A stretch of 64,000 bases of DNA, taken from Verrucomicrobia bacterium ADurb.Bin006 (GTDB taxonomy: Bacteria; Verrucomicrobiota; Verrucomicrobiia; Limisphaerales; J093). Below the pieces are notes generated by a model that searched no databases, was not told the DNA's origin, and saw only the letters and a program-made list of their open reading frames with translations. Shown here one piece after another: positions 1 to 64,000 of this stretch; position 1 is the stretch's first letter; each line of letters begins with the position of its first letter. Location of the stretch: NCBI GenBank assembly GCA_002071485.1, contig MWFF01000197.1, positions 31,424 through 95,423 of the forward strand, written 5' to 3'. The position numbers and the translations under genes are program-made.

Positions 1-487
1 CGCGGACCTTGAAGTTGTCGCCTCCAAGAACGCCCAGAATGGCGTTCTCGCTGTCGCCATACCCCGAGTAGGGCAGACGCGTCGAGCGCCGAACGAGCAA
101 CTCGGGTTTCTCGGGGTCGGGGCTTGGCCGAGCTTCCTCACTCGTCGAATCGAGCACGATTTGAATGACCGCGTTGTTGCCGCCGAGAATGCCGTTGCTG
201 TTGGGCTTCGAGCCCGGTTGCGTGTAGCCGTCGATCGTGACGTCGTTCGCCGTGATCAGCGGATACCCGCCCATCGGCGTGACCAGGATGTGCGGCCCCG
301 TCCCCGGGATGTTGAACTTGATCGTGTCGCCGTCCGCCAACTGGCCGATGGCTTGCTTGAGCGACGTTTGCCCCGCAGGCGGGGAATCACTGTTCGTCGT
401 CGTGACGATGATGTCCTTGGCTCCAACGGTGAGAGACGCCGCCGCGAAGGCCGTGGCAGCCACCGTCGCAATCGATAGACGCTTCAT
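1..487 (-). CDS. Secreted beta-helix-like protein, N-terminal 162 codons (gene runs off the window start)
   Basis: This ORF is absent from the ORF track because it is open at the window edge. My reverse-strand translation from the ATG (complement of 485-487) reaches base 1 without a stop: MKRLSIATVAATAFAAASLTVGAKDIIVTTTNSDSPPAGQTSLKQAIGQLADGDTIKFNIPGTGPHILVTPMGGYPLITANDVTIDGYTQPGS... It has a signal-peptide-like N-terminus followed by the 'SLxQAIxxAxxGDTIxF' opening I associate with right-handed beta-helix proteins. Confidence 0.6.
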   Translation of the reverse strand, partial: MKRLSIATVAATAFAAASLTVGAKDIIVTTTNSDSPPAGQTSLKQAIGQLADGDTIKFNIPGTGPHILVTPMGGYPLITANDVTIDGYTQPGSKPNSNGILGGNNAVIQIVLDSTSEEARPSPDPEKPELLVRRSTRLPYSGYGDSENAILGVLGGDNFKVR

Positions 488-501
488 AAGTCGTTCCATG
501 A

Positions 502-537
502 TGTGCTTATGTGCTTTTGTTTTGTGCTGTTGTGCTT
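502..537 (-). repeat. Four close copies of a heptamer (AAGCACA on the minus strand) in the 5' leader of the gene starting at 487
   Basis: TGTGCTT occurs at 502-508, 510-516 and 531-537, and TGTGCTG at 523-529. These lie 15-50 nt upstream of the minus-strand ATG, in a locally AT-richer stretch. Confidence 0.5.
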
Positions 538-883
538 GCCTGGAAATGCGTAAGCGGAATACTAATGCGGCGGAGAGCAAAGGACAAGAGCGAACTGCAA
601 GAGTTTTTGGCGTCCGGTGTCCTGGAACGATTCGCGGACAGCAGTGTGCCTGGTGGCGGGCCAGGAGGCTGCCCGCGGCGCGAGCGTGGATTCGAGGCGC
701 TCGGGAAGAACCCGTGTCAGTCCGCGGAGGAGCATTGCTTTGCAATGACGCGGATCGGCGAGCGCCTTTCAGCAATGCTCCGAAGCGGAATGTCAACTAT
801 TTAGATGCGACCCCACTGGCGATCCAAAGGGCGCTCGAGAAACTGGCTTGGCTTTGCCTGACGCTGCCGTAACGTGATTCCTC

Positions 884-3800
884 GTGCAGCGTCGCGATAT
901 TCTATGCCCTGGTGGCCGGGCCGTTTTCGGCCTGGCGCTGCTTTGTTTCTGCCTGGCCGCCTGGTCCGGCAGCGTCACCCTGCTCCCGCCGGCGGGGCAG
1001 GGGATGTTCCTCCGCGGTTTGTGCGAGGCTTCGGCGCCGGACACAGCGGCCTGGCGCCAGCCGGCTTTCGACGATCGGGATTGGGAGGTGGCGCAATTCC
1101 CCCTCTTCCACGGTCTGGCGCTGGGCGGGACGCGACTGTCGGACATGCCGGGCCGGTACACATCGGTCTATGTGCGGCGGTACTTCGTGGTGAAAGACCC
1201 GGCGGAGATCGTGCGGTTGGAGTTGGGCGCGGTGTGTGACGGTGGGTACGTGGCGTGGATCAATGGCCAGGAGGTGCGTCGCTCGAATGTCCGGACCGGC
1301 GATCTGACGTTCGATGATACGGCGTTGTCCGAGCAGGCGGATCCGGTCTTGTTCGAAGCCGAGGAGTTCGAGACCTGGCGTGGGCTGTTGGTGGCGGGGA
1401 CCAATGTTCTGGCGTTGCAGGCCTTTTCGAGTTCGCGCGCCGACGACGCGGATTTTGTGTTTGATGCCTCGCTCGTGGCCACGATCGACGAGGACCCGCC
1501 GGTCATCGAGGCCGTCGAACCGCCGCCCGGGAGCGTGCTTCGCGCATTGCATTCGATCGAGGTTCAGTTCAGCGAGCCGGTCGTGGGTGTCGACGCCGCC
1601 GATCTGCTTGTGAACGGAAATCCGGCGATCGGGGTTGTCGAGGTCGTGCCCGGGGATTTCCTGTTCACCGTCGAGCCGCCGGGCGACGGACAGGCAGCGG
1701 TGGCCTGGCGGGCCGACCATGGCATTACCGACGCCGTTGGCGCGCGTCATCCGTTCGTTGCCAAGGGGTGGTCCTACCTTGTCGACTCCGCGTCGCCGTC
1801 GTCTGCCCTGGTGCTTTCGGAGTTCATGGCGGATAACAAGCGCACGCTCAACGACGAGGACGGCGACAGTTCGGATTGGATCGAGATTCACAACTCGGGC
1901 AGCGACACGGCGAGCCTCGCGGGCTGGTTTCTCACCGACGACCCTGCGAACCTCACGAAGTGGTGTTTTCCGGAGATCGAACTGGTTGCCGGTGGCTATC
2001 GGGTGGTTTTTGCATCCGGCAAGGACCGCACCAATCCGGCGGCGAAGCTCCACACGAACTTCAAGCTCTCCGCCGAGGGCGGCTTTCTCGCCCTGGTCGA
2101 CCCGGCGGGCCAGGTCGTTTCGCAATTCGGCGCGGCCTATCCCCGGCAGGTGACGGACGTTTCCTACGGCTGGGTGCTGGGTGAGGGCCATGCCTTGGGT
2201 TACTTCACCAATCCCACGCCTGGCGCCCCGAATGCCTCGAGCGGACCCGGTTTCGCGCCGAAGGTGCAGTTCTCGCGCGCGGGGGGCACCTTCACCAACC
2301 CGTTCTCGTTGTCGCTCTCGTCGAGTCTGAGCGGAGCCCTGATCCGTTACACACTCGATGGCAACCTACCGACCAACGGCTCGACCCTCTACGAAGGGCC
2401 GATTGAGGTCACCAACAGCCTCCAGGTGCGCGCTCGGGCTTTTGCCGACGGCCTGCTGCCGGGCCCGCCGCGGAGCGAGGGCTACGTCCTGTTGGCGACC
2501 AATGTCCTGGGCTTCACGTCGGACCTCCCCGTGCTGGTGTTGCACTCCCATGGGAAAGGGGCGCCCAACTCGACCCGATTGAACTTCGCCCAAGTGTGCG
2601 TGTTCGAGCCGAAGTCTGGACGCACCCGGCTGACCGATGAACCGGCGCTGAGTGCCCGCGCCGGCGTGCAGATTCGCGGTTCGAGCACTGAGGGCTTGGC
2701 CAAATCGAGTTACAAGCTCGAACTGTGGGACGAGTTTGGAATGGACCAGAAGCACCCGCTGCTCGGATTGCCGGCGGAGTCGGATTGGGTCCTCTATGCG
2801 CCCAATCAGTTCGAGCCGGTGCTGATTCACAACCCATTCATCCATCAGATCAGCCGCGACATGGGCCGGTACTCACCGCGGACGCGCTTTGTCGAGGTCT
2901 ACTTCAACCGCGGCAAAGGCCCGATGACATCCACTCATTACGCCGGCATCTATGTGCTCGAAGAGAAGATCAAGATCGGTCGGGAGCGGCTGGCGATTGA
3001 CAAACTGGAACCTGAGAACCTCGCTCCGCCGTCCGTGACAGGCGGCTATTTGCTCAAGATCGATCGGTTGGATCCCGGCGATGTCGGTCTGGTAGCCGGC
3101 GGGGTGACCCTGGCATACGTCGATCCGAAGGAGCGGGAGATTCGACTGGCCCAGCGTCGCCCGCAGCAGAATTACATTCGGGACTATGTCAACGCGTTCT
3201 ACAAGGCCCTGATGGCCACCAACTGGCTCGATGCGCGTCTGGGCTATCGCGCCTACATCGACGTCGAGGCCGCCATCGACTACCATGTCCTCGAAGTGCT
3301 CAGCGGCAACGTCGATGCCCTCGTCCTGAGCGCCTATCTGCACAAACCCCGCAACGGCAAGATCACCTTCGGCCCGCATTGGGACTTTGATCGCGCCCTG
3401 GGCTCGACCGACGGGCGGGATTCCAATCCGCGTCTTTGGGCGACTGGTCCGTTCTTCTCCGCGGCGTGGTGGAATCGGATGTTCACCGACAAGGATTTCT
3501 GGCAGCGTTGGGTGGATCGCTGGCAGGAACTGCGCGAATCGCATTTCTCCTTGAACAACCTCCATGGCCTGATCGATCGGCTCGCCGCCGAGGTCCGCCA
3601 GGCCCAGCCCCGCGAGTTTGCGAAATGGCGGATCGGGCTGCGCGGCGGTTCCTACGAGAGCGAAGTGCGATTGATGAAGAACTGGCTCTCCAATCGGATC
3701 GATTTCATCGATCGCCAACTCACTCAGCCGCCTCGATTCAGCCGGCTGGGCGGTTCGATCGCCCCGGGATTCGTCTTGCAGATCGCCAGCCCACCCAATG

Positions 3801-5890
3801 CTTCGGTTTATTATACTCTAGACGGTTCGGACCCGAGACTCTCCACAGGCGGCGTGTCAGCCGGCGCCCTCAGTTACACCGGCCCAATCACCCTCGATCG
3901 CAACGCGCGCGTGATCGCGCGCGCTCACGACCCGACCAAGAGGCAGACTGGCGGTCCCCCCGCTGTCTCGTCGACGCCGTGGTCCCGCCCGGTCGCGGCC
4001 ACCTTCGTGGTGTCCACGCCCCGCCTGGTGATTACGGAAATCATGTTTCACCCCGAACCGCCTCCCAAAGGCGACCCCGATCTCGAAGACGAGTTTGAGT
4101 ACCTCGAGTTGTCGAACCTGGGCTTGTCGCCGATCGATCTTCCCGGCTTCCGGCTGACCAACGGCGTCGAGTTCGCCTTCACGTCCGCCAGCGGCGTGAC
4201 CCGATTGGCTCCGGGAGAACGGGTTCTGGTGGTCAAGAACCAGGCTGCTTTCCTGCGTCGCTACCCCGGCACAACCCGGATCGCCGGCGAATACACGGGA
4301 ACACTCCACAACGCTTCGGACCGGCTGACGCTCCTGGGCCCACTCGAGGAGCCGATCAGCGATTTTGTCTACCACGATGCGTGGGCCCCGCTGGCCGACG
4401 GATTCGGCTTCGCCCTGGTTCTTGCCGACGAAACGACGGACCCGGCGGATTTGGGTGACGCCCGCCGGTGGCGATTGAGCGCGACAGTGGGCGGATCGCC
4501 CGGCGCGCCCGACCCGGCGCCGCCGGCACTGCCTGCGATTTGGATTCAGGAAGTGCTCAGTAACACCAGTCCGCCCGAACAGGACGCAATCGAGATCTCG
4601 AACCCCACTCGAGCGCCGGTCGACATCTCGGGATGGTATCTGAGCGACGATTTCAGGACGCCGCGCAAGTATCGTTTCCCGCAGGGCACCGTCCTGCCGC
4701 CGAGCGGCTTGTGGCTCGTCACCGAGGACGCGTTCAACGCGCCCGGCCCCGGCGCCTTCGGCCTGAGCGCCACCGGCGATGAAGTCTACGTGTTCTCGGC
4801 CGATGCCCAGGGGCGGCTCACCGGTTACATGCACGGCTTCGAGTTCGGACCCGCCGATCCGCACATGAGCTTCGGATTGCACGCGCTGGGCGGCAATCGC
4901 CAGGCTTTTGTCGAGCAGATCGAGCCCACCCTGGGCCGCCCGAATCGCGGACCGCGGGTCGGCCCCGTCGTGATCAGCGAAATCATGTACGCCCCCGCGA
5001 CAGCCCCGTCGGGCGGGCTCGGTGAGGAGTTTGTCGAACTGCGCAACCTCACCGGCGAACCCGTACCGCTCTTCGATCCGGCGCGGCCCGAGTCGACTTG
5101 GCGCTTGAGCGGGGCTGTGAATCTGGTTTTCCCGCCTGGTATCATTCTGCCACCGCATGGACACATCGTCGCGGTAGGCTTCGATCCCGATCGCGATCTC
5201 GGGCGCCTCCTGGCTTTTCGGCAGCAATATCATCCGCCCGACGGGCTGGTCCTGACGGGTCCCTGGGAAGGGCGCCTCGACAAGACCAGCCAACCGCTGC
5301 GTCTCCAGCGTCCCGGGCAGCCGCGATCCGGCGGGTCCTCGGGGATTGAGACGCCATATCTGCTAGTCGAACAGGTGCATTACCTCGCGTCGGCGCCTTG
5401 GCCTGTCGAGGCGAACGGAACCGGTCGTTCGCTTGCGCGGCGCTTTGACGGCGCCTACGCGGACGATGTAGATAATTGGCATGCTGTCGTGCCCAGCCCC
5501 GGCGCGCAGGACACCGATGGCGATGGCTTGCCTGACGATTGGGAACTGGCCAACGGTCTCAATCCCTATTCCGCTGACGGTCAGGACGGCGCCACGGGCG
5601 ATCCCGATCGCAATGGACTCGTCAATCGCGATGCCTATCGGTCCGGCCGGCCCGCCTGGTACGGACCGACCCGAGTCCAGTGCGCCGTGGCGCCGAATGA
5701 TCCGGATTCGGTCCTCCTCGAATTCGATGCCGTCGTGGGCCGGCGCTACACGGTATTCTCGCGCGAGGCGCGCTCGGGGGCTTCATGGCGGCTCGAGTAC
5801 ACGGCACCGGCGATCCTGTTTGCCCAAAGGGTCGCGGTCCAGTTGCCCCGGCCCGACGGCGCCCGGTGGTACCGCGTGCGGGTCGAATGA
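884..5890 (+). CDS. CotH kinase-family giant secreted protein with four lamin-tail domains (1668 aa)
   Basis: GTG start with a signal-like segment (GRAVFGLALLCFCLAAWSGS). The CotH-type core includes YLHKPRNGKITFGPHWDFDRALG. There are four LTD-like modules (e.g. LSEFMADNKRTLNDEDGDSSDWIEIHNSG...LAGWFLTDD; VITEIMFHPEPP...EYLELSNLG; IQEVLSNTSPPEQDAIEISNP...ISGWYLSDD; VISEIMYAP...EFVELRNLTG). Two chitobiase/Fn3-associated-like segments are present (IRYTLDGNLPTNGSTLYEGPIEV; VYYTLDGSDPRLS). There is also an acidic thrombospondin-type-3-like stretch (DTDGDGLPDDWELANGLNPYSADGQDGATGDPDRNG). Confidence 0.85.
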   Translation: MQRRDILCPGGRAVFGLALLCFCLAAWSGSVTLLPPAGQGMFLRGLCEASAPDTAAWRQPAFDDRDWEVAQFPLFHGLALGGTRLSDMPGRYTSVYVRRYFVVKDPAEIVRLELGAVCDGGYVAWINGQEVRRSNVRTGDLTFDDTALSEQADPVLFEAEEFETWRGLLVAGTNVLALQAFSSSRADDADFVFDASLVATIDEDPPVIEAVEPPPGSVLRALHSIEVQFSEPVVGVDAADLLVNGNPAIGVVEVVPGDFLFTVEPPGDGQAAVAWRADHGITDAVGARHPFVAKGWSYLVDSASPSSALVLSEFMADNKRTLNDEDGDSSDWIEIHNSGSDTASLAGWFLTDDPANLTKWCFPEIELVAGGYRVVFASGKDRTNPAAKLHTNFKLSAEGGFLALVDPAGQVVSQFGAAYPRQVTDVSYGWVLGEGHALGYFTNPTPGAPNASSGPGFAPKVQFSRAGGTFTNPFSLSLSSSLSGALIRYTLDGNLPTNGSTLYEGPIEVTNSLQVRARAFADGLLPGPPRSEGYVLLATNVLGFTSDLPVLVLHSHGKGAPNSTRLNFAQVCVFEPKSGRTRLTDEPALSARAGVQIRGSSTEGLAKSSYKLELWDEFGMDQKHPLLGLPAESDWVLYAPNQFEPVLIHNPFIHQISRDMGRYSPRTRFVEVYFNRGKGPMTSTHYAGIYVLEEKIKIGRERLAIDKLEPENLAPPSVTGGYLLKIDRLDPGDVGLVAGGVTLAYVDPKEREIRLAQRRPQQNYIRDYVNAFYKALMATNWLDARLGYRAYIDVEAAIDYHVLEVLSGNVDALVLSAYLHKPRNGKITFGPHWDFDRALGSTDGRDSNPRLWATGPFFSAAWWNRMFTDKDFWQRWVDRWQELRESHFSLNNLHGLIDRLAAEVRQAQPREFAKWRIGLRGGSYESEVRLMKNWLSNRIDFIDRQLTQPPRFSRLGGSIAPGFVLQIASPPNASVYYTLDGSDPRLSTGGVSAGALSYTGPITLDRNARVIARAHDPTKRQTGGPPAVSSTPWSRPVAATFVVSTPRLVITEIMFHPEPPPKGDPDLEDEFEYLELSNLGLSPIDLPGFRLTNGVEFAFTSASGVTRLAPGERVLVVKNQAAFLRRYPGTTRIAGEYTGTLHNASDRLTLLGPLEEPISDFVYHDAWAPLADGFGFALVLADETTDPADLGDARRWRLSATVGGSPGAPDPAPPALPAIWIQEVLSNTSPPEQDAIEISNPTRAPVDISGWYLSDDFRTPRKYRFPQGTVLPPSGLWLVTEDAFNAPGPGAFGLSATGDEVYVFSADAQGRLTGYMHGFEFGPADPHMSFGLHALGGNRQAFVEQIEPTLGRPNRGPRVGPVVISEIMYAPATAPSGGLGEEFVELRNLTGEPVPLFDPARPESTWRLSGAVNLVFPPGIILPPHGHIVAVGFDPDRDLGRLLAFRQQYHPPDGLVLTGPWEGRLDKTSQPLRLQRPGQPRSGGSSGIETPYLLVEQVHYLASAPWPVEANGTGRSLARRFDGAYADDVDNWHAVVPSPGAQDTDGDGLPDDWELANGLNPYSADGQDGATGDPDRNGLVNRDAYRSGRPAWYGPTRVQCAVAPNDPDSVLLEFDAVVGRRYTVFSREARSGASWRLEYTAPAILFAQRVAVQLPRPDGARWYRVRVE

Positions 5891-5903
5891 GCGCTCCCAT
5901 GAA

Positions 5904-5982
5904 GTTGAGAGTTGAGAGTTGGACGTATGCGATTCAAGGTTCCCGCGCGCATTGGATCGTTGAATGCCAAAGTCCTCCATGA
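5904..5982. repeat. Intergenic structured repeat, copy R1 (degenerate)
   Basis: GTTGAGAGTTGAGAGTTGG is followed by GGTTCCCGCGCGCATTGGATCGTTGAATGCCAAAGTCCTCCATGA. This aligns by eye with the reverse complement of the cores at 42947-43001 and 63943-63997, and with 12573-12622. Confidence 0.5.
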
Positions 5983-6019
5983 GTCGTCAAACATACGTTC
6001 CGAACCACGACCAAGCACC

Positions 6020-7453
6020 ATGACTAAAAGAATCGTCATCGCCGGCGCACTCGCTGCGCTGGTCCTCCTGGCTCGAGCCCAGGATTCCTCGGATGCCATG
6101 TCGGCCTGGCAATCGCTGTTCGACGGCCGCAGCCTTGACGGCTGGAAAGCCGGCGAACACCCGGCATCGTTCAAGGTTGTGGATGGGGCAATTGCCTGCG
6201 ACGGACCGCGCGCGCACCTGTTCTACATGGGTGGCGCGGGCGGCGCCCGCTTCAAGAACTTCGAGTTCGAGGCCGAGGTTATGACGCGACCGGGGGCGAA
6301 TTCAGGCGTGTACTTTCACACGGCGTTTCAGGACAGCGGCTGGCCCCGGGCCGGGTTTGAAGTCCAGGTAAACAATTCGCAGCCGGCGCACAACGACTAC
6401 TTCGAGACCAAGAAGACCGGAAGCCTGTATGGCCTCCGCGCCCAGCACAAGTCCATTGTTAGCGACAACGAGTGGTTCCGTCTGCAAGTCCGCGTGTGCG
6501 GTCGCCAGGTGCAAATCCGGCTCAACGGGACGTTGGTTGTGGATTACGTCGAGCCGAAAGCGGCGGCGGGTCGGGGCGTTCCCCGGCGGCGGCTTGGAGA
6601 AGGGACATTCGCACTGCAGTGTCACGACGAAACCAGCAAAGTGCTCTATCGGAATCTCCGTGTGCGTGTGTTGCCGGAGGCCGCAGGCGGCCCGGTCGAG
6701 GAGCCTGTCGTGGACGATGCCTACCGCCAGATCATCGCGCTGCAGGCCGCCAATTTCCCGGTGATCAACGCGCATGTGCATCTCAAAGGCGGCCTGACCT
6801 TGGACGAAGCGCTCGCCCTGTCCCGAAAGACCGGCGTGTATTATGGCATTGCCGTGAACTGCGGCGTGGGCTTCGGCGTCACCAACGACGCAGGAATCCA
6901 CCGGTACATCGATGAGATGAAGGGCCAGCCTGCGTTCGTCGCCATGCAGGCCGAAGGCCGCGAGTGGGTCAATATGTTCTCCCGCGAGGCCATCGCCCGG
7001 TTCGATTATGTCTTCACCGATTCGATGACCTACACCGACAATCAGGGGCGGCGGATGCGGCTCTGGATGCCGAACGAAGTGTTTGTGGACGATCCGCAGA
7101 GTTTCATGGACACGCTCGTCGACCGCGCCGTGGGCATTCTGAGCACCGAGCCGATCGACATCTACGTCAACCCCACATTCCTGCCGGACGTTCTGGCCGC
7201 CGACTACGACGCCCTCTGGACCGAAGAACGGATGCGCCGGGTGATCGACGCCGCTGTGAAGCACCAGGTCGCCATCGAGATCAATGCCCGCTACCGCCTG
7301 CCGAGTCCGCGCTTCATCAAGCTCGCCAAGCAGGCCGGCGCCAAATTCTCCTTCGGCACGAACAACGGCGACCGCGATGTCGGGGACATCGCTTACTGTC
7401 TTCAGATGGTCCGCGAATGCGAACTCAAATGGCAGGACATGTTCTTCCCGTAA
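6020..7453 (+). CDS. DUF1080 (3-keto-disaccharide hydrolase-like lectin fold) fused to a PHP/amidohydrolase-like metal-dependent domain
   Basis: I place the start at MTKRIVIAGALAALVLLARAQ (signal peptide), inside the longer tracked ORF 5912..7453. DUF1080 hallmarks are WQSLFDGRSLDGWK...FKVVDGAI...FKNFEFEAEVMTRPGANSGVYFH. The C-terminal half carries an INAHVH metal motif and a TIM-barrel-like pattern. Confidence 0.75.
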   Translation: MTKRIVIAGALAALVLLARAQDSSDAMSAWQSLFDGRSLDGWKAGEHPASFKVVDGAIACDGPRAHLFYMGGAGGARFKNFEFEAEVMTRPGANSGVYFHTAFQDSGWPRAGFEVQVNNSQPAHNDYFETKKTGSLYGLRAQHKSIVSDNEWFRLQVRVCGRQVQIRLNGTLVVDYVEPKAAAGRGVPRRRLGEGTFALQCHDETSKVLYRNLRVRVLPEAAGGPVEEPVVDDAYRQIIALQAANFPVINAHVHLKGGLTLDEALALSRKTGVYYGIAVNCGVGFGVTNDAGIHRYIDEMKGQPAFVAMQAEGREWVNMFSREAIARFDYVFTDSMTYTDNQGRRMRLWMPNEVFVDDPQSFMDTLVDRAVGILSTEPIDIYVNPTFLPDVLAADYDALWTEERMRRVIDAAVKHQVAIEINARYRLPSPRFIKLAKQAGAKFSFGTNNGDRDVGDIAYCLQMVRECELKWQDMFFP

Positions 7454-7518
7454 CCCCCGGCCCTTTTCGCGGCCGTGTCCAGCATCGCTGGGCGGCAACT
7501 GTCCGCTGACCTGCCGTT

Positions 7519-8577
7519 TTGAAGATTCTGATCCTGAAGCCAAGCTCGCTGGGCGACGTAGTGCAGGCGCTGCCCGTGCTGCGGTTGCTCAGGAAGCGTC
7601 GGCCCGACGCCCAAGTGGATTGGTGGATCGACGCCGGCCTGGCGCCGTTGCTCGAAGGCGATCCGGATCTGGCGACGTTGATTCCGTTCGATCGTCACCG
7701 ATGGCGCACGCCCCGGATTTGGGTCGATGCCGGGCGCGAACTTGCCCGAATGCGCCGGGCGCGGTACGACCTGGTCATCGATCTCCAGGCGCTCGCGCGC
7801 AGCAGCCTGATCGCCTGGCTGGCGCGGGGGCGTCTGACGATCGGCTTGGACGACACCCGGGAGGGGGCGTCGGCCCTCTACGACATCCGCGTCCCACGCC
7901 CCTCACCGACGACCCATGCGGTGGATTGGTATCTGGCGGTGCTGAGGCTCCTCGAGATTCCTGTCCACCGCGACTTCGTCTGGCTGCCCGAGCGGGTCGA
8001 GGTCGCCGATCGAATCCGCGCGCGCTGGCCTGGCGGTCAGATGGACTGGGTGGGCATTTCGCCCGGGGCGCGATGGGAGAACAAACGGTGGCCGGCCGAG
8101 CGCTACGCCGCGCTCGTGGCGCGTCTGGCGGAGGAGTGTCCTCAGCTTCGGTTCGCGGTGCTTGGGGCAGCCAGCGACCGTGCGCTGGCCGAGGCGGTGT
8201 GCGCCGGGCGTCCGGATCGATGCGTGAATCTGGCGGGGCAGATCAGCTTGCCGGAAATGGTCGAGTGGATACGCCGCTGTCGGGTGCTTGTCAGCAACGA
8301 CACCGGTCCGATGCACGTGGCGGCTGCTCTGGGCACGCCCGTGGTTGCCCTCTTCGGGCCGACCGATCCCCGGCGCACCGGGCCGTACGACCAGGTCGAT
8401 CACGTCCTGCAACACCCGTTGGCATGCGTTCCGTGTCTCAAGAGCCGATGCTCTCACGCGCCTCCCCTCGAGTGTCTGCGATTGATCTCGGTCGACCAGG
8501 TGTGCGAGGCGGTTCGGCAGCGTCTGGGCGAGCCCTCGGGAGTCGCAACTCGAGATTCGCATCGGGAATCGCAATGA
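7519..8577 (+). CDS. Glycosyltransferase family 9 (LPS heptosyltransferase-like)
   Basis: TTG start. MKILILKPSSLGDVVQALPVLRLLRKRRPDAQVDWW... and ...LVSNDTGPMHVAAALGTPVVALFGPTDP are classic GT9 motifs. The stop overlaps the truA ATG (ATGA at 8574-8577). Confidence 0.85.
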   Translation: MKILILKPSSLGDVVQALPVLRLLRKRRPDAQVDWWIDAGLAPLLEGDPDLATLIPFDRHRWRTPRIWVDAGRELARMRRARYDLVIDLQALARSSLIAWLARGRLTIGLDDTREGASALYDIRVPRPSPTTHAVDWYLAVLRLLEIPVHRDFVWLPERVEVADRIRARWPGGQMDWVGISPGARWENKRWPAERYAALVARLAEECPQLRFAVLGAASDRALAEAVCAGRPDRCVNLAGQISLPEMVEWIRRCRVLVSNDTGPMHVAAALGTPVVALFGPTDPRRTGPYDQVDHVLQHPLACVPCLKSRCSHAPPLECLRLISVDQVCEAVRQRLGEPSGVATRDSHRESQ

Positions 8578-9473
8578 AGCATATGTCCGACCCGGGGCAT
8601 TCGACCCTCGATAGCCGACACATCGGCGCGTCGGGACGACGGGCGGTTGAGCAGGGCGCGAAGGTTCCAGCAGTGACCGGTGCCCGGGTTCGTCTCAAGC
8701 TGACGATCGCCTACGACGGGACCGGGTACGAAGGCTGGCAGATCCAGAAGACTGGTCTTGGCGTTCAGCAGCGCATTGAGGAAGCGCTGGCCCGTTTGTT
8801 CGCGTCGCATCCGCGGGTTCACGGATCAAGCCGGACCGACGCCGGGGTGCACGCCGTGGGCTTGGTGGCGCATCTGGACGTGCCGCGGGATGAGTGGCGG
8901 ATGACCGGCGCCAAGCTGCGTTTGGCGATGAACGCTCATTTGCCCGAGGATATCCGCGTCCTGAGCGCCGCGCGCTGCCGTCCGAGTTTCCATGCCCGGT
9001 TCGATGCCGTGCGCAAGCAGTATCGCTACCTGGTCTGGAATCATCCGGCGATGAACCCTCTCTGGCGCCACCGGGCCTGGCACGTCCCGCGCACGCTAGA
9101 TGCCGCCGCCATGCGCGCCGCGGCCGTATCGCTCGTCGGGCGGCGCAATTTCCAGTCCTTCACAGCCAACCCCGGTTACGGACGCGCCTCGTCCGTGCGG
9201 ACCGTGTTTCGTTGTGACGTGCGCCGGCACGGGCCGATGCTAACGTTCATCATCGAGGCCGATGCCTTTCTTTACAAGATGTCTCGCGGCATTGTGGGTA
9301 CGCTTGTGCAGGTCGGGCTTGGGAAGATCAAGCCGTCAGACATGAGCGGGATTCTCGAGTGCCGCGACCGGCGCGTAGCCGGCATGACAGCGCCGGCGCA
9401 CGGGCTTGTCTTGTGGAAGGTGACGTATGGGCGGAAGGCTCGACCGGGCCGGAGCGATTCCGGGCTGGGATGA
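8574..9473 (+). CDS. truA: tRNA pseudouridine(38-40) synthase TruA
   Basis: RLKLTIAYDGTGYEGWQIQ...RVHGSSRTDAGVHAVGLVAHLDVP contains the catalytic Asp motif RTDAGVHA. This is the C-terminal part of tracked ORF 7284..9473. ATG 8574 is favoured by the ATGA coupling; GTG 8673 is an alternative start. Confidence 0.9.
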   Translation: MKHMSDPGHSTLDSRHIGASGRRAVEQGAKVPAVTGARVRLKLTIAYDGTGYEGWQIQKTGLGVQQRIEEALARLFASHPRVHGSSRTDAGVHAVGLVAHLDVPRDEWRMTGAKLRLAMNAHLPEDIRVLSAARCRPSFHARFDAVRKQYRYLVWNHPAMNPLWRHRAWHVPRTLDAAAMRAAAVSLVGRRNFQSFTANPGYGRASSVRTVFRCDVRRHGPMLTFIIEADAFLYKMSRGIVGTLVQVGLGKIKPSDMSGILECRDRRVAGMTAPAHGLVLWKVTYGRKARPGRSDSGLG

Positions 9474-9483
9474 TTCCGGGTTA

Positions 9484-9529
9484 AGGGTCTGTGCAAAAAC
9501 TACTTCCGATTGATTCTTGCACAGACCCT
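9484..9529. other. Perfect 13-bp inverted repeat (hairpin) between truA and trmL
   Basis: AGGGTCTGTGCAA (9484-9496) pairs with TTGCACAGACCCT (9517-9529) across a 20-nt loop. No T-tract follows the stem. Confidence 0.5.
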
Positions 9530-9550
9530 AAGGCTTCCGAGCCGCATGCA

Positions 9551-10051
9551 ATGCCAACTATGGCACAACCCGATCCGTTTCACGTGGTGTTGCTCGAACC
9601 CGAGATCGCGCCCAATACCGGCAACGTAGCCCGGCTCTGCGCGGCGACGCGGACCTGCCTGCACCTGATCGAGCCGTTCGGTTTCGAGTTGGATGACCGC
9701 CGACTTCAGCGCGCGGGCATGGACTATTGGCAGCACGTCGAGTGGCGCCGTTGGCCAAGTTGGGCCGAGTTCCGCGGCCAGGTACGATCCGATGCCAGGC
9801 TCTGGTTCATCGAGTCGCATGGCCCGCGGCTTTATGCGGAAGCGGCCTTTGCCCGGGGTGATTACTTGGTGTTCGGACGCGAGACCGCCGGGTTGCCGGC
9901 GGCGCTGCTCGCGGCGCACCGGGAGTGGTGGCTGCGATTGCCGATGTTCCACCCGCGGGCCCGGTCGTTGAACCTGGCGAACTGCGTGGGCATCGTGCTT
10001 TACGAGGCACTGCGGCAACAGGGATTCGCCGGAGAAATCGGGCCATCATAG
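9551..10051 (+). CDS. trmL: tRNA (cytidine/uridine-2'-O)-methyltransferase TrmL (SpoU/TrmH family)
   Basis: FHVVLLEPEIAPNTGNVARLCAATRTCLHLIEPFGFELDDRRLQRAGMDYW...GDYLVFGRETAGLP...SLNLANCVGIVLYEALRQ is near-collinear with the E. coli TrmL sequence as I remember it. I place the start at the internal ATG 9551 (MPTMAQPDPF). Confidence 0.88.
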   Translation: MPTMAQPDPFHVVLLEPEIAPNTGNVARLCAATRTCLHLIEPFGFELDDRRLQRAGMDYWQHVEWRRWPSWAEFRGQVRSDARLWFIESHGPRLYAEAAFARGDYLVFGRETAGLPAALLAAHREWWLRLPMFHPRARSLNLANCVGIVLYEALRQQGFAGEIGPS

Positions 10052-10243
10052 TCAGATTCTTCACGGCGCGGCACAGGCGCAGATGACCAGACTGGGCCAA
10101 TGCATGAAGTGGAGCGGCGACGCCTGTCTGCCGCCGGCAAATACCGTCTTCACTCGTGTTGGCTGGGGACGAGCCGTCCCCGCTCCGGCTTTTGCGGCTT
10201 CATGAATTGGCGCAGATAACCAGAAGGGGAGCGCCTTTCTCAG

Positions 10244-10271
10244 TTGCCAAGCAGGGGTGGGTGTTTATGGT
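10244..10271 (+). promoter_or_regulatory. Candidate sigma70-type promoter for tRNA-Val
   Basis: TTGCCA (10244-10249), a 16-nt spacer, then TATGGT (10266-10271), lying 13 nt upstream of the mature tRNA 5' end. This rests on the pattern match only. Confidence 0.3.
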
Positions 10272-10284
10272 CAGGGAAGGGCTT

Positions 10285-10360
10285 GGGCGATTAGCGTAGT
10301 GGCTAGCGCGTCTCCTTTACACGGAGTAGGTCGCAGGTTCGAATCCTGCATCGCCCACCA
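10285..10360 (+). tRNA. tRNA-Val (anticodon UAC), CCA encoded
   Basis: Hand-folded: GGGCGAT/ATCGCCC acceptor stem, GCGT..GCGC D-stem, TCTCC-TTTACAC-GGAGT anticodon arm (TAC), AGGTC variable loop, GCAGG-TTCGAAT-CCTGC T-arm, then A-CCA. Total length is 76 nt. Confidence 0.95.
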
Positions 10361-10362
10361 GA

Positions 10363-10500
10363 TTTGCTGAGGAAAATGAGAAGAACCCCAACGGCGGCGA
10401 GGCCGTGACCCACCGCCACCCGCAGGAGATCATAAAGGAAGTCGCCGCGCTGGATGCGAGGAGCTCGGAGGTGCTGGCGGGCATCAGGAAACTGGTATGA
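10363..10500 (+). pseudogene. C-terminal remnant (about 45 codons) of a type I R-M subunit, probably HsdM
   Basis: The frame immediately after the tRNA reads FAEENEKNPNGGEAVTHRHPQEIIKEVAALDARSSEVLAGIRKLV*. It has no start codon, and the frame is open back into the tRNA. Its stop overlaps the next gene's ATG (ATGA at 10497-10500). The acidic/helical tail resembles HsdM C-termini from memory only. Confidence 0.35.
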
Positions 10501-11138
10501 GCGACGATGGGAATAATGCGAAGAAAGGGACCCCGGGCGAAAAGCCGTCGCCTGATTCCCATCCCTCCCATGAAGATCATCCGATCATCCCCCCGCGCGG
10601 CGATTACCAGACGCTTCACTCGTTCCACAAAGCCGAGGTGGTGTATGACCTGACCTTCCGCTTCGCGCACAAGCATCTCGCCAAAGGCGACCGCACCATT
10701 GACCAGATGATCCAGGCCGCGCGCTCCGGCAAGAAGAACCTGCTCGAAGGCAGCAAAGCCGCCCTCACTTCCAAGGAAACCGAGATCAAGCTCACCAGTG
10801 TCGCCCGCGCCAGCCTGGAGGAACTGCTGGACGACTACCGCGACTACCTCCGCGTACGCGAGCACCGCGAGTGGGACAAGGACTCCAGGGAAGCCCTCTA
10901 CGTCCGCCGGCTCGGGCGTGTGGTCCCGCAGACCTACGAGCTGTACCGCGAGTTCCTGGACACGCGCCCGCCGGAGGTGGTGGCCAACATCGCCATCTGC
11001 CTCATCCACCAAGCGAACTACCTGATTGACCAGCAGCTCCGCCGCTTGGAGAAAGACTTCCTGGAACAGGGCGGCCTGCGCGAGCGCATGTTCCAGGCGC
11101 GCCTCCAACATCGCCGCCGACACCCGCCGAAGCCTTGA
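10497..11138 (+). CDS. Four-helix-bundle protein (23S rRNA intervening-sequence / Avd-like family) with suffix domain
   Basis: YQTLHSFHKAEVVYDLTFRFAHKHL...IDQMIQAARSGKKNLLEGS...EIKLTSVARASLEELLDDYRDYL...ANIAICLIHQANYLIDQQLRRLEKDFLEQGGLRERM shows the family pattern and typical length. Confidence 0.8.
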   Translation: MSDDGNNAKKGTPGEKPSPDSHPSHEDHPIIPPRGDYQTLHSFHKAEVVYDLTFRFAHKHLAKGDRTIDQMIQAARSGKKNLLEGSKAALTSKETEIKLTSVARASLEELLDDYRDYLRVREHREWDKDSREALYVRRLGRVVPQTYELYREFLDTRPPEVVANIAICLIHQANYLIDQQLRRLEKDFLEQGGLRERMFQARLQHRRRHPPKP

Positions 11139-11347
11139 CCCACACTCAGGCCATGCCGCCCGTTTCCCCCGCGGCCCGCCCGCGCGTTTTGCGGGGCATG
11201 GGAGCTATGGGACAAATGTGCCGCCGCCTACGCACCCCCGCCACCCCCGCCGCCCAAAGTGCCGAGGTGCCCGCGAAAATCATGAGGCTGCTGTTCTGTA
11301 TTACTATCTCAGCAGCATAATCGAGTTGCTCGACTCGCTCGGTACAG

Positions 11348-11824
11348 GTGCGACCTTCAAATATTGCGGAGGGCAGCCAGGCCAGCGGGACGTCCAAGAA
11401 GATGGAACTTAAGCTCACCAACGTGGCGCGGGCCAGCCTAGAGGAATTGCGGCTGGACTATGAGGATTTTCTTCGGCAGCGGAGATTGGCGCTCTACCGG
11501 CCGAACCACCCGGCGCTGATGCGCTTCAAGGCACGGCGCTGTGCTACGCTCGATGAGGTGCGAGCCTGGGTGGCGGAAGAGGTGGGAAAGGCACGGACGG
11601 ACTCGGACGGACACAAGGCGTCGAAGGGCGTGAATGTCTCTGAACGTCCGTGTGTGTCTGTGCCGAAGCCGGAGGAGCTTGTGGCCAACGCGGCGCTCTC
11701 GCTGCTGAATCTGGCATGCTACTTCCTGAACCGGCAACTGGCGGCCCAAGCGGAAGCCTTCGAGAAAGAGGGAGGTTTCACTGAGCGGCTCTACCGTGTG
11801 CGCCAGCAGCAGCGCCGACATTAG
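11348..11824 (+). pseudogene. N-terminally truncated paralog of the four-helix-bundle gene
   Basis: It begins (GTG) inside the conserved PSNIAEGS motif: (M)RPSNIAEGSQASGTSKKMELKLTNVARASLEELRLDYEDFL...LNLACYFLNRQLAAQAEAFEKEGGFTERLYRVR. This parallels residues about 85-205 of the upstream copy. An in-frame TAA at 11318-11320 removes helices 1-2. Confidence 0.55.
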
Positions 11825-11830
11825 AGTGCC

Positions 11831-12542
11831 ATGAACGAAGCCGAGACGAAGGCCGACCGGCGTGGATGCGCAGAACATCCGCAACATCGTGTTGATGCGG
11901 CCGGTGAATTCGATGATCGAGTTCAAGCAAATCATCGGGCGCGGCACGCGGCTATTCGATGGGAAGGATTACTTCACGATTTACGACTTCGTGAAGGCGC
12001 ACCAGCATTTCCTGGACCCCGAGTGGGATGGCGAGCCCGAACCACCCGAGGCGCCCGAACCCTGCCCGACGTGCGGTCAGCGTCCGTGCGTGTGCCGGAA
12101 GAAAGTGAAGGTGAAGCTGGCGGATGGCAAAGAGCGGACCATCCAGCACATGACGTGCACGAGCTTCTGGCATCCCGACGGCACGCCCATGAGCGCGCAA
12201 CAGTTCATGGAATTGCTCTTTGGCAGGCTGCCGGAGTTCTTCCACGACGAGGACGAGTTGCGCCGGATTTGGAGCGCGCCGGACACCCGCAAGAGACTGT
12301 TGCAGGGGCTGGCTGAGAAGGGGTTCGGCCACGACCAACTCTCCGAGATGCAGCGCATCATCGATCTCGAGGCCAGCGAAGTGGCTGATTCGTGCGCATC
12401 GCACTTCTCGCGCGAAGTTCGACTGGCCCTTTCCAGGAACCGCCTGCGCAAGCCGTTGATAATTAACAAAAGGGGTAATCCGAACGTCCAACGCGCAACG
12501 TTCAACATCCAACTTTCAACGAACCGCTTCGTTGAACGTTGA
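11831..12542 (+). pseudogene. hsdR: hsdR (type I restriction R subunit, EcoEI-like) with a massive internal deletion and frameshift
   Basis: The ATG at 11831 gives MNEAETKADR, the typical HsdR N-terminal opening 'NEAETRA'. From 11862, in a different frame, the sequence reads (G)VDAQNIRNIVLMRPVNSMIEFKQIIGRGTRLF (helicase motifs V-VI). An EcoEI_R_C-like tail follows (WHPDGTPMSAQQFMELLFGRLPEFF...RRIWSAPDTRKRLL). Confidence 0.7.
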
Positions 12543-12622
12543 GCGTTGGAAGTTGGGCGTTGAACGTTCCCCGGTTCATGGGTCCAATGCGCATTAAACC
12601 GTTGAATGTCAATGCTTTCCAG
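12482..12622. repeat. Intergenic structured repeat, copy R2 (GTTGAAC-type imperfect palindrome plus core)
   Basis: 12482-12568 is an imperfect inverted repeat built from GTTGAAC/GTTCAAC-like units (..CAACGTTCAACATCCAACTTTCAACGAA CCGC TTCGTTGAACGTTGAGCGTTGGAAGTTGGGCGTTGAACGTT). The core at 12573-12622, GGTTCATGGGTCCAATGCGCATTAAACCGTTGAATGTCAATGCTTTCCA, matches the reverse complement of the R3/R4 cores. Confidence 0.6.
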
Positions 12623-12752
12623 GAGCGGGGTGCAGAATATCGGGGAAAGTCCACGGCCTTCGCTGCTTTGACGCGCCCCTCGAGGGCGTGTACGCTTGAG
12701 GCATTGCTGGTAAAGCCCAGCTTCACTGAACAATCAAACCTCCATCCGTCTT

Positions 12753-13541
12753 ATGAGAATGAGAAACGTGTCTCGGCCTCCGAGTCCGCTCCGGTTCGCA
12801 GTCGGCACCGCCATCGTTTGGTTGATGGCGTCTTGCGCATGGGCGGCTGATCTCGTCCAGTATCATTACAGCTTGAACGCCGATTGGAGTGACGTGGCGA
12901 ATCCGAATGGCGTTTGGTCCTACAACCACGGTGACGTGCCCATCAAGACCTATCAGACCTTCTGGTGGGGCCAAGCGGGCTGGGGCTACTATTCGAATGC
13001 CGATGGCAGCATTCTGAAAGGCAGCCCCGAGTCGGGCAAAGATCATGACTGGCTGTTGGGTGATGTGGTTATGCACTCGCTTTCTCGTAATTACGGTGGC
13101 GCAACAACCTTCCTGAATGTGAAATGGACCAGCCCCGCTGATGGAGTTGTTGATATCGCCGGTCGCGCCTGGGAGGCCGAGATCTACGCTGATCGCGACG
13201 TCCGTTGGACTCTGAGCGTGGCCGGGCAGACCGTGGCCGCGCGCGGCTCGGTTCAAGGACTGTATCGAACGGATGCGGGCGCGCAATTCGCCGCCAACGT
13301 GACGGCCGGCAGCAGCCTCCAGAACATTCCCGTCAATGTGGGCGACGTCGTGCAGTTCAGCGTGATGAGCGAGCAGGGGTACGGTCACTTTGTCGGGGTC
13401 GAAGAGAACATCACGCTCACGGTCGTTCCCGAGCCTGGCGTCGGAGCACTGCTGGTTGCGGGCGGCGCCGCTTTGGGGATGATGCGCCGCTGTCGGCAAC
13501 GTGAATCGGGGCGAGGGCCATTGGCCAGGATGGTAGAGTAA
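12753..13541 (+). CDS. PEP-CTERM sorting-domain secreted protein
   Basis: N-terminal signal (AVGTAIVWLMASCAWA). The C-terminus ...LTVVPEPGVGALLVAGGAALGMMRRCRQR shows the VPEP motif, a TM helix and a basic tail. Confidence 0.8.
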   Translation: MRMRNVSRPPSPLRFAVGTAIVWLMASCAWAADLVQYHYSLNADWSDVANPNGVWSYNHGDVPIKTYQTFWWGQAGWGYYSNADGSILKGSPESGKDHDWLLGDVVMHSLSRNYGGATTFLNVKWTSPADGVVDIAGRAWEAEIYADRDVRWTLSVAGQTVAARGSVQGLYRTDAGAQFAANVTAGSSLQNIPVNVGDVVQFSVMSEQGYGHFVGVEENITLTVVPEPGVGALLVAGGAALGMMRRCRQRESGRGPLARMVE

Positions 13542-13706
13542 GAGAGGCATGAAGGCGCGCAAGCCCTTGGGCACGGCCTTGTGGATGATGGAAGGCAGGA
13601 CCGGGAAAGAACAAAGGCGCCACCTGATCCAGAAGCTCGACTGATGCCGATCCTGGTGGATGCCGGCGCGGTTTGCGCATCGAGGGCCCGATCGAGGAGG
13701 GCTGGA

Positions 13707-14087
13707 TCAGGCAGAGGGATCGGGCGCAGCCTTGCGGCGTCTGCGGCGAACAGGGGCCTTCTTGGGAGGCGGTTCGGGCGTTGGTGGCGGCAGCTCGGGC
13801 GCGACGAGGAGGTAACGGGCGCAATTGTCGCACATGGCGATATCCTCGTCCCGCAGCAACGCGGCGTGGACGCCAGTGGCGAGTCTCATCTGGCAGCCGG
13901 AACACACTCCATGCCGCACTAGAGCGACCCCTTTCTTGCCGCGGGCTCGCAGGCGATCATAGTGCGCCAGAATCGGCTCGGGGACCTCCTTGCGCAAAGC
14001 GTCGATGATCGAGCGACTTCCGGGTGCCTCGGCTTTCGGTCCCATCTCCAATTCCTGCAGTTCCAGCAAACGCTCTATGACTTTCAT
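13707..14087 (-). CDS. C4 zinc-ribbon protein (COG1579-like, short form)
   Basis: HGVCSGCQMRL...IAMCDNCARYL provides two CxxC pairs. The N-terminus is helical and the tail is Pro/Arg/Lys-rich. Confidence 0.65.
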   Translation of the reverse strand: MKVIERLLELQELEMGPKAEAPGSRSIIDALRKEVPEPILAHYDRLRARGKKGVALVRHGVCSGCQMRLATGVHAALLRDEDIAMCDNCARYLLVAPELPPPTPEPPPKKAPVRRRRRKAAPDPSA

Positions 14088-14371
14088 CTCTTCGAGGCCT
14101 CGTGTGCGCGACAGGCAGAGAGTGTTGCGATTTGGTTTCTGAAAATCCAGAGAAATATGTGAAGAATCTCTAACCCGGAAATCTCACCAGTGGGGCGACC
14201 GCGGCATTCCGGACGATCTGCGGGTGTGATTTCCGGGTCTGTGAGCCCGCTTTTCAGGTGAAGCGTGACGGTGACCGGTCAGATGACATTGACAGTTGGC
14301 GAGAAATGCGGGCTGAACTCCGGATTCGGCGCTGCCGGCGCGTCAGGTGTTGAGTTGGACGGAGCCCGGGA

Positions 14372-17300
14372 TCACGGTCCGACCAGCAGGAGCCGGTAGA
14401 TCCGGAACGATGTGAATGGCTCGGTGAACGCGCCATCGTCGACGAACGAGTAGAAGCTCGTGGGCGACGTGATGTCGATCGGGATCGTGATCCAGGGGAT
14501 CGGGCTGGAGGCCGGGATCGTTGTGGCGTACTGGAGTCGAAAGACCAGGCCGGGGTATGTGCTCCAAGTGAGCGTCACCGTGCCGTCGGGGGCGATGAAC
14601 GGCATGTCGAGGAAGATGCCCGTCGGATCGTCATCGGCGTATTGCTCGGCCACGAGGAGGTAGGTGACGGCGCTCTGGGTCTGGTTGAACACGCGCACGA
14701 ACCAGTCGCCGGGCACCAATGGCTGCGGGACGCTGTTCGTCTTCACCTCGATGAATTCGGGAGTGATGCCGGGCGTGCCACCCAGGTAGTCGAAGAGCCA
14801 CGTTTCGGGAAGTTGGCCGAAACGCAGGGCGAGGTCGGCATCGCCGTTGAGGGGAGTCAGGCGGAACAGAGCGCGCGTGGCATTGGGGACGACGGTGAAG
14901 CGGTAGGCATCGGGGATGCAGCCCCCGCCTTCGAGAGTGCTGCCGATCGTGTTTGTGATCGTGACGCCGGCGCGGAGCACGGGCAGAAGATCGAGGCCGT
15001 AGCCGGCGCTGAGCCGGAAGGGGGTGTCGGTCGGGGCGCGATTGATGACAGCGACATACCAATCCCCGCGCAAATCGGGCACGGCATCGTTCGTGCAGAT
15101 GAGGATGCGGGTGGGGAGGCCGGGGGCGGCCTCGTCGTCGCGCAAGCTGTCGCACGGTCCCGGCCGGCTGTTGCGGCTGACCAGGAGCCGGGCGGGATTC
15201 GAGAATGATTCGAGGTCGAACTGGACGGCGGGGACGGCATTGGTGACGGAGAAGACGAAGTAGGAGCAGGTGTCGTTGCCTGGGCGGGCGGTGGCGATGA
15301 TCGGTTGATCGGCTGCCAGCGGCGTATCCGTATAGGCGTGCTGTTCTTCAACCCAGAGCCGGTATTGGACGCCGCGGTCCTCGCGGTTTTCGATGCCCAG
15401 GTACCAGTGGCCGGCGAACAGGGGGACGCAGGAGCGCTGGTTGACAACGATCACCTCGGCGTTGGTGCCGGGGCTGTTGGCGGCGTACTCGAACCAATCG
15501 GGTTGCGGGCGCAGAGGCGGCTCCGAACGCGCGTTGCGGATATAGAGGTTGAGGTCTCCGTCGAGGGGTTCGAGGTGGAATCGGACGCACACGGCTCCTT
15601 GGGGCACGGTGTAGCAGTAATACTGAAGATCGTCTGACGCGGGCATGACGGCGCTCACGCCGCCCGGGGGCAGCGGATCGAGTTCGGGGCAGATGTCGCG
15701 GTTTTCATTCGGAAAGAAATCGACCCGGAGGGCAAACTCGGCAGTGGTGGCCTGATCGTTGCGAACGCCCAGATAATAGGTGCGGCCCGGCTCGAGGCGG
15801 GGCGCGCCGGCGAAATTGTTTGTGGCCTGCAAGTCGGACGAGGTGAGCCAGGAGCCGTTGGTGGCGACGATCGCATAACCGGGTGCGTCCATGACGACGT
15901 TGGTGAGCAACCGGAAATCGCCGTACTCGGGCTCGCCGGTCGGCAACCCCTTGGCGTTGAACCAGAGGTCGATGCCGGCCGCGGCGAGGTTGGTGAGCGT
16001 GTTGAGCACCCGCTCGGTCCCCTCCGGCACATTGACCATGAAATAGCGTGTGGCGCGTGGCAGCGTGTTGGTGTAGGTCACGCCGTTGGTGAGGGTGAGG
16101 ATGGGATAGAGTGGCGGCCCGAACTGGAGGTCCAACTGCCAGGTGAGAAGCTCGGGATCGATGTCGTTGGTCGCGCCGGTCCGGCGGTCGACCACTTCGA
16201 GGCGCCAGTCCCCGACCGCGAGTTGGCCGATGAGGCTCGACATGGATTCCTCGGGCTGGAAATAGCGTGGGCGCAACTCGGTCACCTCGATCGAGTCAAT
16301 CAAAGCCCCGGGAACGATCGCTTCGAGATCGATCCGCGTGTGGGACGCCGCGGCCAGGAACGTGATCGTGTTCGTCTGCCACTGGTCGCTGTCCGAGTTG
16401 AAGACGCGGGCGCTCCGGCTCAGCCAGTTGGTGCCCCAAGCCTCGCAACCGGACATCGATGCCGCATCGTCCGCTCCGCCGACGGTCAGAAGGGTGCGCG
16501 CGCGGCCGGGGGGCGGGGCTTTGCCGACCCTGCGCATGGCATAGATGGCGTGGATTTCGTCGGCGGTAAGGGCGCGCGCATAGAGGCTGAGTTCGTCGAT
16601 GATCCCGTTGAAGCCGTCGAGGCCGCCGAGAGCCGGATGGCCCACCGCGTTGGTGGCGATGAGAAGGCTGAGGGCGTCGGGTTGAGCAAGATCGATTGTG
16701 CCGGCCAGTGAGCCGGGGAGCGCCACATGGCGATCGAGCGCGCCGTCCACATAGAGCCGCATCTCGACGCGGTCGGGGCTCACCTGACGGAAGGTGCCGG
16801 CGACGTGATGGAAGCGCTCGGTGCTGAGCGCCTCGCGGGATCGGATCAGCTCGAAGAGTGAATCTTCGGAGTCGGGATGTCCCTGGACCCACGGATCGTT
16901 GTACCAGAGTTCGACTCCCCCCTCCGGGGAGACGCCCAATCCGTAGTTGACTAGGGCATTGCCCAGGCCGTTTGTGGCAACGGATTGCCGGATGGCGATT
17001 GGTCCGCCCAGGGGTGGCGCGTTGGTGAGGTCGAGGGCGTTGGAAAGGTTGACCCAGGCCTCGATGGTCCACTGATTGGTGGTTTCGAGGGACGGGTCAT
17101 ACGGGATGACGATGTGCCCCGCGTTAGTCATGAAGAGAAAGCCTCGGCCGGGATCGGCGCAGGCGTCGTAGACGAAGGCGTTGGTGTAGCGAATCTCGCC
17201 TTCCGCATCGCCTTCACGGCCGCTTATCCGGTCGGTGAGGTTTCCTCCGCCGGGCCACCAGCCGACGATGTCCGCGGGCATCGGCTGACGCCGGTGGGCG

Positions 17301-20300
17301 AACTGGAGCCGGTACTCCTTGCCGGGCTCTGTTTTGAAGAGGCGGCTGATATGGCCGTCGCGCAGGGCGAGCAGGTTGGTGCCGGTATGGGCGACAGCCG
17401 GCGCCTGAATGACCGTGACGGCGTTCGAGAGCACCCACCAGCCGTTGGTCGGGCCGTCGTCGAGATTCGTGTCGCCGAACCACCGGGGAGCGCAAGGGAG
17501 CGAGGAGGCGCAGAAGGTGGCTGTGGGGGTGGCATCGACCCGTTCGAAGCCGCTGACCAGGCGATTGGTGAACGTGTTGGTGGCGTCGCTGGCGGGGCCG
17601 ACGTAGTTGGTGAGATAGGCGGTGCCGTTGTTCGTCAAGCCCGCCAGTTTGATCGGGAGATGGGCCACATTGGTGTCGTCGCTGAACGTGGCGAACACAA
17701 GATTCGTCGTCCACAGGTTGGTGCGGATGGCCCCCTGGTAGTCGGGGCCGGCGACCAGTTCGTTAGTGATACCCGTCGAGTCGACCAGGCGTCCGACCAG
17801 TTCTCCTGGCGGGCGGTTGGTGAGCGCGCCCGGACGCAGAAGGAGTTCGAGTCCGGATTGGTTGGTCGAGGGGCTCCAGACGAGGATGGGGCGTTCCTGG
17901 CTCAGATCCTGGGGATTGATCCAGGCGTCGATGGTGAAGCCGGGAGTGCCGGCGCCGATGTCCAGGCTCAGGCTGGCCGGGATGCGGGCGTAACCGGCGT
18001 TGGAGTTTGTGGGCAGATGCAGCGATTGGGCGACATGACCCGGCCAGTCGATCTCCGCGGCGCCAACGAGTATGGCGGGATTGTTGGTCAGGGCGTCTGG
18101 CGTGATGCCGCCCTGGAGCTCATCCATTGCCCAGCGGCTGACCAGACCGTCATCCGGCTTGCCGGCCGGCCCGAACTTATAGATGCCGCGGATTTCGGAT
18201 GCGGACAGGGCACGGCGGTAGACATCGATCTCGTCGAGGTAGCCTGGGAAACGGCCGGGGGTGTTGGTGCCGTCGAGCTTCCAGCCCAGGTAGAGGTCTC
18301 CCCGGGTGAGCAACTGATCCGACAGATCGACGCATTCCTTCTGCTGGATCCTCTCGCCATCGAGGTAAAGGGCCGCGACGCGGCTGGCCTGGTCGTAGGT
18401 GAGTGCGACGTGGCGGAAATCGCTGACGAGGGTTTCGCCGCCCCACGTTTGCCAGTTAGTGCCGCCTCGATTCTCGCTGAGGAGGACCCGCTCGCCGCGG
18501 GGTGTGACCAGGTAGACGGCGAGATCGGACGCGCGCTCGTGGTTGAGGCGGACGCCGACCTTGATCTCGCTGATCGTGAGGCCGCTGGTGAGGGCGTTGG
18601 TGCCGACACTGATCACGTCGTCGCCCAGGGCGACGATGTTGGTCGAGGCCGAATCCGACCGGAAGATGCCAGGGACGTCGTATTCGAAGCGGACGGAGAC
18701 ATAGAAGGAGATATCGGCGGCGGTGGGGTTGTAGAAGCCGAAATGGTAGAGGCCGTAGCGCAGAGGCGGATCGTCCTCGATTCCCAGGCTGAGATCGCCG
18801 CCGGTCGGGAACATGGTGGCATGGGCATCGAATCCAGTGGCGGTGGGGCGCGCGCCGCGGCGGACATAGACTTCGAGAGGGCCGGCGGAGAGGGAGCGGA
18901 CCTCGACGATCATGCGGCTGACGCCTGGGGGGACCTCGAGGTGGGCGAAGCGCCACATGTTGGCGCCGAGGGTGACGAACGCGCCGGCGAGCAAATCGAG
19001 GTTGGGGGTCAATCGGATGGTGAGGTTCTGGACGTAGCCGGTCTGGCCCAGGGCATTGTCGATCGCGGTCAGCATCCACGACCCGCTTCCTTCGACACCG
19101 ATGAAATCGTTGAGCGATCCGGGGCCATCCGTGGTGTCGGAATCGAGGAACTCGCCCGAGCCGCTGTCATCGTAGAGCATCGAGTAGACGCCGCCGAGGT
19201 CGCCGAAGCTGCGGTGGTTGTTCAGAACCATGCCGCGCGTGTTGTGGCTCAGGGCCCCCAGCAGGTCGCCGAGCAGTTCGTGGACCAGCGTGTTCGAGAC
19301 GACGACCATATTGACGTCGATCGGATACGGATCGAACGCATACACCTGGGCGTAGGCCGGCGTCACGGGCGACCCGTCCGCGATGGGCCGTGGCACGGGC
19401 AATCCCCGCAGCCAGTGGTTGCCCTGCTCATCGATGGTGGTGAAAGGCTCCATCGTCGAGAGGGCCACGATGCTGTATTCCGCCGCCATTTGATCCTCGG
19501 ACTTGACGCCGATGTAGAACACCTCCGACGGGTTCACCACCGCGTTGGAGTACATGAGTGTCTCCGACGATCCGCCGCGCTGGATCGAGCGCTCGGCGGC
19601 GGCGATCGCCTGCGGATCGAGGTCGAGCAGACGCCGGTCCCTGGACACGTAGAGGTCGATGTCCGGCTCGACATTGCGCGCAACCGAGAGGTTCAGCGGG
19701 GTGTGGAGGGCGATGGCGACGTTGGTGCCGAAGTTGGTGTACCAATCGTAGGGCGTGGGCGCATTGGTGAACACATAGAAGTGCCACTGGAGCCGAGTGC
19801 CCAACGGGTATTCGAGGAGGGGGGAGTTGGCGCCCACCCGGTCGTGGAGCCGGGGCAGGCCGTTGGTCAGCACATCGGGCGTAGGCATTGTGAACGCGGT
19901 CGAGTTGGTGGGCAGAGGCCTGAGTTCGAGGCGATTCGTTGAATCGATCGACACCACTAGCGCGTAGTCCTGGACGATGTTGTTGGTGTGGGCGGTGACG
20001 GCGTTGACGTTGACCCGGCGTCCGATCACGCGGACGGTGTAATTGGTGCTCGAGGGCAGGCTCAAGAAGACGTTCTCGACGTTGTTGATGGTATCTCTGG
20101 GGGCGTCGGGGACGCCGTTGGTGCCGACGGGGTGGATCGTATTGAAGTCGGAGTCGGGTTCGAAGTCGTTGCCATAGACGATCTGGTTGGTGCCCTGTTG
20201 CACTTCGAGATCGAGGTCGTTGACGAGTTTGGATGCCGCCGCCGGATTGCCGGGCGGGTCGGTCCAGACCAGTGTCACGCGCAGCGTGGATGGGGAGGCG

Positions 20301-22843
20301 TTGGTGGGCAACGCGATCTGGTACTCGTGCGTCTGCCCGGTCGCGAGGGCGTTTGAGGGGCTTTGATCGACCCATTGGACCGGCCAGTTCGAGGTGTCGG
20401 AGAGGGCGTTGGTGATGGCCAGGGGCAGCGTGTTGGTGAGGTTGGCGAGGCCCCAGCCCTGGTAATTGTAGGAGGCCTTCACGCCATAGCTGTACTCGGG
20501 TCCCAGAGACCGCGCCCCATTGATGATGAGGGCCTTGAGCAGGGCCGGGCTGGCGTTGGTCTCGAGATGCTGCTCGAACAACTCCTGGAGCAGGGCCAGC
20601 ATGCCTGAAACCGCCGCCGCCGAGGAGCTGGTGCCGGAATTGAAACGATAGCGCGCGCCCGGCGTGCTGTTGGTGTAGGACTGCGTGTACGGCCAGACAT
20701 AAATGCCCAGCGAATTCTCGACCAGCGTCGTCACACGGAGGTCGAAATCCACCGCCTCGGCCTGGGCCTCATCGGTCGTGATGGTATAGGTGAGCGTGCC
20801 TTCGGAAAGCGGTGTGACGACCACGTTGGTCTGGCCGGTGACATCGGCGCCGTTCAATCGCGCCCGGATGGTCAGAGGCGAGAACGGCAGGATCGTACGT
20901 TCGTTGGGAAGCGCTTCGATCTCGAGGTAAACGACGTTGGAGGCGACCGTGTAGACGTAGGTGTTTGTCTCGCCCGGAAAGACGATTTGCTGGGCGTAGG
21001 TCTGGACCACGCGATTGGTCACCAGGCCGTTGGTTGGCCAGTCGTCGATCCATGTCGAGTAGACGAACGTGCCCGGCGCGACCACGTCGGGTTTGAAGCG
21101 GCCCACTTCGCTTTCGAATCCGATGCCGACGTTGCCGCGGCTCGAGAAGGGCGCGACCTGGCTGTCGCTGTCCGTTTCGGAGAAGGTGTATTGCCCTGCC
21201 TCGATATTCGTGACCGTGATCGGTTCGCCGTTCGTGTCGATGACGTCGATGATGTTGGTGACAATGTTGGTGATATAGACGAAGCGATTGAGCTCGGTCG
21301 CCCCCACGGTCAGGACGTTCTTGGCCGTGCCCGGCGAGGTGATGGTGCCGGGCTCGCCGCCCGTGCCGACGTCATTGCCCGCGCCGCTGTTGCCGGCGGC
21401 GAAGACGAACAGGAGTGCCTGCGGACCGGGCGTGTAGGGCAGGGCATCGCGCGTGGCGGCGTCGTAGCTGGCGGCGGACGAGTCGTATTCGAAACGTCCC
21501 GGGTAACCCCAACTGTTGTTCGAGATCAGGATGTTGGTCAGGCTGTGATTTGTTCCGTACCGCGTGTTGGCGGCGGTCTCTTGCAGGTAGGCGTCCGAGA
21601 TGGTCGGTCCGCCGTCCAGGTCGATCGGCAGCACGAACAGGCTGGCGGCGGGGGCGATGCCGCGGAAGACCGCGTTGCTGAGCGAGCCGTACACGTTCGT
21701 GCCGGCCGTGACGCTGGTCCCAAGTCCGATGATCGTCCCGGCCACATGGGTGCCGTGGCCATTGGTGTCGACCAGGGAGGCGGCGTTTGTGTCGCCGTAG
21801 ATTCGGTGCTGCCCGCCCAGCATCAAATCGGGGTGATTGGTCTTGACGCCCGAATCGTTCACATTCACGCAGATGTTCGATCCGGTGAGGGGCAGGGTCA
21901 GATTCGTCGATGCCCCGCCGTCGACTGTGTTCCAGAGCACGCCCATGCGCACGCCGGTCAGGTCGTTCATGGGAAGCCGCGCGACCCACGGCTCGACCAA
22001 CTGGACTTCCGGCAGGCAGGCCAGCGCGGCCACTTCGCCCGGAGGCGGCTCGACCACGAACTGCGGGCCGAATGGGGATCGCGCCTCGGCCAGGATGTTG
22101 GCGCCGATGGCTTCGAGTGCATGGCGCGCGCCAGCCCCGCTCTCGGGCAGGAGCGTGACGCGCAGGCGCGCCCGGGGCGGCAGCGGCTGCTGCTCGGCGG
22201 CGAGTTCGAGGAGGCTCGGATCGATCTTGAAGTAAGGCTCGAAGGGTATCACGGCCCGGGCCGAGCCGGAGACCCGGAGGGCGTGCGCCGCCGATGCGGA
22301 CGCGCGCACCAGATAGGCGTTGTTCGGGATGTACGAGACGATGTCGGCCCCTTGATCGGCAAGCGCGGCGCGAAAGGCCTCGGTGATTGGCCCCTTAGCC
22401 TGGATCACATAGCTCCCCGGTTCCTCGCCGGTCTTGAGGTGCGGCGGCAAGGACAGGGGAACGTCCGAGGCGGTGTCGATCAGGGCGTTTCGGAGGAGGA
22501 TGGCGGAGTCGCTGTGGGCGAGTTCGCGGATCGGCTTGGACGTGTTGCGGACGCGGCGGGGGAACTGCGGATCGACCGTCGGCTCTACCGCATCGGAGTC
22601 GGGCGCGATCGCGGCGGCGGATTGGTCCATGGGCCTGACCGCGGCGGGGAGGGGGGTGAGATTGGTGAGCAACCGGACATCTGGCGTCGGTTCAGCGCTT
22701 TCCGAGGCTGTCTGAGCGGTTCGGGTCAAGCGGTCCGAGGGTGCGATCTTTTCAAGGGCAGCGCGGCGATGGGCGAGTTGCCAGAAGCCGAATGCGCCCA
22801 GGAGGCAGGCCAGAACGAAAAATGACCGTGTTCGTGACGTCAT
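14372..22843 (-). CDS. Giant S8 subtilase with P-domain-like, LamG and pre-peptidase-C-terminal-like modules (2823 aa)
   Basis: N-terminal signal anchor (SFFVLACLLGAFGFWQLA). Catalytic motifs: Asp VNVNDSGVKTNHPDL, His NGHGTHVAGTIIG, Asn NNSWG, Ser FNSGTSSSAAAVSGMLALL. LamG-type endings occur twice (LDEIDVYRRALSASEIRGIY; IDELSLYARALTADEIHAIY). Four PPC-like modules are present (YFMVNVPEG..., YYCYTVPQGAVCVRFHLEPLDGDLNLYI, SYFVFSVTNAVPAVQFDLES, AYRFTVVPNATRALFRLTPLNGDADLAL). The gene starts 39 nt after the upstream K-like gene. Confidence 0.9.
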   Translation of the reverse strand: MTSRTRSFFVLACLLGAFGFWQLAHRRAALEKIAPSDRLTRTAQTASESAEPTPDVRLLTNLTPLPAAVRPMDQSAAAIAPDSDAVEPTVDPQFPRRVRNTSKPIRELAHSDSAILLRNALIDTASDVPLSLPPHLKTGEEPGSYVIQAKGPITEAFRAALADQGADIVSYIPNNAYLVRASASAAHALRVSGSARAVIPFEPYFKIDPSLLELAAEQQPLPPRARLRVTLLPESGAGARHALEAIGANILAEARSPFGPQFVVEPPPGEVAALACLPEVQLVEPWVARLPMNDLTGVRMGVLWNTVDGGASTNLTLPLTGSNICVNVNDSGVKTNHPDLMLGGQHRIYGDTNAASLVDTNGHGTHVAGTIIGLGTSVTAGTNVYGSLSNAVFRGIAPAASLFVLPIDLDGGPTISDAYLQETAANTRYGTNHSLTNILISNNSWGYPGRFEYDSSAASYDAATRDALPYTPGPQALLFVFAAGNSGAGNDVGTGGEPGTITSPGTAKNVLTVGATELNRFVYITNIVTNIIDVIDTNGEPITVTNIEAGQYTFSETDSDSQVAPFSSRGNVGIGFESEVGRFKPDVVAPGTFVYSTWIDDWPTNGLVTNRVVQTYAQQIVFPGETNTYVYTVASNVVYLEIEALPNERTILPFSPLTIRARLNGADVTGQTNVVVTPLSEGTLTYTITTDEAQAEAVDFDLRVTTLVENSLGIYVWPYTQSYTNSTPGARYRFNSGTSSSAAAVSGMLALLQELFEQHLETNASPALLKALIINGARSLGPEYSYGVKASYNYQGWGLANLTNTLPLAITNALSDTSNWPVQWVDQSPSNALATGQTHEYQIALPTNASPSTLRVTLVWTDPPGNPAAASKLVNDLDLEVQQGTNQIVYGNDFEPDSDFNTIHPVGTNGVPDAPRDTINNVENVFLSLPSSTNYTVRVIGRRVNVNAVTAHTNNIVQDYALVVSIDSTNRLELRPLPTNSTAFTMPTPDVLTNGLPRLHDRVGANSPLLEYPLGTRLQWHFYVFTNAPTPYDWYTNFGTNVAIALHTPLNLSVARNVEPDIDLYVSRDRRLLDLDPQAIAAAERSIQRGGSSETLMYSNAVVNPSEVFYIGVKSEDQMAAEYSIVALSTMEPFTTIDEQGNHWLRGLPVPRPIADGSPVTPAYAQVYAFDPYPIDVNMVVVSNTLVHELLGDLLGALSHNTRGMVLNNHRSFGDLGGVYSMLYDDSGSGEFLDSDTTDGPGSLNDFIGVEGSGSWMLTAIDNALGQTGYVQNLTIRLTPNLDLLAGAFVTLGANMWRFAHLEVPPGVSRMIVEVRSLSAGPLEVYVRRGARPTATGFDAHATMFPTGGDLSLGIEDDPPLRYGLYHFGFYNPTAADISFYVSVRFEYDVPGIFRSDSASTNIVALGDDVISVGTNALTSGLTISEIKVGVRLNHERASDLAVYLVTPRGERVLLSENRGGTNWQTWGGETLVSDFRHVALTYDQASRVAALYLDGERIQQKECVDLSDQLLTRGDLYLGWKLDGTNTPGRFPGYLDEIDVYRRALSASEIRGIYKFGPAGKPDDGLVSRWAMDELQGGITPDALTNNPAILVGAAEIDWPGHVAQSLHLPTNSNAGYARIPASLSLDIGAGTPGFTIDAWINPQDLSQERPILVWSPSTNQSGLELLLRPGALTNRPPGELVGRLVDSTGITNELVAGPDYQGAIRTNLWTTNLVFATFSDDTNVAHLPIKLAGLTNNGTAYLTNYVGPASDATNTFTNRLVSGFERVDATPTATFCASSLPCAPRWFGDTNLDDGPTNGWWVLSNAVTVIQAPAVAHTGTNLLALRDGHISRLFKTEPGKEYRLQFAHRRQPMPADIVGWWPGGGNLTDRISGREGDAEGEIRYTNAFVYDACADPGRGFLFMTNAGHIVIPYDPSLETTNQWTIEAWVNLSNALDLTNAPPLGGPIAIRQSVATNGLGNALVNYGLGVSPEGGVELWYNDPWVQGHPDSEDSLFELIRSREALSTERFHHVAGTFRQVSPDRVEMRLYVDGALDRHVALPGSLAGTIDLAQPDALSLLIATNAVGHPALGGLDGFNGIIDELSLYARALTADEIHAIYAMRRVGKAPPPGRARTLLTVGGADDAASMSGCEAWGTNWLSRSARVFNSDSDQWQTNTITFLAAASHTRIDLEAIVPGALIDSIEVTELRPRYFQPEESMSSLIGQLAVGDWRLEVVDRRTGATNDIDPELLTWQLDLQFGPPLYPILTLTNGVTYTNTLPRATRYFMVNVPEGTERVLNTLTNLAAAGIDLWFNAKGLPTGEPEYGDFRLLTNVVMDAPGYAIVATNGSWLTSSDLQATNNFAGAPRLEPGRTYYLGVRNDQATTAEFALRVDFFPNENRDICPELDPLPPGGVSAVMPASDDLQYYCYTVPQGAVCVRFHLEPLDGDLNLYIRNARSEPPLRPQPDWFEYAANSPGTNAEVIVVNQRSCVPLFAGHWYLGIENREDRGVQYRLWVEEQHAYTDTPLAADQPIIATARPGNDTCSYFVFSVTNAVPAVQFDLESFSNPARLLVSRNSRPGPCDSLRDDEAAPGLPTRILICTNDAVPDLRGDWYVAVINRAPTDTPFRLSAGYGLDLLPVLRAGVTITNTIGSTLEGGGCIPDAYRFTVVPNATRALFRLTPLNGDADLALRFGQLPETWLFDYLGGTPGITPEFIEVKTNSVPQPLVPGDWFVRVFNQTQSAVTYLLVAEQYADDDPTGIFLDMPFIAPDGTVTLTWSTYPGLVFRLQYATTIPASSPIPWITIPIDITSPTSFYSFVDDGAFTEPFTSFRIYRLLLVGP

Positions 22844-22882
22844 AAAACGGATGGAAGGTGGGATGGCCCGAGGAGCGTCTCG

Positions 22883-25800
22883 CTATTCGCTGAGGACCTC
22901 ATTGAAGTTTTCGACGACAGCTCGGGGGGTGTCGAGCGGCCCATCGAGGCGAACGACGGACCGGGTGACGCATTCGCTCTTGACCTGGTAGTTGGTGCAC
23001 ATGCGGTTGAAGATGCCTTCGCCGAAGTAGAGCGAGTTGGGCGCTTCCTTGAGCGTCTGGCCGAAGGCGTAGACCACGAATCGGGGTTCATCCGCCTTGA
23101 GCAGCGAGAGAATCTGTTGAGGGATGCGCTCGAGCACTTCGTCGCGTGGCCAGACCGGCAGTTTGCGGGGGAGCATGCCTGTGCTCCCGGGGGTGGCCGG
23201 TGGACTGGCGAAGGTCAGTTCCGGCGTGGCCAGGATGCGTCCGAGGGAATCGAAGTAGGGCGCATGGACGCCGATCAGGAGGTTGGTTTCCTGCGCGCGG
23301 GTGCGATTGATGCCATCGACAATCTTCTGCAGGGTGCTGAGGTTGGTAGCCGAGGGTTCGAACAGGTTTGATGACACCTGATCGAGGAAGAGTTCGTCGA
23401 GGGCGCCGGTGTCGTCGATGGGGAGGAGCACGCTGACTCCGCTCAGGACGGCGGCCCAGGCGGCCAGGTTGTCCTGATTGACCGAGAGCAGGCCGCGCTG
23501 CGCGTTGTCGGTGGGGGCGGTGGTGAACAGGTCGGCCAGAGTCCAGTCGTTGGTTGGATGGGTGCCCTGGCTGCCCGCCCAGCGGTACCACGAGGTCTGG
23601 GTCGTCGTGTTGGTGTCGGCGATGTCGGCCTTGAGATAGACCGTCTGCCACGGGGTGCCGCGGTGGACGCGTCCGATCCAGCCGACATTGGGGAATTTGT
23701 TGGTGGGAAAGGCCCAGTCGTCCGAGCGTTCGATCAGAGGGTCTTTGACCCGGATATCGCGGGCCAGGACATCGGCCGACTCGTTGGGATTGCCGCCCCA
23801 AGGCCGGTAGCGCTGGTTCAACAAACCGAGGTTCGAGTTGGTCAGGGTGATTTGAGGCGGGATGGCGAACCGGACGGCGTTGGTGCGATTGGGGTCGTTG
23901 GGCGGGTTGAAGGGATCGAGCAGATCGCCCAGGGTGTAGTGGACCAGGGGGTCATTGGCCTGCCAGGTGATTTCCTGATAGACCTTGCGTGTGGGCGAAT
24001 AGCCGGCCTGGATGGCCAGTTTGCCCGCGATCTCCTGCGCCAAACGGTCCCGTTCCCGCTGGCTGGTGTAAGTGAGGGGTGTCAGACCGCAGAACAGACG
24101 CAGCCGGTCGATGCTCCGTTCCTTGTCGCGTCCCTCGGCGGAGACGGCGCTCCAACTGCGCCACTGCTGGGCGCTGGTGGTGATGTTGCCGAGCGAGATG
24201 TCGATCTGGTTTTGCACGCCCAGGGTCGGCGCCAGCAGGTCGGTGGACCCGCCGACGCGATTGGTGAGCCAGGTGTTGGGCGGTTCGGAGGCCGAGCCGG
24301 CTACCGAGGCGAGTTGGGCGCGACCGGCGATCTCGCGGCTCAGGTCCATGACTCCCTTCATGTTGCCGAGGCAGACGAAATCGACGAGCCGGTTCGGGGT
24401 CACGCTTTGGTCGACGAGCGCGTAGAAGAAGCGGTTCGTGAATTCGAGCGCCAACTGCGGCATGTAGAACCCCTGGTTCGGGATGAAGTTGATATCCGTG
24501 CCGGCGGGAATGAACTGGCCGGTCTGGGGGTGGTACATCACGTTCGAGAGGACCACCAGCGACTGCGAGACGGGGAGGACGAAGTGGTTGGAGGGCCATG
24601 TCGCGAGCGTGAAATTCGTGGTGTAGGGCAACTCGCCGAACACGCCGTTGAGCGGAACCGTGCTGTCGAGGTTCGTCACGGCGATCCTGAAGTCCCCCTT
24701 CACGACGACCTGGAGTGCGCGGTTCACGCTCTGGGTGTACGAGTTCCAGGCTTCCAGTCCGATCTTGTTCGACACGGTGAGGAAGTAGAGCAGGTTGGTC
24801 TGGGAGGGCAATTCGTGCAGGGTGCGTTTTCGGACCTCGGTCTTTCGGGTGACTTGAGCGACGTTGAGCATCGCGATCTCGTTGAAGTTGGGCCATCCCT
24901 TCTTGGCGCCGATCACGAACGGTACGTCATAGACAACCGCGTAGGGATCGTTGACGAGCTGGGCGCGGTCGGCGGCGGAGCTGAGGTCGTAGGTCTTTAG
25001 GCTGTTGACCACGGACGCATTCGTCACCTCGACATAGTCCCGGATGAGGATGCTCGAACCGTCCTGGTCCAGCCCGAAGAGCGGGCGCATCACGGTCGGA
25101 TGATGCGGTCTGTTCGCGGCCGCGCCGGTCAGGTGTCTCTGGCCGGTGGCGTCGTAGAGGTTCAGGGTGAGTTGGAGGAGGCGATGCAAGGCGGGCGAGT
25201 ATTCGTTGAAGGGGTGGATGCGGATGTTGGTGATGGACATGCCGGGGCGGACCAGGTACTCGCCGATGTATGTGTTGGTGTAGACCGCGCCGCCGCTCAC
25301 GCGGACGGATCGGATGGTCCGATGGGCCTGGATCAGACGGTTGGCGACATTCGCGAAGAAATCGTGAGGCTCCCACGACACGAGGTTGGTCGCATGGTAC
25401 GGGGCGAGATTGTTGTAGTTCAGGTTGATCTTCCGATCGGTGGGCGCGACCGAGTCCATGCCCATCTGGCCGAGCATCCGGTAGAGCGTGTAGCGGTCGT
25501 AGGTGGAGGGCTGGGCCTGGGCCAGGATGATTCCGGACAGCCAGCGGCTGGGCGCTTTGTTCGTGTTGAAAAGGTCGTTGATCTCGTAATAGCTGCTGGC
25601 GCTCTCGCTCCCTGGCCAGGGCAGGGTGGGATCGTCGTTGTCGGTGGTCAACGCCTCGGTCCCGGTGAACGGCGGGCCGTCGGCGTACATGTCGATGTAA
25701 TCGTTGCGCAGGACGTTGGCCATGCTGACTTGATTCCAGAAGAACCAATCGCGGGCGGGCGCGAGCGTGTTGTAGTTGCCGCCATAGCGGTGCCGTAGGA

Positions 25801-26686
25801 AATCGAGGGCGGTGAGGAAACAGGCTCCGGACTGCGAGCCAGCGAGGCCGCGGTAGTCGTAATTGGGCCAGGCGTTGGTGTTCAGATGATGGAGGAACGC
25901 GCCCAGATTCAATTCCCACGGCCCGACGCCCTGGTTGCGGAAGAACCGGCTGTTCACCATCGCTGCGTCGCCTCCTCTGGCCCCGGCGTTGTTATGGATG
26001 AAGTTCAGATCGAGGCTCTTGCCGGCGGGGAGGACCATGTAGGCATAGCGGCCTGCGAAGCGGTTTGTCGCCGAGTGGGGGTAGTCGGGATGCTGAAGAA
26101 CGGCGATCCACTCGGGATCTCCCACCAGGTGTTCGAGGAGTATGTTCGTTCCGATGCCCGTGCGAATCGTCCGGCCATTGTGATCGAGGATTGGCTGCAG
26201 TCCGTTGGTCTCGAAACGCCCGTTCCGGTTCAGATCGAGGTAGAATCGGAAGTCGAGATTGGTTCCGTCGCTGACGAACACCGGCGCGCGTGGGTCTAGG
26301 ATCAGGTTTGCGATGTTGCGCAGGCGATCGCGTCCGGTCACCGGAGCCGAGTTGCCCAGGAGATGGTCATAATTGACGTTGGTGGGGGTGAGTTGCTGCC
26401 AGTCGAGGCTGGGATTGAAGCCGACTGGGCTGATGTAGTTGGTCGACACCATCAGGTCGTAGGCGTAGGGGCTGTTGTTCGCCTGCATCCGGGCGACCAC
26501 CTCGGCCTGGGCGCGCGCCAGGGCGGCGTCGGCCATCAAACGGGACGTGTTCTGTTCTTCGGTGACGGCCACCGCTGACCGTTCGCGTCGGCTGACCGCC
26601 AGGAACGTGATCGCCATGAGGGTGACGACCGCCAACATGATCAGTGTGATGACCAGGGCGACACCGCGTTGTGAATGAGACTTCAT
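22883..26686 (-). CDS. Giant GspK-like minor pseudopilin (1267 aa; 'Verru_Chthon cassette protein A'-like)
   Basis: The N-terminus MKSHSQRGVALVITLIMLAVVTLMAITFLAVSRRERSAVAVTEEQNTSRLMADAALARAQAE matches the GspK-type hydrophobic segment plus following helix. The start overlaps the upstream stop (ATGA at 26683-26686). The position after H/I/J-like genes fits. I could not assign the remaining ~1200 aa. Confidence 0.72.
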   Translation of the reverse strand: MKSHSQRGVALVITLIMLAVVTLMAITFLAVSRRERSAVAVTEEQNTSRLMADAALARAQAEVVARMQANNSPYAYDLMVSTNYISPVGFNPSLDWQQLTPTNVNYDHLLGNSAPVTGRDRLRNIANLILDPRAPVFVSDGTNLDFRFYLDLNRNGRFETNGLQPILDHNGRTIRTGIGTNILLEHLVGDPEWIAVLQHPDYPHSATNRFAGRYAYMVLPAGKSLDLNFIHNNAGARGGDAAMVNSRFFRNQGVGPWELNLGAFLHHLNTNAWPNYDYRGLAGSQSGACFLTALDFLRHRYGGNYNTLAPARDWFFWNQVSMANVLRNDYIDMYADGPPFTGTEALTTDNDDPTLPWPGSESASSYYEINDLFNTNKAPSRWLSGIILAQAQPSTYDRYTLYRMLGQMGMDSVAPTDRKINLNYNNLAPYHATNLVSWEPHDFFANVANRLIQAHRTIRSVRVSGGAVYTNTYIGEYLVRPGMSITNIRIHPFNEYSPALHRLLQLTLNLYDATGQRHLTGAAANRPHHPTVMRPLFGLDQDGSSILIRDYVEVTNASVVNSLKTYDLSSAADRAQLVNDPYAVVYDVPFVIGAKKGWPNFNEIAMLNVAQVTRKTEVRKRTLHELPSQTNLLYFLTVSNKIGLEAWNSYTQSVNRALQVVVKGDFRIAVTNLDSTVPLNGVFGELPYTTNFTLATWPSNHFVLPVSQSLVVLSNVMYHPQTGQFIPAGTDINFIPNQGFYMPQLALEFTNRFFYALVDQSVTPNRLVDFVCLGNMKGVMDLSREIAGRAQLASVAGSASEPPNTWLTNRVGGSTDLLAPTLGVQNQIDISLGNITTSAQQWRSWSAVSAEGRDKERSIDRLRLFCGLTPLTYTSQRERDRLAQEIAGKLAIQAGYSPTRKVYQEITWQANDPLVHYTLGDLLDPFNPPNDPNRTNAVRFAIPPQITLTNSNLGLLNQRYRPWGGNPNESADVLARDIRVKDPLIERSDDWAFPTNKFPNVGWIGRVHRGTPWQTVYLKADIADTNTTTQTSWYRWAGSQGTHPTNDWTLADLFTTAPTDNAQRGLLSVNQDNLAAWAAVLSGVSVLLPIDDTGALDELFLDQVSSNLFEPSATNLSTLQKIVDGINRTRAQETNLLIGVHAPYFDSLGRILATPELTFASPPATPGSTGMLPRKLPVWPRDEVLERIPQQILSLLKADEPRFVVYAFGQTLKEAPNSLYFGEGIFNRMCTNYQVKSECVTRSVVRLDGPLDTPRAVVENFNEVLSE

Positions 26687-27702
26687 GGAAAAGCGACCTG
26701 AAGGAGGTCCGCCTGGCGGATCGGGATGCGCTGGCGGAAGAGGTGGACTTGGGCGGCGCGGTTCTGGAGGAATTGACGCGCCATGGTGGACCCGGCGTCA
26801 AAGGCGCGGTACTGCTCGTACGCCCTGGGCTCGAGCAGCCCCAGCTCGATCTCGATATACGACGGCAGGGCGTTGGTCAGAAAGAGAAGGGCCGTCTCGC
26901 TGGGAAGGCGGTCCTGAGCAATGAAGACATTCGTGTTGAGCTTGATGGACGGGTAATAGATGGCATCCAGTCTGTTGAGGAAACCGTCGTTATTGAAATC
27001 GACAAGGCCCATGAACCGGTTGGTCGTGTTCCAGGTCATCGGCAGGCCCGTGGCGTCGTAGGCCTGGATTCGGAAATGGAGCACGCGGTCGATGATCGAC
27101 GCGTAGGAGAAGGCCGGAGTGGTCAGGATGTTCGAACTGAGCCAGCCGAACGCCATGTGGCGCGCCAGCATCTCACCGCTGTGCCGCGCCAGGGTTCCGA
27201 CACCGTTTGTGGCATTGATGACGCGGTAGCTGGTGCCGATGAAACGGTCGCCGACGCGATTGAGGAGGTAGACTTCACCCAGCGTGTTGGTGCGGGTGGC
27301 GCTCGCCCCCATGAGTTTCTGGATCACCGGGTTGTAACCGCCGAAGTCGGGCGGCGGGTTGGTGGCGTAGTAAAGGCGCTTGAGGACCGCTTCGTCACTG
27401 GCGAGCAGGGGCAGGGGGCTCATCCCGACGAGCAGGTTGGTTTCGCCGTCCACATCCGAGGCGGCGAGCTGCTCGAAATCGCGGATGAGAAAGTCCATCG
27501 CCGCGCGGCCGGCTTCGAGCACGTCCACCTGGGTCACGTTCGAGCGCAGGGCCTTTTGGGTGTGATGGAACATTCCGTAGAGGGCGCCGACGATGACGGC
27601 CATGATGCCCAAGGCCAGCATCAACTCCATGAGCGAGAAGGCCCGCTGGCGTGCCGTCGCGGAGGTCGCCGCGGACGGGAAGGATCGAGTGTGCATCTTC
27701 AT
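26683..27702 (-). CDS. GspJ-like minor pseudopilin (prepilin-type N-terminal domain)
   Basis: ...ATARQRAFSLMELMLALGIMAVIVGALYGMFHHTQKALRSN... carries the prepilin methylation-type segment. There is a 1-nt TGATG overlap with the upstream gene and an ATGA overlap with the downstream gene. Confidence 0.7.
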   Translation of the reverse strand: MKMHTRSFPSAATSATARQRAFSLMELMLALGIMAVIVGALYGMFHHTQKALRSNVTQVDVLEAGRAAMDFLIRDFEQLAASDVDGETNLLVGMSPLPLLASDEAVLKRLYYATNPPPDFGGYNPVIQKLMGASATRTNTLGEVYLLNRVGDRFIGTSYRVINATNGVGTLARHSGEMLARHMAFGWLSSNILTTPAFSYASIIDRVLHFRIQAYDATGLPMTWNTTNRFMGLVDFNNDGFLNRLDAIYYPSIKLNTNVFIAQDRLPSETALLFLTNALPSYIEIELGLLEPRAYEQYRAFDAGSTMARQFLQNRAAQVHLFRQRIPIRQADLLQVAFP

Positions 27703-28556
27703 CAGGGCAACACGAATTGCGAGGGTCGCAGGAAGAACAAATGCCGCTGGTCCAGATAATCGACGTTTGTGACCGCCAGGCTTCCGCCGATCAGGGTGCG
27801 AAAGACCTTGCGATTCCCGCCCACATCGAAACGGTTCTGTCGACGGTACACGGGCCAGTCGACGGTCAGGCGCAGTTCATACAGGTTCGCCATGAGCGCG
27901 CTGGCGCGCAGGAGGGTGTTGAGGCGCACCTGTTTGTCGGCGTCGCTCAGGCCGCTTTCATTGAGATTGGTGTTCATACCGGTGATGGCGGAGAACGGGA
28001 CCAGCTCGGTCCGGAGGCGATACATGAGGGCGAACTCGTTTGCGATCGTCTTCTCGGCCGCCGACCCGGTCATCGCGCGCACATAGGCGGCCGAGGGCAG
28101 GGACTCGAACTCCATGCGCGCGTTTGTAGCGCCCCACTGGTAGTATTGGGGCAGGCTCAGGAGGCCGATGATATCGCGCCCGTTGCGGAAGCCGACGAGG
28201 CCTGAGAATCCGTCGAAGAGGCGGTAGGTCGAGGCCCGCCACACTCCCGAGTCGCGCACGCGGTTGGTCCGCGTGTTGACCGAAATCTCCTCGACGTAGT
28301 TGGTCAGGTCATTGAGTCCCAGCGAGCCGCTGCGGATCGCTTCGAGCCAGAGCTTGCCTTCCTGCGTGATGATGGTGTCCTCGCGGTTCTGCCGCTGGAC
28401 CTGGAGGCCGGTGGGCATGACGCCGATGATGGCCACCAGGGCGAACGCCACGACCGCGATGCAGATCGCGATCTCGACCATCGTGAAACCAGCCTCGCGG
28501 CGGCGCGTTCGCACTGAACCGGGCGCTTCGGGCTGGGATAGTGGGTGTGGGTTCAT
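27702..28556 (-). CDS. GspI-like minor pseudopilin (prepilin-type N-terminal domain)
   Basis: ...RTRRREAGFTMVEIAICIAVVAFALVAIIGVMPTGLQVQRQN... has a G|F cleavage-type motif with Glu at +5. The gene is tightly coupled on both sides. Confidence 0.7.
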   Translation of the reverse strand: MNPHPLSQPEAPGSVRTRRREAGFTMVEIAICIAVVAFALVAIIGVMPTGLQVQRQNREDTIITQEGKLWLEAIRSGSLGLNDLTNYVEEISVNTRTNRVRDSGVWRASTYRLFDGFSGLVGFRNGRDIIGLLSLPQYYQWGATNARMEFESLPSAAYVRAMTGSAAEKTIANEFALMYRLRTELVPFSAITGMNTNLNESGLSDADKQVRLNTLLRASALMANLYELRLTVDWPVYRRQNRFDVGGNRKVFRTLIGGSLAVTNVDYLDQRHLFFLRPSQFVLP

Positions 28557-29470
28557 TCGACTTTCGTCTCCAGGATGCGCGGGCGGCCCGTAATCCAGTT
28601 CACGACAACATCGGTCCGGTTTGCCGGCGGAGTGCTGACAACGTCAGGCGCAGCGTTCAGCAGGTAGTGGTCCTGTTTGTCTTTCGCGTAGAACACACTG
28701 CCGCGGCTGAGCGTCACGCTCGCGTCCATCTGGATTCTCTGGCTGCCCTGGCCCTCGAATGTCAGCCGCCCCGAAGGATCGAATGCGATGTAAGGCATCC
28801 GCATGACCTCGCTCTCGGCGGTCGGGAACGGGAACCAGGCGTAGGGCAGAACGCGGTTCGTGACGACGACCGTCAGTTGGTTGGTCCAGGCGGAACCGAG
28901 ATCGACGAACTTGTTGGTCGCGAAAAACATGCCGTCCGGCAACATCTTCCATCCTCCGCTCAGGTAACGGGGCGTTTCACGCCCGGGCTGATCCCCCACG
29001 GTGCGTTTCGAGAACAAGGCGTAGGCGCGGTACTGGCCGGCGACCAGGTTGGTGAACTGGCGCAGGGCTTGATCGCGATTGCGGCCCGCCGGCATCGCTT
29101 GCAACTCGGTGATGTGGCTTCCCGCGGTGGGCGGCACGAACACCATGTAAACCGTCCGCCTCGAACTGAGCGCCTGCTGGCGCGCCAGGTTCAGTTCATC
29201 GAGGATTTGGCGGCTCCCGGAGGCGAGTGTGTTGGCCTGAGTGAGGCTGCGGATGGCGGGCACGCTGCTGGCAGCCAGCACCACAATGATGCCGATGACC
29301 ACCAGCACCTCCATCAAGGTGAATGCCCCGGCCATCGGACGGCGCGGCGCGGCGGCTCGGGACTCGGGGGTTGGGGCGGTCAGGCCTGCCTGGCCCCGGC
29401 CGAGGCGCAATGCCCGGCGGGGTGAATGGAGCGGGTTCACCGGGGCAGTGGATATGGTGCTGGCGATCAT
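28553..29470 (-). CDS. GspH/FimT-like minor pseudopilin with a 47-aa leader
   Basis: ...PRRPMAGAFTLMEVLVVIGIIVVLAASSVPAIRSLTQANTLASGSRQILDELNLARQQALSSRRTVYMVF. I chose the ATG at 29470 because an AGGAGG lies 6 nt upstream, overlapping the previous TAG stop (aagTAGGAGGcttggcATG). ATG 29335 is an alternative. The tracked ORF start at 29716 overlaps the upstream gene. Confidence 0.68.
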   Translation of the reverse strand: MIASTISTAPVNPLHSPRRALRLGRGQAGLTAPTPESRAAAPRRPMAGAFTLMEVLVVIGIIVVLAASSVPAIRSLTQANTLASGSRQILDELNLARQQALSSRRTVYMVFVPPTAGSHITELQAMPAGRNRDQALRQFTNLVAGQYRAYALFSKRTVGDQPGRETPRYLSGGWKMLPDGMFFATNKFVDLGSAWTNQLTVVVTNRVLPYAWFPFPTAESEVMRMPYIAFDPSGRLTFEGQGSQRIQMDASVTLSRGSVFYAKDKQDHYLLNAAPDVVSTPPANRTDVVVNWITGRPRILETKVE

Positions 29471-29480
29471 GCCAAGCCTC

Positions 29481-30365
29481 CTACTTCCAACTGCAGACAT
29501 TGTCCTTGTTCTGCAGCAGATTGGCGCCAGCGTTGCTGTTGATCTTGCCGTCGGGTCCGAACGACCAGACCATGACGGACGTCTTGGCCTCGAACCGGTG
29601 CGGCGTGTTGTCGCCGGCGCTCGCCGCGGGCACGCGCCGCAGCCCGTTGTATCCGAGATCCGGGTTGCCTGATTGGGACTTGTCCTGCGACACGGCTTCG
29701 GTGCGGTAGAAGGCATCTCGACAACTGTTGTCGTAGTTCAGATCGAGCGTGATGATGAAGGGATTACCCCACGGATCCCGCAGCACGCCGTCGGGACCGA
29801 TGCCGCCCCCCTTCGAGATGCCCTGGTTGCCGCCTGCGGGCGCCTTCTGATAATCGACGTCTTTGAAACCATCCAGAAAGTCCTGTTTCTGCGGATTCAT
29901 GCTCTGCGGCGGATTGGATTTCGCGGGGTTCCAATTGGCGGGCAGGGTCCCGTTGCGAAACCGGTCAATATCCCGCAAAATGGCGACGACATCGGAGTTG
30001 TTGCCCTGGTAATTGGCCCATTGGTTCTGGAGCAGCGGCAGCGCCTGTCCCCGTCGATCGACCAGCGCGGTCCCGCCTGTGGATGCGACGGTGCCGAACG
30101 TGAAGTCGGGGGAGTTGTCGTTCAGCGAATTTTGGGCCGGCTTGGGTGCGGGAAGGCGTCCATAGGTCGCATTGTACGAGTGGATTGCGCCAATGATCAC
30201 CTGGAGATCCTTCTTGGCGGTCATGATCTGGGCCTTTTCCTTTGCCTTGCCGACGGCGGGCGTGATCATGGCAGCCAGAACGCCAATAATCGCGATCACC
30301 GTCAGTAATTCGATCAGGGTGAACCCGAGGTCGTTCCAGCGGGTTTGGAGCATGTGCTTCTTCAT
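29481..30365 (-). CDS. GspG-like pseudopilin (enlarged, 294 aa)
   Basis: MKKHMLQTRWNDLGFTLIELLTVIAIIGVLAAMITPAVGKAKEKAQIMTAKKDLQVIIGAIHSYNATYGRLP plus DPWGNPFIITLD (GspG 'DPWGNPY' motif). I place the start at ATG 30365. The tracked extension to 30566 is Arg-rich and looks non-coding. Confidence 0.8.
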   Translation of the reverse strand: MKKHMLQTRWNDLGFTLIELLTVIAIIGVLAAMITPAVGKAKEKAQIMTAKKDLQVIIGAIHSYNATYGRLPAPKPAQNSLNDNSPDFTFGTVASTGGTALVDRRGQALPLLQNQWANYQGNNSDVVAILRDIDRFRNGTLPANWNPAKSNPPQSMNPQKQDFLDGFKDVDYQKAPAGGNQGISKGGGIGPDGVLRDPWGNPFIITLDLNYDNSCRDAFYRTEAVSQDKSQSGNPDLGYNGLRRVPAASAGDNTPHRFEAKTSVMVWSFGPDGKINSNAGANLLQNKDNVCSWK

Positions 30366-30573
30366 AATCTGAGAGGACTGGTTTCTTGAGGAGAACTTCC
30401 AAGGGAAAACAAAGGCGGCCGGGCGCGCGCCTCGCAGTCGAGGCCGGGATCGGCGGCGGCTGCCATCGCCGCGCGTCCCCCGAATCGGGACCGACCAGGA
30501 CGGCGCCGACCATCGGACGGTCAGTTTCAGCCGGCCTGACGGAGGGATGTTGAGGCCGATAGTCATGTCGCGG

Positions 30574-31317
30574 TTACCAGTTGGCGATTGTCACGCGTTT
30601 ACCGCCGATGTAGGCCTCGGCCCACAGGTCGTAGGCCGCCACGTTGTTCGTCGGCTTGCTGCACACGTATCTCCACGGATTCGCAAACCGCTTGTCCGCG
30701 GACGCTGATGTGTTCACCCGCCCGGCCAGGGGAGCGGTCGCAGCCTCTTTCTTCGGCCACGGATACGGGATGACCAACAGTTCGACTGTCAGTGAGCCGG
30801 CGGATGAGGTCAGCGGGATTTCCTGGTGCTGATTGGCCTTGAGCCCCGTGAGGAAGGTCTTCGGACGCTGCGGCGCTTCGGTCGAGTTCACGAACCCTTG
30901 CACCCCAAGCGCCGGCTGGAGCTGTGCCGACGGCAACCGCTGTTCCCGGTCGGCGGAGCGGTAATACATGCCTTGCTGTGAGACGATGGTTCCGGTGAGT
31001 TCGTAGAAGAGAGGATTGAGCGCCGGATTCACATTTACACCGTTGAGCGAGTTGTCCGGGGGATACTGGTTGAAATCGATCCGGTAACTCTCGATCGCCG
31101 CCCCCAGTTGGTCCCTCTGCGCCCGGATGGTCGATTCCTTCGCCTTCCGACTGGCCACGCCAGCGAGACCAGCGCCGATGGCGGCAAGCACTCCAATGAT
31201 GGAAATGACCGTCAGCAACTCGATCAGAGTAAACGCCACAACCCCGTTTCGGTGGGCGGCACTCGCCGCCGCGGGCGCATCCGGCTTCCGGAAGATTGGA
31301 CGATTCAGACTCTTCAT
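30574..31317 (-). CDS. Prepilin-type pseudopilin (G-like, first gene of the cassette)
   Basis: [90 protein letters not shown] 208-nt untranslated gap follows the gene. Confidence 0.75.
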   Translation of the reverse strand: MKSLNRPIFRKPDAPAAASAAHRNGVVAFTLIELLTVISIIGVLAAIGAGLAGVASRKAKESTIRAQRDQLGAAIESYRIDFNQYPPDNSLNGVNVNPALNPLFYELTGTIVSQQGMYYRSADREQRLPSAQLQPALGVQGFVNSTEAPQRPKTFLTGLKANQHQEIPLTSSAGSLTVELLVIPYPWPKKEAATAPLAGRVNTSASADKRFANPWRYVCSKPTNNVAAYDLWAEAYIGGKRVTIANW

Positions 31318-31345
31318 TTCATTGTTCTGGTCGCGGTGGGCCTCT

Positions 31346-31621
31346 TCAGCGCCCCCGCAGTTCGCGCTCCATCCGTTCGCTCAACCACTGCTTGATCATG
31401 CTTTGATAGTTCAAATACCGTTCCCGCGCCATCCGCTTGATCCGTCCCAGCATCCGCGGGTCCATTCGCAGCGTGATCGTGACCGATTCGGCGCTCTCCG
31501 CGCTCGACGCCACTGCGCTTTCCATCAAGCGCAGATCGACACGCGTGTCGGCCCAGAATGCCGCCTCAGCCTGTTCGCTGTCGAACAGAGGCACCTCTTC
31601 CCAAGTGCTGATCGTGTTCAC
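31346..31621 (-). CDS. brnA: BrnA-type (CopG/RHH-like) antitoxin
   Basis: 91 aa, with ...VTITLRMDPRMLGRIKRMARERYLNYQSMIKQWLSERMERE. This matches the BrnA pattern ('..gYQt.in..L..') and the gene sits directly downstream of the DUF497 gene. Confidence 0.7.
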   Translation of the reverse strand: MNTISTWEEVPLFDSEQAEAAFWADTRVDLRLMESAVASSAESAESVTITLRMDPRMLGRIKRMARERYLNYQSMIKQWLSERMERELRGR

Positions 31622-31676
31622 AAGCGCATTCGAACTTCGCCCAAACCCATCGGCCCGCCGGTCATGCCTGCAATTC

Positions 31677-31961
31677 CTAGGCCAACGTCTGGTTCACTTT
31701 CCTCTGATAAAAGAACTGTTCCTCGTCAGTGAACGGACGGGCGTAAAGGACCCGGACCACCCGCCCGTTTGTCCGATACAGACTCATGATTCCGATCCCG
31801 GATGCCGACTTGCCGAGGTTAAAGAACCGCGCCTGAACCGAAAATCGAGGTGAATCAGGCATCAATCTCACGGCAAATGGGTCTTCGAATGATTCTTCAA
31901 TATCCCGAGGCGTCAAAGATCTGTCGCATTCAAAGGGCGGGTTGTTCCAGTCGAACTCCAT
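31677..31961 (-). CDS. brnT: BrnT (DUF497) toxin
   Basis: 94 aa: MEFDWNNPPFECDRSLTPRDIEESFEDPFAVRLMPD...ARFFNLGKSASGIGIMSLYRTNGRVVRVLYARPFTDEEQFFY. This fits the DUF497 pattern (F.WD...EE.F.Dp......R....G.......V.y......iRiisAR.at..E...Y). The toxin-first order is as in brnTA. Confidence 0.7.
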   Translation of the reverse strand: MEFDWNNPPFECDRSLTPRDIEESFEDPFAVRLMPDSPRFSVQARFFNLGKSASGIGIMSLYRTNGRVVRVLYARPFTDEEQFFYQRKVNQTLA

Positions 31962-31992
31962 TTAACGGTCTCACGTAAAGCAATCGCCCATG

Positions 31993-32038
31993 CATTGTGT
32001 TTACAATGTATTTACGCCAGCCTCACTGGGTCTGTCAA
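31993..32038 (-). promoter_or_regulatory. Sigma70-like promoter plus palindromic operator upstream of brnT
   Basis: The minus strand reads TTGACA (32038-32033), an 18-nt spacer, then TAAATA (32014-32009). The perfect palindrome CATTGT-AAAC-ACAATG (32008-31993) follows immediately, about 30 nt upstream of the brnT ATG. The region is locally AT-rich. Confidence 0.5.
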
Positions 32039-32070
32039 CAAAGAATTTTGGATCTGAGGCAAGGGGAGCG

Positions 32071-32865
32071 TCACCAGTTACCCCAGTAATAGACGTACGA
32101 GGACGCCTGGTGGACGCCCATCTGTTTGATGCCTTTCCAGATGACCGAGCCATCCAGCGCGCCCACATTGCCGCCCTCGGCCCCCACATCTGCCGCCGTG
32201 CGCCCCGGCAGTGAGCGCGTGAGCGAGCTGTTTCTCTCGAGAATGGTGCCTCCACGCGTGTGCGGCGCGGATTTCAGTCCGTCCTCGCCCCAGTGATTGG
32301 CGTCCGCCAGAATCGTATTTGTTCCCGAGTCGCTCAGCCGCGTCGGGGAGTACCAGGGGTACTGCTTGTAGGCTGGCGGCACCAGGGCGTCGCCCAGATA
32401 CTGATAACCGATCAGATACCCCCACTGCGAGTTGGTCCGGTTGAGGAAGTTCGGATTGAACCGGAAGTTCGGGCAGTCGAGAATCCGTTCGTTGCCCGAG
32501 TAGCGCACCAGGTTTGTCCAGGTGGCGTGGGAGACGCGGATCGCATGCCATTGCTCGGCGTTTTCCCTGGCTGTTGGAACGCGGTCTTCGAAGTCACCGC
32601 CGTACAGGTGAATCGCCACCAGACATTGGCGCATGTTGCTCTTGCAGGCGGCTCGCTTGGCTCGTTCCTTAGCCGAACTGAGGGCAGGCAGCAGCATTGC
32701 CGCAAGGATCGCAATAATGGCGATGACAACCAACAGCTCGATCAGCGTAAACGCGAATCCCGCCGCGGATTGTCGTTCGACTCTCGCCTTTTTGGATACC
32801 CAGTCTCGCACAGTGACGCCGTCGAATCTCGTTGCGCAGGGTGCCGGGTGCAACTCAAAAGCCAT
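32071..32865 (-). CDS. Prepilin-type N-terminal domain protein of the H-X9-DG class
   Basis: ...[49 protein letters not shown], with a C-terminal ..HTRGG...[13 protein letters not shown] (H...DG-type ending). An internal GTG ([11 protein letters not shown]...) would give a shorter leader. Confidence 0.8.
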
Positions 32866-32873
32866 GGCAAAAG

Positions 32874-34043
32874 CTATGGCGCGGGCGGCTTGGGTGTTTC
32901 CTCGGTGAGTCGCCAGCCGGAAGAATCGGCAATCAGGCCAGTGTGCCCCTTGTACCGGTCATACACCGCGTGCATCGCCTCGATGGTGTCGAAGTAGCCC
33001 ACAATATGGGCTGCGCTGAAGGATTCGCCCGCGCGGACCGGGCGTCCGTGGATTTCCTCGATCATCACGATGATGTCGCCCGGCCGCTGGCTGCACCAGG
33101 CCTCGTAGACGATTGACGGTTCGAGCGTCAGGCCTGCCAGCCATGGACCGTCCCGTCCCGTTTCCCTGTCTCGGAGATGGTATGCGCGGATGAAATGTTG
33201 CGGTGTCCGATGTGTGTCGCGCCGATAGCCGAACTTCAAGTCGGGCGGGAAAGGTGTGAAGAACTCGCTCGAAGGAATGCGCACGCCTTGGGGACCGCTC
33301 AGATAGCTGAGGTAAATCTCGCTGAATGTGTCCCCCCGCTCGTGCCGCACGCAGCCAGGCGTGTCGTTGCGAAGGAACATCTCCTTCGAGCTGTTGACGC
33401 TGTCGATTCGGTCCATCAGCACGAAAAACCGCTCCCCTCTGGGAAAGACAATCCATTGTGTCCACCGCGATCCAGGCACACGGCCCGGCGCCGCATATTC
33501 GTACCGGTAACTTGTCTTGATGGCGATGAAATCCGGACCTCGGACGATCTCTGGCTGGACGGGCTTCATCCGGTGACAGAGTTGGGGGCCTTCGACAACG
33601 CGCTTGCGGTGGCTGCTGCCGTGGGCCATCAGCGCGTACTCGCGCCGGGCAGGATCGGTCTCGTTCTCGTACCAGGTGTATCGACCGACGCCGTGGCCGT
33701 CCTCCGCGATGACCTGGTCGCTCCAGGCCTCGTCGCTCCCCGCTTCCATGAGCCAGTCGATCACCATCAGCCCATCACCCACTTCGCGGAATCCGGTGGC
33801 CTTATCGAGAAACGACCCCTTCTCGATGCCAGTCATCCAATGCTTGGGGTCTTTCTTGGGAATCACGGCTTCGAGTCGATCGGTCTCAATCTTGATCGCG
33901 CGGTCACTCTCGGTCACGTTCGCCCACGCGCCCGATTCCGCCGATTGTGAGAGGGCCGGTCCGACCCCGATTGTCGCCAGGAGCGCGCTGCAGCAGAGCC
34001 GCCCGATGAGCGTTTTGTGTTGTGGTGACGATTGCCGTGGCAT
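32874..34043 (-). CDS. Secreted hypothetical protein (390 aa)
   Basis: I place the start at [38 protein letters not shown] (signal peptide) within tracked ORF 32874..34895. The upstream 284 codons of that ORF overlap the hydrolase gene and are Arg/Gly/Pro-rich. I recognised no family motif. The gene ends 8 nt before the next gene's start. Confidence 0.6.
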
Positions 34044-34147
34044 AGTAGAGCGTTGATCAGCGGTTTGAATCGAATGCCAGAGGTTACTCGAAACCCCGCC
34101 GCCGCCGCAAGCTTGACGGGGTGCTGCCAGCCCGCGGGCTGTCGGGC

Positions 34148-35002
34148 TCAGGCCGGGACGGCGCACTGGCGCGCGCGCGTGTGTGTGACTAACCCCAACT
34201 CCTCGAGCCAGCGCAGGATGCGAACCGCCACCCGTTCCCATCCCGGTTCGAGCATGAGGTCGTGTCCCATGTCCTCGAAGAACTCCGCCTGCACACCGTA
34301 GAGGGCCGCCACGTGCTCGACCGATTTGCGCTTCATACACCCGTCCTGTCCAGCGCCCAGCACGAGCACGGGCGTTTTGGTGAGGGCCCGCCAAACCACC
34401 TTTGGCCGCAACAGCAACTCGAGGCAGACGCGGTAGGAATCCTCTCCGAGCCGGGCAAAGCAGTTCTCGACCACCTCTTCGGGGGTTCTGTTGGAGAAGA
34501 ACCAGTCGCGGCAACTTTGCAGGCTTCTGATGACAAGGCGGGGTCTTCCGAGGCGGTGCGCCCGAAAGTACAGGCCCGGCTGGCGCAGAGATCGGCGCCA
34601 GGTCGCCCACCTGAAGGCGCCAGGATGCGTCGGGGCAAGCAGAACTGCCGCCGGGGGATTCAGCTTGTGTAAACGCATCTGGATCAACATGGCGCCCAGC
34701 GAATGGCCCACGAGGATGGGACATTGTTCGAACTGCGCCGCGGCCTGCACCACGGCGTCCGCAAAGTCGTCCAGCGAGGTCCATCGCAGCGTCCTCCTTC
34801 CGGTGGCTGCTCCATCGCGTCCGGGCAAGCTCAGACAGTGGGCAGTCAGACCCCGTTTGTTGAAAAACTCGCGCCAGGGGGCGGGCCAGCACCATGAACC
34901 GTGCAATAGGCCGTGCACGAAGAGAATGGGGCTCTCGCCGGGCGCCTGACCGGCCAACTTCAAAGTATAGACTTCAGGTTCCATCTCGAATCTAGTAAAC
35001 AC
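34148..35002 (-). CDS. Alpha/beta-fold hydrolase
   Basis: PILFVHGLLHGSWCW (oxyanion region), nucleophile elbow GHSLGA, and ...FFEDMGHDLMLEPGW (His region). The start is GTG 35002 or ATG 34984. Confidence 0.75.
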   Translation of the reverse strand: MFTRFEMEPEVYTLKLAGQAPGESPILFVHGLLHGSWCWPAPWREFFNKRGLTAHCLSLPGRDGAATGRRTLRWTSLDDFADAVVQAAAQFEQCPILVGHSLGAMLIQMRLHKLNPPAAVLLAPTHPGAFRWATWRRSLRQPGLYFRAHRLGRPRLVIRSLQSCRDWFFSNRTPEEVVENCFARLGEDSYRVCLELLLRPKVVWRALTKTPVLVLGAGQDGCMKRKSVEHVAALYGVQAEFFEDMGHDLMLEPGWERVAVRILRWLEELGLVTHTRARQCAVPA

Positions 35003-35024
35003 CCACTATGCATCTCTACGTAAT

Positions 35025-35053
35025 ATTATAGGGAATTCTGCAAGAAATGTTAC
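35025..35053 (-). promoter_or_regulatory. Candidate promoter of the hydrolase gene
   Basis: The minus strand reads GTAACA (35053-35048), a 17-nt spacer, then a perfect TATAAT (35030-35025), in an AT-rich patch 23 nt upstream of GTG 35002. Confidence 0.3.
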
Positions 35054-35222
35054 GAGTGGAACCGATGTTTTTTTTAGAAAATCGATCTGAGGAGCTTGCG
35101 GGCGGTCCGGGCGGTCAGTTCGAGACCGCCTCGCCGAGATTGGGGCAGATTGTGGAAGAGCATTGGCGACTCGCCCTTGTAACTCTCTTCGTCGCAAGCA
35201 TTTGTGGTCGGCAGGTGCCCGA

Positions 35223-35620
35223 TCATTCCATGGTGCAGCCGACGATCGCGAAGTGCGGCACAACGCCGGGACTGGCCACAGCGATGAACCGCGAAAAGAC
35301 CTCGGCGTTCATTGTGAGGGCGGTCTGACCCAAGGCGAGAGCCTCCAGTTCAAGGGAGATGCGGGCCGTTCTGCGCGATGCAGTCCGCTCTTCAGCATGT
35401 GGTGTCAAGTCTCGATTGCCAGTTGAAACTTGTCCCCAAAGCGTGGAGGGAATCGAGCACGGCGGTTGCAGGCTGCAGGCGCACGGCGAATTCAGCCAGT
35501 TCGATGCCGGGCTCGGGTGTGATATCGAGTTGGGCTGTGCCGACAAGCACCTCAGAGTTGCATCCGGACGGCTTTTGCTTCTCAAGCCCGCACAGCAGTC
35601 CTGTAGCGGAGTCTGAGTGC
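35223..35620 (-). pseudogene. Possible multi-frameshifted gene remnant
   Basis: One minus-strand frame reads ...ATGLLCGLEKQKPSGCNSEVLVGTAQLDITPEPGIELAEFAVRLQPATAVLDSLHA... and then hits a stop. Coding-looking sequence continues in another frame (...LELEALALGQTALTMNAEVFSRFIAVASPGVVPHFAIVGCTME*). I found no usable start codon. From memory only, the 'VG.A..DITP..G..LAG/EF' opening resembles ceramidase-like N-termini. Confidence 0.25.
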
Positions 35621-35652
35621 CATGTGCACCAGAGGGGTGCGAAATATGAAGG

Positions 35653-37167
35653 CTAGAGGGGGAGTGTCACCTCGAAACAGGTCCTGCCGGGGCGGCTCTC
35701 GACAAGAACCAGGCGCCCGCGGTGGGCGTGCAGAATCTCGCGCGCGAGGCTCAAACCCAATCCCAGGCCGACCTGAGCTCCGGTGCGCGTCTGATCGGCG
35801 CGATAGAATCGCTCGAAGACACGGGGTTGATCGGACGGCTGTATGCCCGGTCCGCTGTTGCAGACCGTGAGGAGGGCTTGGGTGTCTCCGGCTTCGAGTG
35901 CGACAGCGAGCGCCCCGCCCGGTTCGTTGTATTTGACGGCGTTGCGGAGCAGGTTGAGCAGAGCCATCTGCAGAAGGCTGCGATCGGCCTGAACTCGCAC
36001 ATGCGGCCTGATGCGAACGTCAAACGCGAGGTTCGAGTCGCCGGCAAGGACGCGAGCGTCCTCGATCAGTCCTTCGAGTTCTGCGCTCAAGTCCACATCC
36101 TCGATCGCGAGCTGGAGTTGGCCGGCATCGGCCTGGGAGAGCAGCAGCAGGCCGCGGGTGATTCTCTTCAGCCGTTGAGTTTCCTCGAGCAGGTTGCCAA
36201 AGACCTGTTGGACGGGGGAGCCCGGCTCGGCCGCCTGAAGCGCGTTCTCGAGTTCGCCCTGCATCACCGCCAACGGCGTCTTGAGTTCGTGCGAGGCGTC
36301 GGCGCTGAAACGGATCGCCTGGCGGAAGCTCGCTTCCAGCCGGTCCATCATCCCGTTGAGCACACGGACCAGACGCGTGATTTCGACGTCGCTGCCCGAC
36401 GCGGGAATGCGCTTGTCCAGTCCCTGCGCTGTCACCCCTTCAGCCATAGCGCTGATGGTGTTCAAAGGACGCAGGGCGCGCCCCGCCACCAGCCAGCCGC
36501 CGCTGGCCACCAGCAGGAGAGCAAGCGGCAAGGTCACGGCGAAGATATTCCGCATCCGGTTCAACTCGGCCTGGACCTGGTCGAAGTTGAGCCCGACGAC
36601 CAGGCGCACTTCGTTGCTGCCCAGAATGCCCAGCCGCCACGCCGAATCGCCGGCCCGGACTGTGAAGAAACGGGGAATCTTGGTGAACAGGACGGAGGTG
36701 CCACCACCGCCGGGGCCAAGACCACGTCCCATGCCGCCGCGCCCTCCGCCGCCGCCCGGGCGCCACGGCGGTCCGCGCGGCGACGGGGGCGGATTCGTGG
36801 CGATGTGGTTGGGCGCTGCCGGATCGTCTTCGAGGGAACAATCGATTTGCGTCGGATCGAGACCATCTGGCCAGGCGGGTGAAACGTACAGGTCTTGGCC
36901 TTGCGCATCCCGGACGAGCAGGAGGATGCGGCCTTTATGTTCCTCGCCAAAGATGAACTCGATCGAGCTTTGGAGCCGGTCGAAACTGCCGCGGTTGGCG
37001 AGCCAACCGGGATGGCGCGCTCCAAGACTCCGGATCTCCGTGTCCACCGCCTCCACCTTCTGGCGGTGGAGCAAATACCAGGTCGCCACGCCGAACCCGC
37101 CCAGGACAAGCCCGGAAATGAGGGCGGAGAGCAGCGCGATCCTGAACCGGAACGAAACTGGCTTCAT
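35653..37167 (-). CDS. Sensor histidine kinase (two TM segments, HAMP, HisKA, HATPase_c)
   Basis: Start at MKPVSFRFRIALLSALISGLVLGGFGVATWYLL. H-box ADASHELKTPLAVMQGELE, N/G boxes ...LLNLLRNAVKYN...GLGLGLSLAREIL. The ATGA overlap with the regulator stop (37164-37167) supports this start rather than the tracked 37305. Confidence 0.85.
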   Translation of the reverse strand: MKPVSFRFRIALLSALISGLVLGGFGVATWYLLHRQKVEAVDTEIRSLGARHPGWLANRGSFDRLQSSIEFIFGEEHKGRILLLVRDAQGQDLYVSPAWPDGLDPTQIDCSLEDDPAAPNHIATNPPPSPRGPPWRPGGGGGRGGMGRGLGPGGGGTSVLFTKIPRFFTVRAGDSAWRLGILGSNEVRLVVGLNFDQVQAELNRMRNIFAVTLPLALLLVASGGWLVAGRALRPLNTISAMAEGVTAQGLDKRIPASGSDVEITRLVRVLNGMMDRLEASFRQAIRFSADASHELKTPLAVMQGELENALQAAEPGSPVQQVFGNLLEETQRLKRITRGLLLLSQADAGQLQLAIEDVDLSAELEGLIEDARVLAGDSNLAFDVRIRPHVRVQADRSLLQMALLNLLRNAVKYNEPGGALAVALEAGDTQALLTVCNSGPGIQPSDQPRVFERFYRADQTRTGAQVGLGLGLSLAREILHAHRGRLVLVESRPGRTCFEVTLPL

Positions 37168-37865
37168 GGCCGGGGTTTGAGGCGATACCCCACGCCGCGG
37201 ACGGTCTCGATCAGTTTGACCGGCGCTTCGGCGTCCACTTTCTTGCGCAAACGCTGGATATAGACCTCGACGAGGTTGGTCCCCGGATCGAAATCGTACT
37301 CCCACACCCGTTCACAGATTTGCGCCCGCGTCAGCACCCGCCCTGGCGAGCGCATCAGATGTTCGAGCAGGGTGAACTCGCGTGGGGTCAATTCGATGGC
37401 GGCTTCACCCCGTTTCACTTCGCGAGTCAAGAGGTTCATCGACAAATCCCCGACGCTGAGAATGCCCTGGGGCGTGCCCGCGGCCCTCCGCGTGACGGCG
37501 TGAATGCGGGCGACCAGCTCTTCGATGTAAAACGGCTTTGTCAGATAGTCGTCCGCTCCAAGATTCAATCCCTCGAGCCGTTCGTTGAGTTCGCCGCGGG
37601 CCGTAAGCAGGATGACCGGCAGCGGAATCTTCCGGTCGCGCAGGTTGCGTAGAATGCTCAGGCCGTCGCGCCCGGGCAGCATGATATCGAACACCGCCAC
37701 ATCGTACGGGCGGCTTGTGGCCAGCATGTAGCCTTCGTCGCCGTGATGCGACACCTCGACCACGAACCCCTCCGCTTCAAGTCCTTTGCGAACAAAGGAG
37801 GCGATCTTCTTCTCGTCCTCGATGACCAGCACCTTCACAACGTTTGAACCGAAGCGGCCGACCAT
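37164..37865 (-). CDS. OmpR-family response regulator
   Basis: VKVLVIEDEKKIASFVRKGL...DVAVFDIMLPGRDGLSIL...LLTARGEL...GADDYLTKPF (receiver domain), plus LTPREFTLLEHLMR...LVEVYIQRLRKKVD...IETVRGVGYRL (winged helix). Confidence 0.9.
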   Translation of the reverse strand: MVGRFGSNVVKVLVIEDEKKIASFVRKGLEAEGFVVEVSHHGDEGYMLATSRPYDVAVFDIMLPGRDGLSILRNLRDRKIPLPVILLTARGELNERLEGLNLGADDYLTKPFYIEELVARIHAVTRRAAGTPQGILSVGDLSMNLLTREVKRGEAAIELTPREFTLLEHLMRSPGRVLTRAQICERVWEYDFDPGTNLVEVYIQRLRKKVDAEAPVKLIETVRGVGYRLKPRP

Positions 37866-38074
37866 GTTGTGCCGGGCGCGTGTCTGCCGCGCGCCGTTCG
37901 CGGTCGTTCCGCCGCGGCCGACTCTGCGCGTCCGCCGTGTGCTGTCAATACCCTGAGGGAGGGCTCGCCGCATGTTTCACCCTTGATTTTGCGGACGCGC
38001 GGGCGTGAAATGACTGCGATGAAAGCCGTGGTGGCTCTTCAGTCCTCGAACGTCAATAGACAATCTGGCATGGC

Positions 38075-39460
38075 ATGAAAACGCCCTGCGCCGATCCCAC
38101 TGGACATGCTGCTCGTCGCCTCGAGAACTTGAGGCCGGCGTTGAATCGCCGCTCTTTCCTCCAACACTCGCTCGTCCTTGCGGGCGGCTGCGCCGCCGGG
38201 CTGCGCGCGGCGACCGCGCCCGACGGTCTGGATCGGCTCAAGCCGATCGGCCAGGGAAAAGGGGTTCATCCGGGCCGCGTGGTCTGGGTGCATGATCCCG
38301 GAGTCACGGACTGGAAAGGCCCGGGCGACGGGCATTGGTGGGAGGGCGACCGGGTGAAACAGGGGCGCGTCGACGCGATGCTGGCGCGCGCGGTGTGCGA
38401 ACTGACCGGTGAGGCGACGGTGTCCAGGGCGTGGGCCCGGCTGTTTCGCCATTTCAACCAGTCGCGCGGCAAAGGCGACGTGGGCTATCGCGCCGGCGAG
38501 CGGGTGATGATCAAGCCCAACTGGGTGGGATTGATCTACCTCGAGGGGCATGTCAACACGGACACCTACACGTTTATCCGACGGCACGACTACATGAACA
38601 CCGCGCCGCAGATGATCATCGCCCTGCTGGATCAACTGGTCCGCGTCGGTGTGCGCCCCGGCGACATCACGGTCGGCGACACGCTGGCTTGCCTGGTGCA
38701 CGAGTATTACAGCCTGCTCCATGGCGCGTTTCCAGAGGTTTGCTACGAGGACTGCGAAGGCAAATTCGACCGGATTAAGTCCAAGCCATCGGCCGTGCCG
38801 CTCTTCTGGAGCAGTCGTCCTGAGGGCAAGACTGGGGACAGCGTCCCGACATCGTTTGCCGAGGCGGACTACCTGATTAACTTCGCGTGTCTGAAAGCGC
38901 ACACGGCCGGCGGTGTGACGTTGTGCGCCAAGAACCACTATGGCTCGCTGGTGCGCTGGCCGGTGCAGAAGGGCTACTACGACATGCACCCCAACTGTTT
39001 CGCCACGCAAACGGGCGTGTATCGCCCGCTGGTGGACCTGATGGGTCATGCGCACCTCGGGGGCAAGACGGTGCTTCACCTCATCGACGGCCTGTTCTCC
39101 GGGGCGCATCCTCGCGACGCGGTCCCGCAGCGCATGGAGATGCCGCCGTTCCTCGGGCACTGGCCGTGCAGCCTTCTGGCATCGCAGGATCCGGTGGCCA
39201 TCGATTCCGTCGGCTTCGATTTCCTGTGGAGCGAACGCACGGATTTCCCGCGCAAAGGCGGGGTGGATGATTATCTGCACGAGGCAGCGCTCGCGGCTGA
39301 CCCCCCCTCGGGGACGTTCTACGACCCGAACCACGGCACCCCGACCCGGCGGTTGGCGAGCCTGGGCGTCCATGAGCACTGGAACAATCCCGAGGAGAAG
39401 AAGTACTCGCGCAACCTTGGCACGGGCGAGGGCATCGAACTGGTCAAGGCCGACGCCTGA
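38075..39460 (+). CDS. Tat-signal DUF362 domain protein
   Basis: Twin-arginine motif NRRSFLQHSLVLAGG. DUF362-type motifs GERVMIKPNWVG and NFACLKAHTAGGVTLCAKNHYG. Confidence 0.75.
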   Translation: MKTPCADPTGHAARRLENLRPALNRRSFLQHSLVLAGGCAAGLRAATAPDGLDRLKPIGQGKGVHPGRVVWVHDPGVTDWKGPGDGHWWEGDRVKQGRVDAMLARAVCELTGEATVSRAWARLFRHFNQSRGKGDVGYRAGERVMIKPNWVGLIYLEGHVNTDTYTFIRRHDYMNTAPQMIIALLDQLVRVGVRPGDITVGDTLACLVHEYYSLLHGAFPEVCYEDCEGKFDRIKSKPSAVPLFWSSRPEGKTGDSVPTSFAEADYLINFACLKAHTAGGVTLCAKNHYGSLVRWPVQKGYYDMHPNCFATQTGVYRPLVDLMGHAHLGGKTVLHLIDGLFSGAHPRDAVPQRMEMPPFLGHWPCSLLASQDPVAIDSVGFDFLWSERTDFPRKGGVDDYLHEAALAADPPSGTFYDPNHGTPTRRLASLGVHEHWNNPEEKKYSRNLGTGEGIELVKADA

Positions 39461-39679
39461 CACAGCGGGTTGCAGGCAAACAGAATGGGGGCGCATCCCT
39501 CCAGGGCGAACCGTTGCCTCGATCACTCTGGCGCCGGGCCTACAACGGATGATTCCCACCGACAACCTTCAGATGCATCGGCCCGCGCTCACACTTCGAA
39601 CCAGAGGTTGATTTCCCCGGTGGATACTGATTCACTCTCCGGTCAAGCATCCGCCGTATGGCGACAGCCGGACTCTCGT

Positions 39680-40729
39680 ATGAAAGCATCATCTATCATT
39701 CTGACCGCACTGTGTGTGACCATCGCGCTTCGAGCGCAGTCGGACGACCTTGACCCGCGCAACTGGATTGGGCACGACCGCACACGCCCACTGCCGCCGG
39801 TGGTGGACCCCGGTGTTGGCAGCACGCCGGACCAGGCCGGCAAGGCGCCATCGGACGCCATCGTCCTCTTTGACGGCACGAATCTCTCGAAATGGGTGGC
39901 GATGAACGGGGAGCCGACCAAGTGGATCGTGAAAGATGGCGCGATGGAGTGTGTGCCAGGCAGCGGGTATGTGCGGACCCTCCAGTGTTTCGGCGACGCC
40001 CAGGTGCACGTGGAATTCGCCAGCCCCGCCAAACCCGAGGGCTCGGGCCAGGGCCGGGGCAACAGCGGGTTCTTCTTCGGCGGCATGCGCTACGAGATTC
40101 AGGTGCTGGACAGCTACCAGAACGACACGTACGCCGACGGCTCGTGCGCTTCGATTTACAATCAGTACCCGCCGCTTGTGAACGCCTCGCGTCCGCCGGG
40201 CCAGTGGCAGAGCTACGATATCCTCTGGACCGCGCCCCGTTTCGAGAGCGACGGCAAGCTGCGGTCGCCGGCCCGGGTGACGCTGTTCCACAACGGCGTG
40301 CTGGTGCATCATAACGTCGAGTTGATCGGCGACACGGGCTGGGTCACGCGCGGCCCGTACCGGGCGCATCCGGAGAAGCTGCCGCTCGCGATTCAGGATC
40401 ACGGCAACCCAGTGCGCTTCCGCAACATCTGGGTGCGGGAGTTGGGCCGGCCTGGGCGCCCGGAGTTCTTCCTGGCCGACAAGGTGCTCGATGGATACGT
40501 GGGGAAGTATCAGGTGAACAGGAACTGGATCGTCGACGTCACGCGCCGCGACGGGTGTTTGTTCTTCCAATGGGCGGGAGAGGATTTCCTGGTCTTTGCC
40601 ACGTCCCCCAATCGGTTCTTCGCAAAGACCACAGACGTTCAGGTCGAGTTCAAAACGGAAAACAACGAGGACGTTGCCTACTTCTCGGTCGGCGAGGACG
40701 GGGGAATGCGGGCCAAGAAAGTGAAGTGA
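39680..40729 (+). CDS. DUF1080 (3-keto-disaccharide hydrolase family) secreted protein with C-terminal DUF3471-like module
   Basis: Start at MKASSIILTALCVTIALRAQS (signal peptide). VLFDGTNLSKWV...WIVKDGAMEC...FGDAQVHVEFASP...GNSGFFFGGMRYEIQVLDSY...YNQYPP...ARVTLFHNGVLVHHNVEL..., then VLDGYVGKYQVNRNWIVDVTRRDGCLFFQ. Confidence 0.8.
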   Translation: MKASSIILTALCVTIALRAQSDDLDPRNWIGHDRTRPLPPVVDPGVGSTPDQAGKAPSDAIVLFDGTNLSKWVAMNGEPTKWIVKDGAMECVPGSGYVRTLQCFGDAQVHVEFASPAKPEGSGQGRGNSGFFFGGMRYEIQVLDSYQNDTYADGSCASIYNQYPPLVNASRPPGQWQSYDILWTAPRFESDGKLRSPARVTLFHNGVLVHHNVELIGDTGWVTRGPYRAHPEKLPLAIQDHGNPVRFRNIWVRELGRPGRPEFFLADKVLDGYVGKYQVNRNWIVDVTRRDGCLFFQWAGEDFLVFATSPNRFFAKTTDVQVEFKTENNEDVAYFSVGEDGGMRAKKVK

Positions 40730-40787
40730 CCCGGATTAGAGACCAATCGGTGTTGAAGACGTTTCTCCATGAGACCAACTCGGCTGC

Positions 40788-41766
40788 ATGCTTCCAACGC
40801 GGAGGATGGTGGACGCGGTTTACCGGGCTGCAGAGGTCAAGCTCGAGCCGGCCCCGATTGCTCCGAGCCCGGCCATGACGACGGTGCCGGTGTTTATAGC
40901 GCACAACGGGATTGTGCGCACCCAGCGGCTCGAGCGCATGGCGGAGCATCCGCCCGGGGCGCTTGTTGCGGGCCACAAGAAGGACGTCGTGATCTCGGCC
41001 AGGCTCGATGAGGCGCCCGGCAAGGTTGCGATTTACGGATGGCATCGAATCGGCGGGGTGCCGATCCAGCCGCTCTACCTTGGCCACGGCGTGAGTTGGG
41101 TGGATTACAGCCACGGCGTGCGGTTGGTGCATCAAGCCATGCGGGTGAACGGTTCCACCACGACCGTGGCTGGGGTGCTGTCGGATCCGTGTCTTTCGGG
41201 GTTGTTCAGCGACGAAGGTGTGGTGGCGCAGCCGCGCTATGCGACGGATCGATTCCAGCCGTCGGGTCCTGGGGAGTGTCGCGCGCCTGCGGACGGACGG
41301 CCGAGATCGTGTTCGAGCCTACAACGACACCGTCGTGCTGCTCGATGGGAAGCCGTTTGTGAGTGCCGAGGGAGGGACATGTGGACGCAGCCAGGCAATG
41401 CGGACGGCTCTGAGCGCGTTGTTCGCGTTCAACAGCCGGACCAACGACGCCGGTCTTCAAACGCATTGGGGGCTGGACGGGCGCGCCCGGTTCTTGCTCA
41501 AGGGAAAGCCGGAACGCAAAGTCCTTCACACCGTCCAGGTCGGGCGCAACGGTTTCCTTCATGCCCTGGCGGTCGGGACGTCGGACGAGAACCGTGGCTG
41601 CGAGTACTTAGGAGCGAGCGTACACGCGCTGGATTTCGTCTTGAGCCGCCATTCCGAGTCACGCAGGATTCCTGCATGTTCGACACGCCAATGCCAGCCG
41701 ATCAAACTGTTCGCCAGTCATTCGTTTTGCGGGCATCGATGGGTGCGGTCAGGAAGGGCGCGATGA
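40788..41766 (+). pseudogene. Hypothetical gene apparently split by a frameshift near 41230-41300
   Basis: The 40788 frame looks coding up to about ...GLFSDEGVVAQPRYATDRFQPSG and then becomes Arg/Ser/Cys-rich. The +1 frame from about 41290 reads AYNDTVVLLDGKPFVSAEGG...RARFLLKGKPERKVLHTVQVGRNGFLHALAVGTSDENRG... Its TGA (41764-41766) overlaps the next gene's ATG (ATGA), a sign that this frame is, or was, translated. Confidence 0.35.
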
Positions 41767-42842
41767 CCCGGCGTGAGATGCTCGGGTTTCTCGCCGCCGG
41801 AATTGGCGCGCAATTCGCCAAAGCGCACGGTGCGACGGTGCGTGCACCCGGCGCGAGTGCCGAGGAGCAGGCGGGCGAGACGCCGGGGGGTGAAGCATCC
41901 GGCGGCGTCTCGAGCGCTGTCAGTGCCATGGAGGCGAAGGCGAAGGTGTTCGAGTTTCTCAGGGCGCGGGGTCATGGGTCCTATGTGTTTGGGCAGGTGG
42001 CCACGTGGGTGCACAACGAGAATCCGGATATGGATCACCCGGGCAACTGGATTCGGAAGGTGCTCGAGCACACCGGCAGAATGCCGCGGTACGGCTGCAT
42101 CACGTACGACTTTGACGATGACCCGTTCACTGACGCCGCGTGGAACGAGGGCGCGCGCAAGCTCTGGGAGCGGGGCATGATTGTCGGAATCTACAACTTC
42201 TTTGCGAACCCGAGCGGAGGCAGGTGGAACGATCCGTGCGAGATGGAGAAGATTTGGTCGCCTGACGACAATCCGGTCCGGCGCAATTTCTTTCGGCAGC
42301 TCGATCGGATGGCGGCGAATTTGCAGTGGCTGAAGGACCGCGGGATTCCGGTTGTGTACACGCCTTTTGTGGAGAGCGACGACCGGAACAAGTGGCACGC
42401 CAAGGGGGGGAGCGACGCGATCATCCGGCTCTATCGGCTGGTGCACGACTATTTCCAGGGCACGAAAAAACTCGATCACATTCTCTGGGCCTATCACACG
42501 ACGCAGAATCATGGCGCCTTGGAGCGGTGTTATCCGGGCGACGACTATGTGGATGTGCTTGGCAAATCGGCTTACGGCACGGGGTTGGTGTTTTCAGAAT
42601 ACGAGTGGGCGGTTGCGAAGAAAAAGACCGGGGGCAAGGTCATCTGGTGGGCCGAGTTGGGGATTCGCGGGAAGGGCGATCCTGCGCGCGATTGTCTGGA
42701 TGTGCTGCGCAAGCTCGAGAGCAGCTACCCTGAACTGGCTGGATTCGTCTTCTGGAGTGACGAGGGCTTCTACAACGTGGTTGGGAATCTCAACGGACGC
42801 GAGTTCATGGAGCATCCGAAGATTGTGACTCTGGGGAAGTGA
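41763..42842 (+). CDS. Tat-signal glycoside hydrolase, GH26-like
   Basis: MTRREMLGFLAAGIGAQFAKAHG (Tat-like). GH26-type motifs: IPVVYTPFVESDDRNKWHAKGG (acid/base Glu region), ILWAYHTTQN...YPGDDYVDVLGKSAY, and KVIWWAELGIRG (nucleophile Glu region). Confidence 0.72.
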   Translation: MTRREMLGFLAAGIGAQFAKAHGATVRAPGASAEEQAGETPGGEASGGVSSAVSAMEAKAKVFEFLRARGHGSYVFGQVATWVHNENPDMDHPGNWIRKVLEHTGRMPRYGCITYDFDDDPFTDAAWNEGARKLWERGMIVGIYNFFANPSGGRWNDPCEMEKIWSPDDNPVRRNFFRQLDRMAANLQWLKDRGIPVVYTPFVESDDRNKWHAKGGSDAIIRLYRLVHDYFQGTKKLDHILWAYHTTQNHGALERCYPGDDYVDVLGKSAYGTGLVFSEYEWAVAKKKTGGKVIWWAELGIRGKGDPARDCLDVLRKLESSYPELAGFVFWSDEGFYNVVGNLNGREFMEHPKIVTLGK

Positions 42843-42867
42843 AGTGACCGCGCCGGCATGTTGCGGA

Positions 42868-43082
42868 GGGGCGACGGCCTCGTCGCCCCAAACTCCTTCA
42901 AAAACACTCTTCGGCGGGGGACGAGCCGTCTCCCCCTCCAACGTTCGGTTCATGGAGAGCGTTGACATTCAAAGACGTAATGCGCACGGGGACCATGAAC
43001 CGATTTGTAGCCGCCGACGTGAGTCGGCGCTGATTTCTGCTTTTGACGGAGCGAGATGGCGCGGACTCACGTCCGCGGCTAC
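42868..43082. repeat. Composite structured intergenic repeat, copy R3 (between convergent genes)
   Basis: Hairpin GGGGCGACG-GCCT-CGTCGCCCC (42868-42889). Hairpin GGGGGACG-AGC-CGTCTCCCCC (42916-42936). Core GGTTCATGGAGAGCGTTGACATTCAAAGACGTAATGCGCACGGGGACCATGAACC (42947-43001) with 9-bp terminal inverted repeats. Long hairpin GTAGCCGCCGACGTGAGTCGGCGC ... GCGCGGACTCACGTCCGCGGCTAC (43007-43082; 24-nt arms, 2 mismatches). Confidence 0.65.
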
Positions 43083-43093
43083 GGAACCACGGG

Positions 43094-46000
43094 TCATGGA
43101 AAGAGCCTCGTCGGACTCGGCCCTCGAAGACTCGTCTCCGGCCGTAATCTCACGTCCAGGTAAACGGAGTGTCGCCCGTACATTTCGAAGAACGGACGGA
43201 ACATAACGCCGCCGATGTCGAACCGGAGCGTCCGCGGATTGCCGGTGATGGATTTGCCGATGTCGGCGGCGTCGAGGACGACGGGCCGCCAGTCGGAGCG
43301 GGGTCCGGATTCCTCGGCTGCGAGCAGGATGGGGCCGTAGAAGAGGCTGGCGATGTTGGGTTGATCCATGACACGGCTGAGGTGGAATGGGAACGGCGCG
43401 TGCAGTTCGATGGTGTCCTTGTCCTTCCAGTCACGGCCCAGATTCAGGTAGCTGCCCGGGATGGCGTTGACCTGTTTGGACTGGCCGTTGATGCAGACAT
43501 GAAATCCGCGGGTTGCCCAGCGCGGCACGCGGACCTTGAGATCGAAGGCGCCGTTGCCTGCGAGGACGAGCCGGGTGGTTTCCTCGAAGGGGTAGCTGGT
43601 GCGCTGAGTGAGGGTGAGATTGCGCTCCGTCCATCGGAGGGTCGAGGGGATGAACAAATTGACGAAAAGCGTCTGGTGATCGGCGCCGTGGAAATAGATC
43701 GAATCCTGGAGTTTGGTCGCGCTTTCGAGGGCGGTGCCGTTGCAGCAGGTGAAGCCGTCCATGCCGCCGTTGCCGAACTGCTTGCGTGCTGCCGGGTTGA
43801 GGGGGACGTGGTACGTGTTGGCGGAGTCTTCGGCGGCGACGGAGGCGAGGATATGGTTGTAGAGAGCCTGCTCGTAGTAATCCATGTAACGGGCGTCAGG
43901 GTCGTACATGAAGAGCTGTCGACTCAGCTTGAGCAGGTTGTACGTGGCGCAGGTTTCGTTCTGGCCGCCGCGGTTGAATCCATTGGCGAAGAGCGAGTCG
44001 GGTTCGGCGGTAAAGCACTCGGCGTTGTTCGGGTTGCAGGCGCCGGCGACGCCGCCGATGCTGTACATGTAACCGCCGGTGCAGATACCCCAGAAATGTT
44101 CCGCGACACTGAGGTAAGGACGCTCGCCCGTGTTGCGATAGATTTCGAGCGCGCCGGTGATTTGGGGGATGTGTTGGTTGGCGTGGCGTCCGCGCAGCGT
44201 GTCGACGTTCCGGGCCAGCCCATGGGTGTGATCGGCGTCGCCGAAGAAGAAGTTGCTGTTGTCGAAAAGGCGGGCGCAGTCAAGGAAGCGCACGTCTCCG
44301 GTCAGGCGGAAGAGGCGGGCCATGACTTCGTTCATCCCGCCGTACTCGCCGGCGATGTAGCGATTCCACATGCGAATGCGAATGGCGGGCGGGACGGCTT
44401 GGAGGCGCTGCTGCACCCAGAGGCCCATGCCTCGTGCGATCTCGAGGGCCTTTTGGTTTCGAGTCACTTCGTAGCAGTCGAGGCATCCGGCGAGGATTTT
44501 GTGGAGCGTGTAGTAGGGGGCCCAGACCTGGTGGTTGCCGTCCCCGTAGCTCGCCCCCTGTTCGAGCATGATGAACTGGTCGGGCGGATAGGCGCTGATG
44601 AAGCCCAGTCCCCAATTCCAGTAGTCCGTGCGGATGCCTTCGCTGGTCAGGTTGGAGTTGTAGTTTGTGACTCCGGGCCCGGGCGGCACGGCGGTGGGAT
44701 CGGCGTTGCAGGGGCCGGCTTCTCGGGTCGGGCGGCCTGACTTTTGAGACAGGTCGTACAGGGTGTCGATGAGATAGGTCAGCTTCGACAAGAAATTGGT
44801 TTGCAGCGCCGGATCGTAGCCGGTGCTGGCACAGGCCTGAGCGATGGCGGACAGGTAATGGCCGCTGGCATGGCCGCGCAAGCGGCTTGTTTGGGAATCC
44901 CAAACGCCCAGCGGTTGGGCAGTCTCGGGTTGGGGTTGTCCAAAGGCGTCGCGGAACATGTAGAGGAACCGGTCAGGATCGGTCTGGGCCAGCCCCTGGA
45001 TGAACTTGTTGCGGTGTCGGATGAACGGGGTCTCGCGCTGCTGTTCGTCGCGGTCGAGGCTCACCCGGTCCAGCGGAAACGCTTCGACCCCGCGGGTCGG
45101 AGCGGGCGAATCACTCGAGGCGGGTTTCACCGTGACGACGGCCTTGGGCTCGATCGTGGTCCCGGCGACGCGTCCGGTGACGGTGAACGTGCCCGGTTCG
45201 AGGACGGACTGATTGTTGGTGGGAGACGGCCAGATGACGCGGACCACGGTTCCCGTGGTTCCGTCCCTGAATTGACCGGCGATGTTCCGGGGCAGCCGGG
45301 GCAGGGTGCCTGTGATGGTCTCGATCGAGATGGGCGGAACGGCAAGCAATTCGCTGCCGGACCACGGCGGCGCAGAAGTTGCCTCAGCCTGTTTGGAGGC
45401 GGTGGCGGGCTGGCTGGACGCGGCTGTCGTCTCGTCCGACAGCGCATTGTTGCCGATCGTTGCGGTCTGCTGGTCTGTCGGGGCGGTCTTGATCCAGACT
45501 TGTGATTCAGCGCGGCGTCGGGAGGAGGCTGTGTCGGGCCGATTGTCGCGGGCATAATAGGGGATGGCCAGCAGGGGCGAGCCGTCGTCCCAGGTGCCTT
45601 TGATGACCTTGACCCCGTGCAGGAAATCGCCGCGCCACTCGGTGGCGAGGGGTTGGGGGCCGATTGCGCCGGTGATGACCGGTTGATCCGCGCGCTCGAC
45701 GCAGTAGATGAGGGGGCCGTAGCGCAGAGCTGTGAAACCGCGATTGGCGAAGACCCGTTCGTCCGACACGATACGCTGCACCTCCATCGGCAGTTCGAGT
45801 TCGATGGTGTCGGCGGCTTTCCATGCGCGTTTCACCACGGCGTAGCCTTTCTCGATCCGCGGGCTTGCGGGCTGCCCATTGAGGAAGAAGGATTTGAGGC
45901 CCCTGACGGCCGGTGTGTTGGTGTAAAGCGCGCTGGTCTGGCGATCGGGAACGCGCACATGGATTGCGAACGTGGCGGGTTCCCTGGGGTTGACGGTGAG

Positions 46001-48169
46001 GGCGACCTTGCCGTCCCAGGGATAATCGGTCTTCTGAACGATCTCGACATCGGTGCCTGCCACGCGTTCGAGGGTGATGGTGCCGCCGATGAATAGGTTG
46101 ACATGGATGGCGTCGGCGGTCTTGAGGTAGGTCCAGGTTGGGATCATCAGGAGCGTGCGGGGGATATTGCCGACGCAACAGGGGCAGGCGTGCCAGGGCG
46201 TACGGCGTCCACCGATGAGCGGGTTGGTGTAATTGAAGGTTTTGCCTTCGAGGTCCACGGCGCCGAGGAGGGCGTTGTAGATCGTCTCCTCGTAGAGATC
46301 GGCGTACCTGGCGTCGTGGTAGGCGAGGTTGAGCTTGTGTTGGAAGAAGATCAGGCCGCAACTCGAACAGGACTCGCAATAGGCGCTGTGGGGCAGCGAG
46401 TAGTCGGGGCCGAAACCTTCCGAAGTCTCGCCGCTGCCGATGCCGCCGGTGACGTAGTACTTCCGGTTCACCATGTTGTCCCAGAGCGAGAGCACGGCGC
46501 TCTGGTAATCGACATCGGCCGTTTCGGCGGCCACATCCGCCATGCCCGAGTAGCTGTAGACGGCGCGCACGGCATGGCCGACGGCTTCGTATTGGCGTTG
46601 GACGGGGAGATGGCTCTGGTCGTATTCGCTGCCGTTGTTGCGGCAATCGAGCAGGAATTTGGCGAGTTTTATGTAAGCGTCGCCGCGTCCATTGCCCTCG
46701 ACGTCATTGACGAAGCGTCCGAAGCGCACGAGGGCCTGTTCCATTTCCTGATGGCCGTCGTACCAGTCCTTCTTGCCCGGCCCAATGTTTGCCACCCAGC
46801 AGTCGGCCAACCGTTTGGCGGCGTCGTAGAGACGGAGGTCCTTGCCCTCGGTGAGTGTGTGGTGATTGATGGCGGACTCGATGAAGTAGCCGGCGACGTA
46901 ACCCTCGTGATCTCCGCGATTGCGGGGGCTCCAGCGTTCCGGCCAGGCACTGCGGTCCGCCAGGGTGTAGGCAGTTTGCAGGTAACCGTCGGGCTCTTGC
47001 GCCGCGAGAATCTTGGGAATCCAATCCTCGAGGGTAGCGCGCATGGCCTGTTGCGCCTCGATGACGTCGTAATCCCCTTGCGGATCGACCATGAGGGCGA
47101 TGCAGATCGATTCCACCGTCTGATGCACCCATGCGTTGGCGAAGACGTAGCCTTTGTGGGGGGCGTGGGCCTCGCCGCGCAAGGCCTTGGCGGCCTCGAC
47201 GAAATTGTCGATGCCGCCCTGGCCCTGGGTGAGGTTCGTGCGGTTGATGTAATCGATACAATGGGGAATCCAATTGACGATGAGCGATCTGGCCCTCGAG
47301 TTCCAGAGGGGGCTGTCGATCTTGTAGCGCTTGGTATGGACGACGTCCAATCGGTGCGTTGGCGGCGGCGGTTCGACCCTGACCTTGAGAGTGGCGGAGG
47401 CGCTCGCTCCGCCCTCGTCGGCGGTGAGTGCGAGAACGTAATCGCCGGGCTGATCGAATCCGGCGGCGGTGTCGGCGGCGTTGGGATTCGCGAAGGTCAC
47501 GCGGCCGGGTCCGGCTTGCTTGGTCCAGGTCAGCGTGAGCGGGGTGTCAGCCGGCTTCAGCGACTGGACCTGTCCGCTCAGGTAGGTTTGGCCGCCGAGA
47601 ACCGTCGTCCGATCCACACCCGCCGCCACCCGGGGCGGAAAACGCGGCGACCGTCCGGAATCGAGGACGCGCCATTCGATGATGCCTGTCGAGAACTCGC
47701 CGTCGCCGTCCATCTCGAGCCGCAGCTTCGATGTGGTGATTTCGTCGAATGTGGTGACGTTGAACCGGTTGGCTTCGATGTCGAGGCCGGTGGGATTCGG
47801 GACGGGTATGAAGTCCTTCCCATCCCAGTATTTCACTCGCGAGGCTTTGGGCAGGCGCACGCCCCTGGCGTCGTCCCACCAATAGACTTCGATCCGCGCG
47901 GTGCTGATGGGCTGGGTCCAATCGTATTGCACCCATTGTGTTCCCTGACGCGGCCAGTTGCCATACGTACCGCGACGATCGTCGCGTGAACTGCGTGGGC
48001 TGACGCCATCGTTCAGGGCCGACGTGCGGGTGTCGCCCGAGACATAGGAACAGGTGGGTGTCGCAACAACGGCGAGGTTGACGTCGGATGCGGGCGAAGC
48101 GGCGGATCGCCCGGTCGCATGGCTCGAACAAAGAACCGCGGTCGTCGCAATCAGGAGATGGAGTCGCAT
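43094..48169 (-). CDS. Tandem beta-L-arabinofuranosidase-like enzyme: discoidin-like N-domain + GH127 (DUF1680) + Ig-like linkers + second GH127/GH146-like domain (1691 aa)
   Basis: Signal MRLHLLIATTAVLCSSHATG. N-domain ...WVQYDWTQPISTARIEVYWWDD. First catalytic module ...GHQEMEQALVRFG...YVTGGIGSGETSEGFG...YCESCSSCGLIFF...WHACPCCVGNIPRTLL (Cys-rich GH127 zinc-site pattern). Second module ...LRGHASGHYLSAIAQ...VWAPYYTLHKILAGCLD...ETCATYNLLKLSRQLF...GFTCCNGTALES. Confidence 0.82.
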   Translation of the reverse strand: MRLHLLIATTAVLCSSHATGRSAASPASDVNLAVVATPTCSYVSGDTRTSALNDGVSPRSSRDDRRGTYGNWPRQGTQWVQYDWTQPISTARIEVYWWDDARGVRLPKASRVKYWDGKDFIPVPNPTGLDIEANRFNVTTFDEITTSKLRLEMDGDGEFSTGIIEWRVLDSGRSPRFPPRVAAGVDRTTVLGGQTYLSGQVQSLKPADTPLTLTWTKQAGPGRVTFANPNAADTAAGFDQPGDYVLALTADEGGASASATLKVRVEPPPPTHRLDVVHTKRYKIDSPLWNSRARSLIVNWIPHCIDYINRTNLTQGQGGIDNFVEAAKALRGEAHAPHKGYVFANAWVHQTVESICIALMVDPQGDYDVIEAQQAMRATLEDWIPKILAAQEPDGYLQTAYTLADRSAWPERWSPRNRGDHEGYVAGYFIESAINHHTLTEGKDLRLYDAAKRLADCWVANIGPGKKDWYDGHQEMEQALVRFGRFVNDVEGNGRGDAYIKLAKFLLDCRNNGSEYDQSHLPVQRQYEAVGHAVRAVYSYSGMADVAAETADVDYQSAVLSLWDNMVNRKYYVTGGIGSGETSEGFGPDYSLPHSAYCESCSSCGLIFFQHKLNLAYHDARYADLYEETIYNALLGAVDLEGKTFNYTNPLIGGRRTPWHACPCCVGNIPRTLLMIPTWTYLKTADAIHVNLFIGGTITLERVAGTDVEIVQKTDYPWDGKVALTVNPREPATFAIHVRVPDRQTSALYTNTPAVRGLKSFFLNGQPASPRIEKGYAVVKRAWKAADTIELELPMEVQRIVSDERVFANRGFTALRYGPLIYCVERADQPVITGAIGPQPLATEWRGDFLHGVKVIKGTWDDGSPLLAIPYYARDNRPDTASSRRRAESQVWIKTAPTDQQTATIGNNALSDETTAASSQPATASKQAEATSAPPWSGSELLAVPPISIETITGTLPRLPRNIAGQFRDGTTGTVVRVIWPSPTNNQSVLEPGTFTVTGRVAGTTIEPKAVVTVKPASSDSPAPTRGVEAFPLDRVSLDRDEQQRETPFIRHRNKFIQGLAQTDPDRFLYMFRDAFGQPQPETAQPLGVWDSQTSRLRGHASGHYLSAIAQACASTGYDPALQTNFLSKLTYLIDTLYDLSQKSGRPTREAGPCNADPTAVPPGPGVTNYNSNLTSEGIRTDYWNWGLGFISAYPPDQFIMLEQGASYGDGNHQVWAPYYTLHKILAGCLDCYEVTRNQKALEIARGMGLWVQQRLQAVPPAIRIRMWNRYIAGEYGGMNEVMARLFRLTGDVRFLDCARLFDNSNFFFGDADHTHGLARNVDTLRGRHANQHIPQITGALEIYRNTGERPYLSVAEHFWGICTGGYMYSIGGVAGACNPNNAECFTAEPDSLFANGFNRGGQNETCATYNLLKLSRQLFMYDPDARYMDYYEQALYNHILASVAAEDSANTYHVPLNPAARKQFGNGGMDGFTCCNGTALESATKLQDSIYFHGADHQTLFVNLFIPSTLRWTERNLTLTQRTSYPFEETTRLVLAGNGAFDLKVRVPRWATRGFHVCINGQSKQVNAIPGSYLNLGRDWKDKDTIELHAPFPFHLSRVMDQPNIASLFYGPILLAAEESGPRSDWRPVVLDAADIGKSITGNPRTLRFDIGGVMFRPFFEMYGRHSVYLDVRLRPETSLRGPSPTRLFP

Positions 48170-48277
48170 GGGAGGACTGAATCAATTGGCCGGAGCGATG
48201 TCCAGTGAAGATTGATTGTGGCAGCACTTCCTCCTTTTCGCGGACGGGCGGGGGCGCATAATGGCGGCAGCCAAGTC

Positions 48278-49480
48278 ATGACATCACAGGTGCCTCGCGC
48301 TGAATTGGACGACCGGATGCAGCGGTTTCGGTCTCGGATGGAGGCGATTTGCCCCGACTGGGAACTGGCGGCGTTTTTGGGACGCGTCAACCAGTACTAC
48401 CTGACCGGCACGATGCAGGACGGCTTATTGCTGGTCCCGCGCGATGGAGACGCGGTGTTCTGGGTGCGTCGGAGCCTGGAACGTGCCTGTGCGGAATCGC
48501 TGTTTCCGGACATGCGCCCGATGCGGAGTTTCCGGGATGCGGCACAAGGAATGAAGCCGGCGCGAGGGCGGCGCACCATTCACATCGAGGCCGATCTGGT
48601 GCCGTACGGACTTGTGGAACGCTTTCGGAAGCACTTTCCATGCGATGAACTCGGCTCGCTCGAGCCGGTGATTGGGCGGGTGCGATCCGTCAAGAGCCCG
48701 TACGAACTGGAGATCATCGAGCGGGCCGGGGCGATTCACCGTCGGGCTATGGAAGACAAGGTGCCGGGGTTGCTGCGCGAGGGCATGAGCGAGGCCGAGT
48801 TCGCCTGCGATTTGTACAGGCTCATGGTGAGCGAAGGGCATGAGGGCACAGTGCGCTTCGCGATGTTCAATGTGGACATTGCGGTGGGGCAGCTCGGGTT
48901 CGGGGAAAATTCGCTCTATCCCACCAGTTTTAATGGCCCGGGTGGATGCCGCGGAGTGGGGCCCGCCGCGCCGGTGCTCGGAAGCCGCGACCGGCGCTTG
49001 AGGGTGGGCGATCTTGTGTTTGTCGATCTGGGCTGCAGCGTCGAGGGATATGCGACGGACAAGACGATGATCTATGCGTTCGGGCGCCCGCTGCCTCGAG
49101 AGGCAAGCGCCTCTCACGCGCGGTGCGTCGAAATCCAGGGCCGCATCGCTGCGTCACTGAAGCCCGGGGCGATCCCATCCACGATCTACAGCACTGTGAT
49201 GGAGAGTCTGGACCCCGGGTTCCTCGAGCATTTCATGGGGTTCGGGAGTCGTCGGGCGGAGTTTCTCGGACATGGAGTAGGGTTGCAGATCGACGAGCCG
49301 CCGGTGATTGCGGAGGGGTTCGATGAGCCATTGATCGAGGGGATGGTGCTGGCGGTCGAACCGAAGCGAGGGGTGCCCGGTGTTGGCATGGTCGGGACAG
49401 AGAACACCTATCTGGTCACGGCCGAGGGCGGTCGGAGCCTGACGGGGACGTGTGCGGGACCGATCCTGATCGATGCCTGA
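48278..49480 (+). CDS. M24-family Xaa-Pro aminopeptidase/dipeptidase
   Basis: Creatinase/prolidase N-domain followed by the pita-bread core: VKSPYELEIIERAGAIH...VGDLVFVDLGCSVEGYATDKTM...GHGVGLQIDEPPVI...GMVLAVEP...ENTYLVT. I place the start at ATG 48278 (MTSQVPRAELDDRMQRF). Confidence 0.85.
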   Translation: MTSQVPRAELDDRMQRFRSRMEAICPDWELAAFLGRVNQYYLTGTMQDGLLLVPRDGDAVFWVRRSLERACAESLFPDMRPMRSFRDAAQGMKPARGRRTIHIEADLVPYGLVERFRKHFPCDELGSLEPVIGRVRSVKSPYELEIIERAGAIHRRAMEDKVPGLLREGMSEAEFACDLYRLMVSEGHEGTVRFAMFNVDIAVGQLGFGENSLYPTSFNGPGGCRGVGPAAPVLGSRDRRLRVGDLVFVDLGCSVEGYATDKTMIYAFGRPLPREASASHARCVEIQGRIAASLKPGAIPSTIYSTVMESLDPGFLEHFMGFGSRRAEFLGHGVGLQIDEPPVIAEGFDEPLIEGMVLAVEPKRGVPGVGMVGTENTYLVTAEGGRSLTGTCAGPILIDA

Positions 49481-49623
49481 TCGACGCGTCGCCGGTACCA
49501 CTGTGCGATCCCTGCCTCCACCCGCTCGGCCAACGCCGCCGGCTCGCATTTAGAGGGTCACATCTTCACATTTGACATTGTGCCGGGCAGGCTGCGCGAT
49601 CGGGCGTCCGATGGGACCTGCAT

Positions 49624-50958
49624 TCACATGCGCCAGCGATCGAACTCGGCCTTGCCCTGCATGGCAGTGGGGTAGTGTCCGTCGGGACCCGGTTTGACCG
49701 GCGGTTCGACGTCCCAGGCGTAGCGCGGCAGGGAGAAGGAGCGCTGCGATTTGAGGGCGTCGGCCCACGGGATCATTTCGCCGCTGTAGCAGGCGATTTG
49801 GGCGACGATGGCGAGGGCGCTGCTGAGGGTCATGTAGTGGCCGTTGTTGATCGGGCGCCCGGTGCGGATCGACTCGAACAGTTCCTGGTGTTCGACGTCG
49901 TACATGTTCGGGCGGGGCCCTTCGTAGCGCCACGGGTTTTCGCCCTCGATGCGGCAATCTATGACGCTGCATCGGCCTTTGGTGCCGAGGATAAGGTCCG
50001 AGGTGTCGTTGAAGCATTCGGTCTGGTCGCGGGTGAATCCGAAGACCCGGACCCCGTTTTCGTACTCGAACACGATCGCCTGGTGATCGAACTGATCGCC
50101 GAAGCACGGGTCGATGCAGGTCTGGCGTCCGCCCAGGCCCCAGGCCTTGAGCGGGGGCCGGTCGCCCAGGGCCCACGAAGCCTTGTCGAGGCTGTGGATG
50201 AGTTGTTGTGCGGTTTGGTCGCCGGAGAGCCAGTTGAAGTGGTACCAGTTCCACATCTGGTATTCGAGTTCAGTCTGGCCGGCGCGGCGGGGGCGGACGA
50301 TGTAGGGGGCGCCGAGGTAGTTTTCCTGGATGGCGACGATGTCTCCGATGGCGCCATCGTGGACGCGTTTCATGGTCTCGCGCAGGCCGGGGGCGTAGCG
50401 CCAGCAGAGGCCGGAGACGACGCTGAGTCCCTTTTGGCGTGCGGTCTCGCAGGCGGCGCGGACGGCGTGGAACCCGGGCATATCGATGCCGTGCGGTTTT
50501 TCGCAGAAGACATGCTTGCCGGCGTCGATTGCGGCCTTGAGCATAGTGGGGATGAAATGCGAAGCGGGCGTGATCAGGACGACATCGACGCCACTCGATA
50601 TGAGGTGTTGATAGGCGTCGAAACCGACAAAGCAGCGGTCGGGGGCGACGCTCACCTGGTTGGGGCGGGCGGCGCGCAGGGAGGTGAGGCACTGATCGAG
50701 CCGTTCCCGGAAGATGTCCGCCAGCGCGACCAGTTGGACATCGGGGCCGGCGTTCAAGGCGTTGAGCGCCGCCTCGGTGCCGCGTCCGCCGCAACCGATG
50801 AGGCCAATGCGGATGCGGGTGTCGGCGGCCGCATGGACACCGCGGCTCAGGGGCAAGTGGGCGAGCAGGCCGCTTGCCGTGAGCAGGGCGGAGGTGCGGA
50901 GAAAAGCCCGACGCGAAGAGTCAGGAGCCAAGGGAGACTGTGATTGAGTCATCGCCAT
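49624..50958 (-). CDS. Tat-signal Gfo/Idh/MocA-family oxidoreductase
   Basis: SSRRAFLRTSALLTASGLLA (twin-arginine). Rossmann motif IRIGLIGCGGRGTEAALNAL. EKP motif HVFCEKPHG. Confidence 0.85.
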   Translation of the reverse strand: MAMTQSQSPLAPDSSRRAFLRTSALLTASGLLAHLPLSRGVHAAADTRIRIGLIGCGGRGTEAALNALNAGPDVQLVALADIFRERLDQCLTSLRAARPNQVSVAPDRCFVGFDAYQHLISSGVDVVLITPASHFIPTMLKAAIDAGKHVFCEKPHGIDMPGFHAVRAACETARQKGLSVVSGLCWRYAPGLRETMKRVHDGAIGDIVAIQENYLGAPYIVRPRRAGQTELEYQMWNWYHFNWLSGDQTAQQLIHSLDKASWALGDRPPLKAWGLGGRQTCIDPCFGDQFDHQAIVFEYENGVRVFGFTRDQTECFNDTSDLILGTKGRCSVIDCRIEGENPWRYEGPRPNMYDVEHQELFESIRTGRPINNGHYMTLSSALAIVAQIACYSGEMIPWADALKSQRSFSLPRYAWDVEPPVKPGPDGHYPTAMQGKAEFDRWRM

Positions 50959-51144
50959 TAACTCTTAAGCCAAGCCGCGATGCCGAGGCAATCGATAAGT
51001 TGGCTGGTGCAGCGGCTTCATTGAACCTGCCTCTTTAGTCCGGATGTTTCACAAAGCTTCGCGAAGTCTGACATCCGGGCTCTGGCAAAACCGCGCCCAG
51101 AAAGGGAACCGGGAGCATTCTGTCGGTCCTGTGGGTGGTCTGCC

Positions 51145-54100
51145 ATGAAAACAGTGCGTGGCAGCCGGCTGTTGACGGACCGGCCTGGGGCGCAGCAGAG
51201 TTCGGGGGCCAGGCTGCGACCTGCGCAGCGTGATGTGAAGGCGCGTTCCCACTCGAATCCGCAACGCCAGGCCCGCCCGCCACGGGCAGGAGCTCGTTCG
51301 GCGACGGAAGCAGACGAGCGTCTCGTCGCCGCGGCGGGGGCTCTGCCGCGCCTCGATGCCGCGCCGGCGCCGATCCCGCTGGTGGTGCGGAGTCACTACT
51401 CGTTCTTGAACTCGACGCTATCTCCCGGGGCAATCGTCGATTTGGCGCGCGCCGGCGGATTTCCCGCGGTGGCGCTTTGTGACCAGGGCAATCTGCACGG
51501 CGCCGTCGAGTTCGCCATGGCGGCCAAGGCGGCGGGGGTAAAGGCGATCATCGGGGTGGAAATCCGATGCGATGCCGCTCCGCTTTGGCTCTACGTCGAG
51601 AACGCGACGGGGTATGGGAATCTGTGCCGGTTGATTTCCGACAAGGCCCAGAGTGAGGCGGCCGCGCGCAAGGGGAGGGCGGAGCCGGCAGGGCGTACGC
51701 CGGGACTGGATTTCGCGGCGCGCGAGCTGGCGGCGGCGCCGAGGGACGGTCTTCTGGCCGTCTCGACCGATGCCGGGCTCGCCCGATTGTTTCCGGGTCG
51801 TTTCTACCGTGCGATTCGGACGCGCGGGGAGTTGCGCCGGCACAAGTTCGATCCCGGCGGGTTGCCGGTCGTGCCGGTCTTTCCGGTCCACTATGCCAGG
51901 GCGGACTGTCGATGGCGGTTTGACGTGGTCCAGAGCATTCGGACGCTGACGTTGCTGCGTCAGGCGCATCCGGCGAAGGTGCTCGATAGCAAATGGTCTT
52001 TCCGCGCCGCGGACGAACTGGCCGCTCTGTTTGGGCGGTATCCGGAACTGGCGGCGGCGACGCGGGAGTTGGCTGATCGCTGCGATTTTGTCTTTCGATT
52101 CGGCCAGCCGCAGTTTCCCGACTTTCGCCCGCCCGACGGTTCGACCCCGCGCCAGTTTCTGCGGCACTTGGTATTGCGGGGATTGGAGGCGCGGTATGGA
52201 GCGGGGCGGGCGGGGCGGCTGATGGGGCAGGTCGAGGAGGAGTTGGCGATGATCGGCACGGTGGGCTATGAGGAGTACTTCCTGGTTGTGTGGGATTTGC
52301 TGAGGTCGTGTCGGGAGCGGGGAATTGACTGGATCACGCGGGGCAGCGCGGCCGATTCCCTGGTCTGCTACTGTCTGGGCATCAGCGGGGTCTGTCCGAT
52401 CCGATTCGATCTCTATTTTCGGCGTTTCCTGAACGCCGAGCGCATGGCGATGCACAAGCTCCCCGACATCGACATCGATTTCCCCCATGACCGCAAGGAC
52501 GACGTGGTCGATTTGCTTTTTGCCAAGTACGGTCGGGACCATTGTGCGGTCGTGGGCGGATTTTCGACATTTCGGGCGCGCAGCGCGTTTGCGGAGGTGG
52601 CGAAGGTGTTCGGTGTTTCGGAGCGCGACGTGCGTCGTTTCACCGAGCATTTCCCCTGGAGCATAGGCGAGGGATGGCCTGGGAGCGGGAGTCCGGACGG
52701 GGCGCGGGCGAGGGAGGCGGGCGGACGTCTCGAGTCGTTGTTGCGGGCCAGCCCGGAGTGCCGCGACCTGCCGTTGGACGAAGAGCCATTTGCCAGCGCG
52801 TTGGCGATGGCGGAGTTCCTCGATGGGGTGCCACGGCACCCGAAGATGCATCCGTGCGGCGTGGTGCTGTCACGACAGCCGATGAGCGAACTCACCGCCA
52901 CATTCGTTTCGCAGAAAGGCTATCCGACGACGCAATTCGACATGGACGCCGTCGAGGCGATCGGCTTGGTGAAGATGGACATTCTGGCCCAGGGGGGGTT
53001 GGCGGTGATGCGGGATGTGAAGGGAATGTTGCGGGAACGCGGGATAGCGACGGATTGCGAACGATTCACGCTCAACCACTCGTCAGGGGAGGCGCGTTGC
53101 GATGCGCCCGCTCCGCGCGCTTCCCTTGAAGCAGGCCCTGTTCGGAGGGCCGATCCCGTGGTTGCAGGAGAGGCTCTGATTGACGAAGTCAAGCGTATCG
53201 AGTCAGGGACTGGCGGAGATCGTCCTTCCGAGCAATCCAACACGGACCAAATGCCGTCCTCCGAGCGCTCCTGCACTGCGGATATTTCGCTTCTTTTTGA
53301 GGCTCGGCATGGCGCGAGCGCGTTCGACGATCCGGAGGTGTGGGAGTTGATTGCGGGAGGTCACGCCCGGGGTGTGCATCACATCGAGTCTCCGGCCATG
53401 ACGTCGCTGTGTCAGATGTGCAACGTGCGCGACATCGACACGCTGATTGCGATTGTGAGCGTGATCCGTCCGGGGGCGGCCAACGAAGACAAGAAACGCG
53501 AGTTCGCGCGGCGCTACCAGGGGCTGAGCGCGGTGGCGTATCCGCATCCGGCGATTGCGGACTGTTTGCGCAGCACGTTCGGCCTGGTGGTTTACGAAGA
53601 GCAAATATTGCAGATATGCGAGGCGTTTGCCGGGCTGCCCGGGGGGCGGGCGGACATGCTGCGGCGCGGGCTGGTGAAGGACGATGCGAGGGTGGTTGCC
53701 GAGATCGCGCCTGAGTTTGCCGAGGCAGCGCGGCGTTTGGGGCGGACGGAGGACGCAATCAGGCGGGTGTGGGAGTTGGTGATCGGTTTTCACGGGTACG
53801 CGTTTTGCAAGGCGCACAGCACGGCTTACGGAGTCGAGGCCTATCAGAGCGCATGGCTGAAGCGGTCTTTTCCGGCGGAGTACATGGCGGGCGTGTTGAG
53901 CAACGGAAAGGGGTTCTATCGCCCCCTGGTGTACGTGCTCGAGTGTCATCGGCTCGGCATTCCGTTGGTCGGTCCCTGGGTGAACGATCCTGGGCCGGGC
54001 TTCCGTGTGATTGAGAGGCCCGAGCCGTTGCCGGGAGCCGGCGAGCGCCCGTCAATGCCCCGGAGCGCGTCGGGACGCGCCATCCGTGTGCCGGTTGGCT

Positions 54101-54903
54101 CGATCGAGTCGCTCAGCGCGCGGACCCGCGAGGCCATTGTCGCCGAGCGCGCCCGGGGCGCGTATGCGTCGCTGTCGGATTTCTATCTGCGGGTCCAGCC
54201 CCGGCTCGAGGAGATGGAGGTGTTGTCGAGGGCGGGGGCTTTTGACGGTTTCGGGCGGAGCCGTTGCGAGCAGTTTTGGGAGATGCAGCATGCGCACCGG
54301 CGCTGGGGCGGGGAAGGGACTGTCGGGCAGCCGTGGCTGCTGCCGCTCGTCGCGCGGGATATGCCGTCGACCGCCGTCGCGGTTCGAGGCGGCGCGCCCG
54401 CGGAGTCGGGGGCGGGGGGGGCGGCTCTTGACCTGACCGAGCCGAGTCGTGTGCAACGGTTGCGGTGGGAGGTCGAGTTGCTGGGGTTTCCGGCCAGTGG
54501 GCATCCGCTCGAATTGTACCCCGACGTTGCGTGGGAGACGTACTGCCCGGTGGCGCGTCTGGGGCGGTTCATCGGACAGGAGATCACGCTGTGCGGTCTG
54601 GTGATCGAGGATCGGGTGCACCACCAGGCCACGGGCGAGCCGATGAAGTTCCTGACGCTGGCGGACTGGACGGGGATGATCGAGACGGAACTCTTTGCGC
54701 GCACGTACAAGACATACGGCCTGGCCACGGTGCGGTATCCGGTGTTGGAGGTGACAGCGCGGGTCGAACCGTTTGAGAACGGTCGGGGCCATTCGCTGCG
54801 TGTCGTGCGGGCCGGGCGGCCGCGTTTGGTCAATCGACAATCTCGAGTTGATAGAAGCGCGAACGCTTGCTGTCCGGATGGCGGCGTCCGAACCCCGCCT
54901 TGA
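51145..54903 (+). CDS. dnaE: DNA polymerase III alpha-subunit family (DnaE-type; start uncertain)
   Basis: PHP domain VVRSHYSFLNSTLSPGAIVDLARAGGFPAVALCDQGNLHGAVEF...GVKAIIGVEI. Palm/fingers LPDIDIDFPHDRKDDV...HPCGVVLS...GLVKMDILAQGGL...VIRPGA...YEEQILQ...GYAFCKAHSTAYG. OB fold ITLCGLVIEDRVHHQATGEPMKFLTLADWTG. The first ~79 tracked codons are Arg/Ala/Pro-rich, so GTG 51382 (MVRSHYSF) is a plausible true start. Confidence 0.85.
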   Translation: MKTVRGSRLLTDRPGAQQSSGARLRPAQRDVKARSHSNPQRQARPPRAGARSATEADERLVAAAGALPRLDAAPAPIPLVVRSHYSFLNSTLSPGAIVDLARAGGFPAVALCDQGNLHGAVEFAMAAKAAGVKAIIGVEIRCDAAPLWLYVENATGYGNLCRLISDKAQSEAAARKGRAEPAGRTPGLDFAARELAAAPRDGLLAVSTDAGLARLFPGRFYRAIRTRGELRRHKFDPGGLPVVPVFPVHYARADCRWRFDVVQSIRTLTLLRQAHPAKVLDSKWSFRAADELAALFGRYPELAAATRELADRCDFVFRFGQPQFPDFRPPDGSTPRQFLRHLVLRGLEARYGAGRAGRLMGQVEEELAMIGTVGYEEYFLVVWDLLRSCRERGIDWITRGSAADSLVCYCLGISGVCPIRFDLYFRRFLNAERMAMHKLPDIDIDFPHDRKDDVVDLLFAKYGRDHCAVVGGFSTFRARSAFAEVAKVFGVSERDVRRFTEHFPWSIGEGWPGSGSPDGARAREAGGRLESLLRASPECRDLPLDEEPFASALAMAEFLDGVPRHPKMHPCGVVLSRQPMSELTATFVSQKGYPTTQFDMDAVEAIGLVKMDILAQGGLAVMRDVKGMLRERGIATDCERFTLNHSSGEARCDAPAPRASLEAGPVRRADPVVAGEALIDEVKRIESGTGGDRPSEQSNTDQMPSSERSCTADISLLFEARHGASAFDDPEVWELIAGGHARGVHHIESPAMTSLCQMCNVRDIDTLIAIVSVIRPGAANEDKKREFARRYQGLSAVAYPHPAIADCLRSTFGLVVYEEQILQICEAFAGLPGGRADMLRRGLVKDDARVVAEIAPEFAEAARRLGRTEDAIRRVWELVIGFHGYAFCKAHSTAYGVEAYQSAWLKRSFPAEYMAGVLSNGKGFYRPLVYVLECHRLGIPLVGPWVNDPGPGFRVIERPEPLPGAGERPSMPRSASGRAIRVPVGSIESLSARTREAIVAERARGAYASLSDFYLRVQPRLEEMEVLSRAGAFDGFGRSRCEQFWEMQHAHRRWGGEGTVGQPWLLPLVARDMPSTAVAVRGGAPAESGAGGAALDLTEPSRVQRLRWEVELLGFPASGHPLELYPDVAWETYCPVARLGRFIGQEITLCGLVIEDRVHHQATGEPMKFLTLADWTGMIETELFARTYKTYGLATVRYPVLEVTARVEPFENGRGHSLRVVRAGRPRLVNRQSRVDRSANACCPDGGVRTPP

Positions 54904-55213
54904 GATAGTCGAACTTGAATCGGTAGTTGAGGAAGCGCTGCTCCGGTGGCACGGGCACGGTGGCCCTCCAGCACCGGTCATTGAGAGTCGAGCGCCGCAT
55001 GGGGTGGAATTGGGTGCCGACAACCACGAAGGGCGTCATGGTGTCGTCGCGCACGGCGCGCTGGTTGGTATCCCAGCGCGCTTCGAGCGTGTAGAGGCCG
55101 GCCGGCGTCCGCCGCATCACCCGTGGCGACATGTTGGTGATCTGGTTTCGGGCGCAGCCGACCAGGAGCAGGACCAGGGCAGGCAGCCAGAGGTATCGCG
55201 CGTTGCTCAGCAT
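54830..55213 (-). CDS. Small lipoprotein (128 aa)
   Basis: MLSNARYLWLPALVLLLVGCARNQ carries a lipobox (LVGC). I place the start at ATG 55213 inside tracked ORF 54830..55543. The 3' end overlaps the dnaE 3' end by 74 nt (convergent). Confidence 0.55.
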   Translation of the reverse strand: MLSNARYLWLPALVLLLVGCARNQITNMSPRVMRRTPAGLYTLEARWDTNQRAVRDDTMTPFVVVGTQFHPMRRSTLNDRCWRATVPVPPEQRFLNYRFKFDYLKAGFGRRHPDSKRSRFYQLEIVD

Positions 55214-55301
55214 GTCCGAACCGTTACTGGAGGGGCGCGTGGAAGTAAAGGCGGAACCTGCGCGCTTGAGCCGCGTCGGACGTCTGCTATTTTCAGCGCC
55301 C

Positions 55302-56366
55302 ATGAACAACGGGATCGCAGTGGCGGGACTGTGCTGGCTGCTCGCGCAGGCCGAGGTGGGGATGGCCGCGGAAAAAGTCTTTGACCTGACGGGCGTGAAA
55401 CCGAATGAGGCGCCGCCGGGATTTCGAAGCGCCCTTTCGGGAACGGGGCAGCCGGGCGAGTGGAAGGTCATCCTCGATGACGCCCCGCTCACGTTTGCGC
55501 CGATGACGCGCGAGGCACCCCAGACCCGCAAGATTCCTGTCATCGCCCAGCTTTCGCGGGACCGAACCGACGAGCGGTTTCCGCTGTTGGTTTATGACGA
55601 GGAGGTTTTTGGCGATTTCAAGCTGAGGGTGCGGTTCAAGACCGTCGATGGGGTTGTCGAACAGATGGCCGGGGTGGCCTTTCGGCTCCAGGACGAACGC
55701 AACTTCTACGTTGTGCGCGCCAGCACGCTGGGGCGCACCTTCCGCTTCTACCGGGTTCATCAGGGCATCCGAGACACTTCGATCGGCCCGGAGATTGCCA
55801 TCCCGAGCGGCGTTTGGCACGAGCTGTCGATCGAGTGTCAGGGCAATCGGATTCGACTGCGTCTTGACGGGGAGCAACCGATTCCGGAGATCACGGACCC
55901 GACGTTTGCGAACGGCAAGATCGCTCTGTGGACGAAGTCGGACTCGGTGAGTTACTTCACCGATCTGCGGATCGAGTACACGCCGCGCGAGCCGCTGGCC
56001 AAGGCGCTTGTGCGGGACGCGCTGGAGAAGTACCCGCGTCTGTTGGGTCTGCGGATTGTGTCGACCACGAGCCGGCGGCCCGAGTTGCATGTGGTGGCCA
56101 GCAGCAATCCCGGCGAGGAAGGCCAGCCCGGCAACGCGTATGAGAAGCAATGCATCGAACAGAACATCGTTCTGTTCGGCAAGAGCGATCGGAAAGCCAT
56201 TGTGACGATGCCCCTCCACGACCGCAACGGCGACGCCATCGCCGCCGTGCGGTGTGAACTCGAGACCTTTTTTGGCCAGACCGGGCAGAATGCCGTCGCG
56301 CGGGCCGTTCCGATCCGCAAGCGGATGGAGCCCCGCGTGACGTCCCTCAAGGAGTTGACCGAATGA
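55302..56366 (+). CDS. Secreted protein with DUF1080/LamG-like jelly-roll N-domain
   Basis: Start at MNNGIAVAGLCWLLAQAEVGMA (signal). GEWKVILDD...VFGDFKLRVRFKTVDGVVEQMAGVAFRLQDERNFYVVRAS...WHELSIECQGNRIRLRLDGE...NGKIALWTKSDSVSYFTDLRIEY. The C-terminal half is unassigned. Confidence 0.6.
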   Translation: MNNGIAVAGLCWLLAQAEVGMAAEKVFDLTGVKPNEAPPGFRSALSGTGQPGEWKVILDDAPLTFAPMTREAPQTRKIPVIAQLSRDRTDERFPLLVYDEEVFGDFKLRVRFKTVDGVVEQMAGVAFRLQDERNFYVVRASTLGRTFRFYRVHQGIRDTSIGPEIAIPSGVWHELSIECQGNRIRLRLDGEQPIPEITDPTFANGKIALWTKSDSVSYFTDLRIEYTPREPLAKALVRDALEKYPRLLGLRIVSTTSRRPELHVVASSNPGEEGQPGNAYEKQCIEQNIVLFGKSDRKAIVTMPLHDRNGDAIAAVRCELETFFGQTGQNAVARAVPIRKRMEPRVTSLKELTE

Positions 56367-56459
56367 GGCGGCGATGGCCTTGGCGTTGCGCGGCCGGCGA
56401 CGAATCTTGGAAGGCCGAGGACCGTCTTTCGTGGGTTCCCGTTTAGAGGGCAGGAGAAA

Positions 56460-57401
56460 TCACTTCTTGGGCTTGGGCTTCTTCTTGGGAGTGTTTTTGC
56501 CGGTCGCATCAGGCTTCTTCTCGACAGGCGCGGTTGGTGGCGGGGCGATGGGTTCGACAGATTCCTTTGCCGATTGCGGGAGGTCTGAGGGCGAGATGGT
56601 GCGGATGCCGCCTCGGACGATGACACTGCCGTCTTCCGATGCGCGCAAGGCCGGGCGGCTGTTCGTGTAGCGGTGGGCCTGGCGGACGGTCAGTTCGCCG
56701 CTGGGCGAGATGACGCAGTAGGTGAACTGCCGCGCGCTGGTTTGAGAGAGGACGTGGAGCAGGCCGGAGTGGTCCACCTGCGCCTCGGGGCGGCTGAAGG
56801 CAAGGACCGGGCCGATCGGAATGACATTGAAGACCTGCGCCTCCTGTTGGTCGGAGACGCGGACATAGAGTGTGACCGTTTTCTGATTCATGGCCTGGAT
56901 CAGGGCGTAGCGGCGCACCTCCAATGCGCCGGCCGCGGGGCCTTCAGCGAGGCGGACGCCGAAGTCCTGCTCCCAGATCCGGGCTCCGCCGGTGACCTGG
57001 ACGCTGGCCGGCTTGCCGATCACGGTCTGGCCCAGTTCCGCAAGACGCACGGTCGGAGTGACTTTGTACAGGCCGACGTGTCCCACGTCGTAGTGGGGAA
57101 TCAGGTCGACCCATCGAGTCGCTCTGGACGAGGACGGCACCTCGAATGGCTCGACGATCGGCGGGTCTGAGCGCTGCGAGACCAGCTCACCGCTCTCGGT
57201 TTCCACCATCAGATCGAGCCAGTCCGGGCTCGATCCCAACCGGAGCGTCTGGCCGGAGAAATTGGTGATGCGCACCCCGACCCGCACGCGTTCGTTGGCG
57301 AGGTATTGCTCGTGTTCAAAGACCGTCTCGACGGTCACCTGGCCCAACAGCGTTCCGGCCGCCAGCAGGAAGACCATGGCACATCGCACCCGACTGTTCA
57401 T
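56460..57401 (-). CDS. Secreted hypothetical protein with Lys/Pro-rich C-terminal tail
   Basis: Signal MNSRVRCAMVFLLAAGTLLGQ. The body looks beta-rich. The tail reads PPPTAPVEKKPDATGKNTPKKKPKPKK. Confidence 0.6.
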   Translation of the reverse strand: MNSRVRCAMVFLLAAGTLLGQVTVETVFEHEQYLANERVRVGVRITNFSGQTLRLGSSPDWLDLMVETESGELVSQRSDPPIVEPFEVPSSSRATRWVDLIPHYDVGHVGLYKVTPTVRLAELGQTVIGKPASVQVTGGARIWEQDFGVRLAEGPAAGALEVRRYALIQAMNQKTVTLYVRVSDQQEAQVFNVIPIGPVLAFSRPEAQVDHSGLLHVLSQTSARQFTYCVISPSGELTVRQAHRYTNSRPALRASEDGSVIVRGGIRTISPSDLPQSAKESVEPIAPPPTAPVEKKPDATGKNTPKKKPKPKK

Positions 57402-57649
57402 GGAAGCAATCTACGGGCCGCGCGCGGAGTGACAAGCGGCAAATGCGCCCACCCGCTGGCCCGCATGTTCCGTGGAGTTATAACCACCGCGAGGCCAAGA
57501 AGTGCAGAATGTGGACTCATGCGGGCCGGACAGCAAAGAGGGCTTGCCAGAGCCGGTCCAGGACGGAAGATACGGGCGCCTTGGCAGTGCGGCTGAAGAG
57601 AGCGCGGTCGGGGTGGGTGTTTTGTGCGCTCTGGTTTCGATCACCCTCT

Positions 57650-58837
57650 ATGCGTTCGATACTGATTGTTGGCGGCGGCCTGGTCGGCCTGGCGACGGCC
57701 CATCGTCTTCTCGATCACAATCATCGACGAACCGTAACGGTCCTCGAGAAGGAGTCGTGGGTCGGGCAGCACCAGAGCACGCACAACAGCGGTGTGCTGC
57801 ACGCCGGGCTTTCATACTTGCCGGGATCGGTCAAGGCGCGTCTGGCCGTCGAGGGCATTCGTCAGATGGTGGCCTTCTGCCGCGCCGAAGAGATTCCGCA
57901 CGAGATCTGCGGCAAGCTCGTCGTTGCCGTCGAACTGGAGGAACTGCCGCGTCTGGACGAACTCCTGCGGCGCGGCGCGGCCAACGGCCTCGGGGGGCTG
58001 CAGAGACTGGATGCCGCCGAATTGCGCCGGATCGAGCCGCACGCGAACGGCATCGCCGCGGCCCGCGTGCCTGAGGAGGGGATTGTGGACTACCGGGCCG
58101 TTTGCGATCGACTTGCCATGCGAATTCAGGAGCGCGGCGGGCGGATTGCCACCAATGCGCGGGTGCTGCGTTTCGAGTCGCGGGGGCGGGGTTGGGGAGC
58201 GCTCACGACCGCGGGCGAGTACAGCGGGGACTTTCTGATCAATTGCGCGGGTCTTCACTGCGATCGTGTTGCCGGGTTGGCCGGCGAGCGACGCGAGGTG
58301 CGGATTATTCCGTTCCGGGGCGAGTATCACAAACTGAAGGCGGAGCGCCGGCACCTGGTGCGGCATCTCATTTATCCCGTGCCAGATCCGAAGTTCCCGT
58401 TTCTGGGGGTGCACTTTACGCGGCTCATTCATGGGGGGATCGAGGCGGGTCCAAACGCGGTGTTGGCCTGCGCGCGCGAGGGTTATCGGCTGACCACGTT
58501 CGACGTGGCGGACATCCTCGACGCGTTGAGTTTTCCGGGCCTGTGGCGATTCCTGCGCCAGTATCCGGCAATGGCATGGACGGAGCTGGCGCAATCGGTG
58601 AGCAGGAGGCGGTTTTGTCGATCGTTGCAGAGGCTGGTGCCGGAGATTCGAGTCGAGGATTTGGAGCCTGGTGAGGCGGGTGTGCGGGCGCAGGCGATGA
58701 CGCCTGGTGGGAGTCTGGTTCAGGATTTTCACATAGTGGCCCGGTCCAACGCCCTGCATGTGCTCAACGCCCCGAGCCCTGCGGCCACGGCGTGTCTGGC
58801 CATCGGCGAACACATCGCGGATCAACTTCCTGCGTAG
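57650..58837 (+). CDS. lhgO: L-2-hydroxyglutarate oxidase (FAD-dependent)
   Basis: MRSILIVGGGLVGLATA (FAD GxGxxG), HQSTHNSGVLHAGLSY, IPFRGEYHKL...HLIYPVPDPKFPFLGVHFTR...GPNAVLA..REGY...AGVRAQAM...LNAPSPAATA. This is collinear with the E. coli LhgO sequence as I remember it. Confidence 0.88.
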   Translation: MRSILIVGGGLVGLATAHRLLDHNHRRTVTVLEKESWVGQHQSTHNSGVLHAGLSYLPGSVKARLAVEGIRQMVAFCRAEEIPHEICGKLVVAVELEELPRLDELLRRGAANGLGGLQRLDAAELRRIEPHANGIAAARVPEEGIVDYRAVCDRLAMRIQERGGRIATNARVLRFESRGRGWGALTTAGEYSGDFLINCAGLHCDRVAGLAGERREVRIIPFRGEYHKLKAERRHLVRHLIYPVPDPKFPFLGVHFTRLIHGGIEAGPNAVLACAREGYRLTTFDVADILDALSFPGLWRFLRQYPAMAWTELAQSVSRRRFCRSLQRLVPEIRVEDLEPGEAGVRAQAMTPGGSLVQDFHIVARSNALHVLNAPSPAATACLAIGEHIADQLPA

Positions 58838-58971
58838 AATCCTTGACATGTTTCTGGAAGGGGCAAGCCGCGAAAACCTGGCTTGCGCCAATCATCGTAA
58901 TCCGCCAGGGCCTCTTCCGCGACCGCGGGATCAGCCCTCCGAGAAGGGTCGGCTTTGTGAGAAGAAGAGAA

Positions 58972-58999
58972 AGAACCCGGGGATTGCTCCCCGGGTTCT
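58972..58999. terminator. Bidirectional intrinsic-terminator-like hairpin between convergent lhgO and the Ig-giant gene
   Basis: AGAACCCGGGGA-TTGC-TCCCCGGGTTCT has a perfect 12-bp stem and a 4-nt loop. On the minus strand it is followed by CTTTCTCTTCTTCTC; on the plus strand by TGCGATTC. Confidence 0.6.
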
Positions 59000-59096
59000 T
59001 GCGATTCATGTGTGCCGCGAGGTGACTGGCATGTCCAGGACCCCGCCTGGCCAACCTGGCGCCGGCTCGAAGGCAGGCGCCAGGCGGTCGCGGACC

Positions 59097-62000
59097 CTAC
59101 GGGTTGACGACCCGGAAGAAGCTGGCCGAGCCGGATGCCGTGGTTGCGTAGGGACTGGTCGCGCCCGTGATCTTGGTCCAAGGCCCGGTCACGGCCGGTG
59201 CGGACTGGAGTTCCTGGGTGGCGGTGGCCGGTGTCCAGGAGACCGTGATGTTGGCTCCGTCACGCCCGATCGTCAGGGTCGGCCTGCCGGCGGGCGGATC
59301 GAGGACCAGGTAACCTTTGAGGTTGACGCGCAGGCCCAGGGGATTGAGGTCGTAGGTGGTGTTCGGCGTATTGTAGACGACGAAGTCCACCGTGTTCGGA
59401 CCGGCGACGAGCCCCTCTGAAAGAGTGAAGGGCGTCCAGCCACCGAAACCGGCGGTGTTCACCAGTCCGGTGCTTTCCTCGTTGACGAGAATGTCCACAC
59501 CGGTGTTGTCGACAGCCCATTGTCCCTTGATGAGGACCTTGCTGATATCGTAACCGGTCAGGTCGAACGTCGTGCGGAAGGTGTACTCTCCGCCGGCGTT
59601 GCCGCTGATCCCGGGATTGATGTCTTCCCGCTGATCAGCGCTCGCCGCAATCCACTTCGAATCCGGACCGTTGAGCAGCCAGACACCGGCCTGGATCGGC
59701 CATGCATTGGTGATGACCAACGCATCGGGTCCCGGGTACTGCCAGTCGGCACTCGCGGTCATCGTGTAATGCGGATCGACTGCGCCGTCTTCGAGCAAGG
59801 CGCCGTTGGCGTCGACGCCCGTGCTATAGATGCCCGGGATCGGGCGCAGGCAAACGCAGACGAACGCCGGATTGCTGGTGGCGGCGCCGGAGGCGTTCAT
59901 TGCGGTGAACGTATAAGAACCGGACTGCTCGTAGGTCGCGTCCGCGAGTGTCAGGGTGGGCCCTGTTGCGCCCGGAATGGGCGTGCCGTCCTTGCTCCAT
60001 TGGAAGGTGATCGGAGCGCTGCCCTGGGCGTTGCCGACCAGAGTCACGGTCGACCCTTCAGGCACAGTCTGGCTGAGCGGATGGATGAGAATTTCCGGGG
60101 CGACTCCGGGCGGGATGGTGACGTTGCTACGGATGATCTCGACGCGCAGGCCGGTGTAGCCGACGTCCTGCACGTTCTCGACCACGAAGTCGATGGTGTT
60201 CACGCCCGCGACAAGGTCCACGTCCGTGCCCCTGATCGTGAATGGCGTCCAGAGGTTGAAGCCGGTATTCGGGGCATTCGCGGTGGCGACGCCGTTTACG
60301 CGGATTTCATTGCCGACGTTGTCGGTTGACCATCGGCCCTCGATGATGACTGTGCTTGGGTCGCGACCGGTGATGTCAAACGTGGTCCGATAGACGAAAA
60401 TCCCCACCGCGCTGTCCACGGTGTTGAATTTCGGTCCGATCCACTTCGAGGTCGAGCTGGCAGGCAACCACGTGCCGGTCGAGATGGGGAAGACCGATGT
60501 GTCCTGGACGATGGCATCGGTGGACTGCACATCCGGATTCTCGATCAGTGTGTAGTGCGGATCGACCGCGCCGTCCGCGAGAGGTGCGCGCGCGTCGTCG
60601 AGCCCCGTGCTGTACAGGTCGGGGATCGGCTCGTAGACGGTGAGGTTCGCGGCCGCGCTTGTGACCGGGCCGGCGCTGTTGCTGACACGGGCTGAATAGG
60701 CCGCCTCGTCGGCCTTCTGCACGTTGCTCAATGTGAGCGTGGCGCCGGTGCCTCCGGCGATTTCTTCACCGTTTTTGAACCATTGATAGACCAAGGGCAG
60801 GCTGCCGATGCCTTGGACGGAGAAACTGGCCGTGCCACCCACGGACACGGTCGTGGACACGGGGTTGCGCGTTACGAACGGCGCCGTGCCCGACGGAATC
60901 TCAACGATGGCGACATTGTCGATCAGCGCGGTGCAGTCGCCGCCGGCGGGAGCGCCTTTGATGAAGCTGAGCAGAAGCTCGGAGGCTGCGGCCTCGAAGG
61001 CGTCGCCGTAGATTTCGTAATAGACGCCGCCGCGGACGGGCGGGACCGAGTGAGCGGACACCAGGGTGACGCTGCCGAGTTGCACTTCCATGGACGGCAC
61101 GGTTGTTCCTGTGCGGGCGTTTTCGTAGTAGTGCAGATAGTAATCGGCGCCGGTGGTCAGACCGGTGACGGTCTGAGACAACGCCCCGTTTTGCTGCATG
61201 AAGGCGACCTGAGCCCCATGCGGGATCATGCCATTGTCGGCGAATGGGCTCCTTCCATCCTGGACGGGGTTGAGTCCGTGTCCGCCCAGGGCTGTCCAGC
61301 CGGTGATGTCCCAGTTGTCGCTCACATAGCCCGGCCAGGTCGAGAAGATGTCCTCCTCGAAGCTCGGGTTGGCGAGGGCGATGCCGACGGTCAAGGTGGC
61401 GGCGCTGCTCGTCACGGTGCCCATCGAGTTCTTCACCACCACGTCGTAGGCGCCCACGTTGGCGGCTGTGACCGCAGAGATGGTGTAACTGGTTTCGGTC
61501 GCCCCAGCGATATCGCTTCCCTTGAACCGCCATTGGTAGGTCGGGGCGGGAATGCCGGTGGCCGTGACCATGAACGTCGCAGGCTGATTGGCCGCGACGA
61601 CCACGTTCCTCGGCTGGGCGGTGATTTCCGGCGCCACATTGCGGCTGACCGCTTCGCGGTTGCTGAAGCCGTACGTATGGAAGCTGACGTTGGCGGGGTT
61701 GAGCGGGGCGTAATTGAGAGTGACGCTTCCACTGGCATCCGCTGTGTAGCGATACGAGAGTCGGATGCCTGCGTTATTGCCGAACTGGTCCTGGTTCACC
61801 GTAAGGCGGTCGTCGCCTACGCTGAATGTCGCCCATCGGATTGCCGGACCGGGATTGTCAAAGCCGACCGAATAGATCGTGGCGACGTATTCGACGCCTT
61901 CGGTGAGTCCGTCGATCTTGATGCTCTGGTGCGAGCCGGCGGTGACCGACGCGCCCGAATAGACGAAATCGCGTCCGAGCAACTGGCTGCCGCCCGTCAG

Positions 62001-62792
62001 GTTCGCGTCGTTGTCGCCGTTGAACACATTGCCGAGGAACGTTGTGCTGAACTTGCCGGTCACAGTCGGATTGGGTCCGGCGGCGCCGTTGAAGATGATG
62101 CCGTTGATCGTGGTGTTGTCAGCGGTGCCGAAGTTGTAGGCGTGCGTATAGACGTAGTTCGAATCGACGCCCGAGTCTTCGTCCGTGGACCAGGGAGCGA
62201 CGACCCAGCGACCGCTCGTGGGGGCGATGGTGAAGTTGTCGAAAACGGCCGTGTGATCGCCGGCTGCGTCGTTGAGAAGAGTCAGCAGATGCTGGTTGGC
62301 GGAGGCCGTGAACTCGAAGGCGATGTAGGCATAGGGCCTGGTTTCGGTGACGGGGTAGACGGTGACGTAAAGGACGTCCACGTAGTCGATCATCACCATC
62401 AGGTTCGGCGTCTCGGCTGACCGCGCGTTGGCGCGGAACATGACCTTGTACGTTGTTCCGGCGGTCAGGCCGGTGATTGTGGTTTCGAGGGTCGTGCCGT
62501 TGATCCCGTCGTCCGACTGGAGGAAGGCGACGTTGTTGCCGTCCGGGATAGCGCCGTTGTCGGCGAATGGGCTCCCGGTCGCAGGGTTCAAACCGGCGCG
62601 ATACTCGGCGTTGGCGGTCCAGCCGGTGATCGGGCTGTTGTCACTGATGTACCCTGGCCAGACGGTGAACGTGTCGGTTTCGAAGCTCGGATTGGGGATG
62701 GTTTGGCCGGAGACTTCGAGGCTGCAGGCCGCCAAAAAGGCGAGACCCAGCAGGCGGCACCGGCGCCATGGTGATGTGGAGGTTTTGTTCAT
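59097..62792 (-). CDS. Giant secreted protein with duplicated CBM/DUF642-like, Ig (I-set-like) and jelly-roll modules (1231 aa)
   Basis: Signal ...LLGLAFLAACSLEVSGQ. Two CBM-like openings (IPNPSFETDTFTVWPGYISDNSPITGWT; LANPSFEEDIFSTWPGYVSDNWDITGWT). Three Ig modules (e.g. PEITAQPRNVVVAANQPATFMVTATGIPAPTYQWRFKGSDI...GAYDVVVKNSMGTVTSSAATLTV). Two ~165-aa modules (..DGAVDPHYT...SKWI...YRTTFDITG../..FRTTFDLTG..). Confidence 0.8.
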   Translation of the reverse strand: MNKTSTSPWRRCRLLGLAFLAACSLEVSGQTIPNPSFETDTFTVWPGYISDNSPITGWTANAEYRAGLNPATGSPFADNGAIPDGNNVAFLQSDDGINGTTLETTITGLTAGTTYKVMFRANARSAETPNLMVMIDYVDVLYVTVYPVTETRPYAYIAFEFTASANQHLLTLLNDAAGDHTAVFDNFTIAPTSGRWVVAPWSTDEDSGVDSNYVYTHAYNFGTADNTTINGIIFNGAAGPNPTVTGKFSTTFLGNVFNGDNDANLTGGSQLLGRDFVYSGASVTAGSHQSIKIDGLTEGVEYVATIYSVGFDNPGPAIRWATFSVGDDRLTVNQDQFGNNAGIRLSYRYTADASGSVTLNYAPLNPANVSFHTYGFSNREAVSRNVAPEITAQPRNVVVAANQPATFMVTATGIPAPTYQWRFKGSDIAGATETSYTISAVTAANVGAYDVVVKNSMGTVTSSAATLTVGIALANPSFEEDIFSTWPGYVSDNWDITGWTALGGHGLNPVQDGRSPFADNGMIPHGAQVAFMQQNGALSQTVTGLTTGADYYLHYYENARTGTTVPSMEVQLGSVTLVSAHSVPPVRGGVYYEIYGDAFEAAASELLLSFIKGAPAGGDCTALIDNVAIVEIPSGTAPFVTRNPVSTTVSVGGTASFSVQGIGSLPLVYQWFKNGEEIAGGTGATLTLSNVQKADEAAYSARVSNSAGPVTSAAANLTVYEPIPDLYSTGLDDARAPLADGAVDPHYTLIENPDVQSTDAIVQDTSVFPISTGTWLPASSTSKWIGPKFNTVDSAVGIFVYRTTFDITGRDPSTVIIEGRWSTDNVGNEIRVNGVATANAPNTGFNLWTPFTIRGTDVDLVAGVNTIDFVVENVQDVGYTGLRVEIIRSNVTIPPGVAPEILIHPLSQTVPEGSTVTLVGNAQGSAPITFQWSKDGTPIPGATGPTLTLADATYEQSGSYTFTAMNASGAATSNPAFVCVCLRPIPGIYSTGVDANGALLEDGAVDPHYTMTASADWQYPGPDALVITNAWPIQAGVWLLNGPDSKWIAASADQREDINPGISGNAGGEYTFRTTFDLTGYDISKVLIKGQWAVDNTGVDILVNEESTGLVNTAGFGGWTPFTLSEGLVAGPNTVDFVVYNTPNTTYDLNPLGLRVNLKGYLVLDPPAGRPTLTIGRDGANITVSWTPATATQELQSAPAVTGPWTKITGATSPYATTASGSASFFRVVNP

Positions 62793-62934
62793 GTTCTTGA
62801 ATGACTTGTATCGCGTGAATTGCGAAAAACGACTCTAGGGCTTCGGCGGTCATGCGTCTACCGGAAATTACGCTGAAATGCGTCTTGCGCGATGCCGCTT
62901 CGACGGTGTGTCGGCGGCAACGGCCCCGACCGGA

Positions 62935-63849
62935 TCAGGGCGCGGGAGCCTTGTTCTGGCCCGAATGGCCTCGGGCGAGGAACTCACCCAGTTCGGTCAG
63001 GCCAGGAACAACGAGATCGGGCGGCGGTTGAGCCGCGGCGGCCTGGTCAGCCGTTGTCTCGCCAGTCAGCACCAGCACGCCGAAGGCGCCGGCGCGGCGG
63101 GCCATTTCGACATCGGTGTAAAGCCGGTCGCCGACCATCGCGAGTTGGTCGGCGCGGAGGCGGTGGCGCCGGAGAATGCCGCCGAGCATCGCTGGATCGG
63201 GTTTGCCCATGACGGCGGTTGGGGATTTGCCGGTGGCGGTGGACAGGGCCGCGCAGATCGAGCCGCAATCCACAAGGACCGTCGGCGCGCCGGTGGGGCA
63301 GACGCGGTCAGGATTGGTGGCGAACCAGGGGCGGCCCTGGGCGATCCACCAGGCGGCCCGACAGAGCCGGGGATAGGTGAGGGTCAAATCGAAGCCGACC
63401 AGCACGGCGTCGACGCGTGCGTCCGGATCGTCGGGGACGAGCTGAAATCCGGCGTCGGCGATCTCGGCGCACATGCTCTCTGTTCCCAAGACGAACAGCC
63501 GCCGGACCTGAGGCCATCGGGTCTGGATGTACTCGATGGTGGCTTGGGTGGATGTGTGGAGTTGGCCGGGGTCGACGGGAACGCCAAGGTCGGCAAGGCG
63601 CCGTGTATAGTCGACGAGGCTCTTGGACGGATTGTTAGTGAGGAACGTGTAGCCGATGCCCAACCGCTTCAGCAGATCGAGAAAAGGAAGGGTTGTGTCG
63701 AAGAGCGTGTTCCCTCGATAGATCGTGCCATCCATATCGAGGGCCAAATGGCGGACCGCACGCACACGCGCGAGATCGGGAGGTTGCCGGCCCTGTTGCG
63801 GTATGCGAGGCGATGACATCCGTTGCTTTACGACCTGCTCAGTGAACAT
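62935..63849 (-). CDS. HAD-IIA family sugar-phosphate phosphatase (NagD-like)
   Basis: LALDMDGTIYRGNTLFDTTLPFLDLLKRLGIGYTFLTNNPSKS (DxDGT motif I and the TNN motif), ...VMGKPDP..., ...MVGDRLYTDVEMA (motif IV). Confidence 0.85.
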   Translation of the reverse strand: MFTEQVVKQRMSSPRIPQQGRQPPDLARVRAVRHLALDMDGTIYRGNTLFDTTLPFLDLLKRLGIGYTFLTNNPSKSLVDYTRRLADLGVPVDPGQLHTSTQATIEYIQTRWPQVRRLFVLGTESMCAEIADAGFQLVPDDPDARVDAVLVGFDLTLTYPRLCRAAWWIAQGRPWFATNPDRVCPTGAPTVLVDCGSICAALSTATGKSPTAVMGKPDPAMLGGILRRHRLRADQLAMVGDRLYTDVEMARRAGAFGVLVLTGETTADQAAAAQPPPDLVVPGLTELGEFLARGHSGQNKAPAP

Positions 63850-63867
63850 GAACCGGGCGCCGCAAGA

Positions 63868-63997
63868 GGCGCGACGTCCTCGTCGCCCGCGAACACCCTG
63901 CCCAACTCCTTCTGCCGTGGACGAGACGTCTCCGCCCCGGACGGTTCATGGAAAGCGTTGACATTCAACGATTGAATGCGCATGGAGACCATGAACC
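63868..63997. repeat. Composite structured intergenic repeat, copy R4 (may continue past the window end)
   Basis: GGCGCGACG-TCCT-CGTCGCCC (63868-63888), then ..CCAACTCCTT.., then GGACGAGACGTCTCC. Core GGTTCATGGAAAGCGTTGACATTCAACGATTGAATGCGCATGGAGACCATGAACC (63943-63997). The order and orientation match copy R3. Confidence 0.65.
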
Positions 63998-64000
63998 AAA

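Follow-up and report, generated by a model that had tools for sequence, protein, structure and literature searches.

Three genes encoding giant exported proteins with similar C-terminal tails lie in the window, the whole 64-kb stretch of DNA that was analysed. Gene A (884..5890, + strand) encodes a protein of 1668 aa with CotH, four LTD, CHB_HEX_C_1/Fn3_assoc and TSP3_bac domains. Its tail of 74 aa (5666..5887, + strand; stop codon 5888-5890) follows TSP3-type repeats and ends with ARWYRVRVE. Gene B (14372..22843, - strand) encodes a protein of 2823 aa with Peptidase_S8, P_proprotein and Laminin_G_3 domains. Its tail (14375..14620, - strand; stop codon 14372-14374) was modelled with 82 aa, of which approximately the last 74 aa constitute the module proper, and it ends with FRIYRLLLVGP. 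Gene F (59097..62792, - strand) encodes a protein of 1231 aa with HpiC1-like and Ig_3/I-set domains and a lipobox-like LAAC at the N-terminus. Its tail of 63 aa (59100..59288, - strand; stop codon 59097-59099) ends with SFFRVVNP. Four residues are present past the motif Arg in F (FFR+VVNP) and A (WYR+VRVE), and six in B (IYR+LLLVGP). The C-termini quoted for the three giants in the preliminary description were reproduced by translation of all three genes.

The pattern [FWYI][YF]R[VLI] was found in the last 12 residues of only 3 of the 270 ORFs in the whole window (stop-to-stop, at least 100 aa, six frames), and these three are A, B, and F. The module had been ascribed to every giant secreted protein at the locus. 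It is indeed carried by A, B, and F, but exported giants without it exist: a fourth, a glycosidase-like protein of 1691 aa (43094-48169, - strand), has a signal peptide and lacks the tail module.

A pseudopilin cassette of five to six genes (22883..31317, - strand), with N_methyl and GspH matches, lies immediately upstream of B in the same orientation. The gap to the start of B is 39 nt, and B is the last gene of this operon. The cassette genes also show weak N-terminal matches to Verru_Chthon cassette A/B/D and GspG/H/K. The neighbors of A and F are a 3-keto-disaccharide hydrolase, a DAO oxidoreductase, and a HAD hydrolase; no pilin-type neighbor was found for either gene.

Sequence relationships among the tails

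The identity among the three tails of this genome is only approximately 10-25 %, and pairwise BLASTP among them revealed no significant similarity; their resemblance becomes significant only through profiles. The comparison of A-type and F-type tail profiles with hhalign gave a probability of 97.6 % and an E-value of 2.7e-12 over 56 columns. Several tails, including those from the loci L025 (9188-12319), L009 (9557-13228), and L002 (3-323), score with both profiles. The F tail, the founding member of the F-type profile, scores 83-100 bits with it. The A tail scores 38.8 bits with an A-type profile built without A, and A alone against that profile gave an hhalign E-value of 7.2e-11. The same end motif is present in 103 of 120 homologs of the last 449 aa of A. 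In the MAFFT alignment, the Trp/Phe of strand B, the central Trp, and the final Arg are in register across all three tails.

For B, three sequence comparisons provide evidence. A jackhmmer search from the unrelated tail of L011 recruited the B tail (i-E 3.7e-8, 31 bits), hhalign of the B tail against the A-type profile gave an E-value of 2.1e-5 over 63 columns, and the B tail scored 11.9 bits with the broad F-type profile, a score reached by none of 2000 shuffles. With A alone or B alone as the seed, jackhmmer found nothing in the local sequence set. A single metagenome scan for relatives of B yielded one 95 %-identical copy, which also has this tail, and one distant relative whose C-terminus was off the locus, and therefore an independent B-tail profile could not be built. 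B is the weakest of the three members, and its membership is based on moderate statistics.

A chance resemblance, in which non-homologous tails have in common a short motif and generic beta-strand patterns, would agree with the lack of significant pairwise BLASTP similarity and with the score of the A tail against the F-type profile, only 6.3 bits and equalled by 11 of 2000 shuffles. The similarity between the A-type and F-type profiles and the members scoring with both argue against it, as do the restriction of the end motif to the three real giants, the recruitment of B by transitive search, and the agreement of the predicted strand order. Chance is largely refuted for A and F, and is very improbable as an explanation overall. 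The A and F tails are very probably homologous, and the B tail is probably a member of the same family. These profile links bear out the original proposal that all three tails represent a single kind of module; profile-profile similarity among the tails, set beforehand as its test, is significant for A and F and weaker for B.

Predicted fold and comparison with known domains

AlphaFold predicted a small beta-sandwich for both the F tail (pLDDT 91.1, pTM 0.74) and the B tail (pLDDT 85.5, pTM 0.72, five to six strands), with the strand order A-B-C-C'-E-F common to both models. This agrees with the terminal beta-sandwich anticipated in the preliminary description. The B model is not independent evidence because its input alignment consisted of the other tails. 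The best structural matches in PDB are Fn3-like domains with TM 0.6-0.67, and sequence matches to PDB are weak and mostly Fn3; no PDB entry covering the module was found. The module can be modelled as a compact Fn3-like beta-sandwich of 55-75 residues with the strands A, B, C, C', E, and F. Strand B would be marked by the conserved Trp/Phe, strand C by Y-x-L/V-Q, strand C' by Trp, and strand F by the closing aromatic-aromatic-Arg-aliphatic motif.

Fn3 domains (PF00041; bacterial Fn3-like domains such as 3mpc and the CtXyl5A Fn3 in 5g56) have similar strand motifs: Trp in strand B, Tyr-x-Val in strand C, and Tyr-x-Tyr-Arg-Val in strand F. The module differs in being approximately 25-30 residues shorter, in its apparent lack of strand G, and in its almost always terminal placement. 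Among F-type proteins, 94 of 103 terminate 3-4 residues past the Arg, and 83 of 120 A-type proteins terminate 4 or 7 residues past it. The Fn3-like chain 3mpc runs approximately 30 residues past the aligned YYYV. True tandem arrays of the module have a period of 63-72 aa, while classical Fn3 arrays cross-matching the profile have a period of approximately 90 aa. Because the chain stops 3-7 residues past the Arg, strand G, the seventh in a normal Fn3, is apparently missing. A seven-stranded sandwich with strand G was observed neither in the predicted models, which have five to six strands, nor in the chain lengths. The module thus appears, from these models, to have an Fn3-like fold seemingly stopping after strand F. 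None of 10 tails matched Pfam fn3 at E-values up to 10, and the sole fn3 match in F, at residues 85-122, is under the cut-off.

[quoted passage not shown] It is a beta-sandwich of approximately 60-80 residues found at the very end of Sec-exported proteins that are often giant and otherwise unrelated, with many copies per genome and a phylum-centred distribution. Its sequence is highly divergent with few conserved positions, and the structural similarity of 5hfs to the module is moderate (TM 0.55). In the fetched loci from Bacteroidota and related bacteria (FCB), it occupies the end of large proteins: 8 of 9 tested end in the TIGR04183 domain. It differs from the module in the lack of any sequence match and in the conserved motifs, and neither cleavage nor a sortase-type partner is known for the module. 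The module also occurs in tandem arrays; such arrays are not known for T9SS CTDs or other sorting tags. None of the giants or tails matched TIGR04183 at the cut-off of 23 bits, while eight tails from Bacteroidota and related loci, used as positive controls, scored 24-44.5 bits. No T9SS components (PorU/PorV/SprA and others) were noticed among the scanned ORFs of the window, and T9SS is not known in Verrucomicrobiota.

PEP-CTERM (TIGR02595) is also a C-terminal tag of many unrelated exported proteins, and it occurs in the same genome, in the protein at 12753-13541. Unlike the module, it is a motif of approximately 25 residues with a transmembrane helix and a basic tail, not a folded domain. The protein at 12753-13541 matched TIGR02595 with 20.2 bits (cut-off 16) and served as the positive control, while the tails did not match; the two were correctly distinguished at the outset.

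The bacterial pre-peptidase C-terminal (PPC) domain (PF04151), another C-terminal beta-sandwich, occurs on secreted proteases, S8 enzymes among them, and presumably aids secretion. The module shares this placement on the S8-type protease B, but its hosts extend far beyond peptidases. No match to PF04151 was found in B or in any tail.

Position in host proteins and distribution

An exhaustive search with the F-type profile yielded 10,386 cluster representatives, including cross-matches to ordinary Fn3 and Ig repeats. The number of protein clusters with the module is at least in the thousands. The tails matched no Pfam-A or NCBIfam model even at E-values up to 10, and word-indexed protein searches with a 70-aa tail or a 15-tail alignment recovered no more than a few short fragments. 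The FYR-terminated C-terminal Fn3-like module is an unnamed family defined by the F-type and A-type profiles. No description of it was found in the literature searched, and a paper on C-terminal sorting signals treats only short Cys-containing or PEP-CTERM-type signals.

Among the best 150 of the 10,386 matches, 103 of 105 single-copy matches (98 %) leave at most 6 residues before the end of the protein. The same holds for 29 of 30 module ORFs from the window and the fetched loci. Of 46 complete members, 27 passed a crude signal-peptide test, and visual inspection suggests signal peptides in further ones. The enrichment at the extreme C-termini of exported proteins, expected in the preliminary description, is therefore strong. 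The same description held that internal occurrence as an ordinary Fn3/Ig repeat would speak against the idea. Other proteins do carry the module internally in some cases or as tandem arrays of 2-8 true copies, and the family profile also cross-matches ordinary Fn3 and Ig repeats, weakly in the case of true Fn3 arrays, but the large majority of module copies are terminal.

The hosts are architecturally unrelated, and include a protease, CotH/LTD proteins, Ig arrays, LamG proteins, and beta-propeller repeats. These many unrelated architectures indicate that the module was acquired repeatedly, always at the end. Three copies are present in the window, three in L028, and three in L030. Among the fetched loci, a small sample gathered via homologs of F, 18 of the 23 from Verrucomicrobiota carry the module, as opposed to none of the 22 from other lineages. 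One cultivable carrier is Limisphaera sp. VF-2, with the protein WP_423444393.1. The family is very large and centred on Verrucomicrobiota, and a role as a sorting or anchoring tag specific to this phylum is possible.

Possible roles of the module

A sorting, anchoring or secretion-recognition role is plausible by analogy of position and distribution. Large extracellular proteins, once exported by Sec, would be tagged by the module for transport to the cell surface or for anchoring there, by a logic analogous to that of the T9SS CTD of Bacteroidota. Recognition would most likely involve the exposed edge of strand F together with the free C-terminus close to it. By this analogy, a targeting or anchoring function is a tentative proposal, slightly less likely than not. 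The overall explanation, one divergent Fn3-like family that acts as a C-terminal targeting or retention module, stands at about even chances.

Some observations count against a targeting role. Tandem arrays and internal copies are typical of structural or adhesive Fn3/Ig modules. In a comparison of eight orthologs, the tail of F was no better conserved than the rest of the protein, the identity among the three tails of this genome is low, and the fourth exported giant has no module.

The module could instead be an ordinary structural or ligand-binding Fn3-like end domain, such as a stalk, a cap or a glycan- or protein-binding unit, with no sorting role and with its terminal placement inherited with the domain architecture. 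The nearest folds and the weak sequence matches are Fn3 domains, the profile cross-matches classical Fn3 and Ig repeats, and the arrays, the non-terminal copies, and the even conservation along F are what such a domain would show; partner machinery for the tails was not found. This reading is possible but rather less likely than not; it accommodates less easily the terminal position of 98 % of single-copy members among the best 150 matches, the tightly fixed chain length past the conserved Arg, and the repeated acquisition at the end of unrelated proteins. The tails miss Pfam fn3, yet their subtypes match each other, and in Bacteroidota and related loci the same terminal position is held by the T9SS sorting domain.

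The preliminary description suggested that the module might be read by the neighboring pseudopilus system. In this view, the module would be recognized by, or dock to, a type II secretion (T2SS) or pseudopilus system, with the prepilin-type H-x9-DG-like proteins that abound in this phylum counted among such systems; the incomplete sandwich would attach to a pseudopilin or be presented by it. The position of B at the end of the pseudopilin operon is consistent with this idea, and the cassette is a possible functional partner of B. In six verrucomicrobial loci, the sole prepilin-type ORF immediately adjoins the tail-bearing gene, with a rough joint chance of 2e-4 under a null model with crude gene calls; two of the six, L002 and L008, are not independent because they are orthologous. 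L026 and L028 provide examples of a tail-bearing gene next to a prepilin-type gene. On the other hand, A and F have no such neighbor, and no N_methyl neighbor was found in any of 7 genomic contexts of A-type tails. T2SS substrates are not known to bear linear or terminal signals, which also argues against docking. The link between tails and pseudopilins is suggestive, being seen at some loci only and absent in others, and docking as the general role is improbable.

Returning to targeting, a more specific proposal is an undescribed pathway of surface delivery or anchoring in Verrucomicrobiota for which the module would serve as the cargo tag. The module would be the functional counterpart of the T9SS CTD and would act via strand complementation. 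A partner strand would complete the G-strand-less sandwich at the open edge of strand F and the free C-terminus. Candidate partners would be an outer-membrane component, or the prepilin-type (H-x9-DG-like/Verru_Chthon-cassette-like) proteins adjoining several tail genes. In this specific form, the proposal is unlikely.

Verrucomicrobiota abound as degraders of polysaccharides in soil, water, and gut, and little is understood about how their numerous giant extracellular enzymes and adhesins reach the cell surface. The module is worth modelling for annotation alone, as it is present in thousands of clusters, is nearly always the last element, and is uncovered by Pfam and NCBIfam; with such a model, exported surface proteins could be flagged in genomes of this kind. 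Should the module prove to be a sorting or anchoring tag, it would open a partner search by phyletic profiling, as used for PEP-CTERM and exosortase, and would provide a handle for surface display in Verrucomicrobiota. If it is only a structural cap, it would still be a defined short variant of Fn3.

Tail-bearing genes of the window

Three genes in the window encode large proteins with comparable tails, here called A, B and F. Gene A (884-5890, + strand) encodes a 1668-aa protein with CotH, four lamin-tail domains, CHB_HEX_C_1/Fn3_assoc and TSP3 repeats. Gene B (14372-22843, - strand) encodes a 2823-aa protein with a subtilase S8 domain, a P-domain and two LamG domains, and gene F (59097-62792, - strand) a 1231-aa protein with HpiC1-like and Ig/I-set domains. 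Signal-peptide-like N-termini are present on all three, and no Pfam or NCBIfam model covers their last 60-80 residues. The C-terminal sequences quoted in the preliminary description match the translation exactly. In the window, whose G+C content is 63%, the motif [FWYI][YF]R[VLI] lies within the last 12 residues of only three of 270 ORFs (stop-to-stop, ≥100 aa, six frames), and these are A, B and F. The wording that all giant secreted proteins bear the tail holds for these three but is slightly too broad, because a fourth exported giant (43094-48169, - strand; 1691 aa, with a signal peptide) lacks it. This aceric-acid-hydrolase-like protein matches NF049879 (aceric acid hydrolase) in part, with 338 bits, under the cut-off.

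At the N-terminus of F (62700-62792, - strand), the signal peptide contains LAAC, which reads as a lipobox, and F may be a lipoprotein. In a 262-aa protein (12753-13541, + strand), TIGR02595 identifies a true PEP-CTERM sorting signal (20.2 bits; cut-off 16), and the genome therefore employs at least two kinds of C-terminal element. The 1252-aa ORF at 51145-54903 (+ strand), whose C-terminus resembles by eye the DNA polymerase III alpha subunit, is cytoplasmic, tail-less and unrelated to the finding.

Two subtypes of tail and the probable membership of B

Pairwise BLASTP among the tails of A, B and F revealed nothing significant, and the whole case for their kinship therefore depends on profiles. 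Jackhmmer with the F tail against all ORFs of 45 loci fetched via F homologues converged at 20 members, which include F orthologues and unrelated proteins; in every one, 0-6 residues separate the module from the stop codon. A-type homologues were collected with the last 449 residues of A, and the best 120 of 231 were examined. An aromatic-aromatic-Arg/Lys-aliphatic ending is found in 103 of these 120, usually as ...RFYRLVTPxxP with TSP3-like repeats N-terminal to the tail. A profile made without A gives A 38.8 bits and aligns with the F-type profile over the whole module (hhalign 97.6%, E 2.7e-12), and several locus tails match both profiles. Together these matches indicate that the A and F tails are homologous modules of two subtypes.

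The tail of B scores 11.9 bits against a broad F-type profile, ranking 28th of 1067 ORF C-termini, a score reached by none of 2000 shuffles. An iterated search from an unrelated tail (L011, 9713-16486) retrieved F at 1.6e-9 and B at 3.7e-8 (31 bits). For B alone, the match to the A-type profile spans 63 columns and takes in the terminal motif (E 2.1e-5), and that to the F-type profile covers the first half of its tail (5.8e-5). The only tailed relative of B retrieved is 95% identical to it, so no independent B profile is available. The B tail probably belongs to the family. The claim that the three tails are one kind of module is supported for A and F and probable for B, and a likeness due to chance is highly improbable. 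The modules constitute one homologous family of small Fn3-like units, for which neither Pfam-A nor NCBIfam has a model.

A-type tails regularly follow TSP3-type calcium-binding repeats and a 'GT(D/N)P...S.L(R/K)' linker (window 5500-5665, + strand; P0159-P0278 among the searched proteins), which suggests that repeats, linker and tail are a conserved cassette mobile as one unit. On two metagenome contigs (L048 821-8307 and L050 1657-6281), A-related CotH/LTD giants are broken into consecutive same-strand ORFs, which may represent frameshifts, assembly errors or real pseudogenisation.

Terminal position, tandem arrays and predicted fold

An exhaustive search of 1.84 billion cluster representatives with an F-type profile built from F and nine fragments yielded 10,386 proteins at E ≤ 1e-3, 1,044 of them at E ≤ 1e-10. 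Positions were analyzed in 158 proteins, comprising the best 150 matches and the remaining query-alignment fragments. Single copies are present in 105 of these, and in 103 of the 105 no more than 6 residues follow the copy, the kind of C-terminal enrichment that the preliminary description had proposed to look for. Several profile stretches occur in the other 53 proteins, 31 of which also have a copy as their end. On inspection this class is mixed. P0018 is a cross-match to a classical Fn3 array (period ~90 aa), and P0011 and P0013 are cross-matches to 'YQWQ' Ig-like repeats. P0012, P0014, P0016, P0027 and P0089 are true tandem arrays of 2-8 head-to-tail copies that repeat every 63-72 aa, with FYRL closing each copy and a short Pro-rich linker after it; in most, the final copy lies at or a few residues from the C-terminus. 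Occurrence as an internal repeat, which had been set against a terminal role, is real in these arrays, but nearly all single copies are terminal.

AlphaFold predicted small beta-sandwiches of five to six strands in identical order for the tails of F (pLDDT 91.1, pTM 0.74) and B (pLDDT 85.5, pTM 0.72), the B model being not fully independent because its input alignment consisted of other tails. Foldseek against PDB gave no significant match to these models; the top matches, below significance, were Fn3-like domains (3mpc, TENCON and the Fn3 of CtXyl5A; TM 0.6-0.67), and the T9SS CTD 5hfs was among the matches with TM 0.55. Profile search of PDB sequences likewise gave weak matches, mostly Fn3. 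The tail-module motifs correspond to Fn3 strands B, C, C', E and F. While 3mpc continues for ~30 residues after the aligned F strand, the tail module stops shortly after the conserved Arg: of the 103 F-type members, 94 end 3-4 residues past it, and of the 120 A-type members, 83 end 4 or 7 residues past it. From the models and these lengths, we infer an Fn3-like sandwich without strand G. The extreme C-terminal bias is accompanied by a fixed short overhang past the last strand.

Pseudopilin neighbours, distribution and possible role

The preliminary description had suggested that the tail might be read by the neighbouring pseudopilus system. Five to six prepilin-type genes, one of them encoding a 1267-aa pilin-like giant, form a cassette at 22883-31317 and 32071-32865 (- strand); their N-termini weakly match Verru_Chthon cassette proteins A/B/D and GspG/H/K. 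B starts after a 39-nt gap downstream on the same strand and is apparently the last gene of this operon, an arrangement reminiscent of minor-pilin operons that also encode large adhesins. Six verrucomicrobial loci have a single ORF with a prepilin-type N-terminus that directly adjoins a tail-bearing gene on the same strand (L002 253-1221, L004 19822-20796, L008 7859-8689, L022 8380-9246, L026 5201-6190 and L028 13986-14789). These ORFs are 255-290 aa long, most with a C-terminal H-x9-DG-like motif, and the joint chance of the adjacency is ~2e-4 under a crude gene model. However, the neighbours of A and F are unrelated to pilins, and an N_methyl neighbour is absent from all seven genomic contexts examined for A-type tails. 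A module serving the pseudopilus specifically is unlikely, and the adjacency offers a lead for some tail genes rather than a general rule.

Among the fetched loci, the module was found in 18 of 23 from Verrucomicrobiota (374 kb) versus 0 of 22 from other phyla (297 kb), and with the window included, 29 of 30 module ORFs carry it no more than 6 residues from the stop. In Bacteroidota and related loci, the T9SS sorting domain TIGR04183 ends eight of nine large proteins tested. All close relatives of F belong to Verrucomicrobiota MAGs, among them subdivision 3 and Limisphaerales-like bins, and named F-type members come from Limisphaera (one isolate included) and Verrucomicrobia MAGs, their source annotation covering solely their other domains. 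Some A-type homologues bear the source names of MAGs assigned to Clostridia, Chloroflexi and Methylomirabilota, reflecting either a wider range or contaminated bins. A signal-peptide-like N-terminus was recognized by a crude rule in 27 of 46 complete members, and in more by eye.

A structural or binding end-domain is possible, if somewhat doubtful. This reading stays alive because tandem arrays exist, the tail evolves at an ordinary rate (its conservation among F orthologues is about equal to, not higher than, that of the rest of F) and no partner machinery was found; proteins built largely of tandem copies are unusual for a sorting tag. A targeting or anchoring (retention) role, the somewhat likelier reading, may tentatively be proposed from the analogy to T9SS CTDs and other C-terminal tags of the many-to-one kind. 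No description of the module was found in Pfam-A (2025 copy), NCBIfam (June 2026), PDB sequences or full-text literature searches. It resembles known C-terminal sorting domains in usage, but falls within the definition of none, and is most aptly classed as a truncated Fn3-like domain that serves as a strictly terminal module, carried by many unrelated exported proteins and concentrated in Verrucomicrobiota.
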